64,000 nucleotides of DNA from an uncultured virus (IMG/VR IMGVR_UViG_3300033145_003180) (IMGVR_UViG_3300033145_003180); one strand, 5' to 3'; positions 1 through 64,000 are shown, counted from the first letter of the stretch. Made by a program: numbers and translations. Notes: a model not told the origin generated them from the sequence alone.

Positions 1-1265
1 CAAAACTTTTGCAGTTTTTCAATTTGAATACATTCTCTTCTGTTCTTTGTAATTATTCATAAGTTCATTTAACACCCATCTTTTTAATTTTTTACAAGCA
101 GATCCGATTGATTGTATTCCTTTAAGCATTGAGTTAAGAAAGGGATTGTTCCATGCATTTTTTAGGAGGGTATAAGCAAGGAAAACAAGGTGTAGGTGTA
201 TAACTACAGCGTCAAGTTTTCTTGCTTGATACTCACCTATTCCCAAATGCTGTTTACAATCCCTATGAAATACCTCAATACACCAGCGTTTTTTATAATA
301 TTCGAGAACCTGCAACCCATGATACTCAGTATTGTTTGATACAAGAAATGTAAAAGATCTGCTATTCTTTCTTGTTCGCAGGATAACAAGTTTCACAACG
401 CCAACATTTTTCATCATTACTTCTGTTTCAAAGATCCATTTAAACCGTTTTTCTCCAACTTTTTTATTGATACGTTTGAAGTCAGTTTTCTGCAAACACT
501 TTGCATACTTCTTCAGCTGTACCCATTTGTTACCAATTTGAATAAGACGATTGTTCCTCCCATCAGATATCCAAGTAAGACCTCTACTGTTAATAAAATC
601 AAGGATTTCCTTTGCCATATACCATGCATCAAAAACAATCACTTCAGGAGTCACCTGGGCCAAGGACAATCGAAGCAGATCCACTGCCATCTGAATCTTT
701 GTTTTAAACCAAATATCCAACTGATCAGCAACATCCTTTTTAACATACGGCTGAACATACAGGGGAACATGTTGTTTTCCATTCTGATAAAATGTTGAAA
801 CAATATCATGACAAAGCACTGTTTTTCCAGAACAATGATCCTTCAGGTATCCAACACCATCCATGTGTTTCCCTGATTTTTCAATTAACATATCATCAAG
901 AGCGATAACACCACCCTTCCGATTATCTATGTTTTCCTTTAGCCTAATAGCATTCATCTTTCTAACATCCCATTTACGCCTCGATATAAATCTATTCAGA
1001 GAACTCTGATGTTTTCCATCTAAAATATTAGATGCAATATCTTCAATGTTTTTCTCACCTTTCTCACTGAGAAGAAGACCATGAAGATATGTTTTGAAAT
1101 GAGTCCATTGCGGCTTTGAAAAACACTTTCTAAAAACATTTAACCTCGCCCCAAAGAGGTTAGTATCTTTTGTAAAGAACATCTTTTCATCCCATCCATC
1201 TGGATGAAAATGATGTTGTGACCTAATTGTTTTTTCTACCAAAATCTAAAAGTGCAAAAGTTTTG
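1..1265 (-). mobile_element. IS701-like insertion sequence
   Basis: 13-bp terminal inverted repeats CAAAACTTTTGCA (1-13) and TGCAAAAGTTTTG (1253-1265) flank a single DDE transposase ORF. Confidence 0.85.
19..1242 (-). CDS. DDE transposase, IS701-like (IS4 superfamily)
   Basis: Motifs IALDD..IEKSG, VFDAWY, YKKRWCIEVFHRDCKQHLG; start codon uncertain. Confidence 0.9.
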   Translation of the reverse strand: MVEKTIRSQHHFHPDGWDEKMFFTKDTNLFGARLNVFRKCFSKPQWTHFKTYLHGLLLSEKGEKNIEDIASNILDGKHQSSLNRFISRRKWDVRKMNAIRLKENIDNRKGGVIALDDMLIEKSGKHMDGVGYLKDHCSGKTVLCHDIVSTFYQNGKQHVPLYVQPYVKKDVADQLDIWFKTKIQMAVDLLRLSLAQVTPEVIVFDAWYMAKEILDFINSRGLTWISDGRNNRLIQIGNKWVQLKKYAKCLQKTDFKRINKKVGEKRFKWIFETEVMMKNVGVVKLVILRTRKNSRSFTFLVSNNTEYHGLQVLEYYKKRWCIEVFHRDCKQHLGIGEYQARKLDAVVIHLHLVFLAYTLLKNAWNNPFLNSMLKGIQSIGSACKKLKRWVLNELMNNYKEQKRMYSN

Positions 1266-1475
1266 ATATTTCGTAATATGGGTATTACGATATTTCTCGG
1301 TGCATTCATTATAGTTGGATGGGAGATATTGGAGAAGTATATCAAAAAGTATTATGATGTCTTTAATATCCCGTTTGGCAGGAAAACCGTCATGGAATCC
1401 CCTGAGAATAGCCTGGTTGATATCGTTGCGGGTTTGATCGGGGTGCTCTTTTTTGTATTTGTAATGTTGTTTTAG
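1266..1475 (+). pseudogene. 3' part of a small membrane protein gene, probably interrupted by the IS
   Basis: Hydrophobic reading frame (IIVGWEILEK...SLVDIVAGLIG) begins right at the IS end. Confidence 0.45.
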
Positions 1476-1576
1476 TTATATCATAGTTATAAAGTTTTAT
1501 ATAAACTGTAGTTTTCTATAAAAGCACAACTTTTATATATGGGTGATGCATTACTATTATTAGGAGAAGTTCGCGC

Positions 1577-1834
1577 ATGTCGGAAAAAGAAAATAATAAA
1601 AAAATAAAGAAAGAAGCTAGGAAACCTCGCAAAACAATCGGTAATGTGATAGACGAGGATACAGAATGGATTTTGACAGTAAGTAAGGATATTTTTGAAA
1701 ACAAACCTGGTCACCCACTCTGGAAAGAAAATGAGAAAGAAATAGCTGAAGCATTTTTGACAGATCATCATATGAGGATATTCAAGGCAGAGCAAACAAT
1801 CAAGAAAGTCAGAGAATATTACAAGAAGGATTAA
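1577..1834 (+). CDS. hypothetical protein
   Basis: ORF with upstream TTTTATATA box and AGGAG. Confidence 0.6.
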   Translation: MSEKENNKKIKKEARKPRKTIGNVIDEDTEWILTVSKDIFENKPGHPLWKENEKEIAEAFLTDHHMRIFKAEQTIKKVREYYKKD

Positions 1835-2122
1835 AAATGCCTGCTCCATATTTTTCAATAAAAACGCAGGTGGTGGAATCAGGCAACCATGTCAAACTGA
1901 TATGGAACGACATTACAATGAACGGAATATTTTCTAGGATGGAGGACTAAAAATGTATGAACATTTTCGTGAGATATGCTATTATAATAGATTCTGGTGG
2001 ATGTTCGATCTTTGGGATATACTTTTTGATATTGAAATGGTTGATTGGTATAAACGCCACAGAATAAAAAAGAAAAAGTTTATGAATATGGTTTGCAGAG
2101 GAAACCCAGGGGAAGATTAAAA

Positions 2123-2383
2123 ATGAAAATCACAGAATTGGAAAAAGACGTTATAATCGCAATTGCTGAGAATCAATATGCTGACTCACCAGATTCAGAG
2201 GTGTGGTCTTGGGCAATAGAGTACGAAACAAAAATTACCAAAAAAGAGCAGGTAAGTGGTGTTGTTTCTTCACTTGTCAAAAAAGGACTTGCGATTTCGT
2301 CAGACTATGATAATGACAGAACAGTAAGATTAACCGCAAAAGGTGTTGGTGAGTACAATCAAATTAAAAGGGATGCAAGATGA
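2123..2383 (+). CDS. winged-helix (MarR-like) DNA-binding protein
   Basis: QVSGVVSSLVKKGL...VRLTAKG pattern; ATG at 2123 preferred. Confidence 0.65.
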   Translation: MKITELEKDVIIAIAENQYADSPDSEVWSWAIEYETKITKKEQVSGVVSSLVKKGLAISSDYDNDRTVRLTAKGVGEYNQIKRDAR

Positions 2384-2494
2384 GTGAACATTGTTGCATA
2401 TGCCATAATCTTACAGGCGACAGCGGACTTTGTGGTATATGTAGGATTGTTCTCGATGTATGGGATATAAATATAGATGAATTAGGAGGTATAA

Positions 2495-2896
2495 ATGATT
2501 AAAAAAATAAAGACCAAAGTAAAACCAAAGACTAGAAAACAAGTGGCCCTGAAAAAAGTCAGGAAAAAGAAAACTGGAAAGACAGAGAATATTGATATCG
2601 GAAAACTGATGAGAAAACATGCCTATGTTGAAATAGTGGATACTGACAAAAAAGGGATAAAGAAGGAATATCTCAGTATTTCGCCATCTGCAGTCAAAGA
2701 GTACATATCAAGAATTGTAGTTGCAACTGAGATTAATATACGAGAGATTGCTTTTAGGGTGAATGTCCGTCATAACCGTAAGACTATAATGGTCAAGCAT
2801 AACAAAGACAGGGATGACATTGATGATATAACGGAGCATTTCGGAGAACGTCAATCGAAGGTTATTGATGGGGATAAAGAGGACGTATTGCAATGA
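2495..2896 (+). CDS. putative histone-fold protein with Lys-rich N-terminal tail
   Basis: IGKLMRKH...SISPSAV...IREIA...RKTI resembles an archaeal histone fold; AGGAGGT RBS. Confidence 0.45.
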   Translation: MIKKIKTKVKPKTRKQVALKKVRKKKTGKTENIDIGKLMRKHAYVEIVDTDKKGIKKEYLSISPSAVKEYISRIVVATEINIREIAFRVNVRHNRKTIMVKHNKDRDDIDDITEHFGERQSKVIDGDKEDVLQ

Positions 2897-2987
2897 AGCT
2901 ATATCATTTAGTCTATTTCATGATTTATGGATATATTCAAGGATGCTACTATTATGCCGTTTTTAATTTGATACCATAGGAGGTAAA

Positions 2988-3257
2988 ATGAAAAAAATAG
3001 GAAAAAACAAAACAGGAGTGTTTCACTCTTACGCTGGTTACTTATTCGATGCTGTTGCTGATGATGGAAGGGAAACAACTACAGAGATACTTGGTGTCAA
3101 TATCTACGATGAAGATGATGAAACGGAGATGTCCGAAGAGATATTGATCGTGCCATGTGCATGCTGCAGACAGCCTGTTAAGATCAGATTCAACTCTGAC
3201 GGCGATATTATAGCTGTTACATGCAATCATTGTCAGAGCATGCCACCTGCAACTTAG
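2988..3257 (+). CDS. hypothetical Zn-ribbon protein
   Basis: CACC and CNHC motifs; AGGAGGT RBS. Confidence 0.55.
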   Translation: MKKIGKNKTGVFHSYAGYLFDAVADDGRETTTEILGVNIYDEDDETEMSEEILIVPCACCRQPVKIRFNSDGDIIAVTCNHCQSMPPAT

Positions 3258-3266
3258 GAGATAACA

Positions 3267-3476
3267 ATGCCGAAACAAGGATATTTTAAACCGCTCAATA
3301 AATACGGGTATTCATGGGAATGCCCTATTGAAGGCTGTGAGGCTTGCAGTAGGAAGTCACTGAGTCATGTAAACGCATTGAGGCATGGCAGGTATCATCT
3401 CAAGCTTAAACATGCGATATGGGGCATGGATCCAATTGTAAAAAGAATTCAGAGGGATGAATCATACCACGAATAA
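3267..3476 (+). CDS. C2H2-type zinc-finger protein
   Basis: CPIEGC...HLKLKH. Confidence 0.55.
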   Translation: MPKQGYFKPLNKYGYSWECPIEGCEACSRKSLSHVNALRHGRYHLKLKHAIWGMDPIVKRIQRDESYHE

Positions 3477-3612
3477 CAGTACGATTGGATAAAGAGCAGA
3501 ATGCAATTCTTGACAAAATGAAGGCCGAGACATTAGAATCAAAAGGCTCGATGGTGAGACGGCCATTCGGGATTATATGAACAGAAATATGGATAAATTA
3601 AGGAGGTAAAAT

Positions 3613-3849
3613 ATGAATGATGAAAAAATTGATCAGACGAAACTGATGGTGGAGATACCACTGTCTTTGAACATGGAGATAAACAAGTTTCTCGCGGATA
3701 AATCAAACGGGGAGAGTACACAAGGGATGAGAAAGGTGATTGTCTCTGTATCCCTGTCAAAATATATGCAGGAACGTGGTTGGAAACTATCATCAAAGAC
3801 AATTGAGAACGTTGACAGAATAGTCAAGAACGGCAGGTTTGAACTATAA
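3613..3849 (+). CDS. hypothetical protein (possible ribbon-helix-helix)
   Basis: AGGAGGT RBS; short beta-alpha-alpha-like pattern. Confidence 0.5.
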   Translation: MNDEKIDQTKLMVEIPLSLNMEINKFLADKSNGESTQGMRKVIVSVSLSKYMQERGWKLSSKTIENVDRIVKNGRFEL

Positions 3850-4025
3850 AATTAATGGAATGGTGTCATGACCGGAAATGTAGAACTCCTCATCCGATAT
3901 AGACTGCTTTGTCTTTACGGATATTTTTCTGCACCTGACATCATCGGTGCCATTCTTTAAATTAAAACAGAACTTATATAAAAGTATTAGTTATTACTGG
4001 TTTTATAAAAAAGGAGGAAAGTAAT

Positions 4026-4412
4026 ATGACAACGTTAGTAACGCCAAAATTATTAGAACCCATCGGGTTCGGAAAACATGACGCAGCAGTTCTATCATAT
4101 CTTATTAGCATGAAGAAATCGGTTAGTGCGGATATTGAGCATACCTGCAGACTGAGACAACCTGAAGTATGTCTCTCTCTGGGAAAACTTGTTGAAGAGG
4201 GTTTTGTGACATACACGAAAAAGAAGAAAGAGGGGAAAGGCCGACCTGTGCATATCTATAGTGTAAATGAAAAGATATTGAGTATGCTGAATCAGAAGTT
4301 AAGGCAGAAGCAATCGGAATTAGAATCAGATATCAAAAAACTTAATGAAATATCAGCGATTCTGGGTAAAAGACATCAAGAGCAAACGCAGAAGAAGATG
4401 AAGAACGCATGA
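4026..4412 (+). CDS. winged-HTH transcription regulator (TrmB/ArsR-like)
   Basis: LRQPEVCLSLGKLVEEGFV...KGRPVHIY followed by coiled coil; TTATATAAAA promoter near 3974. Confidence 0.8.
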   Translation: MTTLVTPKLLEPIGFGKHDAAVLSYLISMKKSVSADIEHTCRLRQPEVCLSLGKLVEEGFVTYTKKKKEGKGRPVHIYSVNEKILSMLNQKLRQKQSELESDIKKLNEISAILGKRHQEQTQKKMKNA

Positions 4413-4424
4413 ACGGAGATAATT

Positions 4425-5327
4425 ATGAACTTTTGTAAATGGTTTTTTGACAAGTATAAAGAGGGTATGAAGATAGTATCACTATTTCTAATAGCAAACT
4501 TGGGGATATATATCCTATTCTTGATGTTAACGCCGTTTCTCCCGCTTTTTAGCAATGTTCCACTTGTTGAATATAAATTGTGGTTGCACATTGCTATGTA
4601 TACATTAGTCTGCTTGTTCTCGGCTTTAGGATTGATGTTCTATTTCATCATTGTTGGAGTATATGAAAATTATGTGAAAGATGCAAGTGGGAAAAAGATA
4701 ACTTTCAAGGTAAAACCACAGTGGGTTGTATATACTGTTGCCATGGTCATCATTTTTACATTTGTAGGATACAACGGTGGATATGAAAATGGTGATTCCG
4801 ATGGGTTTACAGAAGGATTGGGGATAGGTATACGTGCAGGGTTACAGCAACCATACTATATGAGTGTACTTCCAGCAAGTATGAGAAGCGGCATTGATCC
4901 AATATTTGCACATAATGCCACGGTATCCATAAATGGAAGTGTGCCTGCAGAAGTTTCTCTGACAGAATATCTGATTATAGAAAACACAGATGATGAGCGT
5001 GTTGCAATCTCGCCTCTCATACTTTCACTTGTAAACCCTGTTACGTTAAAAGAGGGGTTGCATAAAGATCTTCAGACCAACTACACAAAAATTATTATAA
5101 CTATTGATGGTGTCCAAAACGTATTATATCAGGATGGAAATTATACCAATGGTGTTTTAATTGATGCTATTGAAGCAGGTGATATGGCAGACATGACAAT
5201 GACATTTACTTTAGAAATTGCTGATGTGGGTAGTTTCCAGGATGGTCAGTCATATACTAATTATCTATTTCTATATCAGTCAAAATCAGAGTATGCAGAT
5301 AAAATGCCTTTCATGGTGAACACATAA
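4425..5327 (+). CDS. membrane protein whose C-terminal domain is paralogous to 24767-25396
   Basis: 3 TM segments; shared IENTD, GLH and TFTLE..FQDGQSYTNY motifs. Confidence 0.75.
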   Translation: MNFCKWFFDKYKEGMKIVSLFLIANLGIYILFLMLTPFLPLFSNVPLVEYKLWLHIAMYTLVCLFSALGLMFYFIIVGVYENYVKDASGKKITFKVKPQWVVYTVAMVIIFTFVGYNGGYENGDSDGFTEGLGIGIRAGLQQPYYMSVLPASMRSGIDPIFAHNATVSINGSVPAEVSLTEYLIIENTDDERVAISPLILSLVNPVTLKEGLHKDLQTNYTKIIITIDGVQNVLYQDGNYTNGVLIDAIEAGDMADMTMTFTLEIADVGSFQDGQSYTNYLFLYQSKSEYADKMPFMVNT

Positions 5328-5348
5328 AGAAAAGGATATGGGATATAA

Positions 5349-5600
5349 ATGACAGTAGAAAAGAGTGGAAAGACAACCGAGATATTAACATTACCGATTA
5401 CCCAGAAGAACGCTGAGTATCTTATTATGAATGTCTGCACAAGTATATTTGGTTGTTACCAAGGTGATAAGAATGCAGACGATCTAGTTGAGCATCCAGA
5501 AACCATAAAACAGGAAGATTTTGATGATATTGCATTGCCTCAGTCTGAATTGAAAAAGGCACAAATAATTATAACGGATCTGCAAAAACTATTGTACTGA
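5349..5600 (+). CDS. hypothetical protein
   Basis: ORF track; co-oriented with neighbours. Confidence 0.55.
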   Translation: MTVEKSGKTTEILTLPITQKNAEYLIMNVCTSIFGCYQGDKNADDLVEHPETIKQEDFDDIALPQSELKKAQIIITDLQKLLY

Positions 5601-5607
5601 GATAAGA

Positions 5608-5630
5608 ACGATATCATCATATCGTAATGG
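5608..5630. repeat. ACGATA-N6-TATCGT inverted-repeat site 1
   Basis: acgata tcatca tatcgt aatgg. Confidence 0.75.
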
Positions 5631-5637
5631 AGAAAAA

Positions 5638-5955
5638 ATGAATCGAAAAAGCGTAGTATTATTAATTGTTGTTCCTATCATTGTTGGGTTGGTGTTCAGT
5701 GCCCCTCTTATCTATAATTGGCAACGTAATAAAGAGTTGGTTGATCAAAAAATCGAATTAGGCAAGATAATCAATATTGATGTTCCACCCGAGATACGCA
5801 ATGCTAATTATCGTGTAATGGAAGAGGGGGTTGATGATGAATTTATCCCTGTTATTTACATAGCATTTGCTTTTAGTTATTGTGTTACTTTATCAGGTAT
5901 TTTAATTTATTTGATTGAACGTAAAGAAGAGCATAACGATATTACCGTATCGTAA
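5638..5955 (+). CDS. small membrane protein (2 TM)
   Basis: Two hydrophobic segments; stop codon lies in site 2. Confidence 0.65.
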   Translation: MNRKSVVLLIVVPIIVGLVFSAPLIYNWQRNKELVDQKIELGKIINIDVPPEIRNANYRVMEEGVDDEFIPVIYIAFAFSYCVTLSGILIYLIERKEEHNDITVS

Positions 5956-5959
5956 TTGG
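5936..5959. repeat. ACGATA-N6-TATCGT inverted-repeat site 2
   Basis: acgata ttaccg tatcgt aattgg. Confidence 0.75.
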
Positions 5960-5967
5960 AGGGAATT

Positions 5968-6135
5968 ATGGAAAAGAAAGACACAATGGGTATTATTTTT
6001 TACAGTGTAATTTTAATATTTGCCCGTGTCGCTACTTATGCATCATATTTATCAGGAGATATGTATTTGTTAATGCTATGTGGTGCCTTGGTTATCGGTG
6101 CAATTGTTTGTTTAATTATTGAGATACGATATTGA
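5968..6135 (+). CDS. small membrane protein (55 aa, not in ORF track)
   Basis: GGAGG RBS; MEKKDTMGIIFYSVILIF...VCLIIEIRY*; stop codon lies in site 3. Confidence 0.6.
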   Translation: MEKKDTMGIIFYSVILIFARVATYASYLSGDMYLLMLCGALVIGAIVCLIIEIRY

Positions 6136-6150
6136 TGTATCGTAATTTGG
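6126..6150. repeat. ACGATA-N6-TATCGT inverted-repeat site 3
   Basis: acgata ttgatg tatcgt aatttgg. Confidence 0.75.
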
Positions 6151-6255
6151 AGACGATATATTTAATTGTGGGAAAAATATGTCCAAGGATGAGATACAAG
6201 ATATGTTAGATGAGTTTGATAATAGGTCTATTCTTGGGGGAATGGGTGCTGAAAG

Positions 6256-7044
6256 ATGAAAATATATGTTGCAAAATTTAATCGTGCAGAAAGTTCGTTG
6301 GAATTATTAGTCAAAAAACTGGAACGATTGGGAATGTTGACCCTGGATTATCATAAAGCCGATTATTTTTTGTTGTCTGGAGATCGCACTAAAATGTTTG
6401 ACTTCGCTGTAAGATGTCTTAGAGATAATAAGAAGATAATACATCTATGGGCTGGTGAATGTGATGGCAATTGGTCAACATATGATGAATGGTATAGGAC
6501 ATTCATAACTCTTTCCAGTTGTATCCAGTTGTGTACTAATGATCATGCTTTAAATAGAGTGAATCAGTTGTGCAAAGCAACAGATAAAAAACCTAATGCC
6601 TACATTGTGGGCAATCTTATGCTTGATAATCTTGAACTGGATGAATCAGTTATACCTAATAAACCATACAATCTTATATTGTATAACCCAATCACAAAAA
6701 GAAAAATAGTAGAAGCAGAAATTATCCAAATAAGGCGGATTCTTAATAAGGACAAGATTCCATATATTTGGCTTGCACCAAATGGTGATATGAACAGCGA
6801 CCTGATAGATAAATGGGTAACTGAAGAATCTATAGAAAGAGCCTTGTTTTTAGGCTTATTAAAACATTGTAAGAAATTCATAACAAATTCATCGTGCCAG
6901 TATTATGAAGCACCCTTTCTTATGGATGCAAAAAATATAATATCGATTGGTGAAAGAAATGCTTGTAGAGAAAGTAAAAATGCAGATATGATGATACCCA
7001 ATGCATCCGAAAATATTATTAGAATATTGGAGACATTAGAATGA
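6256..7044 (+). CDS. UDP-GlcNAc 2-epimerase (NeuC-like, shortened)
   Basis: GDR, IIHLWAGE, DEWYR, VGNLMLD, ITNSSC..YEAP and IGERN motifs. Confidence 0.7.
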   Translation: MKIYVAKFNRAESSLELLVKKLERLGMLTLDYHKADYFLLSGDRTKMFDFAVRCLRDNKKIIHLWAGECDGNWSTYDEWYRTFITLSSCIQLCTNDHALNRVNQLCKATDKKPNAYIVGNLMLDNLELDESVIPNKPYNLILYNPITKRKIVEAEIIQIRRILNKDKIPYIWLAPNGDMNSDLIDKWVTEESIERALFLGLLKHCKKFITNSSCQYYEAPFLMDAKNIISIGERNACRESKNADMMIPNASENIIRILETLE

Positions 7045-7954
7045 AAATCGACTCAAACTTTCATTTAAAAATAGCAAAAAAAGAGAAACAGACGCAAGAG
7101 TATGTTGAGTATCGCAGGAAATGGAATGAGAATCCCCAAAAATTTATAGTTGGAGATTTCCCGATACATGTAGATATAGAAACAATTACCACATGTAACC
7201 TCAAATGTTTTATGTGTGTTCAATCATATGATCCACCCGATCCGATGAAGATGGATTTTAAAGTTTTTAAAAAAGTTATTGATGAGTGTGCAGGAAAAGG
7301 AGTGTGTTCTATCAAAACACAATACCGTGGAGAGCCGCTTTTAGACACACGAATGCCAGACATGATAAAATATGCTAAAGAAAAAGGGATTTTAGAGGTT
7401 ATGTTTAATACAAATGCTACACTTTTATCCGAAGGAACAGCAAAAGCTTTAATTGATGCAGGATTGGATAAAATAATATGCTCTGTAGATGGCTATACTA
7501 AAGATGTTTATGAAGCATGGGATATAAAAAACCTATTACCCGAGTTCAAATGGTGGATACTCCAAGAAATCATCATCAAATTGAGGGTTACATAAAATTT
7601 TGGGGTGAAATCGCAGATCAAGTTGCTGTTGAAGATATGTTGGATTGGGAAGCCAAGGAGGAAGATAGTACACCATTAGAAGACTGGAGTTGTGCACAAT
7701 TATGGCAACGATTAATTATACTTGCAGATGGGGATGTATTGTCTTGTTGCCGGTCTATAAAGGGAGGGACTGAAAAACAATCCGTGATAGGAAACATAAA
7801 TAAATCATCTTTGGAAGAATTGTGGAAGGGGGATATTATGACTATGCTTAGAACTGCGCACAAACAAGGATGCTCACACAAGATAAAAATGTGCAGATTG
7901 TGTGGATTGAGGAAAGATATTATAAAGGAGAATTATGAAAGGAATTGTAAATGA
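7041..7954 (+). pseudogene. radical SAM/SPASM protein split by a frameshift near 7515
   Basis: CNLKCFMC in ORF 7041-7595; SPASM cysteines (CAQLW..CC..CRLC) in overlapping ORF 7517-7954. Confidence 0.75.
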
Positions 7955-8654
7955 TGATCATTGTTTTATCATCGCGGAAGCTGGAATAAACCACAACGGG
8001 GATATAGATACGGCAAGACGATTGGCAAGAGAAGCAAAGAACTGTGGTGCTGATGCTGTAAAGTTCCAGACCTTTTGGAATATCAGATGGCTTTCTGAAT
8101 ATGAACTCTCCAGAGAAGAATTTATAGAATTGTTTTGCTATTGCAATAAAATAGGAATAGAATTCATGTCCACACCACATGATTTTGAAGCAATACATTT
8201 TATAGACAGCCTAGTAAATATACATAAGGTAGCAAGTTGTTTCATGGGTGTACCTAACTTTTTGAAGGAAATAGGAAATAAAAATAAACCCCTGCTTCTA
8301 AGTACAGGAAGTTTTCATAATAGTAACGGTATGCTATCTTCTGATTCGATAAATAGGGGTTTGCCATTCATTCCCCACCAGAATATTATATTAATGCATT
8401 GTATCAGTAAATACCCTTGTAAGCAGAGTAACCTATACAGAATAGAAGAATTGAAGTCTTTCGGTTTTCCTGTGGGTTATTCTGATCATACAAAGAATAT
8501 TAAGATGCCTCAAGTCCCTGTTTTAGAAAAGCATTTTATGTTAGATGATGTTCATAGTATTGATGAATATGTGTCGCTTAAACCAGATAAATTCAGGCAG
8601 ATGGTGGAATATATAAGAGAGATGGAAAAAGATGAAAAATATATTTGCAAATAA
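7935..8654 (+). CDS. N-acetylneuraminate/nonulosonate synthase family (NeuB-like), no C-terminal SAF domain
   Basis: IIAEAGINHNGD, GADAVKFQ, HCISKYP, VGYSDHT, LEKHF. Confidence 0.9.
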   Translation: MKGIVNDDHCFIIAEAGINHNGDIDTARRLAREAKNCGADAVKFQTFWNIRWLSEYELSREEFIELFCYCNKIGIEFMSTPHDFEAIHFIDSLVNIHKVASCFMGVPNFLKEIGNKNKPLLLSTGSFHNSNGMLSSDSINRGLPFIPHQNIILMHCISKYPCKQSNLYRIEELKSFGFPVGYSDHTKNIKMPQVPVLEKHFMLDDVHSIDEYVSLKPDKFRQMVEYIREMEKDEKYICK

Positions 8655-9471
8655 AATTAATATTGGTAAAAACGTAGAGATATCATCAAAAGCAAAAATC
8701 ATATGTGATGAAATATCAATCGGTGACGGAACTGTAATCACAGGTAATACAGTAATTAATTGTAAAGAATGCTTAATCGGTAAAAACAACTTTTTTTATG
8801 ATGTCTTGATTGAAGGTTCATTAAATGTAGGAAATACAAAAATAAAGATTGGAAACGAAAATCTTTTTGCGCAAAATACTAGATTAAATTGCAATGACTA
8901 TATAGAAATTGGGAATGATGTGAATACTGGTGAGGTCCAAATCTTTACGCATTCATCCTCAATGGATGTTTTTAATGGCTATCCTTTTAAAAAAGCTCCA
9001 GTGAAAATAGGTTCTCATGTATGGATAAATATTGGAGCTATAATTCACCCTGGCGTGACTGTTGGTTCAAACGTAATAATCTTGAATAAATCTGTCGTTA
9101 ACAAGAATATACCATCAGGTTCTCTTGCTGGTGGCATTCCGGTCAAAATAATTAAAAAAAATTATTATCCGAAACTGATACAAACTGCTGAAAAAAATGA
9201 AATTGCAAAAGACTGCATAAAAGAGTATTATGAATTATTAAGATTTAAACCAGTTAATGCTGAAGTAAATCTGATGGATAATCTATGTATTGAGTTCGTC
9301 AGTGATAACAAAAAAATAATTTTTGATTTAAAATCAAGAAAAATTATTGGGGGAATGACTGTTCAAGCTGAAGACTTTAGAGATTTTCTAAGATATAGAG
9401 GGATAAAATTCTTTACAGGAAAACCATTTAAATCAATTTCCCCCAATTGGCGTGTGGAGGCGTTAAAATGA
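8632..9471 (+). CDS. left-handed beta-helix acyltransferase
   Basis: Hexapeptide repeats; APVKIGSHVWI...GGIPVKII. Confidence 0.85.
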   Translation: MKNIFANKINIGKNVEISSKAKIICDEISIGDGTVITGNTVINCKECLIGKNNFFYDVLIEGSLNVGNTKIKIGNENLFAQNTRLNCNDYIEIGNDVNTGEVQIFTHSSSMDVFNGYPFKKAPVKIGSHVWINIGAIIHPGVTVGSNVIILNKSVVNKNIPSGSLAGGIPVKIIKKNYYPKLIQTAEKNEIAKDCIKEYYELLRFKPVNAEVNLMDNLCIEFVSDNKKIIFDLKSRKIIGGMTVQAEDFRDFLRYRGIKFFTGKPFKSISPNWRVEALK

Positions 9472-10118
9472 AGGTCCTTGTAATTGCTCCTCATCCAGAT
9501 GATGAGGTTTTGGGATGTGGTGGAACAATAGTAAAACATGTATCCAATGATGATATTGTTTATCTTTGTATAGTCACAAAGACATATACACCGGATTGGA
9601 CAATGAGTTTTGCAGAAAAAAGAAAAAAAGAAATAAAAAATGCAAACAGGATTTTAGGGATTGAAAAAACATATCTATTGGACTTCCCCACAGTAAAATT
9701 AGATACAATACCTCAAAAGGAATTAAATGATTCGATAGCGAAAATTGTGAGGGTTGTTAATCCAGATATTCTATATATCCCGCATCAGGGTGATTTGAAT
9801 AAAGATCACCGTTTGGTTTTTGACTCAGCGTTAGTTTCTATCAGATTTAATAACAAAATAATAAAAGTTAGGTCCTATGAAGTTTTGTCATCAACTGAAT
9901 GGGGCAGGATGTATAGCCCGTTCATTCCTAATACTTATGTAGACATTACAAAAACTTTTGAAAAAAAAATAAATGCTATGATTGAATATGGAAAAGAACT
10001 GAAAGGATCATTGCACCCAAGATCAATAGAGATAATAGAAGCACTTGCAAAAAGGCGAGGGTCTGAGGTAGGCTTAAAATATGCTGAAGCATTTATGTTA
10101 ATAAGAGAAATAGGATAG
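9468..10118 (+). CDS. PIG-L/LmbE family deacetylase
   Basis: APHPDDEVLGCGG and DLNKDHR. Confidence 0.9.
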   Translation: MKVLVIAPHPDDEVLGCGGTIVKHVSNDDIVYLCIVTKTYTPDWTMSFAEKRKKEIKNANRILGIEKTYLLDFPTVKLDTIPQKELNDSIAKIVRVVNPDILYIPHQGDLNKDHRLVFDSALVSIRFNNKIIKVRSYEVLSSTEWGRMYSPFIPNTYVDITKTFEKKINAMIEYGKELKGSLHPRSIEIIEALAKRRGSEVGLKYAEAFMLIREIG

Positions 10119-10172
10119 AAAAGACGATGTGAAATTAAAGCTTAAAAAATTGATGGGGAATATAGCGAAGTA

Positions 10173-11012
10173 ATGAATATGTTACCGAATTTTATTATAG
10201 CAGGTGCAGCAAAATCTGGAACTTCGTCATTATTAAGATATCTAGGAAAACATCCAGATATTCTTACAGGTGGACAACGAAGTGGCAGAAAAGAAGCGGG
10301 TTTTTTCAATAATAACTATGAGAAAGGCATTGAATGGTATGAACATTTCTTTGAGGATTGGAATGGTGAAAAAGCGATAGGGGAGAAATCTGTTGGATAT
10401 ATGATACATAAAGAGTCGCCTGAAAGAATCAAGAAAATGATACCGGATATAAAAATAATTTTTGTATTGAGAAATCCAGTTGATCGAGCATATTCTCACT
10501 ACTGGCATGATTGTATCAGACATTCAGAAAAAGAAATCATACCTTTTGAAGAAGCGATTAAAAGAGCAGAAGATGTAGATCCAAAAAGAGAGTACTATTT
10601 GAGAATCGGCAGGTATTGCGAGCACATAAAATATTGGAGGGGTTTCTTTCCTAAAGAAAACATGCTCATTCTAAAAACGGAAGATTTGAATAAAAAGGGT
10701 TTAAAAGCGGTTTTGAGATTTTTAAATGTCAATGAGAGTTTTGATTTTGGTGAACTTAAGAAACATAACATCGGTGGCAGTCCAAGAAGCAAAATACTTG
10801 CAACAATATCAAGAAATCAAATTATAACAAAAACACCGTATCTTTATGGATTTGTGAGCAAGATAATAAATCAAAAAAAAGGGAAATACTCTGAGATGAA
10901 TAAAAAAACAAGAAAAAAGCTACAAGAATATTACAAACCATATAATGAAGAACTAGAAAAAATAACAGGTCTTGATATAACAGAATGGAAATACGATAGC
11001 ACCATATCGTAA
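10173..11012 (+). CDS. sulfotransferase
   Basis: PAPS-binding GAAKSGTSSL and LRNPVDRAYS. Confidence 0.9.
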   Translation: MNMLPNFIIAGAAKSGTSSLLRYLGKHPDILTGGQRSGRKEAGFFNNNYEKGIEWYEHFFEDWNGEKAIGEKSVGYMIHKESPERIKKMIPDIKIIFVLRNPVDRAYSHYWHDCIRHSEKEIIPFEEAIKRAEDVDPKREYYLRIGRYCEHIKYWRGFFPKENMLILKTEDLNKKGLKAVLRFLNVNESFDFGELKKHNIGGSPRSKILATISRNQIITKTPYLYGFVSKIINQKKGKYSEMNKKTRKKLQEYYKPYNEELEKITGLDITEWKYDSTIS

Positions 11013-11016
11013 TTGG
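10993..11016. repeat. ACGATA-N6-TATCGT inverted-repeat site 4
   Basis: acgata gcacca tatcgt aattgg; supplies the sulfotransferase stop codon. Confidence 0.75.
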
Positions 11017-11032
11017 TGGATGAGAATAAAAA

Positions 11033-11305
11033 ATGTTTAAATCACTATTGAGAAAACGAAACATTGGAAAAGGATTCGCCCATGCAAAAAAAGAACACAG
11101 CATGGAGAGGTATTGTACTATTACACTCGTTCTTACTTTTTTATTTTTAGTATTCAGATTTTATGTTGATGATGGATCCATACGTGTACTAATTGGTTTT
11201 ATCGGGATGTTGGTATTCATCGCCCTTGTTTTCAGAGCGTTGGCTGGATATCATCATAAGTGGGAGAAACACCATCTTGATGATATGCGAAGGGGAAAGA
11301 AGTAA
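11033..11305 (+). CDS. small membrane protein
   Basis: 2 TM segments. Confidence 0.6.
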   Translation: MFKSLLRKRNIGKGFAHAKKEHSMERYCTITLVLTFLFLVFRFYVDDGSIRVLIGFIGMLVFIALVFRALAGYHHKWEKHHLDDMRRGKK

Positions 11306-11313
11306 ATGTTTTT

Positions 11314-11559
11314 ATGATATTAGACGTTTACTGGATGATAATGGCAGATGAAACCAATAAAAAAGAAAAGAAGCCTTTGATGCAACGCCTGAAATATGCA
11401 ATATTAGTTTCTGCGATCCTGTTTTTTATCGGAGGGTTTATCTTTCCGATACTCTACAGTGCAAGTTTTTCATTATCTGATTTTTTGATCGGTGGCGTTT
11501 TTTCGGTGTTTTTAATGTGGGTAAGCATTATCCTCGGACATTATTTTATGCAGATCTAA
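11314..11559 (+). CDS. small membrane protein
   Basis: 2 TM segments; start may be 11341. Confidence 0.55.
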   Translation: MILDVYWMIMADETNKKEKKPLMQRLKYAILVSAILFFIGGFIFPILYSASFSLSDFLIGGVFSVFLMWVSIILGHYFMQI

Positions 11560-11618
11560 GCATCAGTTCTGGAAACTATCGATGATATTCATATATGTTG
11601 TCATCGGTGCCGAGGATG

Positions 11619-12062
11619 TTACAACCACTGTATCATAGTTGAGTATTGTTCAACTTTGGATCCATCCCATGTGATAACAATCTGTCCGCGTCCGGGATAT
11701 CCTTTCTGCCATGCCCTGAGATAACTGTTCCATCCAGTACCACTAGAATCAGCTGATGTATCACTGATCAGAGACCACCCGTTTTGTGCATTTGTCTGTT
11801 CATACCATAAAATTACTGAAGATGCAGATTGCCCGTTAACCCCATAGATATTGATATTTAGTTCATCCATCAATCCCATGATTATATTATATATCTCATC
11901 ATCTGCGTAATTGCTGAGAGAAGTAGTGTCAATCTCCTGTGCATTTGGATAGAGTGATGTTGAATTGAATGGCGTGTCAACATATCCAGTATAGCCAAGT
12001 ACCGCGTATCCAGCAACGCATATTGCCACTATTGCTATAATGCCCACTATGAGTTTTTTCAT
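11619..12062 (-). CDS. secreted or membrane-anchored hypothetical protein (possible 3' frameshift)
   Basis: N-terminal signal; a second frame continues YDTVVVTSSAP.. to about 11563. Confidence 0.65.
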   Translation of the reverse strand: MKKLIVGIIAIVAICVAGYAVLGYTGYVDTPFNSTSLYPNAQEIDTTSLSNYADDEIYNIIMGLMDELNINIYGVNGQSASSVILWYEQTNAQNGWSLISDTSADSSGTGWNSYLRAWQKGYPGRGQIVITWDGSKVEQYSTMIQWL

Positions 12063-12065
12063 GGT

Positions 12066-14768
12066 TTACCTCTTTTTTCTTTTTTTACCAGCACCCAGTA
12101 TAAACCACCAGTATAGAAAAGCGAGGAGAATAATTATAATGAATAACGCCAGAAACCAGAAAACCCAGTCAACTCCTAGAAAAGACGGGGCTTCTGCACC
12201 TGTATCGGTAACAGTAGTTGTTGTATCTGTACCAGCACCTGCACCACCGCCAGGGCCACCTGCGGAATGAGCACGTACTGTAAATAGATGTGTACTCCAT
12301 CCCCCAGTATAATTAAACCAGACATATCCTGTGGTCCCCTGGGTGGCAAGCATCGTTCCAGACTGTGCTGTATAAGAATGCTGAACGGTGCCGTCAACCA
12401 AGCAGTCATAAACAATACCTGGGGTGAAACCACCTATCTTTTGATAGAGAATGTCTCCAGGTATTCCAGTACCAACCCACTGGACATAATTAACCCAAGT
12501 CGTAAGGTTGATGTAAGCATTATGCGCATCATTGCAATAAACCCTCATCTGCGTTGTATTCAATCCCCATAATCCGTCTCCCACGTCGTGCTGGCAGAGA
12601 CCATATGGATCTACTGTATCAAACTGGAAATTAATGTTCCTATCAAAACCAAGAACGTAAGGGCTATAAATACTTACATTTGAATTATTTGATACCGCCC
12701 AATCATACCATGTAACTGTCGGGTTATCAACTATGCAGTTGAAAAAATATACTGATGCGTTGTTGTCAACCACAACACCGTAACATGAATTATTGTATGC
12801 ATCGACTTCGGTAAAACGAACCTCTGGCGTATTTTGAATATATATACCATAGAAATTATCATGACTTGTGGAATACCAGAATACGTTGCCACCATTTGAT
12901 GCTGCTGTGGCTGTTATCCATACACCAGCCCAAGTATTGTTATTAAAATCACCATAGTTAACGGTGTTATTGTTTGCATATTCCGCTATTAACGTTCCAT
13001 ACAGGTTATTGCTAGAGTTACAAAGATAAAATCTGTTATAGCTGGTATTTCCAAGAAGATAATAACCAATACCTCCATTTGAATAAACACTACAATTATC
13101 AAAAGTGTTATTTATCGCATGGTTTGTCGCTCCCATTCCTCCAGATGTTGCAACAGTTAAACCCGTGACAGTACTGTTCCTGATATGATTATATGTTACA
13201 TTATCAAATAGAAAGATACCATCTCCTGTCGTGGTTCCAGTAACTGTTACATTGAATACTGTATTGTTGTGGCAGATATTGTCGGCGGCACCATCCGTCC
13301 CGATAGATATCGCATAGCTCGTTTCTGCATTAATCTGTAGATTTCTAATTGTGTTATTATATGATATATCCGAATCGTAGTTGTCAAAGATAAGCACACC
13401 ATAAGCACTTGTATTCGCATATCCATAATCAATTATATTATATTGCGAACCATATATTTTGTAATTATAAGATACATGTGTGTCCGCTGTACAGTTGCTA
13501 CATGTGTTATTATGACCGAACTCTATATAAAAACCGAAACCCGAATCGTTTGCATCACAACGGATGAACCTGTTGTCATGGGATTTCCATATATGAAAAT
13601 CAGTCTGTGTGGTAGCACCCCAAGCATTACAATCTAAGAAATCATTATAATTAGATCCTATTGTTCCAGCACCGACAAGCCCCCAGTTGCCACCATCTGC
13701 TGCTCCATCTGGGTCATATGCCGATGAATTGGTGAAAGTACAATTCCCTGAATCATAAATATAGATATTGTAGTCATCGGCTGCATTAGTATTATGATGA
13801 GAAATAGTATAATTGGCTGTTAGATTATCACAGTTTTGAACGCTTAAACCATCTGTATATGCATTATAACACAAGACATTATTAAATGAAATATTATCTG
13901 AATGACAGAGACGTATGGCCATTGCATCAAGAGTGCCATTACAATCATCAACAGCAACCCCCTCATATGGTGCTCGGTGTGTCCAAGATGGGTGATCGCC
14001 AACAAATCCTCCATGAGCACCATTATCTGTGACACCACCGACAGTATAGACAATACCCGCATCCTTGGTATCGTTGAACCAAGTGTTGGTCACGTTCGTA
14101 TTTTCGCATCCCTGAAAATTGATGCCGATATAGTTCTCCAGAACAGTACAGTTGTGCATCCATCCCTGCGAATCAACATCTGCTGCAGATATAGTGTTAT
14201 CTTCATAGACAATTCCATATTTATTGTCAACATCATGACCTAGATATCCAATCGTTGAATTTAAAAAAGAAGCAAACGGTGTATCTCCAATATCAACTGG
14301 GAGAATATAGATATACGGTCTGAATCTTTCCCAGTCTGAAGAGTTAGAACCAGCTGCTATCGTTCCATTCCATCCTGTAATCATTGTATCATTTACATAA
14401 AGATGACCTTGCACATCAATATGTGCCTCATCTTTCCCTGATACGTTAGTATCATTCATCTTCAACCAGGTACAATGTTGCGCAGTTGCATTTCCAGTAA
14501 CAGGATCTATTACAAGAGTTGCATCAGTCTCAACAACAATAGACCAGTTCAAAAGCCAAGTCCCATCTGTTCCATTGACAAGATGTTTATCTGTCACAAC
14601 CGTGCTATCCCATATAAGATCAAGGTCAAAAGTACCCGCGCTCAGTTCAATTTCCATATTTACCGCGTCCAACGTAATACCAGCCTCAGCTGTTAACCCT
14701 ATTGCAAAAAGAGCCAACATACCAATACACAATATTATTATTTTTCTTATGTTTTTCATATATCTCAC
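12066..14768 (-). CDS. surface protein with right-handed parallel beta-helix repeats and C-terminal TM anchor
   Basis: Signal peptide; many N/C-ladder repeats; G/T-rich linker, TM and KKRKKR. Confidence 0.85.
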   Translation of the reverse strand: MRYMKNIRKIIILCIGMLALFAIGLTAEAGITLDAVNMEIELSAGTFDLDLIWDSTVVTDKHLVNGTDGTWLLNWSIVVETDATLVIDPVTGNATAQHCTWLKMNDTNVSGKDEAHIDVQGHLYVNDTMITGWNGTIAAGSNSSDWERFRPYIYILPVDIGDTPFASFLNSTIGYLGHDVDNKYGIVYEDNTISAADVDSQGWMHNCTVLENYIGINFQGCENTNVTNTWFNDTKDAGIVYTVGGVTDNGAHGGFVGDHPSWTHRAPYEGVAVDDCNGTLDAMAIRLCHSDNISFNNVLCYNAYTDGLSVQNCDNLTANYTISHHNTNAADDYNIYIYDSGNCTFTNSSAYDPDGAADGGNWGLVGAGTIGSNYNDFLDCNAWGATTQTDFHIWKSHDNRFIRCDANDSGFGFYIEFGHNNTCSNCTADTHVSYNYKIYGSQYNIIDYGYANTSAYGVLIFDNYDSDISYNNTIRNLQINAETSYAISIGTDGAADNICHNNTVFNVTVTGTTTGDGIFLFDNVTYNHIRNSTVTGLTVATSGGMGATNHAINNTFDNCSVYSNGGIGYYLLGNTSYNRFYLCNSSNNLYGTLIAEYANNNTVNYGDFNNNTWAGVWITATAASNGGNVFWYSTSHDNFYGIYIQNTPEVRFTEVDAYNNSCYGVVVDNNASVYFFNCIVDNPTVTWYDWAVSNNSNVSIYSPYVLGFDRNINFQFDTVDPYGLCQHDVGDGLWGLNTTQMRVYCNDAHNAYINLTTWVNYVQWVGTGIPGDILYQKIGGFTPGIVYDCLVDGTVQHSYTAQSGTMLATQGTTGYVWFNYTGGWSTHLFTVRAHSAGGPGGGAGAGTDTTTTVTDTGAEAPSFLGVDWVFWFLALFIIIILLAFLYWWFILGAGKKRKKR

Positions 14769-14779
14769 CTATCTTTTTT

Positions 14780-15955
14780 CTATATCAAACCTACATATTT
14801 AAATCCTGATATGGCCGCACCTATCCAACAAAAGACAGCGCTTGCCTGTTCTATAACAACCCATGAATTAGCTGTGATGCTTATCGATGGTGGTTCAGGA
14901 GGGTTAGGATCAATTACGTTAAACAGTTCAGTACTGCCTATATACGCGTCATTAATATAGAATTTGATAATACCTTGCCCAGGACCTAAATCAGATCCGA
15001 TGTCCCACCATGTCCAACCACACCAAAAACTGGTATAATGATATGAGCATGTTTTAGTCCATTCCCACACTTCCTCTCCGTTATAGAACCATTTATGTTT
15101 CATTGTTTTACCGTAAAAATCATATCCTCCGGAAGCTGAAAATTTACTATATGCATATACGTCTACACCTATTTCAAAATTCGTTCTTTCAGGACCCTCA
15201 TCTCCACAGTTCGGCCCTGCAAATCCGCATGTGATTCCTTTCCCCAACCATACATTAGGCGGTGGAGGAGGATCCGGATCTTCATCTTCCTCAGTATATG
15301 TTCTAAAACACATATCAAGACCGCTGGAGATTGCCCAACTTCCTGAATCGAAATTCCAATAATGCACGTTACCATTATACTCCTCTTCTGCCGAGCATCC
15401 CCAATACCAACAATCCCCATCTAATGGATCATCAGCTGAAAATAAAACAATGTGAAATGTTTCTCCAGCGTCAATATCCATAGGTGTAATAAACTCAACA
15501 GACAACCATAGCCAACTATTGATCATAACATTTTCTATGAAATAACAAGCATCCCATGATTCAGCATAAAGAGGGTCATCAAGTTCTTTCATTATACCAA
15601 AATAGAGTGTATCTGGAGAGGTGTATCCGACAGTTCTGATTAACACAGAAAAACCTAGCAAAGTATCCCGATCATTAACCACTTCTTGCGACACGCAAAA
15701 ACCAGGCACAGGATAACCAATATATACCATCCCATCCTGTATTTCCTGAGATTGATCTAGTTCATCTGGTTCTAATGATATATCCATAAGTACACGGGCA
15801 CCTGCATTCGATTTTGCCAATCGATTGATATTAATAGGAGCGGTACTGAAATAGTTTCCAGGATAAAATATTTGATCTTGTGATGCAACAACAATTAAAG
15901 ATGCACCCAACAGTATTAACACTACCATTAAAATCAGCCATTGTTTCTTTTTCAT
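14780..15955 (-). CDS. surface protein, paralog of 17314-18165
   Basis: Signal peptide; PDELDQ..Q, VNDR and DMCF.TYT shared; C-terminal TM. Confidence 0.8.
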   Translation of the reverse strand: MKKKQWLILMVVLILLGASLIVVASQDQIFYPGNYFSTAPININRLAKSNAGARVLMDISLEPDELDQSQEIQDGMVYIGYPVPGFCVSQEVVNDRDTLLGFSVLIRTVGYTSPDTLYFGIMKELDDPLYAESWDACYFIENVMINSWLWLSVEFITPMDIDAGETFHIVLFSADDPLDGDCWYWGCSAEEEYNGNVHYWNFDSGSWAISSGLDMCFRTYTEEDEDPDPPPPPNVWLGKGITCGFAGPNCGDEGPERTNFEIGVDVYAYSKFSASGGYDFYGKTMKHKWFYNGEEVWEWTKTCSYHYTSFWCGWTWWDIGSDLGPGQGIIKFYINDAYIGSTELFNVIDPNPPEPPSISITANSWVVIEQASAVFCWIGAAISGFKYVGLI

Positions 15956-15993
15956 ATCATAAAACAAATGTGAAACATATTATAAAATGTTAT

Positions 15994-16010
15994 CCAGGAA
16001 AAATTTCCGA
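15994..16010 (-). promoter_or_regulatory. palindromic operator upstream of TATA (copy 1)
   Basis: ccaggaaaaatttccga, 6 nt from TTTTATAA on the minus strand. Confidence 0.75.
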
Positions 16011-16040
16011 TGTATGTTTTGTAAAAACATAATATAAAAA

Positions 16041-16460
16041 TCAGATTTTGATAAGAATCATATCATCGCCTGTTGTTTCTTCAGTTAATGTAAGTACCAT
16101 ATTTTTATTGGAAAAACTATAGATAAGAGAAACAGTGTCTTCTCCAGAGATTGCTGTCTGCATTTGCGTATCAGATGTGACAGTGTATATTCCTTCTAAT
16201 GTCGCCAATATCTCGCCATCTAAATAAAATGTAATATAAAAAACGCCATCTGGTTCAAAAGTAATATGAATTCCATCCGTTGATGTAACTTCATATGATG
16301 ATTCAATGGTATTTGATGAGGGGAGACCAGCATCGACAACATTCCATTCCCCGTAAAATCTTGAATTAGGATCTAATGCCCCTGTTGTCACTATTACCGT
16401 TCCGACAATTAAAACAGCGATAATTGCTAGTATTGACAAAATTTTATATTCTTTTTCCAT
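16041..16460 (-). CDS. lipocalin-like membrane-anchored protein
   Basis: N-terminal TM; FYGEW..ITFEPDG..GIYTV pattern. Confidence 0.65.
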   Translation of the reverse strand: MEKEYKILSILAIIAVLIVGTVIVTTGALDPNSRFYGEWNVVDAGLPSSNTIESSYEVTSTDGIHITFEPDGVFYITFYLDGEILATLEGIYTVTSDTQMQTAISGEDTVSLIYSFSNKNMVLTLTEETTGDDMILIKI

Positions 16461-16503
16461 TTAGACACACAATATAAGATATTGGCAACACTTAAAAACT
16501 TAT

Positions 16504-16520
16504 CCAGGAAATATTTCCGA
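16504..16520 (-). promoter_or_regulatory. palindromic operator (copy 2)
   Basis: ccaggaaatatttccga next to TTTTTAAG. Confidence 0.75.
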
Positions 16521-16521
16521 T

Positions 16522-16947
16522 TTAAACAATTTGATTTATGATATACTTGGTGATGATATTGCCGCCATCGACAACGCCTATTATTTTTCCTATAACGGCA
16601 CCGCTATCAATTATCCATGGGTCCGCATTTACGTTGTTATCGCCCTTGACATAATATCTCCCATTCTGGATATTGTAAATACGATGAGCGACTGCCATAT
16701 CATTATATTGAAAAACAAGGATATCACCTACATTTGCGAAAAAACCAGGATAATCATCTGTCAGTACCACGATAGTATCCCCATTCTCGATATAAGGTTC
16801 CATACTCCACCCAATCCCGACAGATGTATAGATATAATCCTGTTTATCATATGCCTCACATATCAATGGGATATCGATAACAACCAACATAACAACTGAT
16901 AGAACGACAACTATCAATACAGTTATAATTTTACTATTTGTATTCAT
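16522..16947 (-). CDS. signal peptidase I (S26, archaeal/ER type)
   Basis: GWSMEP..GD, VAHRI, KGDNN. Confidence 0.9.
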   Translation of the reverse strand: MNTNSKIITVLIVVVLSVVMLVVIDIPLICEAYDKQDYIYTSVGIGWSMEPYIENGDTIVVLTDDYPGFFANVGDILVFQYNDMAVAHRIYNIQNGRYYVKGDNNVNADPWIIDSGAVIGKIIGVVDGGNIITKYIINQIV

Positions 16948-17309
16948 CTTTTTACCTTCTCCTTAAAACCTGTGAAAAACATGGAAAAAATAGAAACTAT
17001 CACCATCGCCTGCAGAAATAAACTAACGATATCCTTCGGTGTCATACTTGATAATATCGCATATATCGTTGTGGTGACCAGTCCTATTGTAAAAGGAATT
17101 ACATATTCATGTTGGAATCTTCTGGTGATGATCATTCTCACAGATGGATAGAGAAACAGGAAAAACATGAGGTACCATGTCATTCTGGCAAACAAAAAAT
17201 CTATGAAATCGTCCATACCCATTATGATTGTTAAAGCAACAAGTGCAAGTGCTCCTAAAAGAAGGGTGTATGATATATCTTCGCTCTGAGATTTGGGTAG
17301 CTTCTTCAT
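16944..17309 (-). CDS. membrane protein (4 TM)
   Basis: Hydrophobic segments; overlaps next gene. Confidence 0.7.
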   Translation of the reverse strand: MKKLPKSQSEDISYTLLLGALALVALTIIMGMDDFIDFLFARMTWYLMFFLFLYPSVRMIITRRFQHEYVIPFTIGLVTTTIYAILSSMTPKDIVSLFLQAMVIVSIFSMFFTGFKEKVKR

Positions 17310-17313
17310 GATA

Positions 17314-18165
17314 TCACAGAACTAACGCTGCCCACTTGCACCCTGAAACAGCCGCTGCTATCAAACATGCAAATCCGATATTGGCAGTTATCCAAGATGT
17401 CGACGTGATGTTTATAACAGGTACATCGCCACCGCCACCCGTAGTTGTATATGTGACAAAACACATATCCACATTCCCGCCATCGGGTAGCATCTCATTC
17501 TGCCATGCCTTATCTTCTGTGTTCCATCCTCTGGGTCTATATGTCGGATATGGATTTGGACTGCCACCACCCCACATCCAGTAATTGTCATCATCTGGGT
17601 CATCGGGGGAAAACAAAACAACACCCATCGCAGGTGGACCGCTTGGGATATCAAGGGGTGAATTGCTAAAATCAACTCCAAACCAGTAAAATGTGTCAGC
17701 CTCGGGTACATCAACAGCATTTATTCCCCCCAATATTATATAGCTACTGCTCTTTGCGGGGGTTCCATAATTAGGGTACATAATACCCATATATAGCATA
17801 TAAGAAGGGGATCCATGCCGTGCAACAGCAACTTGGAAACCTTTCATTGGTTCCCTATCATTTACTACAGGTTGTAATATGCTACAACCTGCATTTCCTG
17901 TTCCGATTCTATAATATACGCTTAACAAGTCTTGCACCTGATCAATTTCATCAGGATCAAAATCAGCAATAATGTAAGCACTACGAACACTACCCGTATC
18001 AATCATTTCATAAGTTTTGCTTTTATCGGTTGTCGAGTTGACTGTCATTTCATATGGAAATGCTGTGGCATTGGAAAGGAACAATGATGCAATACCGGCA
18101 ATCATTAAAATTATTGTTGCATACTTCCAATATTTATCTTTTATTTTCATAATCTTTTCCTCCAC
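17314..18165 (-). CDS. surface protein, paralog of 14780-15955
   Basis: Signal peptide, shared motifs, C-terminal TM. Confidence 0.8.
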   Translation of the reverse strand: MEEKIMKIKDKYWKYATIILMIAGIASLFLSNATAFPYEMTVNSTTDKSKTYEMIDTGSVRSAYIIADFDPDEIDQVQDLLSVYYRIGTGNAGCSILQPVVNDREPMKGFQVAVARHGSPSYMLYMGIMYPNYGTPAKSSSYIILGGINAVDVPEADTFYWFGVDFSNSPLDIPSGPPAMGVVLFSPDDPDDDNYWMWGGGSPNPYPTYRPRGWNTEDKAWQNEMLPDGGNVDMCFVTYTTTGGGGDVPVINITSTSWITANIGFACLIAAAVSGCKWAALVL

Positions 18166-20003
18166 TCAGGGAATGATACAATCCCAACCCCGATAAACAC
18201 CAACGAACCAAAAAGAAATGTATATGACTGTTCAGGTATCTCGTTCTCAATCATATAACAAGTACCATCTGCGTCAGCTAAACCATAGCCATAATCATAA
18301 TCAAATCCATAGTTTCCAAGATCAACAGCAGATCTCTTAATGGCACTGTTAAACTGTTTTGCACTATAAGATTCGTGCCCTTGTGCAACAAGTGCCAAAA
18401 CACCAGCTACTGTGGGTGTGCTGAAACTCGTTCCACTTTTTGATATCAAAATACCATTGTCATCAAACATATTAACAGGGAATCCGGGGGCAACAACATC
18501 TGGTTTATCATGACCATCCGCAGATGGTCCACGCCCTGAAAAATAAGCAATTTGCAAGCTATCATCAACAGCCCCAACAGCCAATACATATTCAGCCTGT
18601 CCAGGACAATCTACAGTTTTTGATGAAGGGCCACTATTTCCTGCAGCAGCCACCATTGGAATATTATATTTTTCAACCATATTGTTAGCTGCACTGCAAA
18701 TTACACAAGGGTTCTGCCATCCACATCCTGAAGATGGAGCACCAAATGAATTAGAACATATAACAAACCGATCATGAGATATCTTCCAATTCGCCACCCA
18801 TTCCCATCCTTCAATGATATCCCAAAGAGCGCCGCTTCCATCAGCATCGAAAACTCCAACATCCAGTAAATCAACACCTGGAGCGATGCCGGGGTAATCT
18901 GTGTTTTGGCTTGCTATACATGAAGCACATGCACTGCCGTGATAGTGTGTCCAGTCACCATAGATTTCGTGACTGTCTATAACTACACTCTGTCCATTGC
19001 GTTGCAGCGCTGGGATATCAGCATTTATTCCGGTATCAACTACAGCTACAACAATTCCTTCTCCCATGATATTTCTATCCCACACAGAATCAGCGTTGAC
19101 AATAGTATAGCTGTTATCCAGAAGCATGGTGTAATCAATAATATCACTAGGAAAATCAATAATGTGATAGATCCTTTCATTTGGCACAATTCTGACGACA
19201 TTAGGATCTGATGCCAACTGTACAAGATTGTCTGCATCAATTATAGTATTGACAGCATTCAGAACATGAATTGTTCTGCCTTCGATAGATCCACCGAGAG
19301 TTGTGATGTCCTGAACGACAAGATCCTGAGTTGATAACGCAGATGTACCCAAACCTCTGATTTCTATAACAACATCAACCATTCCAGATTCCTGCGTTTC
19401 TATTTTTTCAGATGTTGACAAAGAACCGGCTAATGGTAAATTATCTTGGAAATCACCAAGAACGCCAGTGATTGATACCAGACCAAGAACAGAAATTAAA
19501 ATGGCAGAAACACCAATGACTCGGAAGGGGAGATTTTTTTTTATGACCATAGAAAAAGTGTCCTTGGCATAAAACACAAGATAAATAATTATTGCGCCAG
19601 ATATTATGGTACCAATTGGAAAAACAAAGATATTTATGAAGCACAAAAGAGAAGCCATGATCCTTGAAAGATTAGATCTGTTAGCAAAACCCATGAAACA
19701 GTATATGTAACCCACAGCTATCAATATTGGAATGATTAATGATAGATTATATAATGATGAATCTTCAAATAGAAAATTAAGAAAGGGTGGATGTGGGATG
19801 TTTAGAAAGAACAAGACGGTACCAGATAGGATGCACACTACTTTAGCTATGAAATAAAGCCGTATTATCGGTATTATGGTATCGCCTTTCAGACATTCCA
19901 CTTCCTGTGTAGTTTTTAAAGTTCTAGCCCCAGCCTTTGTAATCAATACTGGGTTTGGTTGCTTTGATGGTATCCTTATGCAACAGACCGGCGACCAATA
20001 CAA
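18147..20003 (-). CDS. membrane-anchored subtilisin-like S8 protease (true start probably near 19890)
   Basis: Catalytic VVDTG, HGS, AAGNSG and SGTSFSTP; N-terminal TMs and C-terminal TM. Confidence 0.9.
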   Translation of the reverse strand: MYWSPVCCIRIPSKQPNPVLITKAGARTLKTTQEVECLKGDTIIPIIRLYFIAKVVCILSGTVLFFLNIPHPPFLNFLFEDSSLYNLSLIIPILIAVGYIYCFMGFANRSNLSRIMASLLCFINIFVFPIGTIISGAIIIYLVFYAKDTFSMVIKKNLPFRVIGVSAILISVLGLVSITGVLGDFQDNLPLAGSLSTSEKIETQESGMVDVVIEIRGLGTSALSTQDLVVQDITTLGGSIEGRTIHVLNAVNTIIDADNLVQLASDPNVVRIVPNERIYHIIDFPSDIIDYTMLLDNSYTIVNADSVWDRNIMGEGIVVAVVDTGINADIPALQRNGQSVVIDSHEIYGDWTHYHGSACASCIASQNTDYPGIAPGVDLLDVGVFDADGSGALWDIIEGWEWVANWKISHDRFVICSNSFGAPSSGCGWQNPCVICSAANNMVEKYNIPMVAAAGNSGPSSKTVDCPGQAEYVLAVGAVDDSLQIAYFSGRGPSADGHDKPDVVAPGFPVNMFDDNGILISKSGTSFSTPTVAGVLALVAQGHESYSAKQFNSAIKRSAVDLGNYGFDYDYGYGLADADGTCYMIENEIPEQSYTFLFGSLVFIGVGIVSFPEWRKRL

Positions 20004-20343
20004 TACCCATCAAAACTGACAGTATACCGTAAGGTAGTGTAAAAATAGCACTGATCAAACTCAATCCTGATATTATCAGAACAGCCCACCATGCATACAC
20101 GTTATGAATCCATAGGAAGTAACATAACATACCAGCAACTATTCCAAATAGAAGCATAAAAAATGCCACACCTGCAACTATCCCTGCTATCGGAATTAAA
20201 CCCACAGTCGAAATCATTGATCCTAGAAAAACTAATGCTATAGCTCCTAGTATACATATTGTTGCCACTAGCGCCAATACTATACAATTGAGGGTTATCC
20301 CCCATGGTTGTTTCTTTTTCTTTCCCATATTTTTCAACTCCAT
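19924..20343 (-). CDS. membrane protein (4 TM)
   Basis: Hydrophobic ORF in the operon. Confidence 0.7.
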   Translation of the reverse strand: MELKNMGKKKKQPWGITLNCIVLALVATICILGAIALVFLGSMISTVGLIPIAGIVAGVAFFMLLFGIVAGMLCYFLWIHNVYAWWAVLIISGLSLISAIFTLPYGILSVLMGIVLVAGLLHKDTIKATKPSIDYKGWG

Positions 20344-20351
20344 TTTAACAA

Positions 20352-21941
20352 TTATGGTTTAACCAGAAACTTCGGACCTTTTATCCAGACAGCCACCGTT
20401 CCAAGAGCAGTTAACCCCACCAATCCTGCAGCTGTTACCCATGATGTGTAATTGATATCAATAACTGGCGGGGTACTTCCTGCTGTAAGAGTTACATCCA
20501 ACTCTTTATCCTCATCCATTGTTACCTGCTGTGTATCTGTGGTATATCCTGTTTTTGATGTTGTAACAGTTTTTACAGATCCTGCAGCTAAATCAGGGAA
20601 TATACATTGTCCATTGCTTCCAGAGTTTTGTGTGGTCTCACCCGTGACAGCAACAGTACATCCAGTAGGAACAGTATTTACAGTAAGTGTGTATGTTCCT
20701 GCAGGGCAATCAGCAGGGCATGTTGCATGCGTCTCTCCGATTTCAGGACTGCATATACCATCACCACAAAAGAGATCGGTACCACCGGATACGGAAAAAG
20801 TCATTATCTCCTGATCGAGTGGTGTCTCGGCTGGATCAAAAGGATCAGTATATCTCAAGTCGAATGCTTGTATCAAAACAAGATGACTGCCTGTAGATCC
20901 CGAAGGGCAATATATCTTTCCTTCGATATTTACACTATTACCTGGACTTACCGTAGCAAATGTTGTTATATCTTCTTTAAGACTAACAGAATTGCCGTCT
21001 AGTTCCCATGACAGCTGATCAATAGGAGGGAGATAATTCTCTGGTGTGTTTGCGAATGTTTGACCCTGATCATTTTTCCATTGTGTAATAGCACTAGCAT
21101 GGAATATCGGCATGAATAATATTTCACCACTTACACTCACAAGATGCAATTGGATGACAGGGCTTGTTCCTTCCCACAGACAATTAGATCGCCACTGTTT
21201 CGATGTTTGGGTAGCAAGTTTGTAAAGAGCACCATTCCACACTTCATCACCTGAGTCAACAGCACCATCTCCATTATTGTCCTTGATTACACCAAGTTTA
21301 ACATAAGGTTGATCCCAAGAACCTCCGCTAGGTCCTACATTAAATGTTGCCCTAAATTCCAAATAGTCTCCTTCATCTGGGTTATCAGATATGACAGGGA
21401 AATGAACACAGCTTTTGGCGCTGTCAATTGATACAAATGATGGTGATAATTCAGTAGTTAACATACGAACCGTGCTGGTTGTAAGACTTGTATATCCTGT
21501 CAGCATCGTTCCTCTCACCGAGAAACTTTCCGTATTGTATGATACCCCATAACTTGGAAAGGCGAGAACGGCCAGAGATATGACCAATGACAAAACAACG
21601 ACAACCGACATGACAAGAGCTAGAGATCTTCCAACCTTCCATCTTGGTCGAGTGAACATAACTTTCCTTCCAGTAAGCTTACACAATATCAATATACTGG
21701 AGAAAGCCACTATAATTGCTGGTAGAATCATCCAAGGTAATGATAGATCAAGGCCACCTGTTAAAAATATAAAAGCCATACCAGTTAGCCAACCTGCAGT
21801 TGCGCCAAATAATACCATGAAAAACATAAGAAGGTTGTTTCTATCTTCGATAATCAAAATAGATATAGCACCAGCCACTATTGCACCTAGAAGCCCACAT
21901 ACCAACATCTGGTCAAGCAGAAACGGCAACACTTTATCCAC
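20352..21941 (-). CDS. multi-TM surface protein with Cys-rich (CGDGIC...CPADC) and PEGA-like domains
   Basis: 4 N-terminal TMs; motifs visible; C-terminal TM. Confidence 0.8.
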   Translation of the reverse strand: MDKVLPFLLDQMLVCGLLGAIVAGAISILIIEDRNNLLMFFMVLFGATAGWLTGMAFIFLTGGLDLSLPWMILPAIIVAFSSILILCKLTGRKVMFTRPRWKVGRSLALVMSVVVVLSLVISLAVLAFPSYGVSYNTESFSVRGTMLTGYTSLTTSTVRMLTTELSPSFVSIDSAKSCVHFPVISDNPDEGDYLEFRATFNVGPSGGSWDQPYVKLGVIKDNNGDGAVDSGDEVWNGALYKLATQTSKQWRSNCLWEGTSPVIQLHLVSVSGEILFMPIFHASAITQWKNDQGQTFANTPENYLPPIDQLSWELDGNSVSLKEDITTFATVSPGNSVNIEGKIYCPSGSTGSHLVLIQAFDLRYTDPFDPAETPLDQEIMTFSVSGGTDLFCGDGICSPEIGETHATCPADCPAGTYTLTVNTVPTGCTVAVTGETTQNSGSNGQCIFPDLAAGSVKTVTTSKTGYTTDTQQVTMDEDKELDVTLTAGSTPPVIDINYTSWVTAAGLVGLTALGTVAVWIKGPKFLVKP

Positions 21942-22221
21942 TCCCCTTTCCTGTTATCAGTCCGATGCCTTCTTTACCTGCAGCTTTAGCAGCACCGCTA
22001 GCTCCAGATATTATCCCAAGACCTTTGCCACCAAACAATACATTTTTTATGATCAGCACAAAAATAATTGCGAGAATTAAAAATATCGCAATAGGCACGA
22101 TATTTGCAGTGATTGTAAGAATGATAAAGATAAAAACTATCATCATTATGATCACAGCTATCATCCCGACCAAACCATCATCAGCTTGTCTAAAATCTCT
22201 AAAACCTTTCAGTTTCATCAT
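21934..22221 (-). CDS. small membrane protein
   Basis: 2 TM; the start FRQADDGL followed by a hydrophobic stretch loosely resembles a class III (pilin-like) signal. Confidence 0.65.
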   Translation of the reverse strand: MMKLKGFRDFRQADDGLVGMIAVIIMMIVFIFIILTITANIVPIAIFLILAIIFVLIIKNVLFGGKGLGIISGASGAAKAAGKEGIGLITGKGSG

Positions 22222-22829
22222 TTTTTTACCACTTTCCTTTTTCGTCTTTGACTTATTTCCTCAATTCCTTTTCTGAAATCTCTCATTCCTTTTTTAAAAC
22301 TTCCCCTCCAAGATCTAATAACAAAAGCAAATGCAAAAAAGCCCCAAATAGGCATTGTCAACCAGAATATACCAGGAGCAGCAATGCTAAAAGCACCCCA
22401 TCCTAGAAATGCTACACCACCCCATGTAATGTATATCGGAGCAAAAAAATTGTCAAAAATATCACTTTCACCAACATTAAAAGACCATGTGATAAGATTA
22501 TTACCGACCAAATTGGTCAATGGATCAAACGTCCACAATTCCAGTCTCCATGCACCTTGTTGCGGAAATGCTGGAACATGTATTGATTCATCATTTATCC
22601 AATGAAGATCACCACTATGCTCAATGCTGGCATCTATAAAATAAACAATGTCACCAGATGGGTTCTTTAGTTCCCACCGGACTCTGCCAGGTTCCCATAA
22701 ATATGTAATATACAGTGGTTGACCATTATTAGTCGGTATCCTACTATTTGCAGAAAGGGTAAATGGAATAGTTGTTGTTTCTCCAGTCTCGAATGTTTGG
22801 GAGGCCGATACATTTCCAACACTACTCAT
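22218..22829 (-). CDS. membrane protein, paralog of 22874-23548
   Basis: Shared PAF..G.W motif, C-terminal TMs and basic tail; start probably further upstream. Confidence 0.7.
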   Translation of the reverse strand: MSSVGNVSASQTFETGETTTIPFTLSANSRIPTNNGQPLYITYLWEPGRVRWELKNPSGDIVYFIDASIEHSGDLHWINDESIHVPAFPQQGAWRLELWTFDPLTNLVGNNLITWSFNVGESDIFDNFFAPIYITWGGVAFLGWGAFSIAAPGIFWLTMPIWGFFAFAFVIRSWRGSFKKGMRDFRKGIEEISQRRKRKVVKK

Positions 22830-22873
22830 AATAAAAATTAATCCTAAAAAGAAAGAAAAAAAGAAAAGAGAGT

Positions 22874-23548
22874 TTAGCTTCTTTTTGCTCGGCTGCGTCT
22901 TAGTTTCCCCCTTTGTTCTTTAGCCGTGTCCAACATTCGTTTTGTCATATCCACAAATCCACCGGCAGAATGAGTAACCATAGCACAGAAAGCTATCCAT
23001 ACTAGAGGGACCCAAAGAAGGAAACCAGGTATAAGAGCGTATGAAAGTATCTTATGACCAAAGAAATACCATGGATAAAGGAAGATGTTAGGTAATATAT
23101 CTCCAGAACTGCCACATGGAATTCCCTGATATATATAACCATCCCAATTTATGCTATGTGACGACCCGTCTATGAATGTTACTTTGCAACTTGCAAGCCA
23201 GTTACCTTTAGCAGCAAAAGCAGGAAGAGTGAATGTTGTAGCGTCTGCAAAATACCATGTAGTTCCATCTAGATATTTTGTAGAGGGGGGATGTTCTATA
23301 GTAGTAACATGATGAAAGGTTGGATCATATATAGTCCAAGTAATCTTTGTAGGTTCTACACTGAACATATGTACATACCCAGATTCCATGGGAGTCATTA
23401 ACGGATAATCACTACCAGCACCAAAACTTGACCCGTCAGCGATTTCAGCATCTGTCGCCTCAACTGTTGAAATTGTGTCTGCTACCGCCAGTTGAGAAAA
23501 AGAAAGTATTGCTAGAACTAGCAATACGCCAATTAATATTTTTCGCAT
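22874..23548 (-). CDS. secreted or membrane protein
   Basis: MRKILIG signal peptide after GGAGGT RBS. Confidence 0.75.
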   Translation of the reverse strand: MRKILIGVLLVLAILSFSQLAVADTISTVEATDAEIADGSSFGAGSDYPLMTPMESGYVHMFSVEPTKITWTIYDPTFHHVTTIEHPPSTKYLDGTTWYFADATTFTLPAFAAKGNWLASCKVTFIDGSSHSINWDGYIYQGIPCGSSGDILPNIFLYPWYFFGHKILSYALIPGFLLWVPLVWIAFCAMVTHSAGGFVDMTKRMLDTAKEQRGKLRRSRAKRS

Positions 23549-23568
23549 CTTTTTACCTCCGGGGCAGT

Positions 23569-24717
23569 TTACCACTTTTTCCAGATGACAATTCCAGCTA
23601 CGATAAGTACACCAGCAAACACCATAACTAGCCACATTGGAAACGGACCGACTGAGCTTGTGAAGAAATCTACACCAGCATCTACAGTACCGTCACCAAC
23701 CGCTCCATTTCCAGCAACTGTCCATACAAATTCCCATTCGTTTGAAGAGTATGCTGTGAACACTGTAAAATCTTCTGTAGATATTGATCCCTGTTCCCAC
23801 TCATCATCATCAAGCTGTACGTCGTTCAAATAGATATCAAGAGTGCTATAACTCAATGTGTCAAAATAGTCCCCATATACACTATGGGTAGTGACCAAAT
23901 CCCAGTCAACACAGTTCGTTAAAAGCTCATCTGATTTCAGTTTGATCGTTACAGTATGAGTTCGACTAGATATATCCTCTTCGACACTATAGACATAAGG
24001 TCCACGTTTTTGATACTGAGAATAATTGATATCATAAGAGTTGTTTGCTATTGTAGTCATTCTATAATTGGATGGTGTTGGTGTTCCTACCGAGTGAGAT
24101 GGATAAGTTACCGTGATATTAAAATCAGTCAGAGTGTATCCAATAGTGTGAGACACATTACAACTGTCATTCACTACCCAATATGAACCTGCCATTGTCG
24201 GACCAACACTAGGAGAATTTACATCCTTCTCTTTGATCACCATATTGCTTGCGAGCCATGTGGTGATATTTCCGTCATCAGCTGTAACTGTTATAGCGAT
24301 ATCATTTGTTGCAGCACTGGCGTTGAATGCAAAGTTCAGGTAACTAGATGTATTATCTACACCTGCTGTTTCCATCTGAGCCAATGTTGTCAGATTGGAA
24401 ACACCATCTGTATAGTTGCCTGTAGTATTACACATCACTCCGTTAACTGAGAGATTAAAATAACCGATACCTCCGTCACCTGTCAGATTCCACACTACAG
24501 ATGTAAGATTTTCAATATTACAAGGTAGTGTAATGTTTCTGTAAACCTCTGTTGTCGTGCCATTATGATAATAGACTATATCAAGATCACAAGTCGCAGC
24601 TGGTACTGTAATATCATCCCTATATGTATGCCACACTGTTGCAGCAGAAGCTGCTGATGCAAACAGGACTGCTATTAAGGCAATCCCTAATATTGCTAAT
24701 GATTTATTATGTTTCAT
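23569..24717 (-). CDS. surface glycoprotein-like protein
   Basis: Signal peptide, many N-x-S/T sequons, C-terminal TM; GGAGGTGA RBS. Confidence 0.8.
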   Translation of the reverse strand: MKHNKSLAILGIALIAVLFASAASAATVWHTYRDDITVPAATCDLDIVYYHNGTTTEVYRNITLPCNIENLTSVVWNLTGDGGIGYFNLSVNGVMCNTTGNYTDGVSNLTTLAQMETAGVDNTSSYLNFAFNASAATNDIAITVTADDGNITTWLASNMVIKEKDVNSPSVGPTMAGSYWVVNDSCNVSHTIGYTLTDFNITVTYPSHSVGTPTPSNYRMTTIANNSYDINYSQYQKRGPYVYSVEEDISSRTHTVTIKLKSDELLTNCVDWDLVTTHSVYGDYFDTLSYSTLDIYLNDVQLDDDEWEQGSISTEDFTVFTAYSSNEWEFVWTVAGNGAVGDGTVDAGVDFFTSSVGPFPMWLVMVFAGVLIVAGIVIWKKW

Positions 24718-24766
24718 AGTTTTTCACCTCCAATAAAGAAAAGATAAAGGGTATTTATCTCTTTCT

Positions 24767-25396
24767 CTACGTGGTGACTATGAAACTTATCACATCAGCG
24801 TAACTTGCATCCTTTTGGTATACATACATGTAATTTGTATATGACTGACCATCTTGGAATGTACCTGCAACTGCAGTTTCCAAAGTGAATGTGACAGTAA
24901 CTGCTATCTCTCCACCTGGTGCCATTCCGCCTGGTATTTCATATCCTGGAACGATATATGCTCCATCATGGTACAGTTTGTATGTTGCACCACCGACAGT
25001 TATCGAAAACTCAGTTGAGTCAGTCTCTAAGTTGTCGTGAAGACCATACCTATCAGTGATTGGATTATACAATGTGATATAAGTAGGTTCCTCGGCACTA
25101 CGAGCCTCATCCGTATTTTCTATAGTGAGAGTATCAGTCACATCTACTTCAGCTGCGCAACTTCCGTCAGCAGCAACAGTAGCAGTATGAACAAATGTCC
25201 CAGAAGTTAAAGTCGCTGTAACTGAAGCGGGTGGGTTCGCCACGTCTATACTAGCTTGGTACGCCATTCCACGTGAGAATGCCGCATCAACATCCGTCTG
25301 CATCCAATAATACGTTCCTGCAGCCGCTACAACAGCTCCGATACACAGAAATGCCACAGCAAGTGCAAAAACATTGCTTTGTTTTTTCTTTCCCAT
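24767..25396 (-). CDS. N-terminally anchored protein, candidate major structural protein
   Basis: First gene after an intergenic promoter; paralog of the 4425-5327 C-terminal domain. Confidence 0.75.
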   Translation of the reverse strand: MGKKKQSNVFALAVAFLCIGAVVAAAGTYYWMQTDVDAAFSRGMAYQASIDVANPPASVTATLTSGTFVHTATVAADGSCAAEVDVTDTLTIENTDEARSAEEPTYITLYNPITDRYGLHDNLETDSTEFSITVGGATYKLYHDGAYIVPGYEIPGGMAPGGEIAVTVTFTLETAVAGTFQDGQSYTNYMYVYQKDASYADVISFIVTT

Positions 25397-25507
25397 TTAT
25401 TTCACGTCCAAATTTCAATTATAAAAAAGAGAAATACTACAGGGTTTATATTGGGATATTTAAATGAGAATGGTTAAAAGGAGAGAATGAAGAGGGGTTT
25501 GAGTCTC

Positions 25508-26041
25508 TCAAACTTCGTTGTTTATATACCTTTCGCCTAAAAAGACTATGAGAAACGTGAAAACCGAAATAATTATAATGGAATATACAACAAAAGGCAG
25601 GGTGTTGAAATTAATGATTTCGGGATTATTATGTATATTGCCAGACAGCAAATAAATATATTGATACATAATGTTAGATGGGATAAATATGTCTAATATC
25701 ATCCAGAAAACAGTAGTAATAATCGCCATCGCCACTCCGATTTTAATGGGCAACGGGATCTTAGGTGGAGCATAATAACGTTTTCCCTTATCATAAACTG
25801 TCGAGAGTTTACCACTGTCGATAAGATCGCTGAGTAATTTATGAACTTGCCCTTCAGATATTTTAAACTCTTTCCGTATCTTTTCTTGTATATCCTTAAG
25901 TTGTGTATAATTTCCTTTGAGATAGTTTTTAGCGATGAACGACTTTATCTCGGATTTAATCTGGTTGTTATAAGCATTACCCTGAACTTTCATTAATCTA
26001 TAATGAGCCACAATATTACCATCCAGCCTGCATGCGGACAC
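25508..26041 (-). CDS. winged-HTH protein with 2 C-terminal TM helices
   Basis: ISEGQVHKLLSDLIDSGKL..KRYY followed by hydrophobic segments; start uncertain. Confidence 0.65.
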   Translation of the reverse strand: MSACRLDGNIVAHYRLMKVQGNAYNNQIKSEIKSFIAKNYLKGNYTQLKDIQEKIRKEFKISEGQVHKLLSDLIDSGKLSTVYDKGKRYYAPPKIPLPIKIGVAMAIITTVFWMILDIFIPSNIMYQYIYLLSGNIHNNPEIINFNTLPFVVYSIIIISVFTFLIVFLGERYINNEV

Positions 26042-26378
26042 TACTGATCAATGATCCTGGATCTGGAACTGTAATACCTAAAAACTCAGTCAGGACTATA
26101 AACACTATCATTCCAGCGATAATGCACATGATAAATACTGTAAACTTTTTCAAAAAGACCAGAGCCAACAGCACCAATATAAGGATTGTTAGAATACCCA
26201 GTGTTCCATTTATCAATATAGGGCCTAGAATATTACTGGTTGGCGTTCCAGATCCTAATATCTGTTCATATAAAGCTTTACCAATAGGAATAATAACATC
26301 TGCAAAAAATAGTCCAAGTCCAAAACCAGCAATGTTAATTAATGATCCAATAGGACTGAACGTAACTTTTTTAACCAT
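26016..26378 (-). CDS. membrane protein
   Basis: 3 TM. Confidence 0.7.
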   Translation of the reverse strand: MVKKVTFSPIGSLINIAGFGLGLFFADVIIPIGKALYEQILGSGTPTSNILGPILINGTLGILTILILVLLALVFLKKFTVFIMCIIAGMIVFIVLTEFLGITVPDPGSLISSVRMQAGW

Positions 26379-26411
26379 TTTTCACCGTATACTAATCAAC
26401 ATAGGGGTTAT

Positions 26412-26675
26412 TTACTTTTTCTTTATAGATGTTTCCCGTTTTTTGATCCTATGGCGTTTTCGGTAATGATGAGTTCTCTTTTTAGGTTTGACCAGAATAT
26501 ATCCACTAGGGTGTGGTTTTGTTTTGTTGCATTGGTTTACTTTGGACATCTTGCCATTGATTGTAGTATCAACTTGTCCAGTAATACGGCAACCATCAGG
26601 TTTTCCACGATGAAGGCCTTTCCTGTCAAGATATATATTGCCCATCACTTTTTGATCGCTCATCACAAAAAACAA
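26412..26675 (-). CDS. small basic protein
   Basis: K/R/H-rich C-terminus; follows operator copy 3. Confidence 0.55.
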   Translation of the reverse strand: MFFVMSDQKVMGNIYLDRKGLHRGKPDGCRITGQVDTTINGKMSKVNQCNKTKPHPSGYILVKPKKRTHHYRKRHRIKKRETSIKKK

Positions 26676-26699
26676 TACGATAACAATTAATAAGACTTT

Positions 26700-26716
26700 C
26701 CAGGAAAAAATTCCGT
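26700..26716 (-). promoter_or_regulatory. palindromic operator (copy 3)
   Basis: ccaggaaaaaattccgt next to TTATTAAT. Confidence 0.7.
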
Positions 26717-27613
26717 TTATTTTTTACTGCTTTTTTTACTAACTGGTCTGGAACGATTGGTTGTTGATATTGCTATTATAATCGCTGCTAATATAATAGA
26801 TAATGCTAAAAGAACCATGTAGCTATCCTGTTGCACCGTAGATGGTGGTTCATATACTTCATCATCTTCAGGTGTGCCGAAAACACCAACTCCCCCTCCT
26901 GCTCCTCCACCGACTGCAACTGCTCCCGATGTATCAAAAACAAGAAATGCACTTGCGGGAGGAACACCCGAAAAATAGATCCTGGTTTCACCCACAAATG
27001 TTGTTGATGGAAAAATAGAATATATACTATCCGATCCGCCAGATACTGCAAACGTGTCCGATCCAGTGTCTAGCACAACCCCATCTACCGTTCTTGTCAG
27101 TTCCCAAGTCACTGTTATATCTGATTCATGTAATCCCTCGTTTTCAACGGTGCAGATAATACTCAGAGATGGTACTACAGCATCAAGAACTATGATATTT
27201 CTTATGTCAAATAACGTGAAAGCTGTTACTGATATATTTGCACCGACAAAATCTGTTGTATATACACCTATTGATCCATTATAGCTGAACGCTCGGTAAT
27301 AATAGTGATTCCCCACAACAACGGTTCCGTCTATGAACGAATTGCTAGTGGAGTTATATATCTCAGTGCCATCTAGTAGGCTAACTGGATATGAATCTGG
27401 TTTTCTTACAATTACTGTAGTATCGGCATAAAGACCTATCGTCCAATTTATCATAACGGTTTCAGACGGCGTGAGAGATACACTGAAAACAGACGGAGGG
27501 GACACAGCTCGTATTGTAATATTGAAATTACTGTTGAAATCAGCAGGAACGCAAATAGCGCTAGCTAATATAATCATAATGAAGATTGTTGTTATGAAAT
27601 TTATCTTCGCCAT
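26717..27613 (-). CDS. surface protein with FN3/Ig-like domains
   Basis: Signal peptide, YYYRAFSYN, Gly linker, C-terminal TM. Confidence 0.75.
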   Translation of the reverse strand: MAKINFITTIFIMIILASAICVPADFNSNFNITIRAVSPPSVFSVSLTPSETVMINWTIGLYADTTVIVRKPDSYPVSLLDGTEIYNSTSNSFIDGTVVVGNHYYYRAFSYNGSIGVYTTDFVGANISVTAFTLFDIRNIIVLDAVVPSLSIICTVENEGLHESDITVTWELTRTVDGVVLDTGSDTFAVSGGSDSIYSIFPSTTFVGETRIYFSGVPPASAFLVFDTSGAVAVGGGAGGGVGVFGTPEDDEVYEPPSTVQQDSYMVLLALSIILAAIIIAISTTNRSRPVSKKSSKK

Positions 27614-28611
27614 TTCAAAAACCCTACCAATAATATACATACTATAACAATAATTATCAATAAACTATATTGGGATAAAACAGAAATAATTCCCGCATCG
27701 CTTGTTTCACCTGTCGTCAACATTTTTGTCATGGAGAGGAAATCATCTCCTATTGCTTCGATTTTATATTCGTAGTCTTTCCGGGTTTCTGGCACCATGA
27801 ATGTTGCTTGCCCGTTTCTATCTATAGGTTTTGTGACACCGTTAAACACCACTTTCACATCATCTGGGATTTCACGCCACGTCCCTGCAGGATCACCATA
27901 CGTGACTTTGACAGTGAACTCCTCCCCTTTTGTTATCGAACTAGGGGTATCTATATATAATGGAAACTTGAAAGATATTAATACCCGCAGATCAACCCCG
28001 CCAACCATGAATCCTGATGTTTTTTCTTCTTGAGATGATCCTCTCAGATGCATCTCCCAATGCTTGTTTTTATTTTCTTTGACATAACTATCGGATGAAT
28101 CGTAAACAATGCTGATACGACATGCGCCATGACTGCTTATCTTCTCTTGTGTAATCCATGTTGGATACATTTGATTTTCCAACGGAACGAGGGTGAAGTT
28201 CTCATATCCTCTAATCGAGAAGCAATCATATTCATCTCGAGGTAACGGATCGAAAAAAGTTAGATGGCCGCCACATTTAGGGCAGTTCCCATCTAGTACG
28301 TCGCCATATGCATAATTTGTAATGACTTCATGCCTCTGAAATGATTCATCACAGTTATCACATATTACTCTTGTATGACCAATCTCAGATTCGACGATAT
28401 TAAAATTTCCTATGTATGTATATGGTATAAATAATGAAAATATACCATATTGAGGATACGGTTCATCGTTAATAAGAGTCGCTTCCCCTATCACATCTGT
28501 ATTTATCTGGTTGCTACAAAATACTTCACTCGGACCGAAACCCATTCTTCCTGATGCATAAGGCATTAATATAACCAAACAAATCGCAATTAACATCCAT
28601 TTTTTTTTCAT
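27601..28611 (-). CDS. surface protein with CxxC pairs and Ig-like domain
   Basis: Signal peptide, CDNC and CPKC, C-terminal TM. Confidence 0.75.
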   Translation of the reverse strand: MKKKWMLIAICLVILMPYASGRMGFGPSEVFCSNQINTDVIGEATLINDEPYPQYGIFSLFIPYTYIGNFNIVESEIGHTRVICDNCDESFQRHEVITNYAYGDVLDGNCPKCGGHLTFFDPLPRDEYDCFSIRGYENFTLVPLENQMYPTWITQEKISSHGACRISIVYDSSDSYVKENKNKHWEMHLRGSSQEEKTSGFMVGGVDLRVLISFKFPLYIDTPSSITKGEEFTVKVTYGDPAGTWREIPDDVKVVFNGVTKPIDRNGQATFMVPETRKDYEYKIEAIGDDFLSMTKMLTTGETSDAGIISVLSQYSLLIIIVIVCILLVGFLKWRR

Positions 28612-28648
28612 TTTCTCATTTCCATTATTGCTTTCATTTAATATAAAG

Positions 28649-31600
28649 TTAATGTTTAATCAAGGTGGCTGTAACAGTTATTTGCTGCTGGTCACCAACC
28701 CCAGTTGCAGAGGGGGCATCAAATCTTAAATCAAAAGTCTCATTGTTACCTATTGGTATGATTTCGGATATTGTAGTTTGAGAAGCGGTTATTATCTGAA
28801 ATTCATCAATCCATATATTTATGCTTGCGTTTAGACGGTAAATATTAACATCTGGTTCGTTGCCTGACGTGGCAGCAGTCCAATCAGCACCATCATTTGT
28901 TATCTGTAGCTTTAAATCTGTATCAACGGTGGTGTCATTCAAGTTCGCTAGGAATGTTTTACTATTATTCGTCCATTCACTCGAACCCATCACAACATTG
29001 CCTAATGCCCAAGTCAGATTATTTATATCTAACCATATGAAATCTGATACGTTTGGCAAAAAATAATTATTTGTGGTGTTGCGGTCAAATCCATCATACG
29101 CATAGAACTGAACAGAGTAATTTCCAGCTGTGAGTAATGAACTATATGAATATAATGCCCCTGTGGTATTGAGACCACTTATCCAGGCCATGCTTTGATT
29201 TGTGTACCATCCTGTCCTACTGATATTTACCACCAGATAACCATCCGTTGGGTCATTGCCATTAACATCAGCCCAAGTTATATTATAATAAAATGTTGTT
29301 TGGCTGTCAAAACCAGTATCTGGTGAAATAGACGGGGATGTTAATTCGGGTGCTTCATTCACTATTAACCAATAAGTGTTATTCGTCCAAAGCACACCAT
29401 CGGTTGCATTTACACTCCACCAGTATTCACCACCTGTAAAATTGCTATTGTTTTGCCTTATGGTCACTGCATTACCTGATACGTCAACACTCATGTTAGT
29501 TGCAAACTGTGCCCAACTACCACTACTATTACTTAGCCAGTAGACATCTAACGAATTGCTGTCGGTGTCGTTTACGTCTATGGTTAAAGTTGGGTTTGAT
29601 GTTATGGTTGAGCCGTTTGTGGGCGAGGGGTTTGTGACATTAGGGTTATAGTCGCCATATACATTCATCACAAGCTGTGTACACTTAGGCGTAACAACCT
29701 TTTCCTCCATAGTCAATAACAGATTCAAAGCGGAAATATCCGAAGGTGTCCAGGCGTTTCCAGTTATTGGGTTGATAGAGAAGTTTCTAATCACAGTGTA
29801 CCACGTATATACATCTGGGTTGTTTTCCTTAAAAAGATAATCCAGTGTCTCACTGTTGGACTTCAGCCCGAAACCATATTTATTTCCTTTGTCGGTAGTG
29901 TACATCTTGAATTTTATAGAGACATAGTCAACTTGGTAATTACTGTCTATTGCTTCGTAATCATAATACTCTGTGTACATGCCTGGGGGATAAGTTGCCG
30001 TATCCACTTCTACATAAGTAGTATTGTCATCTGGGGAAGCATATGTATCGTCTATGCATCCGTAATTAGTCGAACCTGTATTATGGGTGAAAAGATAATG
30101 GGAACTGTTTAGATCTGCATTGGGTGATATTTGAGTGGTTGTACCATATGAATAAGCATCGGTGCAATAGGTATAGAACGTCTCGTTGACCCATGTTGCC
30201 CCACATGTCATATTCACTGACCATGTGTAAGTTGTGTTGTACTGCGACATCCAACTCGTATTCGTCAAAACAGGATTGACGTTATAGTAATTGTATTGAA
30301 GGTCTCTCCACGTTCCAGATACTAATCCCCTGAATATCACGGAAGGAGCATTACCCGCCACACCATCAATATGAACGGTCATCTCAGGCGAAGTGGTTGT
30401 GCTGTCCTCTAATCCTTCCACCCAGTCAATAGTGGGGGTCGAATCTGAAAATGTGGTAAAGTTCTGCGTCCTGTTGATCCAGTAAGTCCCATCGGTTACG
30501 TTTATGCTCCACCAGTATTCCGTATCCGTGTTGTCAAATGCAGATGCGAAGTAAATCAAGTCGTCCCCCGTATCCACGTTGCTCCATGTCTTGAGAGTTG
30601 CCCAACTGCCAGAGGCGTTGGTGCGATAATACACAGTCATAGTATCTCCGTCAAAGTCTGCAACATCACAATCAAGGATAGTGACGTTAGACGGTGCGGT
30701 GTGCATTCTATAGGGGTACATATTCTGTAATGCTGGGTAACTGGGGTATTTATATTTTAATGTGGGGTCACCAAAGAAATTAAAATGCCGTCTACTATTA
30801 GCAACTATATCCTCAAATGTTTCCGATGCGACAACACCTATTGTCCTGTTTCCTTCAAATAAATTTAGTAAAAACGGCTCCAAAACAGTACACCCACCAA
30901 CAGTCATTGTGGTAGCTGCTCCGAACCCTGCAAATGCCCCACCCTTTGCTGTTATTACATGAGGAAGAGTTGGGGAAGTAGCAATAAAGTTAGAAGCTGA
31001 ACATGACTGTGGCAATGCAAAATACGGATGTGAATCATTTGTAAAATTCTCATAAAGACTTGTATATGGTGTTGTCTCATTATAGTCATCACCTCCATGT
31101 GTTGAACTGATATACATCGCAAACCCATGAGGCCAACTGCCATCTTCACAGTTCAGCATAGGAACAAGACTATCGTTTCTTGTAGTGATGTTTATGCAGT
31201 TTTCCAGTTGAACACTGCTTTCGTTAACATCTTCTGGAAATGTTATTTTACCGCTGTCATACCAAGGCCCAAGAGTAGTGGAAATATTCAACCCCTTCCC
31301 GCTCAAAGCATCCGTCCAAATATCATCTACACTCCATGATGCAACCGAACGCTCATCATCAAGTATTACATAATGTCCAAACTGGCTGTCGGTATTCGAT
31401 AACGCCTTGTAGTTCTTGGTCTTGGTAAACATATTTGTCCATTCAGTATCATTAGCAAAAATAAATCTACCCACTGTTATATCAACTGAGTGGTCATACG
31501 AATCGTCTGTAGCAACTCCGCCATAATGCGTTTGATTATCTAGTATATTCTGAGTGCTATCGAGACAACCGAAAAACAACAGGTCACTAGGCCCACTGCT

Positions 31601-33256
31601 GCCATCATTCGCATACATTTTCTGGTATGGAAATTCTTTACCACCCATCAAGATAATATATTCTATACCTTCGCTGTTGACACGATGGCGAATATAGTTT
31701 CGTATCTTATGTTGTGTCTCATTGTACTTATCGTAATCTGCTATAGTCTGGCTGTAATAATACGGGTTTGCAGGGGTGTTATCCCCCCACGTTCCATTTA
31801 TCCAATATATGCTGTTCGATGTGATTGTGGAGACATTTACACACTCCACAGAATATGTGGAATTGCCTTCCTTCCAATCCTCAAACGCCTCTGCTTTGCT
31901 TAGATTGGTTCCATCATATAACACAATAATAGTATCTCCCACATCCGTGTCAAAATGGTATGTTTCATTATCCCAATTAGTCCCATCTGTCAGGTTGAAC
32001 CACAGATAGTAAGTTGTGTTAACGGTATCAATCCATGACGTGTTAGTAAAAGCATGAGAACCATTTGATAATCCCGTACCGCTTGACTGGTTGACTGTCT
32101 GCCAACTGCCTGATTCATTAGTCTTGATAGTGACGTTCATCTTATCCCCATTCGGGTCGGAGATTGTCAGGTTTATGGAAGTTGGAGTAATTGATACACC
32201 AGAAACATTCAAAGATTCCTCTTTGGATTCTGTAGCGTTCCATATAAGCTGACTTGATTGTGAAGGAATAGTCTCCCCCACAGTCGTAAAATGGTAAATC
32301 TCACTTTCATTGCCCGTACCGTCATTAACGTAGACCTTCCACCAATACTTAGTAAGATAAGAATCAAAATCTGTAAAAGTGTATGATTCCGTTCCGTTTG
32401 CAGCCTCGGAACTATTAGTATGTTTATTCACCCATGAACCGCTCTCGTTTGTCGCCCAAGTGACGTTAAGACTGTCACCGTCACTGTCATTGGTGTACAC
32501 ACTGCACTTTACCCCACCTGAGAAACTTACACCAGTGGAAGCGTTTACGGGTGTCTTATAGTCAACTGTCGGTGCGGTATTTGTTGTATATGTGATATTT
32601 ATGCATGGGTCGTTAGACGTGCCAGCCTGTTCAGAATAGTAGCAACCGCTTTTAATTGCCCCGCCTGGCGCAGAATCCAAATAATCGTAATTGTACTCCC
32701 TGGCACAGTAATAGGTATATCCGGTTTTGCTGACATCGGAGATTCCCTGGGCGTTCAAGGTAAATGAATTGTAAGCACCCAAACTCCACGAATCCACAGT
32801 AGCGTAATAACTGCCTGAGAACGCATTGAAATCGCCTGTTGTTACTGCCCCGTCCCCTTGGGTTCCTTGTTGGATGGATACTTTATTCCCACTGTATTGT
32901 TTTCCATATACTTTAATCACAACACTTGTGATTGTGCATGTATCCGGCAATGAGGATGTATCAAATTTAAAAAAACTCCGTGTAACAGCATATAGACCTT
33001 TTTCAAGGTCGGCTGTGATTCCATCGTCTTTATGTGTGGTTGAACTGGATGCGAACCCACCTGTTGAATGTGCGGTAGACCATGTTGCAGTTGCATCACT
33101 ACCTACATATCCGTCATCGGAATGACTATACAGCCAACCTGTATCAGCAGCACTAACAGAAAAATTAATATTGAAATTCATTAAGCTAATAGGAAACAAA
33201 CAAAACATTAAAAGTAATATTATTAAGCATGGTCCTAATCTTTTGAATATTTTCAT
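28649..33256 (-). CDS. large secreted multidomain protein with gingipain-like (C25) peptidase domain and Ig-like repeats
   Basis: YIILMG, SD..FGCLD, ITVGR, STHGG, QSC, FFGDP; repeated TNESGSW..YWW.VN.TDG modules. Confidence 0.75.
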   Translation of the reverse strand: MKIFKRLGPCLIILLLMFCLFPISLMNFNINFSVSAADTGWLYSHSDDGYVGSDATATWSTAHSTGGFASSSTTHKDDGITADLEKGLYAVTRSFFKFDTSSLPDTCTITSVVIKVYGKQYSGNKVSIQQGTQGDGAVTTGDFNAFSGSYYATVDSWSLGAYNSFTLNAQGISDVSKTGYTYYCAREYNYDYLDSAPGGAIKSGCYYSEQAGTSNDPCINITYTTNTAPTVDYKTPVNASTGVSFSGGVKCSVYTNDSDGDSLNVTWATNESGSWVNKHTNSSEAANGTESYTFTDFDSYLTKYWWKVYVNDGTGNESEIYHFTTVGETIPSQSSQLIWNATESKEESLNVSGVSITPTSINLTISDPNGDKMNVTIKTNESGSWQTVNQSSGTGLSNGSHAFTNTSWIDTVNTTYYLWFNLTDGTNWDNETYHFDTDVGDTIIVLYDGTNLSKAEAFEDWKEGNSTYSVECVNVSTITSNSIYWINGTWGDNTPANPYYYSQTIADYDKYNETQHKIRNYIRHRVNSEGIEYIILMGGKEFPYQKMYANDGSSGPSDLLFFGCLDSTQNILDNQTHYGGVATDDSYDHSVDITVGRFIFANDTEWTNMFTKTKNYKALSNTDSQFGHYVILDDERSVASWSVDDIWTDALSGKGLNISTTLGPWYDSGKITFPEDVNESSVQLENCINITTRNDSLVPMLNCEDGSWPHGFAMYISSTHGGDDYNETTPYTSLYENFTNDSHPYFALPQSCSASNFIATSPTLPHVITAKGGAFAGFGAATTMTVGGCTVLEPFLLNLFEGNRTIGVVASETFEDIVANSRRHFNFFGDPTLKYKYPSYPALQNMYPYRMHTAPSNVTILDCDVADFDGDTMTVYYRTNASGSWATLKTWSNVDTGDDLIYFASAFDNTDTEYWWSINVTDGTYWINRTQNFTTFSDSTPTIDWVEGLEDSTTTSPEMTVHIDGVAGNAPSVIFRGLVSGTWRDLQYNYYNVNPVLTNTSWMSQYNTTYTWSVNMTCGATWVNETFYTYCTDAYSYGTTTQISPNADLNSSHYLFTHNTGSTNYGCIDDTYASPDDNTTYVEVDTATYPPGMYTEYYDYEAIDSNYQVDYVSIKFKMYTTDKGNKYGFGLKSNSETLDYLFKENNPDVYTWYTVIRNFSINPITGNAWTPSDISALNLLLTMEEKVVTPKCTQLVMNVYGDYNPNVTNPSPTNGSTITSNPTLTIDVNDTDSNSLDVYWLSNSSGSWAQFATNMSVDVSGNAVTIRQNNSNFTGGEYWWSVNATDGVLWTNNTYWLIVNEAPELTSPSISPDTGFDSQTTFYYNITWADVNGNDPTDGYLVVNISRTGWYTNQSMAWISGLNTTGALYSYSSLLTAGNYSVQFYAYDGFDRNTTNNYFLPNVSDFIWLDINNLTWALGNVVMGSSEWTNNSKTFLANLNDTTVDTDLKLQITNDGADWTAATSGNEPDVNIYRLNASINIWIDEFQIITASQTTISEIIPIGNNETFDLRFDAPSATGVGDQQQITVTATLIKH

Positions 33257-33282
33257 TCTAAAAACGAATACTGAAATATTAT

Positions 33283-33807
33283 TTAGTTCTTTACCACCGT
33301 GGCGGTAACTGTAATGGACTGTTGGTTAGCGGTAGTTGTAGCAGTTGGTGTGTCAAATCTCAGATCGAAAGTCTCATTATTACCCAATGCTATATTTGTC
33401 GATATTGTTACCTGTGATGCGGTTATTATCTGATTTTCATCAGCAACCCATATATCTATACTTGAGTTAAGGCGATATGTATCACTACCTGGTTCGTTGC
33501 CTGACGTGGCCGCAGTCCAATCAGCACCGTCATTTGTTATCTGCAGCTTTAAATCTGTATTGACAGTACAATTATCCATATCAGCAATAAATGTTTTGCC
33601 TGTTTCATTAGTCCATACATTATTGCTCATTGTAATGGTTCCGATTGCCCACGATGCATTGGTGATATCTATCCATATAAATTCTCCTGTTACTGTTATG
33701 TCAAACGTATCAGATGTTGCAGCATTCACTGGTCTCATCATAAGTGGAGCAACAACCATACAGAACGAAACTATAGCTATTAAAATATATTCAATGTGTT
33801 TCATCAT
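33283..33807 (-). CDS. secreted protein; stand-alone copy of the C-terminal domain of 28649-33256
   Basis: TDLKLQITNDGADWTAATSGNEP is identical in both. Confidence 0.8.
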   Translation of the reverse strand: MMKHIEYILIAIVSFCMVVAPLMMRPVNAATSDTFDITVTGEFIWIDITNASWAIGTITMSNNVWTNETGKTFIADMDNCTVNTDLKLQITNDGADWTAATSGNEPGSDTYRLNSSIDIWVADENQIITASQVTISTNIALGNNETFDLRFDTPTATTTANQQSITVTATVVKN

Positions 33808-33850
33808 TATTACCAAATAGATGAATATCAACATATGTATTTAATGTTTT

Positions 33851-33867
33851 CCTGGAAATATTTCCGA
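33851..33867 (-). promoter_or_regulatory. palindromic operator (copy 4)
   Basis: cctggaaatatttccga next to TTAAATAC. Confidence 0.75.
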
Positions 33868-33935
33868 GAGAAAAATAATGAAAAGGAGAAGAGGGGGATG
33901 GGGAGATAATGATTTTAAAAAATGGATGATTGTGA

Positions 33936-34145
33936 TTATTTCCTCTTTTTACTGCGTTTGCCTTTTTTCTTGGATGTTTTTTTGGTTTTTTTGATTTTTG
34001 TTTCACAGTTTTTAATTCTGATATCTGGAGCACCTTTATATTTGATTTTTGTGCCCTTTGTTGGTTTTCCACATCCTGCTGGTTTAGTTCGAGTTAACTT
34101 GCCTCTTAGATTGAAATAGGTAAATACCCTGTTCCCTGATTTCAT
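33936..34145 (-). CDS. very basic small protein
   Basis: Lys-rich tail KKTKKTSKKKGKRSKKRK; GGAGTG RBS. Confidence 0.6.
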   Translation of the reverse strand: MKSGNRVFTYFNLRGKLTRTKPAGCGKPTKGTKIKYKGAPDIRIKNCETKIKKTKKTSKKKGKRSKKRK

Positions 34146-34240
34146 AATTTTTCACACTCCATATTTGCATAAGCACCGAACATTTATGTCCAATACCAAT
34201 GCTATGAAATTGTAATATAAATAGCAGTATAAAAGCGTTG

Positions 34241-34257
34241 CCAGGAAATTTTTCCGA
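34241..34257 (-). promoter_or_regulatory. palindromic operator (copy 5)
   Basis: ccaggaaatttttccga next to TTTTATAC. Confidence 0.75.
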
Positions 34258-34266
34258 GAAAATAAT

Positions 34267-35844
34267 CTATTTAGGCTCTAATGTATCTGCTTTTCCCCTT
34301 CCGATGCGTTGCCCTATCTTGGTTGTCATAAACCATGCAGCAATATGCTTTCCACGATAAGCAAACACAGCACCCAATGCAATAATCACTATAATAGCAT
34401 AAGGCAATAGTTCAGCGAAATTAAAAGAGTTATCTGAAATAACAAGAGATGATTCTGTGCTTGTATAGAAACCATATCCTTGGAACTCTATAGTGTATGT
34501 TCCGCTTTTCTGAGGTGTCCACATACCAACTGAATCATAAACATTTACATCCACAGGAATGCCAAAAGGACTAGATGAATCACTGATTTTCAAAACAGTA
34601 TCGATACTTAACGGATTGTTGTTACCGTCCACAACTCTCAGATAAACCATCTTTCCGATATCCGAGTTGTAGTCCACAAGATTGCCTTTTATATCAGTAA
34701 TTATCACACGCGGCCTTGTTTTTACATCAAATGATATGTCCCCCACAGAATTAATGTTTTCTGCGTGAACAGAGTATCTCCCGCCATCTGAAGGGGTAAA
34801 TGAATATGATCCACCACTATCCACGCCATTCTTTATGGATCCATCTGGATATGTAACAGTGATCACCGAATCTTGAAATGCTTGAATTTCAACAGACATC
34901 CTGGTCATAGGATCATTCGTCAACATTGTAAGAGATTCTTGTTTTTTACTGCAAACGATATCATTTGAAATTATCTGGACACCTGAGACAATTGTAGCCT
35001 TCCATGTACCTATCTCGTTGAAAAGAACATTTATTTTACCGAATGAGTTGGTCACCATCTCTGTTGATTCCCCGCCTGGTTTGGTAATAAGAACACTTGT
35101 CATTTGCCTGGGTTTAGTTCCCTCTACAACTGAAATATCTTTAGTCTCTCCAATTGTTACTGCAGGGGGAGTGGACAAACTGAGAGTTACAGAAGGATTA
35201 CCCCCCATATATCCATTATTGTCGACTGCGCCTATCGTAAAATTGGCAAACAGTGGATTGATCCCTTCCCCTGTTATTCTTGCTATTGCCTCACCCGATT
35301 CATTCTCCCCGATCTGGATTGTGCCTATACCACCATTGATTACAATCGGATAAATACTTCCGGATTCACTGCAAAACAGAAAACCGTGAGCATCCAAAGG
35401 CCCTTCACCAATTAAAAGAAAAGCCACATTTTTTCCAGGTTCAGGATTAGACGGGAAAACCATAAGATTAGTATCTGTTTTCTCAATTTCTATTATAACA
35501 AGTTGGTTGTATTGAGATGAATCGACAAAATATGTGATCCAGCTTATCTCCTCTTTTTCAATAATAAATCCAATACTTATCTCACCAGTGGCTCCTGCAG
35601 GGATATCGATAGAAGACGAGGGCATAAAAATATCGTTTACGCCAGAGTAATTGACAGTTACCTCTACAGTTACATTTTCATTATTGGTAATAGAAACTGT
35701 CTGAATAATAAGATCACCTATATTTCCAACGACACGCAGTTCATTGGGGGCAATAAATATTGACTGAGAACTGACCGTTGCACCAAAAGGAATGCAAGAC
35801 AATAATGCACAGGCTAATACTAAAGTGAGAATTCTTTTATTCAT
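34267..35844 (-). CDS. surface protein with tandem Ig-like domains
   Basis: Signal peptide, beta-rich, C-terminal TM. Confidence 0.8.
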   Translation of the reverse strand: MNKRILTLVLACALLSCIPFGATVSSQSIFIAPNELRVVGNIGDLIIQTVSITNNENVTVEVTVNYSGVNDIFMPSSSIDIPAGATGEISIGFIIEKEEISWITYFVDSSQYNQLVIIEIEKTDTNLMVFPSNPEPGKNVAFLLIGEGPLDAHGFLFCSESGSIYPIVINGGIGTIQIGENESGEAIARITGEGINPLFANFTIGAVDNNGYMGGNPSVTLSLSTPPAVTIGETKDISVVEGTKPRQMTSVLITKPGGESTEMVTNSFGKINVLFNEIGTWKATIVSGVQIISNDIVCSKKQESLTMLTNDPMTRMSVEIQAFQDSVITVTYPDGSIKNGVDSGGSYSFTPSDGGRYSVHAENINSVGDISFDVKTRPRVIITDIKGNLVDYNSDIGKMVYLRVVDGNNNPLSIDTVLKISDSSSPFGIPVDVNVYDSVGMWTPQKSGTYTIEFQGYGFYTSTESSLVISDNSFNFAELLPYAIIVIIALGAVFAYRGKHIAAWFMTTKIGQRIGRGKADTLEPK

Positions 35845-35868
35845 AGTTTAATCCCTCCAAGACGATGA

Positions 35869-36102
35869 TCATTCATCTTCAATAACTTTTACACCACCAT
35901 GATCGGATAGGTTTTTTATTTCCTTAATTTTTCTGACCGTGACTATATCGGGTTTTGAAGAATCTTCTTCTAGCCATGTATTACATTCACCTGTTTTTTC
36001 GTCAAATGTCCCTCCAATCTTTGTACATGCTGCCGGTGTCAAATCGCTCTTCATCAATGTTTCCTTAATCTCGCTATCTTTATTTTTTTTCCCAATTCTC
36101 AT
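35869..36102 (-). CDS. hypothetical protein
   Basis: ORF after the divergent promoter region near 36130-36170. Confidence 0.55.
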   Translation of the reverse strand: MRIGKKNKDSEIKETLMKSDLTPAACTKIGGTFDEKTGECNTWLEEDSSKPDIVTVRKIKEIKNLSDHGGVKVIEDE

Positions 36103-36214
36103 AAAGACGATATATCCCGTGCTTCCTTTTAAAGTTTTTTGTGTTGCGGATTCCCCAAAAGGTTATAAGAGATTATTTCATTTCTTCTATGGAAAAATTA
36201 CCGTTTTATGAAAA

Positions 36215-36832
36215 GTGAAAAGGCGGAAAGAAGGTGAGTCATTGGGAGATAAAAAAACAAATGAAGACGCGAAAAATGAACAGACGGACACAGGTCTGAT
36301 AATATTACAAGTAGCAGATGTTTTAAAGGAAGACAGGTGGAGACCAGCAAAAGCTCTTTTGGATGGAATGAATGCGGAAAGAACAGATGTTCTCATGTGG
36401 ATAAAAATTGATAAAGAAGAGGGAGAATTATTTCCATTGAATCCTGATTTATTCTCTCATATGGATATAACAGAAATGCAGGAGAGAAAAATATATCAAA
36501 TATTGAAAGATAACATACCAGATATAGAAAAAAGTGAAGATAACCATCTTATAGTCCAACTTGGTGAAGATGACCATCTTTTGCAGATTTTAAATGATGA
36601 AATTGATAACTGCATTTGTCTTTTGCAAGTGAAAAGTCAAGGACGTATTGGATCTAAAAAACAATTCCAAAAAATATTTGAGGTTTTGAACCTTGAAAAA
36701 AGGGATTTTTTGTTTTTCAGAACTGTGTTAGATGATGATAAAAAAATAATTGGATGGAATATTACTTATAAAAAGTATGCTGATATTTTATCATCAGAAA
36801 AGATGATTATAAGGAGCGAGATAAAAAAATGA
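36215..36832 (+). CDS. hypothetical protein
   Basis: First gene of an overlapping plus-strand operon. Confidence 0.7.
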   Translation: MKRRKEGESLGDKKTNEDAKNEQTDTGLIILQVADVLKEDRWRPAKALLDGMNAERTDVLMWIKIDKEEGELFPLNPDLFSHMDITEMQERKIYQILKDNIPDIEKSEDNHLIVQLGEDDHLLQILNDEIDNCICLLQVKSQGRIGSKKQFQKIFEVLNLEKRDFLFFRTVLDDDKKIIGWNITYKKYADILSSEKMIIRSEIKK

Positions 36833-37740
36833 AAGCGGATCGGCTATATTGGATGGTGGATAACCTAGATCCTAAAGAATGCGCGACACTAGTTCTGTAT
36901 GGACTGGAACAGCTAGTTGGTACACCATATAAAATTTGGATAAGAAAGCACATGTTACAGGTTGTTGGAATTATTGAAGATTTGAATAAGCCGAGATTTG
37001 ATACACAGTATGGACGGAATCTACCACAATTATCAGGATGGAAATCAAATGGCGGCAATCATCGTGATTTTAGGTTGGTGCCGTATAATGAGCCACGTAT
37101 GCATAAATTACCTGTCACAGGGGAACTGAAAGATACCGTATTGGCGGAAACACCCATGCTTGTTTTATGTTCCAGAAATTCAGATGGGGCGGGGAATGAT
37201 ATGACTGATTTTACACATGAAGCAACCGAGAATGAACTAAACCAACATACAAGCATGGCACTCCACATGGATATAATGAAGACATCTCTGATGGATATGG
37301 AAGATAAAGTAAATGAATACCAGATGGAAGCAGAGAGAAACCTATCACTGGCGAGCAATTATGGAGCCAGAGTGACAAACGCCGAATCTGATCTGAGAAG
37401 AATAACAGAGTACAACCTTGATTTAGTAGGGAAAGTTCGAGGGCTTGAAAGAGAATTGAAATCGCGGACTGTAGAATTTAGAGAGGATGACGCTGAGATA
37501 GCGATGAAAGGACGAAATGCAGAGGAACGTGGTGCATTCCGTGGAATGACTGACGCGGAAAAAATTTCAACGACTGTGGATAAACACAATGAGATTACGA
37601 GTAAAATTGAAGAGATATCTTCACAACCTAATCATCAAGAATCATATGTTGAAATGAAAAAGATGTTAGGAAATCTGGAGAAAAAAATCGAATCAATGAA
37701 TAATAAAACAGAAAGTGTTGATAAAAAAGAGGTCCCATAA
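36829..37740 (+). CDS. coiled-coil hypothetical protein
   Basis: Heptad-rich C-terminal half; ATGA overlap. Confidence 0.75.
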   Translation: MKADRLYWMVDNLDPKECATLVLYGLEQLVGTPYKIWIRKHMLQVVGIIEDLNKPRFDTQYGRNLPQLSGWKSNGGNHRDFRLVPYNEPRMHKLPVTGELKDTVLAETPMLVLCSRNSDGAGNDMTDFTHEATENELNQHTSMALHMDIMKTSLMDMEDKVNEYQMEAERNLSLASNYGARVTNAESDLRRITEYNLDLVGKVRGLERELKSRTVEFREDDAEIAMKGRNAEERGAFRGMTDAEKISTTVDKHNEITSKIEEISSQPNHQESYVEMKKMLGNLEKKIESMNNKTESVDKKEVP

Positions 37741-38570
37741 TGTATATATCTTTTAGAGTAAAAGGAGATCTGTTCGAACATCTCAATAATCTGATACATC
37801 ACGTTATGACTAACGATTTATCTGAGGCATATCTTGCAGTTGATGTTCTAGACGCTGATTTGTTTAAATTATCTACGACAACAAGCATTGATTATGATGA
37901 AACCCATGGTATATTGAAAGGCATCAAACATTCATTAACGCATTTCAAAACTCCTTGGAGAAGAACGAAACGCCTCTATGAACAATTAAGAGAGTTAATC
38001 AATGAAATATCAACAGAGAAAAACGGAGGAGGAGATATCAAAACCCGACTGATGAATATATATCAGGATCTGCATAAAAACTTTGAAACCGTCTGTGCAA
38101 CTGGGGATATAAATTATTTCAACTCATTATGCGATGATCTTATGCTGCTCCATGAACTTTCACCCGAGATGAAAAAGCAGGGCATCGAGATTTATAAAAA
38201 ATATGTTCAGATGATGAAAAATGCAGGAACATGCAGGGCTTTCCTCCCTAGATTATCTCCTCAAAAAATAGGGAAAGGAGGCAAACCGTGGGTTGCGAGA
38301 AAGGACGCTATTGACAGCATGACAAATAATTTTTCCCAACTTTACTCTGCTATCAACGAGGTTATTACTTCATTCGACAAACCACCAGGCGATGATGGGG
38401 AAAATGAAGAGGGGGAAACAGATCTCGGGATTGATGATGAACAGTTGGAAGTGAAAAGGGCTGAGGCTATTCATTACATTCTAAAACTGGAATGGCCAAT
38501 GCCTCAGACAGCTAGGCATATGAATATGACAGTTGAGGAATTAGCTGACTTGATCGGTATTGGAGGATAA
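37740..38570 (+). CDS. hypothetical protein with C-terminal HTH
   Basis: WPMPQTARHMNMTVEEL. Confidence 0.7.
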   Translation: MYISFRVKGDLFEHLNNLIHHVMTNDLSEAYLAVDVLDADLFKLSTTTSIDYDETHGILKGIKHSLTHFKTPWRRTKRLYEQLRELINEISTEKNGGGDIKTRLMNIYQDLHKNFETVCATGDINYFNSLCDDLMLLHELSPEMKKQGIEIYKKYVQMMKNAGTCRAFLPRLSPQKIGKGGKPWVARKDAIDSMTNNFSQLYSAINEVITSFDKPPGDDGENEEGETDLGIDDEQLEVKRAEAIHYILKLEWPMPQTARHMNMTVEELADLIGIGG

Positions 38571-38574
38571 GCAT

Positions 38575-38832
38575 ATGGTAGATTATGAAGAATTATCGAA
38601 TAAAGATAAAATATTATTGGAAGCTGAAAAAGGTGCGGTGAAAGTAAAGGATGTGCAGATGTTGCTTGGGATATCCGATTCTTATGCGGCCAATCTATTA
38701 CGTGAATTGTGGGGTGAAAGAGTGATGGCCAGGAAATCCATTCGCAAGAAAAAAGGCGGCAAGAAATACAGTTATAAATTAACACGCAGTGGGGAGAAGA
38801 TTGTCGAATGGTTGCACACAAAGGGATATTAG
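38575..38832 (+). CDS. winged-HTH protein
   Basis: LGISDSYAANLLREL...YSYKLTRSG. Confidence 0.75.
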   Translation: MVDYEELSNKDKILLEAEKGAVKVKDVQMLLGISDSYAANLLRELWGERVMARKSIRKKKGGKKYSYKLTRSGEKIVEWLHTKGY

Positions 38833-39323
38833 TCAAACCACCATTTATCTGCTGGTTTTTCGGTGATGTAGATTGTCCCATATGCAGACATGTTCTCAAT
38901 AATATACTATGGGATCTTCAACTTGATAATTTTATCATAATTGAAGAGATAGACGTGCAGTTCAACAAAGGTGGGAGAAAAGTTTCATGGTTTGAAGAGT
39001 ACTCAGAGATGACAGGGGAGTCATTGACCCCGACTATCAAGCTAATAGATAGGTATGAAAAACGCATTGGTTATGAAGAAGTGACCGTTAAAATCCTGCA
39101 TCTTTGGAAGGAAAAAGGACTTTTTTTAACCGAGCATGATGTTGAGAAATCCAATCTGTTGCGTAATCATATACTCGAGGCGATTAAGAACTACAGACGG
39201 AGATATTTTACATCATATCATGACCAGAAAAGATCGTCAAAAAGTCAACTTCCCAGAACGACACAACCTATACATTTTAATCCTTTTATGAACAAAAACT
39301 CAAGTTTTTCGATGAGGATGTAA
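38808..39323 (+). CDS. thioredoxin-fold-like protein
   Basis: WFFGDVDCPIC...EIDV...LTPTI. Confidence 0.55.
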   Translation: MVAHKGILVKPPFICWFFGDVDCPICRHVLNNILWDLQLDNFIIIEEIDVQFNKGGRKVSWFEEYSEMTGESLTPTIKLIDRYEKRIGYEEVTVKILHLWKEKGLFLTEHDVEKSNLLRNHILEAIKNYRRRYFTSYHDQKRSSKSQLPRTTQPIHFNPFMNKNSSFSMRM

Positions 39324-39325
39324 AT

Positions 39326-40108
39326 ATGGCGTTCGAACATTTGATAAAAAATAAAGTACCGCATTCTCTTGCAGAGGCGACAAACAACCCTACATTAAAG
39401 AATAGTTATATTGAAGTATGGGATGGTCCCGACCTAAAGTTTTTTCTGCCTTCAACGGAAAGAAATCTAAGTATAGCTAAGCCATCACCTGAATTTTATC
39501 TTTCAGAAGAGATACGGACACCATCTGGGGTAATCGCTATCGAAAAAACAGTCCCTGACTTTACATTGGCCCCCCGTATGAATCCTTTCCATCAGATTAT
39601 ATTCACTATTATTTCAGAGATGGGGAATCCTGATCCTGCAAGTATCTATAAAAGCATCGTAAATGAGTACAGGGTTCTCCCTGATAACATGAAAGCAAGA
39701 GAGATCATAGATAAAATGATGAAAACAATGCATGAAAGCGTTCAAATATTGAGATACGAGAAAGGGGGTGATATTCGTTATGTCAAAGGGGATCCTATCA
39801 CTACAGATGCTGTGCATCTCATCCCGTATAAAAGAGGATATGACCCAATAGCATGGCAACTTGTGGATTTTATCCGTTCATATAGTGAGGTGAACATAGG
39901 GAAAATCAACCATTATATAATGAGCGAAGAGGGAATAAGATGGCTTACCCTCACGAATCGTGTCGATATGTATCTGGATAGCCTTGAAAAAGGAAAACTT
40001 TGGGGAGTGCGGGTATGTTCACAGCCTGGAGGCAATATTGAGAAGATACGCGAGAACTGGTATGCATATCGATATCCGCTGGAGTCGTGGGGAGAGGAAT
40101 CGTTATGA
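39326..40108 (+). CDS. hypothetical protein (possible tandem wHTH)
   Basis: ORF in operon. Confidence 0.65.
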   Translation: MAFEHLIKNKVPHSLAEATNNPTLKNSYIEVWDGPDLKFFLPSTERNLSIAKPSPEFYLSEEIRTPSGVIAIEKTVPDFTLAPRMNPFHQIIFTIISEMGNPDPASIYKSIVNEYRVLPDNMKAREIIDKMMKTMHESVQILRYEKGGDIRYVKGDPITTDAVHLIPYKRGYDPIAWQLVDFIRSYSEVNIGKINHYIMSEEGIRWLTLTNRVDMYLDSLEKGKLWGVRVCSQPGGNIEKIRENWYAYRYPLESWGEESL

Positions 40109-40512
40109 GAAAATGGAAAATAGAAGAATTGGTTTATTTTTCTCGCAAACCTACAGAGATAACATTAGAAGAACTAGGATGGTTTCTGGTGTCTGATACA
40201 TTTGAAAAACGACTGTGGTGGAAAGATGGCTATCTGATTTATTTTGTTTTGGAGAGCGAAATGCTTGATGATTTTAAACGCAGGATACTTACTGACTATA
40301 TCGGCTTCGGTCATATTGAATATGTAAAAGTTGGTTACCGCAAATTCATGGTAGTCAATCTTGAAAACTATTCTGTGAAAATTGTCGATCATGTCAATGT
40401 AAAATCTACAGAAATCATTGCGATTCCTGTGCTAAAGATGAAAAACGGGTTTGTTGATATGGCAATGGAAAGAATACGTGAGGAGGAGGCAGATGCCTTC
40501 AAAAGGAAATAA
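40105..40512 (+). CDS. hypothetical protein
   Basis: ATGA overlap with upstream gene. Confidence 0.65.
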   Translation: MRKWKIEELVYFSRKPTEITLEELGWFLVSDTFEKRLWWKDGYLIYFVLESEMLDDFKRRILTDYIGFGHIEYVKVGYRKFMVVNLENYSVKIVDHVNVKSTEIIAIPVLKMKNGFVDMAMERIREEEADAFKRK

Positions 40513-40981
40513 ATTACATGCATTTCTTAAAAAATGTGCCATTAAAAAACTTGCTGATGTTTTTTCAGAATCAATTGATTTCATCCGTAACGAACAGCCC
40601 TCGGATGCAAATGGCAATGGTGATCAGAATTATTTCAAGGTCAATGTTTCAATAGGTAGTGGATGGCATGATCTTATCGGGGAGGAGAATCTTAACTTTC
40701 CTGATCTGCTAGCTCAGATAAATCTTACTGATGATGAAAAGAAAGCGATAAAAGAGAAACGACAGGATGGAAGAGATGCACCATCAAAAAAGATTGTTAT
40801 AGTTGAATGCGAGACGACACGTTCTCCGCTGGTCTCTGGTAAAGCAACACCTAGATATTGCAGTTATAAATTGATCAAAAATAAATATCAGCATTATCTT
40901 GTGTTCGTGCTTGTTACGTTTAATGATATCAAAGTCAATAGCGACTTATTTGATGATGTGTGGAGGTTTAGTAGACCATGA
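40493..40981 (+). CDS. putative PD-(D/E)XK nuclease
   Basis: FPDL...IVIVECET; GGAGG RBS before MPSKG. Confidence 0.55.
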   Translation: MPSKGNKLHAFLKKCAIKKLADVFSESIDFIRNEQPSDANGNGDQNYFKVNVSIGSGWHDLIGEENLNFPDLLAQINLTDDEKKAIKEKRQDGRDAPSKKIVIVECETTRSPLVSGKATPRYCSYKLIKNKYQHYLVFVLVTFNDIKVNSDLFDDVWRFSRP

Positions 40982-41115
40982 GTAAAAATAAGAAGTTAAA
41001 AGAAGTTGAAGATCTTTTGTATGATATGGGATGGACACTAGAAGAGATATCAAATCATATGAAAATATAAAATAATATTGCTTTTCGACATAATACAATG
41101 AAAACTTTTATATAA
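40978..41115 (+). CDS. small ORF, paralog of the C-terminus of 46261-46497
   Basis: LYDMGWTLEEI..HMK shared. Confidence 0.45.
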
Positions 41116-41579
41116 TGACAAAACATACCATTATTGGTGTGTTTGGTATGGTCAAAATAACGGATGAAATATTAAAAAAGATGCGTGAAATGCGACAACG
41201 CGGTATGACATATGCAGGAATACAAAAGGTACTTGGCATTAGTAAATGGGCATGTATAACTTATCTGAAAGATATAAAATTAGAGCAATCCGCAGTAGAA
41301 AAAGCATGGCGAAAGGCAGAGAAAGAAGCTTTAAGTTATCTGAAAACAAAAGGATTCAAAGATTTACATGATTTGAACGGTATATGCCCGACACCATACT
41401 GGGACATTCTGGCTAGGAAAGATAATGTTTGGTGGTTGATTGATGTTACTATATCAGAAGGGAAACAAGTAGGGGCTAAAATCCCTTATTTTGTCGATAG
41501 TTACATCCATGCAGTTCTTCACAGGAACATGAATAGTGATAAGTGGAAGTTAGTAAAGTTATCTTATGAGAAAGTATAA
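41115..41579 (+). CDS. HTH fused to Hjc-like PD-(D/E)XK nuclease
   Basis: GMTYAGIQKVLGISK; AEKEALSYLKTKGF..WDILARK...LIDV. Confidence 0.6.
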   Translation: MTKHTIIGVFGMVKITDEILKKMREMRQRGMTYAGIQKVLGISKWACITYLKDIKLEQSAVEKAWRKAEKEALSYLKTKGFKDLHDLNGICPTPYWDILARKDNVWWLIDVTISEGKQVGAKIPYFVDSYIHAVLHRNMNSDKWKLVKLSYEKV

Positions 41580-44406
41580 AATAAGTAATGAAAGGCGAGA
41601 AAAGATGGAAGCGGAATTAATATTTAATGGCAACTCAAATAATTTAACTCCAACTAGACCGCAAGAAGAATCGCTACTTGCTATCGCCAAAATGAAACAA
41701 CAAAATAAAAATAAGTATATGGTAGTGTTACCGTCTGGTATCGGCAAAACATATCTTAGTGCTTTTGAAACATATGATTTTGATGGAAGAATTTTATATC
41801 TTGCTCATAGAATTGAAATTTTAACTCAAGCAAAAAATGTTTTTAAATCAATTCATGAAATTAAAGACAAAGATATTGGCTTGTATAACCAAAAGAAAAA
41901 ACAACTTGATAAAAAAATTGTTTTTGCTTCTGTTCAAGCCATTAGTAGAACAAAAAATCTGCATCAGATAAAAAAAGATTATTTTGATTATATAATTCTT
42001 GATGAATTTCATCATGCCGCAGCATTAAGCTATCAAAGAATACTGCAATATTTCAAACCAAAATATTTACTTGGGATAACTGCTACACCATATAGATTAG
42101 ATGGAAAAGATATTCTTTCATCAATAAACTATAACATTCCATATCAAATGGAATTGAAAGAAGGGATAGATGCAGGGTGGTTATCTCCTTTTATGTATTA
42201 TGGTTTATGGGATGATATTGATTACTCGGATATAAAATGGAGTGGATATAAATACACAGAAAAAGATCTAAATAAAAAACTCCTGATTAAAAAACGAGAT
42301 GATGCTGTCATACATGAAGTTAAAAAAAGAATTGGTGCGAGACAAACTATTGGTTTCTGTTGTTCTATAAAGCATGTAAAAAGATGTGTAAGAACATTCA
42401 ATGATGCTGGTTTTTCTACAAATGCAATTCATTGTGAAATTGGTTTGAAAGAAAGAAGGCAGATAATTAAGGATTTTAGAGGGGGGGAATATCAAATTAT
42501 TTTTACAAGAGATATTTTTAACGAAGGTGTTGACTTCCCAGAGGTTGAATGTCTTTTGTTTTTAAGACCTACGTTTTCTAAAACAGTTTTTTTCCAACAG
42601 CTTGGGCGAGGTTTGAGGAAAAAAGAAGGAAAGGAAAATGTAATTGTTTTAGATTTTATTGGTAACTATGTTAATGCATATAAAATTAGAGAGTGGTTTA
42701 AAGCAGTTGTCAGCACAGGTGAAGGGGAAAGTTATTTCAAACCAGAATATACACATAAACAATCAAAAGTTTTTTTTGATGATAGAATTATTGATTTATT
42801 TGAGTTGCAAGAAAAGCATTCAAGATATGCAAAAGAACAGCTTGTCAAACATTATCTAGAACTAAAAGAAAAGATCGGTAAAAATCCTTCTGCACACGAC
42901 ATGGAGAGATATAGTGATATTTCCATCTGTCCATATATAACATGGTGGGGTTCTTGGCTTAATTTTAAAATTTTTATGAAAGATAATGTAACACATATAA
43001 CAAAGAATCAAATTAAAGAACAATATCATAATTTTTATAAGAGTTATAAACGTCACCCGTCAGTTAGGGATATAAGAAAACATCATTTATATACAGATAA
43101 TACAGTAAGGGCAATTTTTGGTTGTGGATTTAGTGCTGCGTTGAAGGAGATGGGGTTTGAACCGAAAAGAATGACTTGCTTAGACGTGTCACCTGAAGAT
43201 GTGGTGAAAGATTATTTTAAAGCAAAAGAAAGGGTTGGGAGACGACCATGTGTTAGTACCGACAAAAAATATTGTGAGTTAAACACTATATATTCATGGA
43301 TGTATTATTGTACACGATATTTCGGTTCATACCATAATTTTTTAATTATAATAAATGAATCATTACCTTTTCATACTTCACCAACAAAAAAAGATTTAAT
43401 AGATAATTATGATAGAGTGCAAAAAATATTAAAAAAGCCGTTAATTCAAACACACCTAGATACAAAACCAAGTCTTTATCACTCATATTTTTACAATAAA
43501 ACATGGGGATCTTGGAGTGGTTTTTTAGAGGATATAGGTGTAAAAGTAAAAATAACAAAAGAAATATTAATTAAACATTATTATAAACGCAAAGATGAAC
43601 TTGGTGAACAACCAGATACAACCACAATAGCTGGAGATTACATAGGTAGCTACTTTCCATATAAAAGAATATTTGGAAGTTGGAAGAAATTCCTAAATGA
43701 AATTGGAGAAGAGAAAAAACCTGTCATACAACACACAAGACAAGATGTAATAGATAAGTATAATGAAATCAAAAAAACAAAGATGCCAGGAAGACGGGAT
43801 CTTGGTTTTAGTGATAATATATATGTTAAATTATTTGGTTCATATCAAAATTTCAAAGAAAATGTGATGAATGACGGTGTTAATAAAAGGCTGACTAAAA
43901 AACAAATTGAAGATAAAATATTAGTGTTTTATAAAAAGAATGGTTTTATACCAAAAACAGCAGAATTGCCTAAATATAACCTACCTTGCTTTCAAACAAT
44001 TACAGATAGATTTGGGTCATACCATAATTTTATATCAGGAATAGGACTAAAACCATTTCGGAATAAGAACGTAACAAAAAAAGAGTTGATTGAACATTAT
44101 TATAAATTTAAAAAGGCATTAGGTAGAAAACCAATAGAGCAGGAATTAGAGATGGGCGGGTTAAAGCATTGGTATAACAAATACTACGGTTCTATAGAGA
44201 GATTTTTAATTGAGATTGGTGAAATAAAAATGAATAAAGAAGAATTGATTGACCGTTATCTTAATTTAAAAAGGAAGATAAAAAAGACACCGTCCGCTGC
44301 TGATATGATGAAAATTGGTAGAACTGTGAAACCATACGAGAGAATATGGGGTTCTTGGACTAGCTTCAAAAAAGAAATGGAAGAATCCCATAAAATATCT
44401 ACATAA
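41566..44406 (+). CDS. SF2 DExH (ResIII-like) helicase with 9 C-terminal helical repeats
   Basis: PSGIGKT, DEFHH, TATP, EGVD, QQLGRGLR; repeats K..li..Y...lG..P...(F/W)GS(W/Y)..F. Confidence 0.9.
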   Translation: MRKYKISNERREKMEAELIFNGNSNNLTPTRPQEESLLAIAKMKQQNKNKYMVVLPSGIGKTYLSAFETYDFDGRILYLAHRIEILTQAKNVFKSIHEIKDKDIGLYNQKKKQLDKKIVFASVQAISRTKNLHQIKKDYFDYIILDEFHHAAALSYQRILQYFKPKYLLGITATPYRLDGKDILSSINYNIPYQMELKEGIDAGWLSPFMYYGLWDDIDYSDIKWSGYKYTEKDLNKKLLIKKRDDAVIHEVKKRIGARQTIGFCCSIKHVKRCVRTFNDAGFSTNAIHCEIGLKERRQIIKDFRGGEYQIIFTRDIFNEGVDFPEVECLLFLRPTFSKTVFFQQLGRGLRKKEGKENVIVLDFIGNYVNAYKIREWFKAVVSTGEGESYFKPEYTHKQSKVFFDDRIIDLFELQEKHSRYAKEQLVKHYLELKEKIGKNPSAHDMERYSDISICPYITWWGSWLNFKIFMKDNVTHITKNQIKEQYHNFYKSYKRHPSVRDIRKHHLYTDNTVRAIFGCGFSAALKEMGFEPKRMTCLDVSPEDVVKDYFKAKERVGRRPCVSTDKKYCELNTIYSWMYYCTRYFGSYHNFLIIINESLPFHTSPTKKDLIDNYDRVQKILKKPLIQTHLDTKPSLYHSYFYNKTWGSWSGFLEDIGVKVKITKEILIKHYYKRKDELGEQPDTTTIAGDYIGSYFPYKRIFGSWKKFLNEIGEEKKPVIQHTRQDVIDKYNEIKKTKMPGRRDLGFSDNIYVKLFGSYQNFKENVMNDGVNKRLTKKQIEDKILVFYKKNGFIPKTAELPKYNLPCFQTITDRFGSYHNFISGIGLKPFRNKNVTKKELIEHYYKFKKALGRKPIEQELEMGGLKHWYNKYYGSIERFLIEIGEIKMNKEELIDRYLNLKRKIKKTPSAADMMKIGRTVKPYERIWGSWTSFKKEMEESHKIST

Positions 44407-44449
44407 GCCAATTTCCTCGTGAAATCCACCAGAGGCTTGCTATGACATA
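44382..44449 (+). repeat. orphan TIGR array remnant (1.5 units plus array terminus)
   Basis: gaatccca taaaatatc tacataagcca atttcctcg tgaaatcca ccagaggct tgctatgacata. Confidence 0.75.
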
Positions 44450-44472
44450 GAAAAAAAAGAGTGCGATGAAAC

Positions 44473-44976
44473 ATGAAAATGAATAACGTAATTGTAAATC
44501 TAACACAACAGGAAGTAGTAGTATATTCAGAAGACAAAAACAAGGTGATGCATAGATTACCACCAAGTATATCAGACAAGCGTTATGGCGGTATTGCATA
44601 TGTGAAGAATGATATTACACCACCACCCAGAATAGAATCCATTAATGACATCCCACTAGTACATATCAAAGAACACAACGAGCTAGGGGGCTTTCCAACA
44701 GAGTGCCCGTCAGGTGCGGGTGTAACAGGGCCTGAGTATATTGTCGAACCTGATGTTTTACGAGTTATGGCAGGATATGGACCACCTCATACCATGTCAC
44801 CTGATTATTCACCAGATAGTGTTGTCAAAGATGAAAAAGGGAAGATTCTCGGAGTGAGACGTTTTATCGGATATATGAATCCTGTAGACCACCGACTTCC
44901 AAAAGATGTTTTTAACAAGGTTATGGAAAAATTTTATCCCGATCCAGAGAGAAAGTTACCGAAGGGATGTATTTGA
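44473..44976 (+). CDS. hypothetical protein, paralog of 49169-49867
   Basis: Shared N.T..E.VVYS.DK and PDYSPDS.V.D..G.ILGVRRF. Confidence 0.8.
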   Translation: MKMNNVIVNLTQQEVVVYSEDKNKVMHRLPPSISDKRYGGIAYVKNDITPPPRIESINDIPLVHIKEHNELGGFPTECPSGAGVTGPEYIVEPDVLRVMAGYGPPHTMSPDYSPDSVVKDEKGKILGVRRFIGYMNPVDHRLPKDVFNKVMEKFYPDPERKLPKGCI

Positions 44977-45215
44977 TGGATTATCTGGAACACCAGTACA
45001 ACTATGCTAAAAGACAAACAGAAGGAGACGATGAGGATGTAGTAAAAGTAGATAGAAATGATGTGTTTGCAGTGATGGAGGTTGGATATTGGTATTTTAC
45101 TAAACTAATCCAAAAGCATAAAGTAGGATGGAGAGATTGGTCTTTTGACGAGAACCGCAAAATCAATAAAATGAAAAGGGAGATAATTAATGCAGAGAGA
45201 GTTGATAGCCTTTAA
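44967..45215 (+). CDS. hypothetical protein
   Basis: ORF track. Confidence 0.55.
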   Translation: MYLMDYLEHQYNYAKRQTEGDDEDVVKVDRNDVFAVMEVGYWYFTKLIQKHKVGWRDWSFDENRKINKMKREIINAERVDSL

Positions 45216-45319
45216 CAGCTGTTGGTGGTATCCCTATGTGGATGATATCTGATGACGAAGTCCCAGGTATTGCGAGGCATTCTGCATAACGCCAGCAGTT
45301 GGGGGATATTATCAACTCT
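45198..45319 (+). ncRNA. putative long-hairpin structured RNA/DNA element, copy 1
   Basis: AGAGTTGATA/TATCAACTCT closing stem with nested stems; repeated at 49860. Confidence 0.55.
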
Positions 45320-45521
45320 GATTTAAGGATGAAAGGGAATTGAGGAAATATCTTAATTTAAATGAGAGGTAATAACAATGAATGAAATTAGAATTTGTAA
45401 AATAGGAAATGGATATACAATCTATATTGACTGCGAAACATATTTTGTCAAAACAGAAGATGAGGTAATAGATTATGTTAAAAGGACAATGAAATTATTA
45501 GGAACGGGATAGGGTAAAAAA

Positions 45522-45797
45522 TTGAAAAAGCGTGGGGATAAGGTTAGCAGATTTCTCAAAAAATTAGATAGAAAGCAATCAACAGATAAGTTGTGGAATA
45601 GTTATAAAGGGGAAGACCCAAAAATATTCCGTAAGCGAAAAACTAAATCTTGTTATTGTGGATGGCATAGCCAAGGTAAAGAAACATTCAATCCAGACCA
45701 GACAAAACATTGGAAAAAGAATAAATATATGTTTTGGAGAAGACTTTTAAAAGCATACCGAATAAAAGAGAAGGAAAAACATGAAAAAAACTTATAA
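45522..45797 (+). CDS. basic hypothetical protein
   Basis: ORF track. Confidence 0.5.
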   Translation: MKKRGDKVSRFLKKLDRKQSTDKLWNSYKGEDPKIFRKRKTKSCYCGWHSQGKETFNPDQTKHWKKNKYMFWRRLLKAYRIKEKEKHEKNL

Positions 45798-46224
45798 TCC
45801 GTTTAAAATAAATATCAAAGAATTAGTAATTTATGTAAATGATTATTGTAATCGGCGATGCCGGCATTGTTACTATATTTTGGATGGAAAAGGGCATACC
45901 GATGTAAATCCCAGTTGGATTCAATGGGTAGTGGATAACTTCGATATTGAAAAAGCCATTGTTGTCGGTGGCGAACCAATTTTAAGCCCACGATTACCAG
46001 AAGTATTAAGCATCCTCAAAAAAGGCATGAAGATAAAAGAGGGGGAAAACAATCCATCCATAACATTATCTACAAATTGCAAGTGGATCGAGTGGGGTAA
46101 TAAGAACGGAAAAGAAATATTACCTCTCGGCCCGAGGGATATGAAATATACGGATGTCGTTGACCTGTTGGAAGATGGTGGTGTAAAAAGTGTAAAAAAT
46201 ATCATCGATATGGTAGTGAAATAG
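45781..46224 (+). pseudogene. truncated copy of radical SAM gene 50838-52007
   Basis: CNRRCRHC; homology ends after GGVKS. Confidence 0.8.
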
Positions 46225-46260
46225 GTAAAATGCATAGAAGATTCAATTCTGGCATTGTAA

Positions 46261-46497
46261 GTGAGACAAAAAATGGAGATGGTAAAAATGTATAAAAACA
46301 GAGGGCAGAAGTTTAATCAGATGTTTAAACGATGGGTTAAATTGGATACAGAAACAGGAATGATACTTAGCGTCAAGTGTGATAAGAAACCTTATAAAAA
46401 TGTTGAGATACTTCCGGATTATAGAGAGAAGGCTAAAAAGCATTTGTATGATATGGGATGGACGCTGGAAGAGATAGCAAAACACATGAAATTATAA
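46261..46497 (+). CDS. hypothetical protein with HTH-like C-terminus
   Basis: LYDMGWTLEEIAKHM. Confidence 0.6.
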   Translation: MRQKMEMVKMYKNRGQKFNQMFKRWVKLDTETGMILSVKCDKKPYKNVEILPDYREKAKKHLYDMGWTLEEIAKHMKL

Positions 46498-46527
46498 TAT
46501 AATATTGTTTTTCTGACAGAATACATA

Positions 46528-46542
46528 GAAACTTATATAAAA
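46528..46542 (+). promoter_or_regulatory. BRE-TATA promoter for the abrB-tas-TIGR unit
   Basis: gaaacTTATATAAAA about 25 nt before ATG 46564 (leaderless geometry). Confidence 0.6.
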
Positions 46543-46563
46543 CCCTATTTTATACTATATTTT

Positions 46564-46701
46564 ATGGAAACAACACAGAAGGTTGGGAAGGATTTCAGGA
46601 TCATTATTCCTGGTCCCATTAGGCGAGTGATGAACATCGACGTTGATGATGATGTCGTTATCGATATAAAAGAAGTAATAAGAAAGGAGGAAAAACAATG
46701 A
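46564..46701 (+). CDS. AbrB/MazE/SpoVT-family DNA-binding protein (45 aa, not in ORF track)
   Basis: METTQKVGKDFRIIIPGPIRRVMNIDVDDDVVIDI; ATGA overlap with the Tas gene. Confidence 0.8.
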   Translation: METTQKVGKDFRIIIPGPIRRVMNIDVDDDVVIDIKEVIRKEEKQ

Positions 46702-47804
46702 CCAGTGAAATAGAAGGTGTCGATATCATTCTGGATCTTGGCAAGGCAACAGTTCCAGCATATTATGATCTACAGAACTTGAGGATATCATCATCCCATC
46801 GTGTCAGAGATATTGTACGCAGAAAAATCATGGGAATACCGATGAGTACCCCAGAAAGGAAAAAAGAAACGAAAACCTTTGATGAAAAATTCAAGGACAA
46901 AAACATAGTGGGGTACCTAGATGATATGTTCAAGAAGGGGCAGATAACTGACAACGAAAGAAGATATCTTTTTGATATGATCAATGTTGTAAACGGCCTG
47001 AAAAAACAGGAGAACAGTTACAAAAAACTCATGGAACAGTATCTTATGAAAGAGGAGATATGGCATGCATGGTTGAAGAATGTCAGAGGTATCGGTGAAG
47101 TAATCGCCGCAAATCTTGTTAACAAATTCGGATATTGTGAAGTTATCGTCTGGGATAAGAAAGAAAATGTTATGTATGCCAGAGAAACAGGCGATGAAAA
47201 GAAACTTGCAAAGGGTTTGCAGTTGGTCATGGAAGATGGAAAAAGATACAAGCAAACTGGTTTTTTCAGTGTTAATCATTTGAACAGCTACTGTGGAATG
47301 GATGTTACCAAAGATGGTGTGGCCACAAGAGCCATGAAAGGTGTTAAGAGCCATTTTGATCGTGATGCAAAGCAGATATGTTTTAAGATCTCCGAAAGCT
47401 TCAAGAAACAAAGAAGTCAACCGTACCGTGATATCTATGATGTAGCAAAAGCTGGATATCTGGATCGGGTGTATGAACCAGGAGTGCTTTATGAAAAATA
47501 TGGTAAGGGCTACAAAAGCGAGACGACAAAACAGTATAAGAGAGAGGATACAAAACTGATACTTGGGCATGCCGGAAGGATGGCTTTGAGAAAAACAGCG
47601 AAAATATTCCTGCAACATTACTGGACTGTCAGCAGACAACTGAAAGGGTTATCCACTGAGCCACCATTCATTATCAAAAATGATATGAAACACACGCATT
47701 ATATATCGCCACCGAATATCCCTGAGAGTCTGCAACCGTTTGACTGCTATAAAGAAGGACATGGATCAACACTGAGAGGAAAAGAATACACAAAAAAAGT
47801 ATAG
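46698..47804 (+). CDS. tasA: TIGR-associated Nop-domain protein, TasA-like (IS110-related, no RuvC or HNH)
   Basis: YYDLQNLRI..HRVR coiled coil; WLKNVRGIGEVIAANL; F.SVNHLNSYCG; YRDIYD..K; HAGRMALRKTAKIFLQHYW; directly upstream of the dual-repeat array. Confidence 0.8.
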   Translation: MTSEIEGVDIILDLGKATVPAYYDLQNLRISSSHRVRDIVRRKIMGIPMSTPERKKETKTFDEKFKDKNIVGYLDDMFKKGQITDNERRYLFDMINVVNGLKKQENSYKKLMEQYLMKEEIWHAWLKNVRGIGEVIAANLVNKFGYCEVIVWDKKENVMYARETGDEKKLAKGLQLVMEDGKRYKQTGFFSVNHLNSYCGMDVTKDGVATRAMKGVKSHFDRDAKQICFKISESFKKQRSQPYRDIYDVAKAGYLDRVYEPGVLYEKYGKGYKSETTKQYKREDTKLILGHAGRMALRKTAKIFLQHYWTVSRQLKGLSTEPPFIIKNDMKHTHYISPPNIPESLQPFDCYKEGHGSTLRGKEYTKKV

Positions 47805-47810
47805 AATGGG

Positions 47811-49149
47811 ATATAGCCAGCATCATAATGAAACCCAACAGCGAGTTGCATAAGCCACGAACCGGTTGAAACCCACTAATTTTATGCAAAAGCCAAGGAA
47901 AAAATGAAAACCAAAGACCGTTTGCAAAAGCCATATAAAGCATGAAACCCAGAAGAAAACTGCATAAGCCACTCAGAGAGTGAAACCCACTCTGTATCTG
48001 CATAAGCCATCGTCTGACTGAAACCCAACATACAAATGCATAAGCCAAAGACAGGTTGAAACCCAATTGTATCCTGCATAAGCCACATGTCAAATGAAAT
48101 CCAATTTAGTCTTGCATAAGCCACTGAGCAAATGAAACCCATTTTATTTTTGCATGAGCCATTGGATGGTTGAAACCCACTAACAAATTGCGAAAGCCAA
48201 AACTCGAATGAACCCCTTGTACATGTTGCAAAAAGCCAGTCTTGATATGAAACCCACGAGACAGTTGCAAAAGCCAATGCCTATCCTAGAAACCATATAA
48301 AGGGTGCAAAAGCCAAGGGGAATGTGAAATCCAGAATATATTTGCAAAAGCCACATCGAAGATGAAAACCACGTAGACCTTGCATAAAGCCATCACCTAT
48401 ATGAAAACCATAGAATAACTGCATAAGCCATTAAGTAAATGAAACCCAGAAACACATTGCTAAAGCCAACTAATAGATGAACACTACACTAGAATTGCAT
48501 AAGCCAAGGATGGTGAAACCATCACATCACTGCAAGAAGCCATATATAAAGTGAAATCCAAATATGTCCTGCAAAGCCACATATTGAATGAAACCCATCA
48601 AACGTTTGCATAAGTCATAAAAGAAGTGAAGCCCATGCATTCCCTACAAAAGCCATTGATACACTGAAACCCAAATGCTGTTTGCAAAGCCAAGAATGCG
48701 GTGAAAACCATATGACACCTACATAAGCCATCATCGACTTGAAACCCATATTTTACCTGCATAAGCCATGGGATTCTTGAAATCCAATGAAAATTTGCAA
48801 AAGCCAAAACAGAGATGAAGACCATTGATCAATTGCACAGCCATAGAAACTATGAAAACCAAAGCAAAATTGCATAAGCCAGGTAATAGATGAAACCCAA
48901 AAAAGAACTGCATAAAGCCATATGTGAAATGGAAACCACCATCACTTTGCAAAAGCCATGTTGAGATTGAAATCCAACACCCAAATGCAAAGCCAAGGCG
49001 AAAATGAAATCCGTAATGAACTTGCGAAAAGCCATGGTCCGAATGGAACCCATATTTGATCTGCATAAGCCATCATCGACTTGAAACCCATGTGTATTTT
49101 GCATAAGCCATATTACAAATGAAAACCAAGAAAATGTTGCTATAACATA
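47811..49149 (+). repeat. TIGR (tandem interspaced guide RNA) array, 35 dual-spacer units
   Basis: Unit = 9-nt spacer A + TGAAACCCA + 9-nt spacer B + TGCATAAGCCA; ~38-nt period; CCA/TG boundaries conserved. Confidence 0.9.
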
Positions 49150-49168
49150 AAAAAGAGTGTGATAAAAA

Positions 49169-49867
49169 ATGGAACATGGAATATATATAAATATGACACC
49201 TGATGAAATAGTAGTATACTCAAAAGACAAAAAAAGGATAAAACATAGATATCCCCCGAGTGGATTTGAGACATATGTAGAAATATCTGCAACACCTAAA
49301 CGAAGATCGAAATATGAAAGCGTCCCATTGATGGATATCGAATACGGTAAAGTAATAGATTTTCCACGTCCTGGCAACTTTCGGGGGAACATCTTAATTG
49401 TTGATCCCGATACATTAAGAGCCGTACATGGACGAGGGACTATTATGACAGTGGCTCCAGATTATTCACCAGATAGCATTGTCAGGGATAAAAACGGAAG
49501 GATTCTTGGGGTGAGAAGATTTGTGAGAATGTTCAAACCAACACATCCCCGACTACCAGAAGATATTTTTAGAAAAGTCATGGAAGAGCTTTATCCCGAT
49601 ATCGATATCAGAAATGCTGTAGCTAATGGAGCGTATATAATAAATAGATTGGAGAAAATCTACAGAAGTCATATGGTGTTTAAAGGATCGGAAGAAGCAT
49701 CAAAGACAGAAAGTACGCATATGGTTGAAGCAGCGAAGGATGCACGGGATATATTATATAATCAGAATGTATTATATGATGATGTTGTTCAAATAGTCGG
49801 AGAATCGGTTTATGGTAACAAGGGATTTATGGGGATTGTTGATAAATCTGAGAATGAAAAGAGTTGA
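49169..49867 (+). CDS. hypothetical protein, paralog of 44473-44976
   Basis: Shared motifs; directly follows the array. Confidence 0.8.
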   Translation: MEHGIYINMTPDEIVVYSKDKKRIKHRYPPSGFETYVEISATPKRRSKYESVPLMDIEYGKVIDFPRPGNFRGNILIVDPDTLRAVHGRGTIMTVAPDYSPDSIVRDKNGRILGVRRFVRMFKPTHPRLPEDIFRKVMEELYPDIDIRNAVANGAYIINRLEKIYRSHMVFKGSEEASKTESTHMVEAAKDARDILYNQNVLYDDVVQIVGESVYGNKGFMGIVDKSENEKS

Positions 49868-49982
49868 TAGCCCTTAACAGCCGTTGGTGGTATCCCTATG
49901 TGGATGATATCTGTGTCGGAATCAGGCAGGTATTGCGAGGTAGTCTGCATACCACCAACAGTTGGGGGATATTATCAACTCT
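49860..49982 (+). ncRNA. putative long-hairpin structured element, copy 2
   Basis: Same stems as 45198-45319 with a different apical loop. Confidence 0.55.
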
Positions 49983-50171
49983 GATTTAAGATGCAAGGGG
50001 ATATAGTCATGGCTGAGGGATCAGTGTTAGGGCACTAAATAGTAAATCCCGCCGAGGTGCAAAAACGGCGCGTTAAGGTTCGTTCTATGACTACCCTATA
50101 TTGCATACTAATAGCATTGAATAGGGAATCGGTAGAAATGAAAATTTCAATGGAAAATAGAGAGTAAGAGA

Positions 50172-50351
50172 ATGGGTAAAGCTAATTTACGTGAAGTAAC
50201 AGAAGAAGAGCAAAAGCAGTTTATCAAGGAATGTCAGGAGTTGATAAACAGCCATGATTGTGATAAGTGTCATGGCAAAATTGTGGCAATTTCAGTTGAT
50301 GCCTTTGGCAATAAATACTGCGGATATTGCGACAAAAAATATGGGAAATGA
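50172..50351 (+). CDS. small Zn-finger protein (59 aa)
   Basis: CDKC...CGYC, translated by hand. Confidence 0.55.
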   Translation: MGKANLREVTEEEQKQFIKECQELINSHDCDKCHGKIVAISVDAFGNKYCGYCDKKYGK

Positions 50352-50409
50352 TACTAATTACTCTACCCCTGAATAGAAGGATTTGATAAAAAAGGAGAAT
50401 GGATAGAAA

Positions 50410-50562
50410 ATGAATATATTTGAAGCAAAAAAGAAAAACTGCAAGTATTGTTTTGGTACTGGCGTTCAGACCAATAAACAAACAGGCATTCGGGGGCCTT
50501 GCCCATATTGTGGTGGAACAGGCAAAGAGAAAGATAAGAAACCTAAAATTTTACCACATTAA
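50410..50562 (+). CDS. small DnaJ-type CxxCxGxG Zn-finger protein (50 aa)
   Basis: CKYCFGTG...CPYCGGTG, translated by hand. Confidence 0.6.
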   Translation: MNIFEAKKKNCKYCFGTGVQTNKQTGIRGPCPYCGGTGKEKDKKPKILPH

Positions 50563-50574
50563 AGTAAGGAGGAT

Positions 50575-50811
50575 TTGATAAATATGGAAATAAACTTAAC
50601 AGAAGACATTAAGAAGTTATCTGAAAAACAGAAAGAAGATCTGATATTACATATCATCGGTATGTACAGAGCTGATTGGGAGAAACTTCCTTTTGTCTAT
50701 TGTCCAGTATGTGAAAGAGAGGTGAGTCGTAAAGGAGAAAAGATAAAAAAGATCATATTAGTTCCTGGGGAGTCTCTTGAAATTATAGTGAAAGAAGACT
50801 TGGTGGATTGA
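50575..50811 (+). CDS. hypothetical protein
   Basis: AGGAGG RBS; CPVC. Confidence 0.55.
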   Translation: MINMEINLTEDIKKLSEKQKEDLILHIIGMYRADWEKLPFVYCPVCEREVSRKGEKIKKIILVPGESLEIIVKEDLVD

Positions 50812-50837
50812 TAAAGATGGAAATGAATGGTGAATAG

Positions 50838-52007
50838 ATGAAAAAAACTTATGATCCGTTTAAAATAGACATCAAAGAACTTTTTATTTATATATGTGAC
50901 TATTGCAATAAAAATTGTGGCCACTGTTATGTAAAGCGGGGAAACAAAGATGTTGACCCAAGATGGATTCAATGGGTTGTCGATAATTTTGATATTAAAA
51001 AGACCGTTATTATCGGTGGCGAACCGACAATTTCGCCTAAACTTCCAGAGATATTGGATGTTTTGAAGGAAGGCATGAAAAAAGAAAAAGGGGAAGATAG
51101 TCTTTCGATAACACTATCTACAAACTGCAAGTGGATAGAATGGGGTAATAAGAACGGCAAAGAAACGTTACCTCCTGGACCAAGGGATATGAAATACACA
51201 GATGTCGTTGATATGTTGAAAGAGGGGGGCGTAAAAAGTCTCCAGATCAGCATTGAGGGCAACGAAGAGACAACGAATGCAGTCCGAGGAAAAGGATCCT
51301 TCCAGAACTCGATGGACACAGTCGACCTTTTGAAGGATCAGGGTTTTGATGTTTTTTTCAGGGCCACATATTCCCAGATGAACTATGATACTATTCCATA
51401 TATGTTGAAACTTGCCGATGAAAAAGGTGTGGATCTGATGTTGTTTCCATACAAGACAACAAGTTATTTCAAAGACAAAGAAAACAAAGTACCTGCAGAT
51501 CTTACGACATTAACTGAAAGGCAACAAGAGGAGCTCTATAACACATTGATGGATTATACAAGTGATGATGGAAAGAGACTTGCTAAATCAGAGATCCCAC
51601 AGTACTATGCATATATCGGGATGGCGGGTGCACACTGCCCAGCTGGAAGGGAACGAATCAATATAATGCCAGATGGTGTAGTAACGCCATGTGAGATGAA
51701 TACACCGCCTAATCATTTTCCACTTGGTAAATTCAATGGAGATAGTGGTCTTGATAAAGATCTATTGACGGAGAGGATATCGTTCTTTCTGCGTAATATG
51801 AAACAAATAGATATCGGATGTATGACATGCAGCCATCATAGGATATGCAGGTCAGGATGCCATGAGACAATGGAATATATTAATTGCCCTCTGAAATACC
51901 AGATAGATTTTGGTGTCTATCAGAAGGACATAGGGATAAGCAATACACAGCTTAAAAAGAGAATAAGCAACGTGAGAAGACTCCAGAAGAAACGTGGTGG
52001 TTGCTAA
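50838..52007 (+). CDS. radical SAM/SPASM domain protein
   Basis: CNKNCGHC, GGEP, CPAG..PC, CMTC..ICRSGC. Confidence 0.9.
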   Translation: MKKTYDPFKIDIKELFIYICDYCNKNCGHCYVKRGNKDVDPRWIQWVVDNFDIKKTVIIGGEPTISPKLPEILDVLKEGMKKEKGEDSLSITLSTNCKWIEWGNKNGKETLPPGPRDMKYTDVVDMLKEGGVKSLQISIEGNEETTNAVRGKGSFQNSMDTVDLLKDQGFDVFFRATYSQMNYDTIPYMLKLADEKGVDLMLFPYKTTSYFKDKENKVPADLTTLTERQQEELYNTLMDYTSDDGKRLAKSEIPQYYAYIGMAGAHCPAGRERINIMPDGVVTPCEMNTPPNHFPLGKFNGDSGLDKDLLTERISFFLRNMKQIDIGCMTCSHHRICRSGCHETMEYINCPLKYQIDFGVYQKDIGISNTQLKKRISNVRRLQKKRGGC

Positions 52008-52008
52008 T

Positions 52009-52740
52009 CTAATTTGCAGGTTTCTTCTTTTTTCTAGCAAAACCGAATATGTAGATTACTAATATCGTTGCAACTATACCGAGAATCAGGACGACAAACC
52101 ACCAATAGCTTAAATCTGAAACCACAGGTGGTACTGGTGGTTCCACTGTGGGTTCACTGATTGTTATTGTTTTTGAGATGATACCCGTATTGCTGCCATC
52201 ACTTATCGTAAGTGTTACAATATAATCTTTAGCTTTTGAAAATGAATGCACTGGATTTCTAAAAGTAGAAGTGTAACCATCCCCGAAGTTCCAGGACCAG
52301 CTAGTAATTGATCCATCGGATTTATCGGTGAAATTCACATCTTCATCAACCACTGGTTCTTCGGGTTCCCATGAGAAATTAGCCCAGACGGGGGATGTGA
52401 CTGTTATATTAAGCCACTGAGTAACATTCGAAAGATTGGCTGCTGTCTGGTTATCCCCAGTGATCCCCAAGCCAGCTGCACACACCCCATATAATATATC
52501 CCCATTGGATGCATTGATACCGCATGCATATATCCCATTGGTGTTAGAGGTGACCACAATATAGTCGCCTGTGTTGTTGTTTGTGATATTCACAGTCAGG
52601 CCACCCATTAGGGTTCCGTAATTGTTTATGATATAGCCTCCGACACCTACGGGTGAGGCAGGTTGAGAAGATACGTTAGGTATCATCGCCAGCGTCAACA
52701 ATATTATTATTCCGATTGTACCAAATATTTTTTTTTCCAT
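52009..52740 (-). CDS. PKD-domain surface protein
   Basis: SWSWNFGDG...NPVHSF; signal peptide and C-terminal TM. Confidence 0.85.
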   Translation of the reverse strand: MEKKIFGTIGIIILLTLAMIPNVSSQPASPVGVGGYIINNYGTLMGGLTVNITNNNTGDYIVVTSNTNGIYACGINASNGDILYGVCAAGLGITGDNQTAANLSNVTQWLNITVTSPVWANFSWEPEEPVVDEDVNFTDKSDGSITSWSWNFGDGYTSTFRNPVHSFSKAKDYIVTLTISDGSNTGIISKTITISEPTVEPPVPPVVSDLSYWWFVVLILGIVATILVIYIFGFARKKKKPAN

Positions 52741-53783
52741 ATAAATACCCCTGTTATTAAAGCTGAAAATATAATTACGGGTAAGGCTATAATCCACCAG
52801 TTGAAACCACCAGGTGGCACACCATCACTTATCATCAAAGTAAAACTCAATATTCCATCGTTAGTAAATGACATATCCTTCGATTCGGTTACACCACGGT
52901 ATGTTGCATTGATTATATAATACCCGGGCTGGACACTCACATTTGCACATCCAGTACTGTTCGTGACAGCGAATGCAACAAATGAGTTGTTTTCATCGTA
53001 GACAAAAACACTCGTACAGCATCGCGGATTCCCATCCTGATCATTTACTTCAAAAGTTAATGTTATGTTTTCTGGCGGATCGGGAGTTGTGATATTATCC
53101 AGTGGATCATCGGAATCGTCATCAGGCGGTTCATAAACATTTATGGCTTTTTCAATGGTATCAGTGTTTCCCTCTAAGTCCATAACCAAGAGGATTGCTG
53201 AATATGTACCAGGTTTCAAAAAAGCACATTGTACCGTAACGGTAGTATGCACATGGCCATCGATACTCCACGTTCTCGCAATGATATCATCATCAGGATC
53301 CGTGGAGATATCGGTAAATGTAATAACATCCCAGATAATAGGATGCTCTGGTGAAACAGTAAAATCAGCCACAGGTGGATTTGATTGATCGGGCGGGGAT
53401 GGTATCCAACCACCATTATCCTCCTCCTCATCTTCTTCCTCCACTTCTGTAGTGATCGTGAGATTGAGCCAGTTTGTGACAAGAGAGGTATCTGCCACAG
53501 CAGTGTTTTCATATATGGTTCCTTCATAGTCGCATGATATCTTGATCGTATCTCCGGTAGTTGCTGATAATGCACATGCATAAAAGCCTTCATTCTCGGT
53601 TATTTTGGTCTGCGTCTCTCCAGTGTCACTATTAGTTACACTGATAGTTATATCATTGGTATAACTCCCATTTATCATGATACGTCCGCCGCAACCTATT
53701 GGTAGGGGAGGCCCAGCACTAACAAATATACTAAAAGTCAACATGAAAATGAAAAACAATGGTAATATTTTATTTATTTTCAT
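52707..53783 (-). CDS. PKD plus carboxypeptidase-regulatory-like surface protein
   Basis: PPVADF..FTDISTDPD; N-terminal domain similar to 52009 ORF. Confidence 0.8.
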   Translation of the reverse strand: MKINKILPLFFIFMLTFSIFVSAGPPLPIGCGGRIMINGSYTNDITISVTNSDTGETQTKITENEGFYACALSATTGDTIKISCDYEGTIYENTAVADTSLVTNWLNLTITTEVEEEDEEEDNGGWIPSPPDQSNPPVADFTVSPEHPIIWDVITFTDISTDPDDDIIARTWSIDGHVHTTVTVQCAFLKPGTYSAILLVMDLEGNTDTIEKAINVYEPPDDDSDDPLDNITTPDPPENITLTFEVNDQDGNPRCCTSVFVYDENNSFVAFAVTNSTGCANVSVQPGYYIINATYRGVTESKDMSFTNDGILSFTLMISDGVPPGGFNWWIIALPVIIFSALITGVFIWKKKYLVQSE

Positions 53784-53786
53784 TGA

Positions 53787-55082
53787 TCACCCTATAGTTA
53801 TTGTTCTGGTCCCCGCAACATTCATTACAACTGTGTCATATGAATACACATTCGGATCATCCCCTGCGTTTCCAACCCAATATGAGAACCAACTCCCGGA
53901 AGATGTATTATACACATAGATCCAATCACCTGCATTCATACCTATAGAGAGATTCTTTAACGTCACAGTGGCATTATCGCTCCAGCCAAAATAATTATAT
54001 CCAGCAGATATCGCCTCCGACTGAGATGTTGTCAACGCATCTGTTGTCTCCACTTTGACGGTTTTGTTTGTATCGACCACAACCGCCATGATATCCCAGT
54101 TACTAATAGTAAAATTACTTCCTGTCATACCAACCCAGTATGAATCCCAGCTGTCGTCAGTAATATTATATTTATGGATCCACCAGCGGTCATTTATTCC
54201 AAAAGATTGAGAAAAAGAATAAGCACTGATATCATCGTTAAGATGATAAGGTATATAATTGATTCCGGCACCAGTTCCTGTAGTATTGTACGTGACATTT
54301 CTATCGACAGTTACTGCGGTATTCCATACTTCTGAAGTATCATATGTATCGTTGTGTGTCCATAGTTCGATATCATAGATGCCACTGATATTGAACTCAT
54401 GGCTAAAATTAAACGGTGTATGCGTTCCACTGGTGTAGTTCTGCTCACTTTCCGTATCGCCATCAATGCTCCATCTCATATCTGTCGATTCGGATGTTTC
54501 ATCAGCAAAAGTCGTGTTATCCGTATCTGTCGGATCGGACGGGAGATACGAAAACGGGACTGTCGGACTGCTGTCATAAACAATATCAAAAGTGTGCTCA
54601 CTCCATATTGCATGTGAGAAACTTATCCTTCCTGTTGCAGTTGATACCTCGTTGCTATGTACCAATACACTATCAATATAGATATCATATATAGATCGTG
54701 CACGGGGAAGACCTATGGTAAAAGCACCAGTGCCCCCTGCAGATGTGGCATTGAATGATAAAATTGTGGTCCCGGATGATACAGTTCCCGGATTGGGATG
54801 GAGATATAATATTTCTATCAATACAGGGTTTGCAGATGTAACTGAAAAATTTGCTGTATGATTAAAACAAACGAAAATATCACCGATCTCCAATCTATTG
54901 AAATCTTTCGCTGTCTCCACAGAATAAGTAACATTTGCATTGGGTGGGAATTGAACACTTGAATCAATAGTAACTGACTGGGCGGGGATCATAGAAATAA
55001 TAAGGAGAGCGGCCAATACCCATATGCTTTTTTTGTTAAAATATTTCTTTATAGTCAAGTTTTTCACCAACCTAAGTTGCAT
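53787..55082 (-). CDS. secreted surface protein
   Basis: Signal peptide; duplicated C-terminal W.SYWVG module. Confidence 0.75.
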   Translation of the reverse strand: MQLRLVKNLTIKKYFNKKSIWVLAALLIISMIPAQSVTIDSSVQFPPNANVTYSVETAKDFNRLEIGDIFVCFNHTANFSVTSANPVLIEILYLHPNPGTVSSGTTILSFNATSAGGTGAFTIGLPRARSIYDIYIDSVLVHSNEVSTATGRISFSHAIWSEHTFDIVYDSSPTVPFSYLPSDPTDTDNTTFADETSESTDMRWSIDGDTESEQNYTSGTHTPFNFSHEFNISGIYDIELWTHNDTYDTSEVWNTAVTVDRNVTYNTTGTGAGINYIPYHLNDDISAYSFSQSFGINDRWWIHKYNITDDSWDSYWVGMTGSNFTISNWDIMAVVVDTNKTVKVETTDALTTSQSEAISAGYNYFGWSDNATVTLKNLSIGMNAGDWIYVYNTSSGSWFSYWVGNAGDDPNVYSYDTVVMNVAGTRTITIG

Positions 55083-55113
55083 AGAGTATGCATACGAAAC
55101 TATAAAAGATTGT

Positions 55114-55130
55114 CGTGGAAATATTTCCGA
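55114..55130 (-). promoter_or_regulatory. palindromic operator (copy 6)
   Basis: cgtggaaatatttccga next to TTTTATAG. Confidence 0.7.
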
Positions 55131-55264
55131 TATTTTATGTAAAGAACAATAGGGCTATATGGTAATAAGATTACCCATTAAATGAATATATTTCTATCGG
55201 TGTCAGACAGGGAAAAACGATACGACCCACCAAAAAAGGTAGGAGTTTATTCATGTTCATTCCT

Positions 55265-57790
55265 TTAACCTACACCGTTATCCAAAAAGTTGTAAGCTGA
55301 TAGATTTACATCACTTAATCTTAATGCCACATTAGTTGCATCATCGTCAATACTATAATCACCGGCATTTCCTATGATGAAATTCCCATAAATATAATAT
55401 CGTTCATGGTCATTTGCATCTATAATGACTCCATCATGCCCAGAAGTCTCACCGTTGTACTTTATGTCGTTATTTCTTATAACTAAGTCTTCAACATCAT
55501 CTCCACTTAAATCCGTAACCCAAATTCCTTCATCAAGATTATTGTTTATGTTACATCCAGATATAGTAATGTTATCTCCACCCATTATTTTCATTCCAGC
55601 ACCAGGATTATTATATACCTTAGAATCTAAAAAGTCTATATTAGTAGCTCCATACATTACCACAGTATCATCAGGACTTGCTGTATTTGCAACCTCTATG
55701 TTGCTAAAATAACAGCCATCTGGATGTACAGAACCGCTTCCTAAATTAACTGCTCCATAACCGATGGGAGGATTGCTATCATCTATTTCAATATTGGTAA
55801 ATCTATTATTATTTCCAAAGCAACCGATAGCATAATAACTTGAATTGTATATTTTAAAAAGATTAAATGAGTTATTCTGCGCTCCACCACTTACTGACCA
55901 TATTCCAATACCCACATGCACATTATCGAGCATGAAGTTATCAAAAGAGTTGTGCTGAGTTCCTCCAGTTAATGCCAAAGCTGTAGAACTGGATGTTGTT
56001 CCAGTGCATTTAGTTATCACAAAGGCAGAAAAAACATTTCTAGGTGAACTTCTTGTAGTTGAATCCACTTTCATTCCATTCACACAATCATTAATGATCC
56101 ATCCAGTAAATGTCGAGTCTCTTGTTCCTGCAACGTCTAGACCTAAATAGGTTACTCCATTATTACCATCTACTTCACAATTTGTAGCGGTTATATTATC
56201 TCCATCAAGAATAAAACCATGATATACTCCACCTATTCCATTATTGAATGAACGACAGTTATCCAATGTGAATCTAGAGCCGAAATTACTAGCATCTTTT
56301 TGAACTAAACAAAAACCTGTTCCCCTCGAATTTATAACATCTACATTTGAAATAAGTATATCATCACAATTCTTGAAATCCATCGTATTACTCGATGCGG
56401 TTACTGAATTACCATTGGCATCAAGAGTAAGGTCACGAACTGAAATGTTATCCAAATCCTGTCCGAAAAACATAGCTTCACCAGTGAAATCAGCACCATC
56501 CTCAAATTTTATGGTTGTTATCCCTCTTCCAGCACCAACAACGTGGATACCTGATTTGAAGGTAATTTCACCGGTAGCGGTTGTAAGTTCAATTTCTCCT
56601 GCTGGCAACTGAACAGTACCAGTTGTTAAATCATTTATTGCAAGTTGGATATTAGCACCAGTTGGCAACCATGAATTATTGTCAGTATTCCAAATTAAGG
56701 AGTTATTATGATACCCACTACCACTAGGAGATTCAACTTGCCAATGCATTTTTCCACTACTTGATTCCCATGTTAATACATGTTCATCTGTTGGGGCGTT
56801 GTCAATATCCAAATTAGATTCTGAGACAGAACCATCTGTTATGGTTCCATCAGCATTAAGATCCCCGGCCGCACCAAAATCCCCACTCTCTGGAACATCA
56901 TCATCAACACCACCGATATTATGGAAATCATTAGTCAGCAAACTTTGGATACGAGCCAGATCACACCAGAAGTTTGTAGAACCTTCTGGTACATCATCTG
57001 TATTAACCTGCCCAGCACCAGAACCCCAATCGATATCGGCATCATCCACATCATCTGCAACATCATCGTCAAGATAGTTTTGTATCGCATGATTATTCCA
57101 TCCATGAGCGGTATTCCAGTTTGCACTATTATCAGTTATGATTGAATAAGTACCTGCACCTGTTCTCTTTATCAGGCCGTTACTGTCAAATAATGCATGT
57201 TGTAAATATTGTGCATTACCATAAGTGCCATTAAAACTGAAGGTTGTACCTGTGATATTGATTCCTGTTCCAGATGAATAAGTCGTATCTATATCCGTTG
57301 CATTAAGATATTGACCGTCCCACGATAAGTTTTCATCAAATACCAAACCATCAAAACTGAATGTGGCACCAGTTAAGTTAAGTCCGTTTCCCGCAATGTA
57401 AACTCCACCACCGGGGCCTGTTCCATTGCATATATAATACTGAGCCCCGCCAATATCGACTACGACACTGAGATTACCATCGGTTGAATTAAGCCACCAA
57501 GCAATGGTTCCAGCAGGTATATCTGGAGGGATTGCCTGATTGTAAACTTGACCGGAAAACGGTCTGTTGAATGTTACATTTTGTGTAAAGGTCGCATTTT
57601 CAGTTGTCATATTTGTAAAAAATGCCGATGCATTATCAAAGTCTATGATTATTCCATGTGTGCTATCTGTTATGTTGTCATCAGTTATGGAAAGTAAACT
57701 GGACACACTACAAACACTAGCGATAACAATCATTGTGAAAATCAACCCAATCTCAATTTTTGTTTTCAAATTAATACTTCCGAACTTCAT
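55265..57790 (-). CDS. tailspike/fibre-like protein with C-terminal pectin-lyase-type beta-helix
   Basis: N-terminal TM; AGNGLNLTGATFS/SGTGINITGTTFS repeats; IQLAINDL..GTVQLPAG..GAGRGITTI. Confidence 0.8.
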   Translation of the reverse strand: MKFGSINLKTKIEIGLIFTMIVIASVCSVSSLLSITDDNITDSTHGIIIDFDNASAFFTNMTTENATFTQNVTFNRPFSGQVYNQAIPPDIPAGTIAWWLNSTDGNLSVVVDIGGAQYYICNGTGPGGGVYIAGNGLNLTGATFSFDGLVFDENLSWDGQYLNATDIDTTYSSGTGINITGTTFSFNGTYGNAQYLQHALFDSNGLIKRTGAGTYSIITDNSANWNTAHGWNNHAIQNYLDDDVADDVDDADIDWGSGAGQVNTDDVPEGSTNFWCDLARIQSLLTNDFHNIGGVDDDVPESGDFGAAGDLNADGTITDGSVSESNLDIDNAPTDEHVLTWESSSGKMHWQVESPSGSGYHNNSLIWNTDNNSWLPTGANIQLAINDLTTGTVQLPAGEIELTTATGEITFKSGIHVVGAGRGITTIKFEDGADFTGEAMFFGQDLDNISVRDLTLDANGNSVTASSNTMDFKNCDDILISNVDVINSRGTGFCLVQKDASNFGSRFTLDNCRSFNNGIGGVYHGFILDGDNITATNCEVDGNNGVTYLGLDVAGTRDSTFTGWIINDCVNGMKVDSTTRSSPRNVFSAFVITKCTGTTSSSTALALTGGTQHNSFDNFMLDNVHVGIGIWSVSGGAQNNSFNLFKIYNSSYYAIGCFGNNNRFTNIEIDDSNPPIGYGAVNLGSGSVHPDGCYFSNIEVANTASPDDTVVMYGATNIDFLDSKVYNNPGAGMKIMGGDNITISGCNINNNLDEGIWVTDLSGDDVEDLVIRNNDIKYNGETSGHDGVIIDANDHERYYIYGNFIIGNAGDYSIDDDATNVALRLSDVNLSAYNFLDNGVG

Positions 57791-57834
57791 AACATCATCA
57801 GAAAAAGATATAACCATATGACTTTTAAAGGTTT

Positions 57835-57851
57835 TCTGGAAATATTTCCGA
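57835..57851 (-). promoter_or_regulatory. palindromic operator (copy 7, between divergent promoters)
   Basis: tctggaaatatttccga flanked by TTTAAAAG (-) and TTATATAAAG (+). Confidence 0.75.
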
Positions 57852-57892
57852 AAAAGAAACTTATATAAAGAAACTAATTGATACACCGAGAT

Positions 57893-58138
57893 ATGGCTAA
57901 AAAGAAAAATAGTAATTTAAAACGCAAGGTGAAGAATAAAAAATCAGGGGTTCTCAGCTGTAAAGATGTTGTTGCACGTACAAATATCAAGAAACCTCAT
58001 GGTAATATCAAAAAAGGTACAACTGGTACAATTGATTATCAGAGGAAAACACCACAGGGATATGGAAGAGCAACCGTTACATTTAAAGGGTCATCTGCAC
58101 CTGTAGAAGTTGAGACAAGCAAGATACGGTGTGTCTAA
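57893..58138 (+). CDS. small basic protein (SH3-like beta pattern)
   Basis: TATA at 57861; IKKGTTGTI..ATVTF. Confidence 0.6.
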   Translation: MAKKKNSNLKRKVKNKKSGVLSCKDVVARTNIKKPHGNIKKGTTGTIDYQRKTPQGYGRATVTFKGSSAPVEVETSKIRCV

Positions 58139-58380
58139 GGTTTATGCCGATATTGTTTTGGAATGTTACCATTCCTATCGAGATAAAGCCGTTTATTTCC
58201 CCCGCCACGTTTCCTTACCATTACATATAGCTTGTTTGCATCCGTTTCATGTACCACGAAATGCCCGCAACGATCATGGTAACACATTTCTTTTATTGAA
58301 CGACATCTGCCTTTTACCTTATGGGAACCACGAGGGCACCCGCTCTTTTTACTCATAACATCACCTCTATTTTTTATCAT
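58135..58380 (-). CDS. small basic protein
   Basis: K/R-rich; GAGGTG RBS before MSKKSG. Confidence 0.55.
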   Translation of the reverse strand: MIKNRGDVMSKKSGCPRGSHKVKGRCRSIKEMCYHDRCGHFVVHETDANKLYVMVRKRGGGNKRLYLDRNGNIPKQYRHKP

Positions 58381-61255
58381 GATAGTACCACTGGAAAAAC
58401 AGACTTATCGCGGCTATTAGAATAAGAATCGGTTGGCAAAGCAAACCCAGAATAATTAAAACAACTGCAGGGGCAAGAATAAGTCGTATCCTTTTTTCAG
58501 CCAACTTTTTGATTCTAATACGATATGATATATAGAATCCGATAAAGACAAGAATGGCTGTTACAATCCACCCCAATATACTGAGATTCAGATATGGCCC
58601 CGCAAAAATAGGAGGACATAAACAAGGGTTCATAAGAAAAGCAATTACTCCACCATTAGGGGTAATATACCATATCTGGGTTTCCGTCCGATAACCATCC
58701 ACTGTCACAAAGACCGTATATGTCCCGGGATCTAAATCTGTTTCATACCTTCCATCTTCATCTGTATAACCAGTGTCAACCAATCTCCCATCCTCATCAT
58801 AGATATCCACTAATGCACCAGGGATAGACCTTCCCGTGTCTTCATCGGATACATCAACATGTGAATTCCCTGCTTCACTGGTTCCAGCACCACTACCTCC
58901 ACCAGGTTCATCATCAGGGGGGTTCGCGCCCCATTCTATTGTGGTGCATTCGACATCATTCACTCCTCTACCACTACCAGATGAAACATTAATGCATATT
59001 CCCAGATCGTCAACAATATGATGGCATTCAGTGATATTGAAAGTGATCCAGAAAGAATACCTTTCTCCAGAAGCTAGTGGTGGAATGTTTATTGTTGTGT
59101 AGCAGCTGCTGTTATGCCATGTGATATTTACCATGTCTATATTTGTATCGATCAGAGTAAAAACCCAATCACTGCACGAACAGTTTTTCCATGTGATATT
59201 AGCTGTTATGCCTTCTACTGTTTCATCGCCAGTATTCGTAATATTAGAGCTGATATTAACATCTACTCCACCATATGCATCATCATTATCTACAACAGAG
59301 ATATTGCTGTCGATGCTGACATTAATATCGAAATACCCAGATGAACTATTGACGGGTGGTGTGCCAGGTATCTCACCTTCACCCCATAACAGAAAACAGC
59401 TATCTGGAATGGATATATTGCATTCATCACATGTGAAACAGTCGGTCATGCAATCTGGCATACATGCATCATAACAACGGTCATCGCATACAGTGCAACA
59501 CATCTCCCAGCAACTATAGCTACAATTATCCCAACAGTTATAGATGCTTTGCCAGCAATCCTGTGTGAGTGTAGTAGTTGTATTGAAATACCGCTCTTCG
59601 GTTGCAGTCATACTGTCTTCACTGAAAAAAGTGGAGCACCCCGTCTCGTTCCAGTTTTCCCATACACACATCCCATATCCATAATGAGCAGAATTAAATG
59701 TAGAAATATGCAGACCGAATATATCAGAATTGTTAAGATACCCCCCATCTGATTTAACAAGCGTCCATAATGGAATTAATGTCAGATAATTAACATGCCT
59801 TCCATACCTATGAATGTTATGTGGAGCATTATCATCTGTAGTCCAAGAATACATAAAGACATTTGAATAGAATGTATCTATGCCATCTAAATGATCTCCT
59901 GTCCAGGTGAAACCACCCCATCCCATCCAACCTGCTGTATTTTCAATCAACCTGTCGTTGCTGTCCCATTGCCGATTGTTGTCCACATCAATACCTATCG
60001 TTACCCAATCGGTGCTCAACCACTCATCTTCGCAGTTCTGGACATATATCATTAGGTAGTTGTTTGAAAAATAATCGGGCTCCATTGCTAATATACCAGG
60101 GTTGGCAGCCAAATATGCAAGATACCAATCTGTAAAATTTGTCAACGTAGCTGTATAATAATAGATCGTGTCATTATTACCCGTCCCTCCTCCTGAAGGG
60201 GTACAGAATGGCCTTGATTCCATACTGAGATTGTTTGTAATGTTGCGGACAGATGATGATATAGAAGGATCTGTAATATTTGCTGCAGTTCCACCATCTC
60301 CTTCTGGCATGATCAGTTCCCACCAATCATCCCCCTGGGTATTCATATCAATAACTGGGAAATTCATATGAGGTCTTGGGTGGTCGTTTCCATTTACCGT
60401 TATAGTGGCAGATTCATTCAGTGTATAATTCAATCGCCAGTTGTTGATATAGTCATAATGAACCGAGTAACTGCTGCAACCATAATCAGGAGGATTCCAG
60501 AATGCTACTCCGAAACATACGCTGTCATCCGTTGACATATTGGCTGATTCCTGTTCAGTGTGCCATCCAGTCGGCTCTTGCATTAATGTTGGCGTTCCAG
60601 ACCAGTATTTTGATTTGAGACTGCCACAATATGTGTTATAGATTGTTTTGATATATGCACCATATGGTCCTACAATTTCAACGCCGTCACCTGTCGAATA
60701 ATTTATGGCATCAGTGGAGATTAACACCTCACCAGCATGAGCTCCGTAATTATGATCAAGAGTATTGCGCAGATATTGTTTAGCGCCAGTATCAATATAG
60801 TCAAGAAGGAATATCTCATCATCACCGAATAATATCATGCTGAAATTAGTGTAATTATAATATGCATAGATCACTCCAGTGAAAACATAATCCGAGTTCG
60901 CGCTGACGTTGGTTACTTTAGTCCATACCAGTGATTGAGATCTGTTGTATTTCGAGTTGTTGACAAATGCAGCTGAAAAACCAGTGGATGTATTTGCATT
61001 AAGAAAAGCAAAGGTATTCTCACCAACCCAATATCCGGACAGGGCATTCGATGCCGTCCAGTTATTGACTGCATTCAACACACTCCAGTTTTCAGATAAT
61101 GACCCGCCATCTATAAGTTCGCTGACATTCCATTCAGAAAACTCCGGAGCGGTATAATCACAAAATGAACTATCAATAAGATGTGGGTTCCCTAGTGCTG
61201 GCAATGCCAACGCAGTTATCAATATGCAAACAATAAGAATCTTTATTTTATCCAT
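58367..61255 (-). CDS. large surface protein with Cys-rich segment and C-terminal TMs
   Basis: Signal peptide; C-x3-C run; carboxypeptidase-regulatory-like domain; 3 TMs. Confidence 0.8.
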   Translation of the reverse strand: MDKIKILIVCILITALALPALGNPHLIDSSFCDYTAPEFSEWNVSELIDGGSLSENWSVLNAVNNWTASNALSGYWVGENTFAFLNANTSTGFSAAFVNNSKYNRSQSLVWTKVTNVSANSDYVFTGVIYAYYNYTNFSMILFGDDEIFLLDYIDTGAKQYLRNTLDHNYGAHAGEVLISTDAINYSTGDGVEIVGPYGAYIKTIYNTYCGSLKSKYWSGTPTLMQEPTGWHTEQESANMSTDDSVCFGVAFWNPPDYGCSSYSVHYDYINNWRLNYTLNESATITVNGNDHPRPHMNFPVIDMNTQGDDWWELIMPEGDGGTAANITDPSISSSVRNITNNLSMESRPFCTPSGGGTGNNDTIYYYTATLTNFTDWYLAYLAANPGILAMEPDYFSNNYLMIYVQNCEDEWLSTDWVTIGIDVDNNRQWDSNDRLIENTAGWMGWGGFTWTGDHLDGIDTFYSNVFMYSWTTDDNAPHNIHRYGRHVNYLTLIPLWTLVKSDGGYLNNSDIFGLHISTFNSAHYGYGMCVWENWNETGCSTFFSEDSMTATEERYFNTTTTLTQDCWQSIYNCWDNCSYSCWEMCCTVCDDRCYDACMPDCMTDCFTCDECNISIPDSCFLLWGEGEIPGTPPVNSSSGYFDINVSIDSNISVVDNDDAYGGVDVNISSNITNTGDETVEGITANITWKNCSCSDWVFTLIDTNIDMVNITWHNSSCYTTINIPPLASGERYSFWITFNITECHHIVDDLGICINVSSGSGRGVNDVECTTIEWGANPPDDEPGGGSGAGTSEAGNSHVDVSDEDTGRSIPGALVDIYDEDGRLVDTGYTDEDGRYETDLDPGTYTVFVTVDGYRTETQIWYITPNGGVIAFLMNPCLCPPIFAGPYLNLSILGWIVTAILVFIGFYISYRIRIKKLAEKRIRLILAPAVVLIILGLLCQPILILIAAISLFFQWYYHDKK

Positions 61256-61295
61256 TGTATCGTGCGTGTATGTTTTTGGTAGTATAATATTGTAT

Positions 61296-61312
61296 TCTGG
61301 AAAAAATTCCGA
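61296..61312 (-). promoter_or_regulatory. palindromic operator (copy 8)
   Basis: tctggaaaaaattccga next to TATTATAC. Confidence 0.7.
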
Positions 61313-61436
61313 TTTTATTTTACACCATTAAAATCATATCTACCGGACTATATTACTGATTGCCAGTCCTATAAAGAAGCTTATTGTCGCAATAACAACA
61401 AACAGTACCAATCTATTTCTTTTCCACTTTTCCATG

Positions 61437-61682
61437 TTATTTTTTCTCCTTCGGCTTGCTAATTTCTGGTTTGTATAAATCATCAATACGACAAGATTCC
61501 ATTTTCAAAGCATCAAGAACCGCATTAACACATCTTCTACAAATAAACTTACTATTGGCTGGGTGGACAATATCTTTTTTACTTGGGATATGAAGTCGAA
61601 GGAATCGTGAAGCCCAAAACTCAGTAATTTTAGATCCATCAAAAAATCCAGTTTTCCCACATATCTTACATTTTACTTTCAT
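61437..61682 (-). CDS. Zn-finger protein
   Basis: CKIC...CRRC. Confidence 0.6.
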   Translation of the reverse strand: MKVKCKICGKTGFFDGSKITEFWASRFLRLHIPSKKDIVHPANSKFICRRCVNAVLDALKMESCRIDDLYKPEISKPKEKK

Positions 61683-61918
61683 AATTCATCATCCCTCTCT
61701 GGCTGTTTTGTAAATAACTCCAATCCTTTCTTTGTCATGTCATCAATATAAGTGTACATTCCCTTTTTGATATCAAAGACCGAAACAACGTCATCATCAT
61801 CGTCATGAATGCCTATTATTTCATATTCTGTTATCCATAATGAATAGTTTCCACCAAGAGGCCCGATGAAACAATCAAAAAGGTGATGTGTTTTCCTAAT
61901 CTGCTCTGCGTTCAACAT
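61679..61918 (-). CDS. hypothetical protein
   Basis: ORF in small-gene run. Confidence 0.55.
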   Translation of the reverse strand: MLNAEQIRKTHHLFDCFIGPLGGNYSLWITEYEIIGIHDDDDDVVSVFDIKKGMYTYIDDMTKKGLELFTKQPERDDEL

Positions 61919-61936
61919 TAATTCATCACATCTCCA

Positions 61937-62200
61937 TTAATCTATTAACCGCTCATCCCATCCTTTCTCAGAAATAATACTTCCATTGCCAGCAAAAGAT
62001 ATGTGCAATTGAGCAGGATACTCCTTAATAGATGCTTTGCGAACCTCTAATTTTTTAACGTTAAAATGGTTCTGCAGCAACACATAAATATGATATGGAT
62101 CTATTCCTTCATTCATGTTTTTGTAGAATTTTTTATATGATTCCTCACTTACCAACATCTTTATTTCGACTAGTTTTTCCCCATTCTTCATCTTTATCAT
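61937..62200 (-). CDS. hypothetical protein
   Basis: ORF in small-gene run. Confidence 0.55.
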   Translation of the reverse strand: MIKMKNGEKLVEIKMLVSEESYKKFYKNMNEGIDPYHIYVLLQNHFNVKKLEVRKASIKEYPAQLHISFAGNGSIISEKGWDERLID

Positions 62201-62206
62201 TCTCCG

Positions 62207-62665
62207 TTAACTAGATATTTCTATTAAACAAACTGATTTGCTATATAATATCGCTGTAGCAATAGTGTGACAAGTTCCATATGAAAATTTATCCCAGAAG
62301 GCAATCACCTCAGATGGGTTGCTTTTTACCATCTCGATATTCCTGAAAAGGAAACCCCCCTTTCTTGCTAGATGTCTCTCTACTAATATTCCATTATTGT
62401 TGGCCCATTCCTCGGCAAAAACATCTGCACTGTCAGGGCAACAACCTGAAATGATACATTCAGGTTTCCAATCTTCTCCATACATTTCCTGGTGGGATGA
62501 TAACATCTTATCCAGTTCCTTGAAAACTAAATCCCTATAATTGGGGTATGGCTTTCCTTTTTTACGTGAACCGCAAACCAACCAACGTTCCTTTTTTAGT
62601 TCCTCGTCTCTCAACCTATCTATCTCCATATCTTTAATTATTTCATCACTATCTGGTTTTTCCAT
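62207..62665 (-). CDS. SLOG-superfamily (YspA/DUF2493-like) protein
   Basis: LVCGSR, IISG..SAD..AEEWA, RNIEMV, AFWD..SYGT. Confidence 0.75.
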   Translation of the reverse strand: MEKPDSDEIIKDMEIDRLRDEELKKERWLVCGSRKKGKPYPNYRDLVFKELDKMLSSHQEMYGEDWKPECIISGCCPDSADVFAEEWANNNGILVERHLARKGGFLFRNIEMVKSNPSEVIAFWDKFSYGTCHTIATAILYSKSVCLIEISS

Positions 62666-62705
62666 ATTTATTCACATCCTTTAATTCTGAAATATCTGTT
62701 TAGCA

Positions 62706-63035
62706 TCATCTATCAAATATTCCAAGGGTGGTTCTGAAATCATATCCTTTTCTTCCATATGCTTCAATCCCCCCTTTTGGATTTCTTCTAAATTTACAAC
62801 TCATTTTATTCATAAGTTGATTTAAAAAGTTATTTTCTGCTTCAGATATTGGGTCAATCTCATTAAGATACTCTATCATATCTTCATCTTCACACCCACA
62901 ATCTGCACAACTTACATTCTCTGGACAGTTACAAGGAGTAAATTCATAAGTTTCACACCATTTCTTGTTTAAGATTATTTTTGTTGTTTCTAACGCTACA
63001 TTAAATACTTCCCCAAGTTTTCCATGTTTTTCCAT
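62706..63035 (-). CDS. hypothetical protein
   Basis: ORF track. Confidence 0.55.
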   Translation of the reverse strand: MEKHGKLGEVFNVALETTKIILNKKWCETYEFTPCNCPENVSCADCGCEDEDMIEYLNEIDPISEAENNFLNQLMNKMSCKFRRNPKGGIEAYGRKGYDFRTTLGIFDR

Positions 63036-63069
63036 ATTTCATCACTTCCTTCTTTCTTGATTAGATTAT

Positions 63070-63426
63070 TCATATTTTATCGATGACTTTTGAAATTGCC
63101 TCATATGAATTTCTTAAATACTTTTCATTCCTAGTTATAAATGCTTCTTCCAACCAATTCTCAGCGCTATCTATTAAAATTCTTTCGTCATTTCTTACTT
63201 CGTTTCTTAATTTATTAAGGATAGAAATAATTATTTCTTTGTGTGTACCTTTTTGTAAAAAAGCAGCCCTTTTTCCATTCAAAATACCAGAGTAAGCCAG
63301 TATACAATAATTTTTCTCCAATTGATAGTAGTAAGTTATTACTTCAGGATTACATTCCTTTAGATGATTCTTAAATGATATTTTTGATTTTGTCTTAAAT
63401 CCACATTTACATTCCAATATTACCAT
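63070..63426 (-). CDS. hypothetical protein with N-terminal Zn finger
   Basis: CKCG...HLKEC. Confidence 0.55.
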   Translation of the reverse strand: MVILECKCGFKTKSKISFKNHLKECNPEVITYYYQLEKNYCILAYSGILNGKRAAFLQKGTHKEIIISILNKLRNEVRNDERILIDSAENWLEEAFITRNEKYLRNSYEAISKVIDKI

Positions 63427-63444
63427 TTTATCAAATCCTTCTTA

Positions 63445-63630
63445 CTATGACTCTGGGTTTTTAACCAATTTATTACATTTCTTACAACGCCACCATTCAT
63501 CAATGCGAACATCATCACTACTCCAACCATCATATTTCATTTTAGAACCGCAATCAGGGCAATGCTTTGGTTTACGACCTTTGAAATCTATATCATAATA
63601 TCTTGGGATATCAAAGCTGACTTCATTCAT
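63445..63630 (-). CDS. Zn-ribbon protein
   Basis: CPDC...CKKC. Confidence 0.6.
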   Translation of the reverse strand: MNEVSFDIPRYYDIDFKGRKPKHCPDCGSKMKYDGWSSDDVRIDEWWRCKKCNKLVKNPES

Positions 63631-63773
63631 TTTTCGTCATTTATCCTTTATTTTTGATTTATATCTTCTGCATAAAAGAACGCAATCCCATATAGTGCTT
63701 GCGTTGAAAACACAACCAACACATTTTTTAATTACTTTAGACCCATAATATCTTGCACTGAACTCTGTGATCA

Positions 63774-63962
63774 TCATTCACCAACCTTTATTGGTCTTAT
63801 CTGCATGACAGTAATCTTTACAACCGCTACACATTCAGGATCTCTAATTATTCCGTCAAGTTGGCAATCATGCATAATCTGTACTAATTGATCGCCGAAG
63901 TCTGTTATCCCATCTTCATTCCACAGATAAGCACCATCTTTACCACATTTAGGGCATCGCAT
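63774..63962 (-). CDS. small hypothetical protein
   Basis: MRCPKCG. Confidence 0.5.
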   Translation of the reverse strand: MRCPKCGKDGAYLWNEDGITDFGDQLVQIMHDCQLDGIIRDPECVAVVKITVMQIRPIKVGE

Positions 63963-64000
63963 GTTTCTGTCTTTATAATGGGTGTTCCATCAACACTTGA

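Follow-up and report, generated by a model that had tools for sequence, protein, structure and literature searches.

Four copies of a short, oriented palindrome punctuate an accessory gene block of an uncultured archaeal element, whose host is probably a member of the Thermoplasmatota. We analyzed a 64,000-nt stretch of its DNA, referred to here as the window. The four sites appear to be copies of one oriented double-stranded DNA site recognised by a dimeric protein, and our preferred, still tentative reading (probability about 0.4) is that they are cassette or module junction sites. The genes and elements concerned are listed in Table 1.

Table 1 Sites, genes and promoter-like element of the window
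Feature	Position	Strand	Details
Possible fifth site, rearranged or disrupted	1269..1292	+	TTTCGTAAT atgggt ATTACGATA
Promoter-like AAC + TATA element	3971..3990	+	55 nt upstream of first gene (4026)
Winged-helix regulator, Lrs14/MreA/Sta1-like	4026..4412	+	Long C-terminal helix; first gene of transcription unit
300-aa membrane protein and 83-aa protein of unknown function	4425..5600	+	Two genes preceding the array
Site 1	5608..5625 (24-bp unit 5605-5628)	+	ACGATA tcatca TATCGT; between 83-aa gene and 105-aa gene
Two single-gene units, small membrane proteins	5638..6135	+	105 aa (5638-5955) and 55 aa (5968-6135)
Site 2	5936..5953	+	ACGATA ttaccg TATCGT; next gene SD GGAGGG, ATG 5968
Site 3	6126..6143	+	ACGATA ttgatg TATCGT; then GGAG and a solo ACGATA at 6153-6158
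4.85-kb sugar unit	6179..11012	+	26-aa ORF through sulfotransferase
Site 4	10993..11010	+	ACGATA gcacca TATCGT; next gene GGTGG, ATG 11033
Trailing unit, small membrane proteins	11033..11559	+	90 aa and 81 aa; ends the + strand block

A repeated 9-6-9 palindrome at gene joints

The first-pass annotation had described four sites with perfect arms and variable 6-bp cores, and had proposed a motif scan. Scanning the full 64 kb confirmed exactly four copies of ACGATA-N6-TATCGT, all readable on the + strand; 100 dinucleotide-preserving shuffles averaged 0.00 copies, with a maximum of 0. When up to two mismatches were allowed, 9 matches were found where 2.26 were expected; the five additional matches each carried two mismatches, were without the site flanks and were counted as chance. 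We also took a census of every perfect 6-bp stem with a loop of 3–9 nt across the window. ACGATA with a loop of 6 was the sole palindrome to reach four copies, the remainder having at most two each, and the top multiplicity in 30 shuffles was 2 in 24 of them, 1 in five and 3 in one. Chance or compositional coincidence has nothing in its favour besides the shortness of the arms. It is refuted by the shuffles and the census, as well as by the conserved flanks and the second multi-copy locus described below, and we give it practically no weight.

Taken in full, the site spans 24 bp, ATTACGATA-N6-TATCGTAAT, and forms a 9-6-9 palindrome. The right arm, the 9-mer TATCGTAAT, is perfect in all four copies and the inner 6+6 positions are invariant, with relaxation confined to the outer three positions of the left arm; all 15 specified positions are identical throughout the four window copies. 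This upholds and sharpens the earlier description of a recombinase-site-like geometry. Palindromic pairing of the arms extends over 6–7 bp in the window sites and over 9 bp in one site (site ii) of the second locus. The spacer is invariably 6 bp in the window, and the four spacers all differ, the best pair sharing 4 of 6 positions; uninterrupted identity between copies is therefore limited to 9–12 nt, that is, TATCGTAAT plus a few bases. The exact 9-mer occurs six times in the window, namely in the four sites, at 1284 on the − strand and at 31729. The possible fifth site holds this same 9-mer in the opposite relative order, with one mismatch in one of the two copies. It begins 4 nt past the end (1265) of an IS with inverted repeats at 1-26 and 1240-1265, and it covers the start codon (ATG, 1278) of an ORF for a small membrane protein.

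All four sites are direct repeats, oriented with the genes, and lie at gene joints within one long transcription unit. Each 18-mer is followed by AAT, zero to two T and then GGAG or GGTG, in keeping with the AAT(T)GG-type flank previously noted as leading into the next gene's leader, and an SD-like GG[A/T]G lies 0–2 nt past the 24-bp unit in every copy. Each gene downstream of a site has its own GGAG-type SD, and the start codons lie 12, 14, 35 and 22 nt beyond the 18-mer (5638, 5968, 6179 and 11033). On the other side, three of the four upstream genes end in the site, as had been reported. At sites 2 and 4, the 105-aa ORF and the sulfotransferase ORF read through, with the tails NDITVS and YDSTIS, and their TAA codons (5953-5955 and 11010-11012) consist of the site's last T plus AA; at site 3, the TGA of the 55-aa ORF falls inside the spacer (6133-6135). 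The exception is site 1, where the stop codon of the 83-aa gene (5598-5600) ends 7 nt upstream.

The distances from site to site are 328, 190 and 4867 nt, and the units so delimited are those first described, two single genes and the 4.85-kb sugar cluster. The latter opens with the 26-aa ORF (6179-6259), which overlaps the start of the NeuC-like gene at 6256, and encodes a NeuC-like epimerase, a split radical SAM + SPASM protein, a NeuB-like synthase, a hexapeptide acetyltransferase, a PIG-L deacetylase and the sulfotransferase. The convergent gap after the trailing unit contains no further site.

AAC + TATA elements shortly upstream of a gene start were confined to positions 1528 and 3971. 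The remaining matches to this crude pattern between 3900 and 11600 (4339, 8256 and 8788) all lie inside genes and none beside a site, and a scan with the crude pattern together with inspection of the flanks revealed a promoter-like or T-run flank at none of the four window sites. The protein encoded by the first gene of the unit matched 2d1h (E 2.2e-5), had AbfR2 (6cmv) as its top Foldseek match, and also matched Lrs14 and Sta1; against the NCBIfam MreA model it scored 77 bits (E 7.8e-22), under the cut-off of 100. This regulator is a candidate binder of the sites. Searches with Pfam and PHROGs of the scanned ORFs across 64 kb, extended to E 0.05 for ORFans, detected no integrase or recombinase family, in agreement with the first-pass annotation.

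Recurrence of the site and edges of homology in relatives

An extended-pattern search returned nine metagenome loci. One of these, a 2867-bp contig (L079), is the sole second example of a multi-copy site: it carries an exact site, two copies with one mismatch and one degenerate copy, all at gene joints and all oriented with the genes. None of its ORFs matched a window ORF by blastp. The site is therefore portable, recurring around unrelated genes in a second contig. Three of the four L079 sites directly abut a promoter-like AACC-T4-5-A sequence (BRE/TATA-like) that resembles the window elements at 1528 and 3971, and two are followed by AACC + T5 in a terminator-like layout. The ORF following one site contains a PF07508 Recombinase domain (E 5.8e-5, 23.7 bits, cut-off 21.1), with 78 aa ahead of the domain and no catalytic N-terminal domain. 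Elsewhere, the identical 18-mer separates a MarR gene from the SD of a MATE efflux gene in three bacterial contigs (L071, L072 and L075), and 17 prophage-like contigs carry a related palindrome ahead of an SD close to their end. The other matches to the core pattern, at 70 viral and four genome loci, are single and chance-like.

Comparison with the closest relatives at the protein level showed, as judged from aligned protein ends, that homology stops at a site edge in three cases. The sulfotransferase P0001 (93% identical, 273 aa) aligns over its full length to 10173-10991 and ends where the window has TAC, so that this relative cannot have an intact left arm at the corresponding position of the ungapped alignment; the window ORF continues for six codons beyond this end. 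A single base change, from TAC to a stop codon, could explain this case. The homologue of the 105-aa protein, P0253, aligns up to 5934, 2 nt short of site 2, and ends in KVKS where the window protein ends in NDITVS. The third relative, P0251, is 94% identical to the 90-aa protein encoded after site 4; its alignment begins at 11030, and its N-terminal extension METILIYQIK is not encoded in any of the three frames of the window's 36 nt upstream.

Hairpin, junction and operator readings

A palindrome between genes might act as an RNA or single-stranded-DNA hairpin that directs intercistronic processing, stabilises or terminates the 3' end of the upstream cistron or, next to the SD, couples translation. 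Site orientation does equal transcript orientation throughout, upstream stop codons within 0–7 nt of the hairpin in the window mean that terminating ribosomes would melt it, and the AACC + T5 after two L079 sites looks terminator-like. However, hairpin folding was not supported. Minimum free energies were −5.5, −5.8 and −7.6 kcal/mol for three site stretches, and the −14 kcal/mol of the longer site 3 stretch (72 nt) comes from a fold that includes a second hairpin; against shuffles, the four stretches gave z-scores of −0.16 to −1.48, so these weak stems are no better than shuffled sequence. Across eight copies, two-sided compensatory change was seen in 0 of 9 pairs, every departure leaving an unpaired cell, and the L079 variants disrupt just one side of a pair. 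Here it is the stem sequence that is conserved and the loop that varies freely, whereas most protein-bound RNA hairpins show the opposite; no Rfam family reached its gathering score in the window, and the window sites are followed by no T-run. We therefore regard a hairpin function as very unlikely. Because the hairpin is weak and compensatory changes are absent, we read the site as protein-bound double-stranded DNA.

As junctions, the sites would work as follows. A dimeric protein would recognise the 24-bp site, and the sites would mark where accessory modules that lack a promoter and bring their own SD have been joined into a single long transcription unit, driven as a whole from a promoter near 3971. 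A module would end with the left arm, which would often swallow its native stop codon and let the ORF run on into the site, and would begin with the right arm and SD. Recombination at the sites would add, remove or exchange modules, presumably through an enzyme supplied from elsewhere, either a host Xer-type recombinase or one encoded by the element outside the window. Several observations are in keeping with a cassette junction: upstream ORFs continue into the site where their closest homologues stop at its edge, the gene after site 4 has a 94%-identical copy that is preceded by different sequence, and the same site bounds unrelated genes in L079. Against it stand the four differing spacers, since a simple tyrosine-recombinase insertion would leave equal spacers flanking a unit, the palindromic arms of only 6–9 bp, the lack of a detected recombinase in 64 kb, and the winged-helix regulator heading the operon. 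The position of three L079 sites against promoter-like sequence, which is that of a regulator, and the PF07508 ORF without a catalytic domain also count against this reading. Moreover, the breakpoints are inferred from protein ends only, and genes end at joints anyway; the 30 nt leading up to the start of P0251 contain no right arm and SD, which misfits a model in which both travel with the downstream gene. The cassette array proposed in the first-pass annotation is thus partly supported: portability, ORFs running into sites and homology edges favour it, whereas the differing spacers and the missing pdif and attC features do not.

The sites may instead be operators for a winged-helix protein that acts as a dimer, whether the Lrs14/MreA/Sta1-like regulator of the window or a host factor, a reading that we consider somewhat doubtful. 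Bound at every joint, the protein would control promoters inside the unit or prevent read-through, and the accessory blocks would be regulated separately. Conserved half-sites around a free 6-nt spacer with no hairpin signal are the classic signature of a dimeric DNA binder, and a winged-helix protein with a long C-terminal helix is the product of the unit's first gene. The AACC and T-rich TATA-like sequence into which three L079 sites run, the 18-mer between MarR and MATE genes, and the 17 prophage-like contigs, where this geometry is used where operators are expected, point the same way, and overlap with upstream coding sequence can explain the relaxed outer left arm. However, no recognisable promoter lies next to any of the four window sites; these are placed between stop codon and SD inside an operon, and no copy lies at the regulator's own promoter (3950-4025). 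L079 contains no homologue of the window regulator, though that contig is just 2.9 kb long, and 15 of 15 identical positions in four copies is tighter than in most operator sets. Operators alone also leave unexplained why ORFs enter the site while relatives stop before it, and where four identical sites came from. An improbable further alternative is a mobile regulatory joint resembling PeSLs, which are composite promoter and stem-loop terminator motifs. Here the site would be mainly an expression signal (a regulator site plus SD or promoter), and its copies would recombine by ordinary or microhomology-mediated pathways, reshuffling the genes without the need for a specialised site-specific enzyme. 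Such a joint would account for the mix of SD-type and promoter-type right flanks, which look regulatory, as well as for the edges of homology seen in relatives. It is also compatible with a window in which no recombinase was detected, and it has a precedent in T4-type phages, at least in the portions of the reports available to us (PMC2839356, PMC4122927); on the other hand, 9–12 nt of identity offers little substrate for homologous recombination.

Comparison with known systems

A layout of direct repeats with 6–9-bp arms fails defining features of both pdif modules and integron attC sites, although each system also has likenesses to it. Acinetobacter plasmid pdif sites, acted on by XerC/XerD, are likewise short, with a 6-bp spacer between two arms, protein-binding there and putatively so here, of which one is better conserved; they bound accessory modules, and their recombinase is encoded elsewhere, as we propose here (according to the accessible part of PMC13141974). 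The 6-bp spacers of the pdif sites of one plasmid also differ, but in that same portion of the source recombination was found only between sites with identical or near-identical spacers, compared with a best pair of 4/6 within the window (PMC13141974). Its account further gives pdif arms of 11 bp and two distinct kinds, against 6–9-bp palindromic arms here, and inversely oriented neighbours, with C/D modules alternating, whereas window and L079 sites all share one orientation; pdif recombination was shown by experiment, while the window array is known from sequence alone (PMC13141974). An IS family targeting pdif-type sites is known, as far as the excerpt consulted describes it, and here an IS abuts the partial site at 1269..1292 (PMC10132070). 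The present host, moreover, is archaeal, and archaea have XerA as their only Xer protein. In the available text on archaeal Xer/dif, each chromosome has just one dif site, of 28 bp (11-6-11), which lies in the termination region (PMC2958812). That system resembles ours in its inverted arms, its 6-bp spacer and an enzyme that need not adjoin the site, and differs in having a single chromosomal site instead of an array at gene joints, the comparison being one of geometry (PMC2958812, same portion).

The PeSLs of T4-type phages, as far as the available parts of the papers describe them, are also short, repeated, regulatory-looking motifs found where small accessory ORFs adjoin, within a variable part of a mobile genome, and the gene content of close relatives differs at the motif, as protein ends suggest for the window sites (PMC2839356, PMC4122927). 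The window sites differ in carrying an SD and no promoter or terminator, and in a much shorter shared identity. With MarR/Lrs14-type operators, the sites share the palindrome, the conserved half-sites and the free spacer; the window sites lie away from promoters, including the regulator's own, and their binding partner is a candidate.

Integron attC sites are much longer imperfect palindromes that are folded as single strands. In contrast, the site described here spans 18–24 bp, folds no better than shuffles and shows no compensatory changes. Among the scanned ORFs of the 64 kb, no IntI-type integrase lies beside the array, and one "cassette" is a 4.85-kb multi-gene cluster. What the array does have in common with integron cassettes is its organisation: promoterless units in one orientation, one site per joint, downstream of one promoter-like element (3971), with ORFs running into the site and unrelated cargo.

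Architecture and gene context of the site

The exact palindrome ACGATA-N6-TATCGT occurs four times in the 64-kb window and not once in 100 dinucleotide-preserving shuffles, in agreement with the first-pass annotation, which had reported four palindromic copies at gene junctions. Allowing up to two mismatches added five further matches, all with two mismatches and without the flanks (2.26 expected). Among all perfect 6-bp stems with 3-9-nt loops in the window, this palindrome is the sole one present in four copies, the others reaching at most two; the most repeated palindrome reached two copies in 24 of 30 shuffles, one copy in five and three copies in one. The 6-bp arms and 6-nt cores stand as first described, but the conserved unit is larger than was seen then: all four copies have the 9-mer TATCGTAAT as their right arm, and the left arm is identical to the reverse complement of that 9-mer, ATTACGATA, at 7, 8, 7 and 8 of nine positions. 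The 6-nt spacers are mutually unrelated, and AAT is followed by zero to two T residues and then GGAG (three copies) or GGTG (one copy).

Several known repeat classes were ruled out. The site-to-site spacing of 328, 190 and 4867 nt excludes a CRISPR-like array, iterons or parS would be at odds with so strict a placement at gene joints, the lack of copies elsewhere in the window (58 kb) excludes a REP-like genome-wide repeat, and no target duplication as for a MITE is visible around the unit. A full-text literature search with both arm words and 'palindrome' returned no archaeal site of this kind among the matches listed; in PMC5217627 the arm words occur within a CRISPR repeat.

All four sites lie within a plus-strand gene block. 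In a crude scan for AAC plus a T-rich, TATA-like element shortly before a gene start, only two such elements were found, and none adjoined any of the sites, so that 4026-11559 reads as one transcription unit. As the first-pass annotation had noted, three upstream genes have their stop codon within or provided by a site (sites 2, 3 and 4), the stop at site 1 lying just ahead of it.

Coordinates of the sites and neighbouring features in the window, in the second contig with true sites (L079) and in three bacterial metagenome contigs
Contig	Feature	Coordinates	Strand	Details
Window	IS701-family element	1-1265		26-nt inverted repeats 1-26 / 1240-1265
Window	TTTCGTAAT-atgggt-ATTACGATA	1269-1292		4 bases past IS end; spans ATG of small membrane-protein ORF
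Window	AAC + TATA-like element	1528		49 nt before 1577 start
Window	AAC + TATA-like element	3971		55 nt before 4026 start
Window	Lrs14/MreA/Sta1-like winged-helix regulator	4026-4412	+	first gene of unit
Window	300-aa membrane protein and 83-aa protein			between regulator and site 1; no assigned function
Window	Site 1	5608	+	spacer TCATCA; upstream stop ends 7 nt before site; next start 12 nt past 18-mer
Window	105-aa membrane protein			between sites 1 and 2
Window	Site 2	5936	+	spacer TTACCG; upstream stop = final T of site + AA; next start 14 nt past
Window	55-aa membrane protein			between sites 2 and 3
Window	Site 3	6126	+	spacer TTGATG; upstream stop within spacer; next start 35 nt past
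Window	26-aa ORF	6179-6259	+	after site 3
Window	Sugar cluster			site 3 to site 4; NeuC-like epimerase, radical SAM + SPASM, NeuB-like synthase, hexapeptide acetyltransferase, PIG-L deacetylase, sulfotransferase
Window	Radical SAM domain	7041-7595	+	sugar cluster
Window	SPASM domain	7517-7954	+	sugar cluster
Window	Site 4	10993	+	spacer GCACCA; upstream stop = final T of site + AA; next start 22 nt past
Window	Two small membrane proteins, 90 and 81 aa			after site 4
Window	946-aa ResIII/helicase protein	41566-44406	+	four HNH_repeat repeats
Window	TIGR-Tas-like ORF	46698-47804	+
Window	Array downstream of TIGR-Tas-like ORF	~47829 to beyond 48320		~38-nt units
L079	Degenerate copy	2770-2753	-
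L079	1-mismatch site	993-976	-	then AACC + T5 + A TATA-like sequence
L079	Exact site, perfect 9-bp arms	619-602	-	then AATTGGGAGG
L079	1-mismatch site	429-412	-	then AACC + T5 + A TATA-like sequence
L079	ORF with PF07508 domain	1-351	-	after third site; cut by contig end
L071	18-mer + AATTGGAGG	1383-1400
L072	18-mer + AATTGGAGG	3040-3057
L075	18-mer + AATTGGAGG	4496-4513	-

The majority of ORFs in the window belong to no family, and the ESM Atlas gave no usable result for either the 83-aa or the 300-aa protein (best feature scores 0.81 and 0.76). The ORFs scanned across the 64-kb window yielded no integrase, resolvase or Xer family member, which bears out the earlier remark that no recombinase gene is visible there. 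The radical SAM and SPASM domains of the sugar cluster fall in two overlapping ORFs, owing to a frameshift or sequencing error or because the gene is split. Further along the window, the ResIII/helicase protein carries its homing-endonuclease-associated repeats in the C-terminal part and is flanked by ORFs without any family. For the TIGR-Tas-like ORF, NCBIfam gives NF052498.1, 'TIGR-Tas system RNA-guided endonuclease' (E 1.8e-39, 136 bits, cut-off 100), and Pfam gives no match; in the array directly downstream, GAAACCCA and TGCATAAGCCA alternate with variable stretches of about 9-10 nt, and this is apparently the matching guide array.

Occurrence of the pattern in other contigs

The core pattern (15 specified bases) matched 70 loci in viral contigs, once each. 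None of these 70 carried the GGWG extension, and no second copy at one mismatch or fewer was found in them or in the four genome loci. Seventeen of the viral loci (L018, L021, L022, L025, L030-L033, L044, L046, L049, L055, L059, L060, L062, L066 and L069) form one prophage-like family (GC ~0.41) with its own palindrome, TTAACGATA-taaata-TATCGTAAT, lying ~25 nt upstream of an SD and ATG and 0.5-1 kb from a contig end; this palindrome is conserved in a bacterial phage group and is unrelated to the window. The extended pattern gave four single bacterial matches in GTDB genome contigs, which look like chance, and nine loci in metagenome contigs. Among the latter, three loci (L073, L077 and L078) are embedded in long opposite-strand ORFs, L074 falls within a same-strand ORF, and L076 is a single match in high-GC DNA under overlapping long ORFs on both strands; all were rejected as chance-like. 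Three bacterial contigs (L071, L072 and L075) carry the identical 18-mer, flanked on one side by a MarR-family gene with a GC-rich hairpin after it and on the other by a MATE efflux gene; the position is operator-like, and the 18-mer is probably the operator of that MarR-family regulator.

The only true second example among the nine metagenome loci is L079, a complete contig of 2867 bp (GC 0.35). All four of its copies stand at gene joints, oriented with the genes; the upstream stops fall 27 nt before, 5 nt before, inside and 2 nt before the site, and the next starts 39, 17, 60 and 44 nt past it. Because blastp found no match between its ORFs and those of the window, the same site bounds unrelated genes in two contigs. 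Across both contigs the right flanks are of two kinds, SD-type and promoter-type. In viral contigs, the L079-type pattern was found at two loci, both from the same virus, which has a single site. Downstream of the third L079 site, an ORF matches the PF07508 Recombinase domain just above the cut-off (E 5.8e-5) and nothing in NCBIfam; only 78 residues precede the domain, leaving no room for a serine-recombinase catalytic domain. Consecutive sites are 190 nt apart once in each contig (5936 to 6126 in the window, 619 to 429 in L079), enclosing unrelated proteins, a 55-aa membrane protein and a 53-aa soluble one; this shared spacing may be coincidence.

Relatives at the joints and the probable host

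Joints were compared through the protein sequences of relatives. The closest sulfotransferase among the matches listed (P0001, 273 aa) is 93% identical and aligns over its full length to 10173-10991. Its stop falls where the window has TAC, the codon opening the left arm, so this relative has no intact left arm at the aligned, ungapped position. The window ORF continues six codons (YDSTIS) into site 4, and ten more distant homologues end at or just after a conserved W. The 105-aa protein has three homologues in 1.84 billion representatives: in one of them (P0253) the alignment reaches 5934, two bases short of site 2, after which the protein ends KVKS against NDITVS in the window, and the other two (P0252 and P0254) diverge slightly earlier. 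A relative of the 90-aa protein (P0251) is 94% identical from 11030, 19 nt past the right arm, and has a predicted 10-residue N-terminal extension, which is not encoded in any of the three frames of the 36 nt upstream in the window. P0001, P0253 and P0251 are consistent with joints that vary among close relatives, either at the site or beside it. This is weak evidence, since genes end at joints anyway, a single base change could explain P0001, and the break in P0251 lies after the SD, not in the site.

Viral contigs scanned with the sulfotransferase, the 300-aa protein, the 226-aa protein of L079 and the families of the 90-aa and 105-aa proteins yielded no relatives, and tblastn of the regulator and the 300-aa protein gave no match in INPHARED phages. 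Homologues of the 90-aa gene at 76-77% lie on contigs of 19604 and 15741 bp; neither was matched among 120 of 2016 sulfotransferase-homologue contigs, a comparison too indirect to serve as evidence.

The contig from which the window comes measures 91,603 bp, and the window opens exactly at one end of the IS701-family element. The only named relative of its transposase among the matches listed comes from a Thermoplasmatota MAG (64% identity), and the named relatives of the sulfotransferase among the matches listed (43-48% identity) are mostly Thermoplasmata; these affinities suggest that the host is probably an uncultured Thermoplasmatota archaeon. Just past the IS, the same 9-mer occurs twice, one copy mismatched, in a relative order opposite to that of sites 1-4, and this pair may be a rearranged or IS-disrupted site. 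An IS family is reportedly known to target pdif sites (PMC10132070), which the present arrangement, a single case, recalls.

Readings of the site

We favor the reading of the sites as module junctions of a cassette-like kind, with a rough probability of 0.4, because it accounts for the exact joint placement, the uniform orientation and the promoterless SD-bearing units within one operon, as well as for ORFs that run on into the sites, for the site's portability to unrelated cargo and for the absent hairpin signal. On that last point, three of the four site stretches fold as RNA at -5.5, -5.8 and -7.6 kcal/mol, and the 72-nt stretch around site 3 reaches -14 kcal/mol because a second hairpin also folds; the z-scores (-0.16 to -1.48) are no better than shuffles, and Rfam found nothing in the window at gathering score. 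None of the nine pairs changed on both sides over eight copies, all departures being one-sided breaks. Arms that are conserved around a free spacer and decay on one side only would suit independent half-sites for a dimeric DNA-binding protein and do not resemble a selected hairpin, and we consider a functional RNA hairpin very improbable. The same half-site architecture speaks for the main rival, an operator of the Lrs14/MreA-like regulator or of a host factor, as do the regulator gene at the head of the unit, the sites that adjoin promoter-like sequence in L079, and the same palindrome in the bacterial MarR-MATE and prophage examples. However, no promoter was recognised at any window site, and the regulator's own promoter has no site; an operator is possible, if rather unlikely. 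A blend of the two, a PeSL-like regulatory joint (PMC2839356, PMC4122927) that ordinary recombination would shuffle, appears improbable.

Building on the module-junction reading, we tentatively propose, as a somewhat doubtful extension, an undescribed archaeal gene-cassette platform. A recombinase provided in trans, for example host XerA or an element enzyme encoded outside the window, would act on the 24-bp 9-6-9 site to insert and exchange promoterless SD-carrying modules inside one operon of a mobile element. Such modules would range from single small genes to the 4.85-kb sugar-modification cluster, and the differing spacers would serve as addresses when elements exchange modules, a role that has been proposed for dif modules.

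To our knowledge, little is understood of the ways in which accessory genes are acquired and exchanged by archaeal viruses, plasmids and genomic islands, and we know of no established cassette system in archaea apart from a few integron reports. If a compact, well-defined site bounds modules in two unrelated contigs, it would offer a concrete handle for searching metagenomes, for testing candidate enzymes and for cataloguing the cargo, which in the present case consists of small membrane proteins and genes for surface-sugar modification. An operator would instead define the regulon of a mobile-element Lrs14/MreA-like regulator, a useful but ordinary outcome.

The proposal of an archaeal gene-cassette array in the first-pass annotation is partly supported, but the site lacks defining features of dif modules and of integrons. 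In work on Acinetobacter dif modules (PMC13141974), pdif sites within a single plasmid also differ in their 6-bp spacers, and they exchange with partner sites in other replicons whose spacers are equal. Differing spacers are therefore not fatal to the module-junction reading. Unlike dif modules, the window site has no inversely oriented neighbours, and it does not appear to have 11-bp arms of two kinds. Unlike integrons, whose attC sites are long and folded, it has no adjacent integrase among the ORFs scanned and no such attC. It is a real, compact and portable junction site in an archaeal mobile context, a variant among module-junction and regulatory-joint sites rather than a demonstrated new system, and at most it may work like dif modules or integrons.
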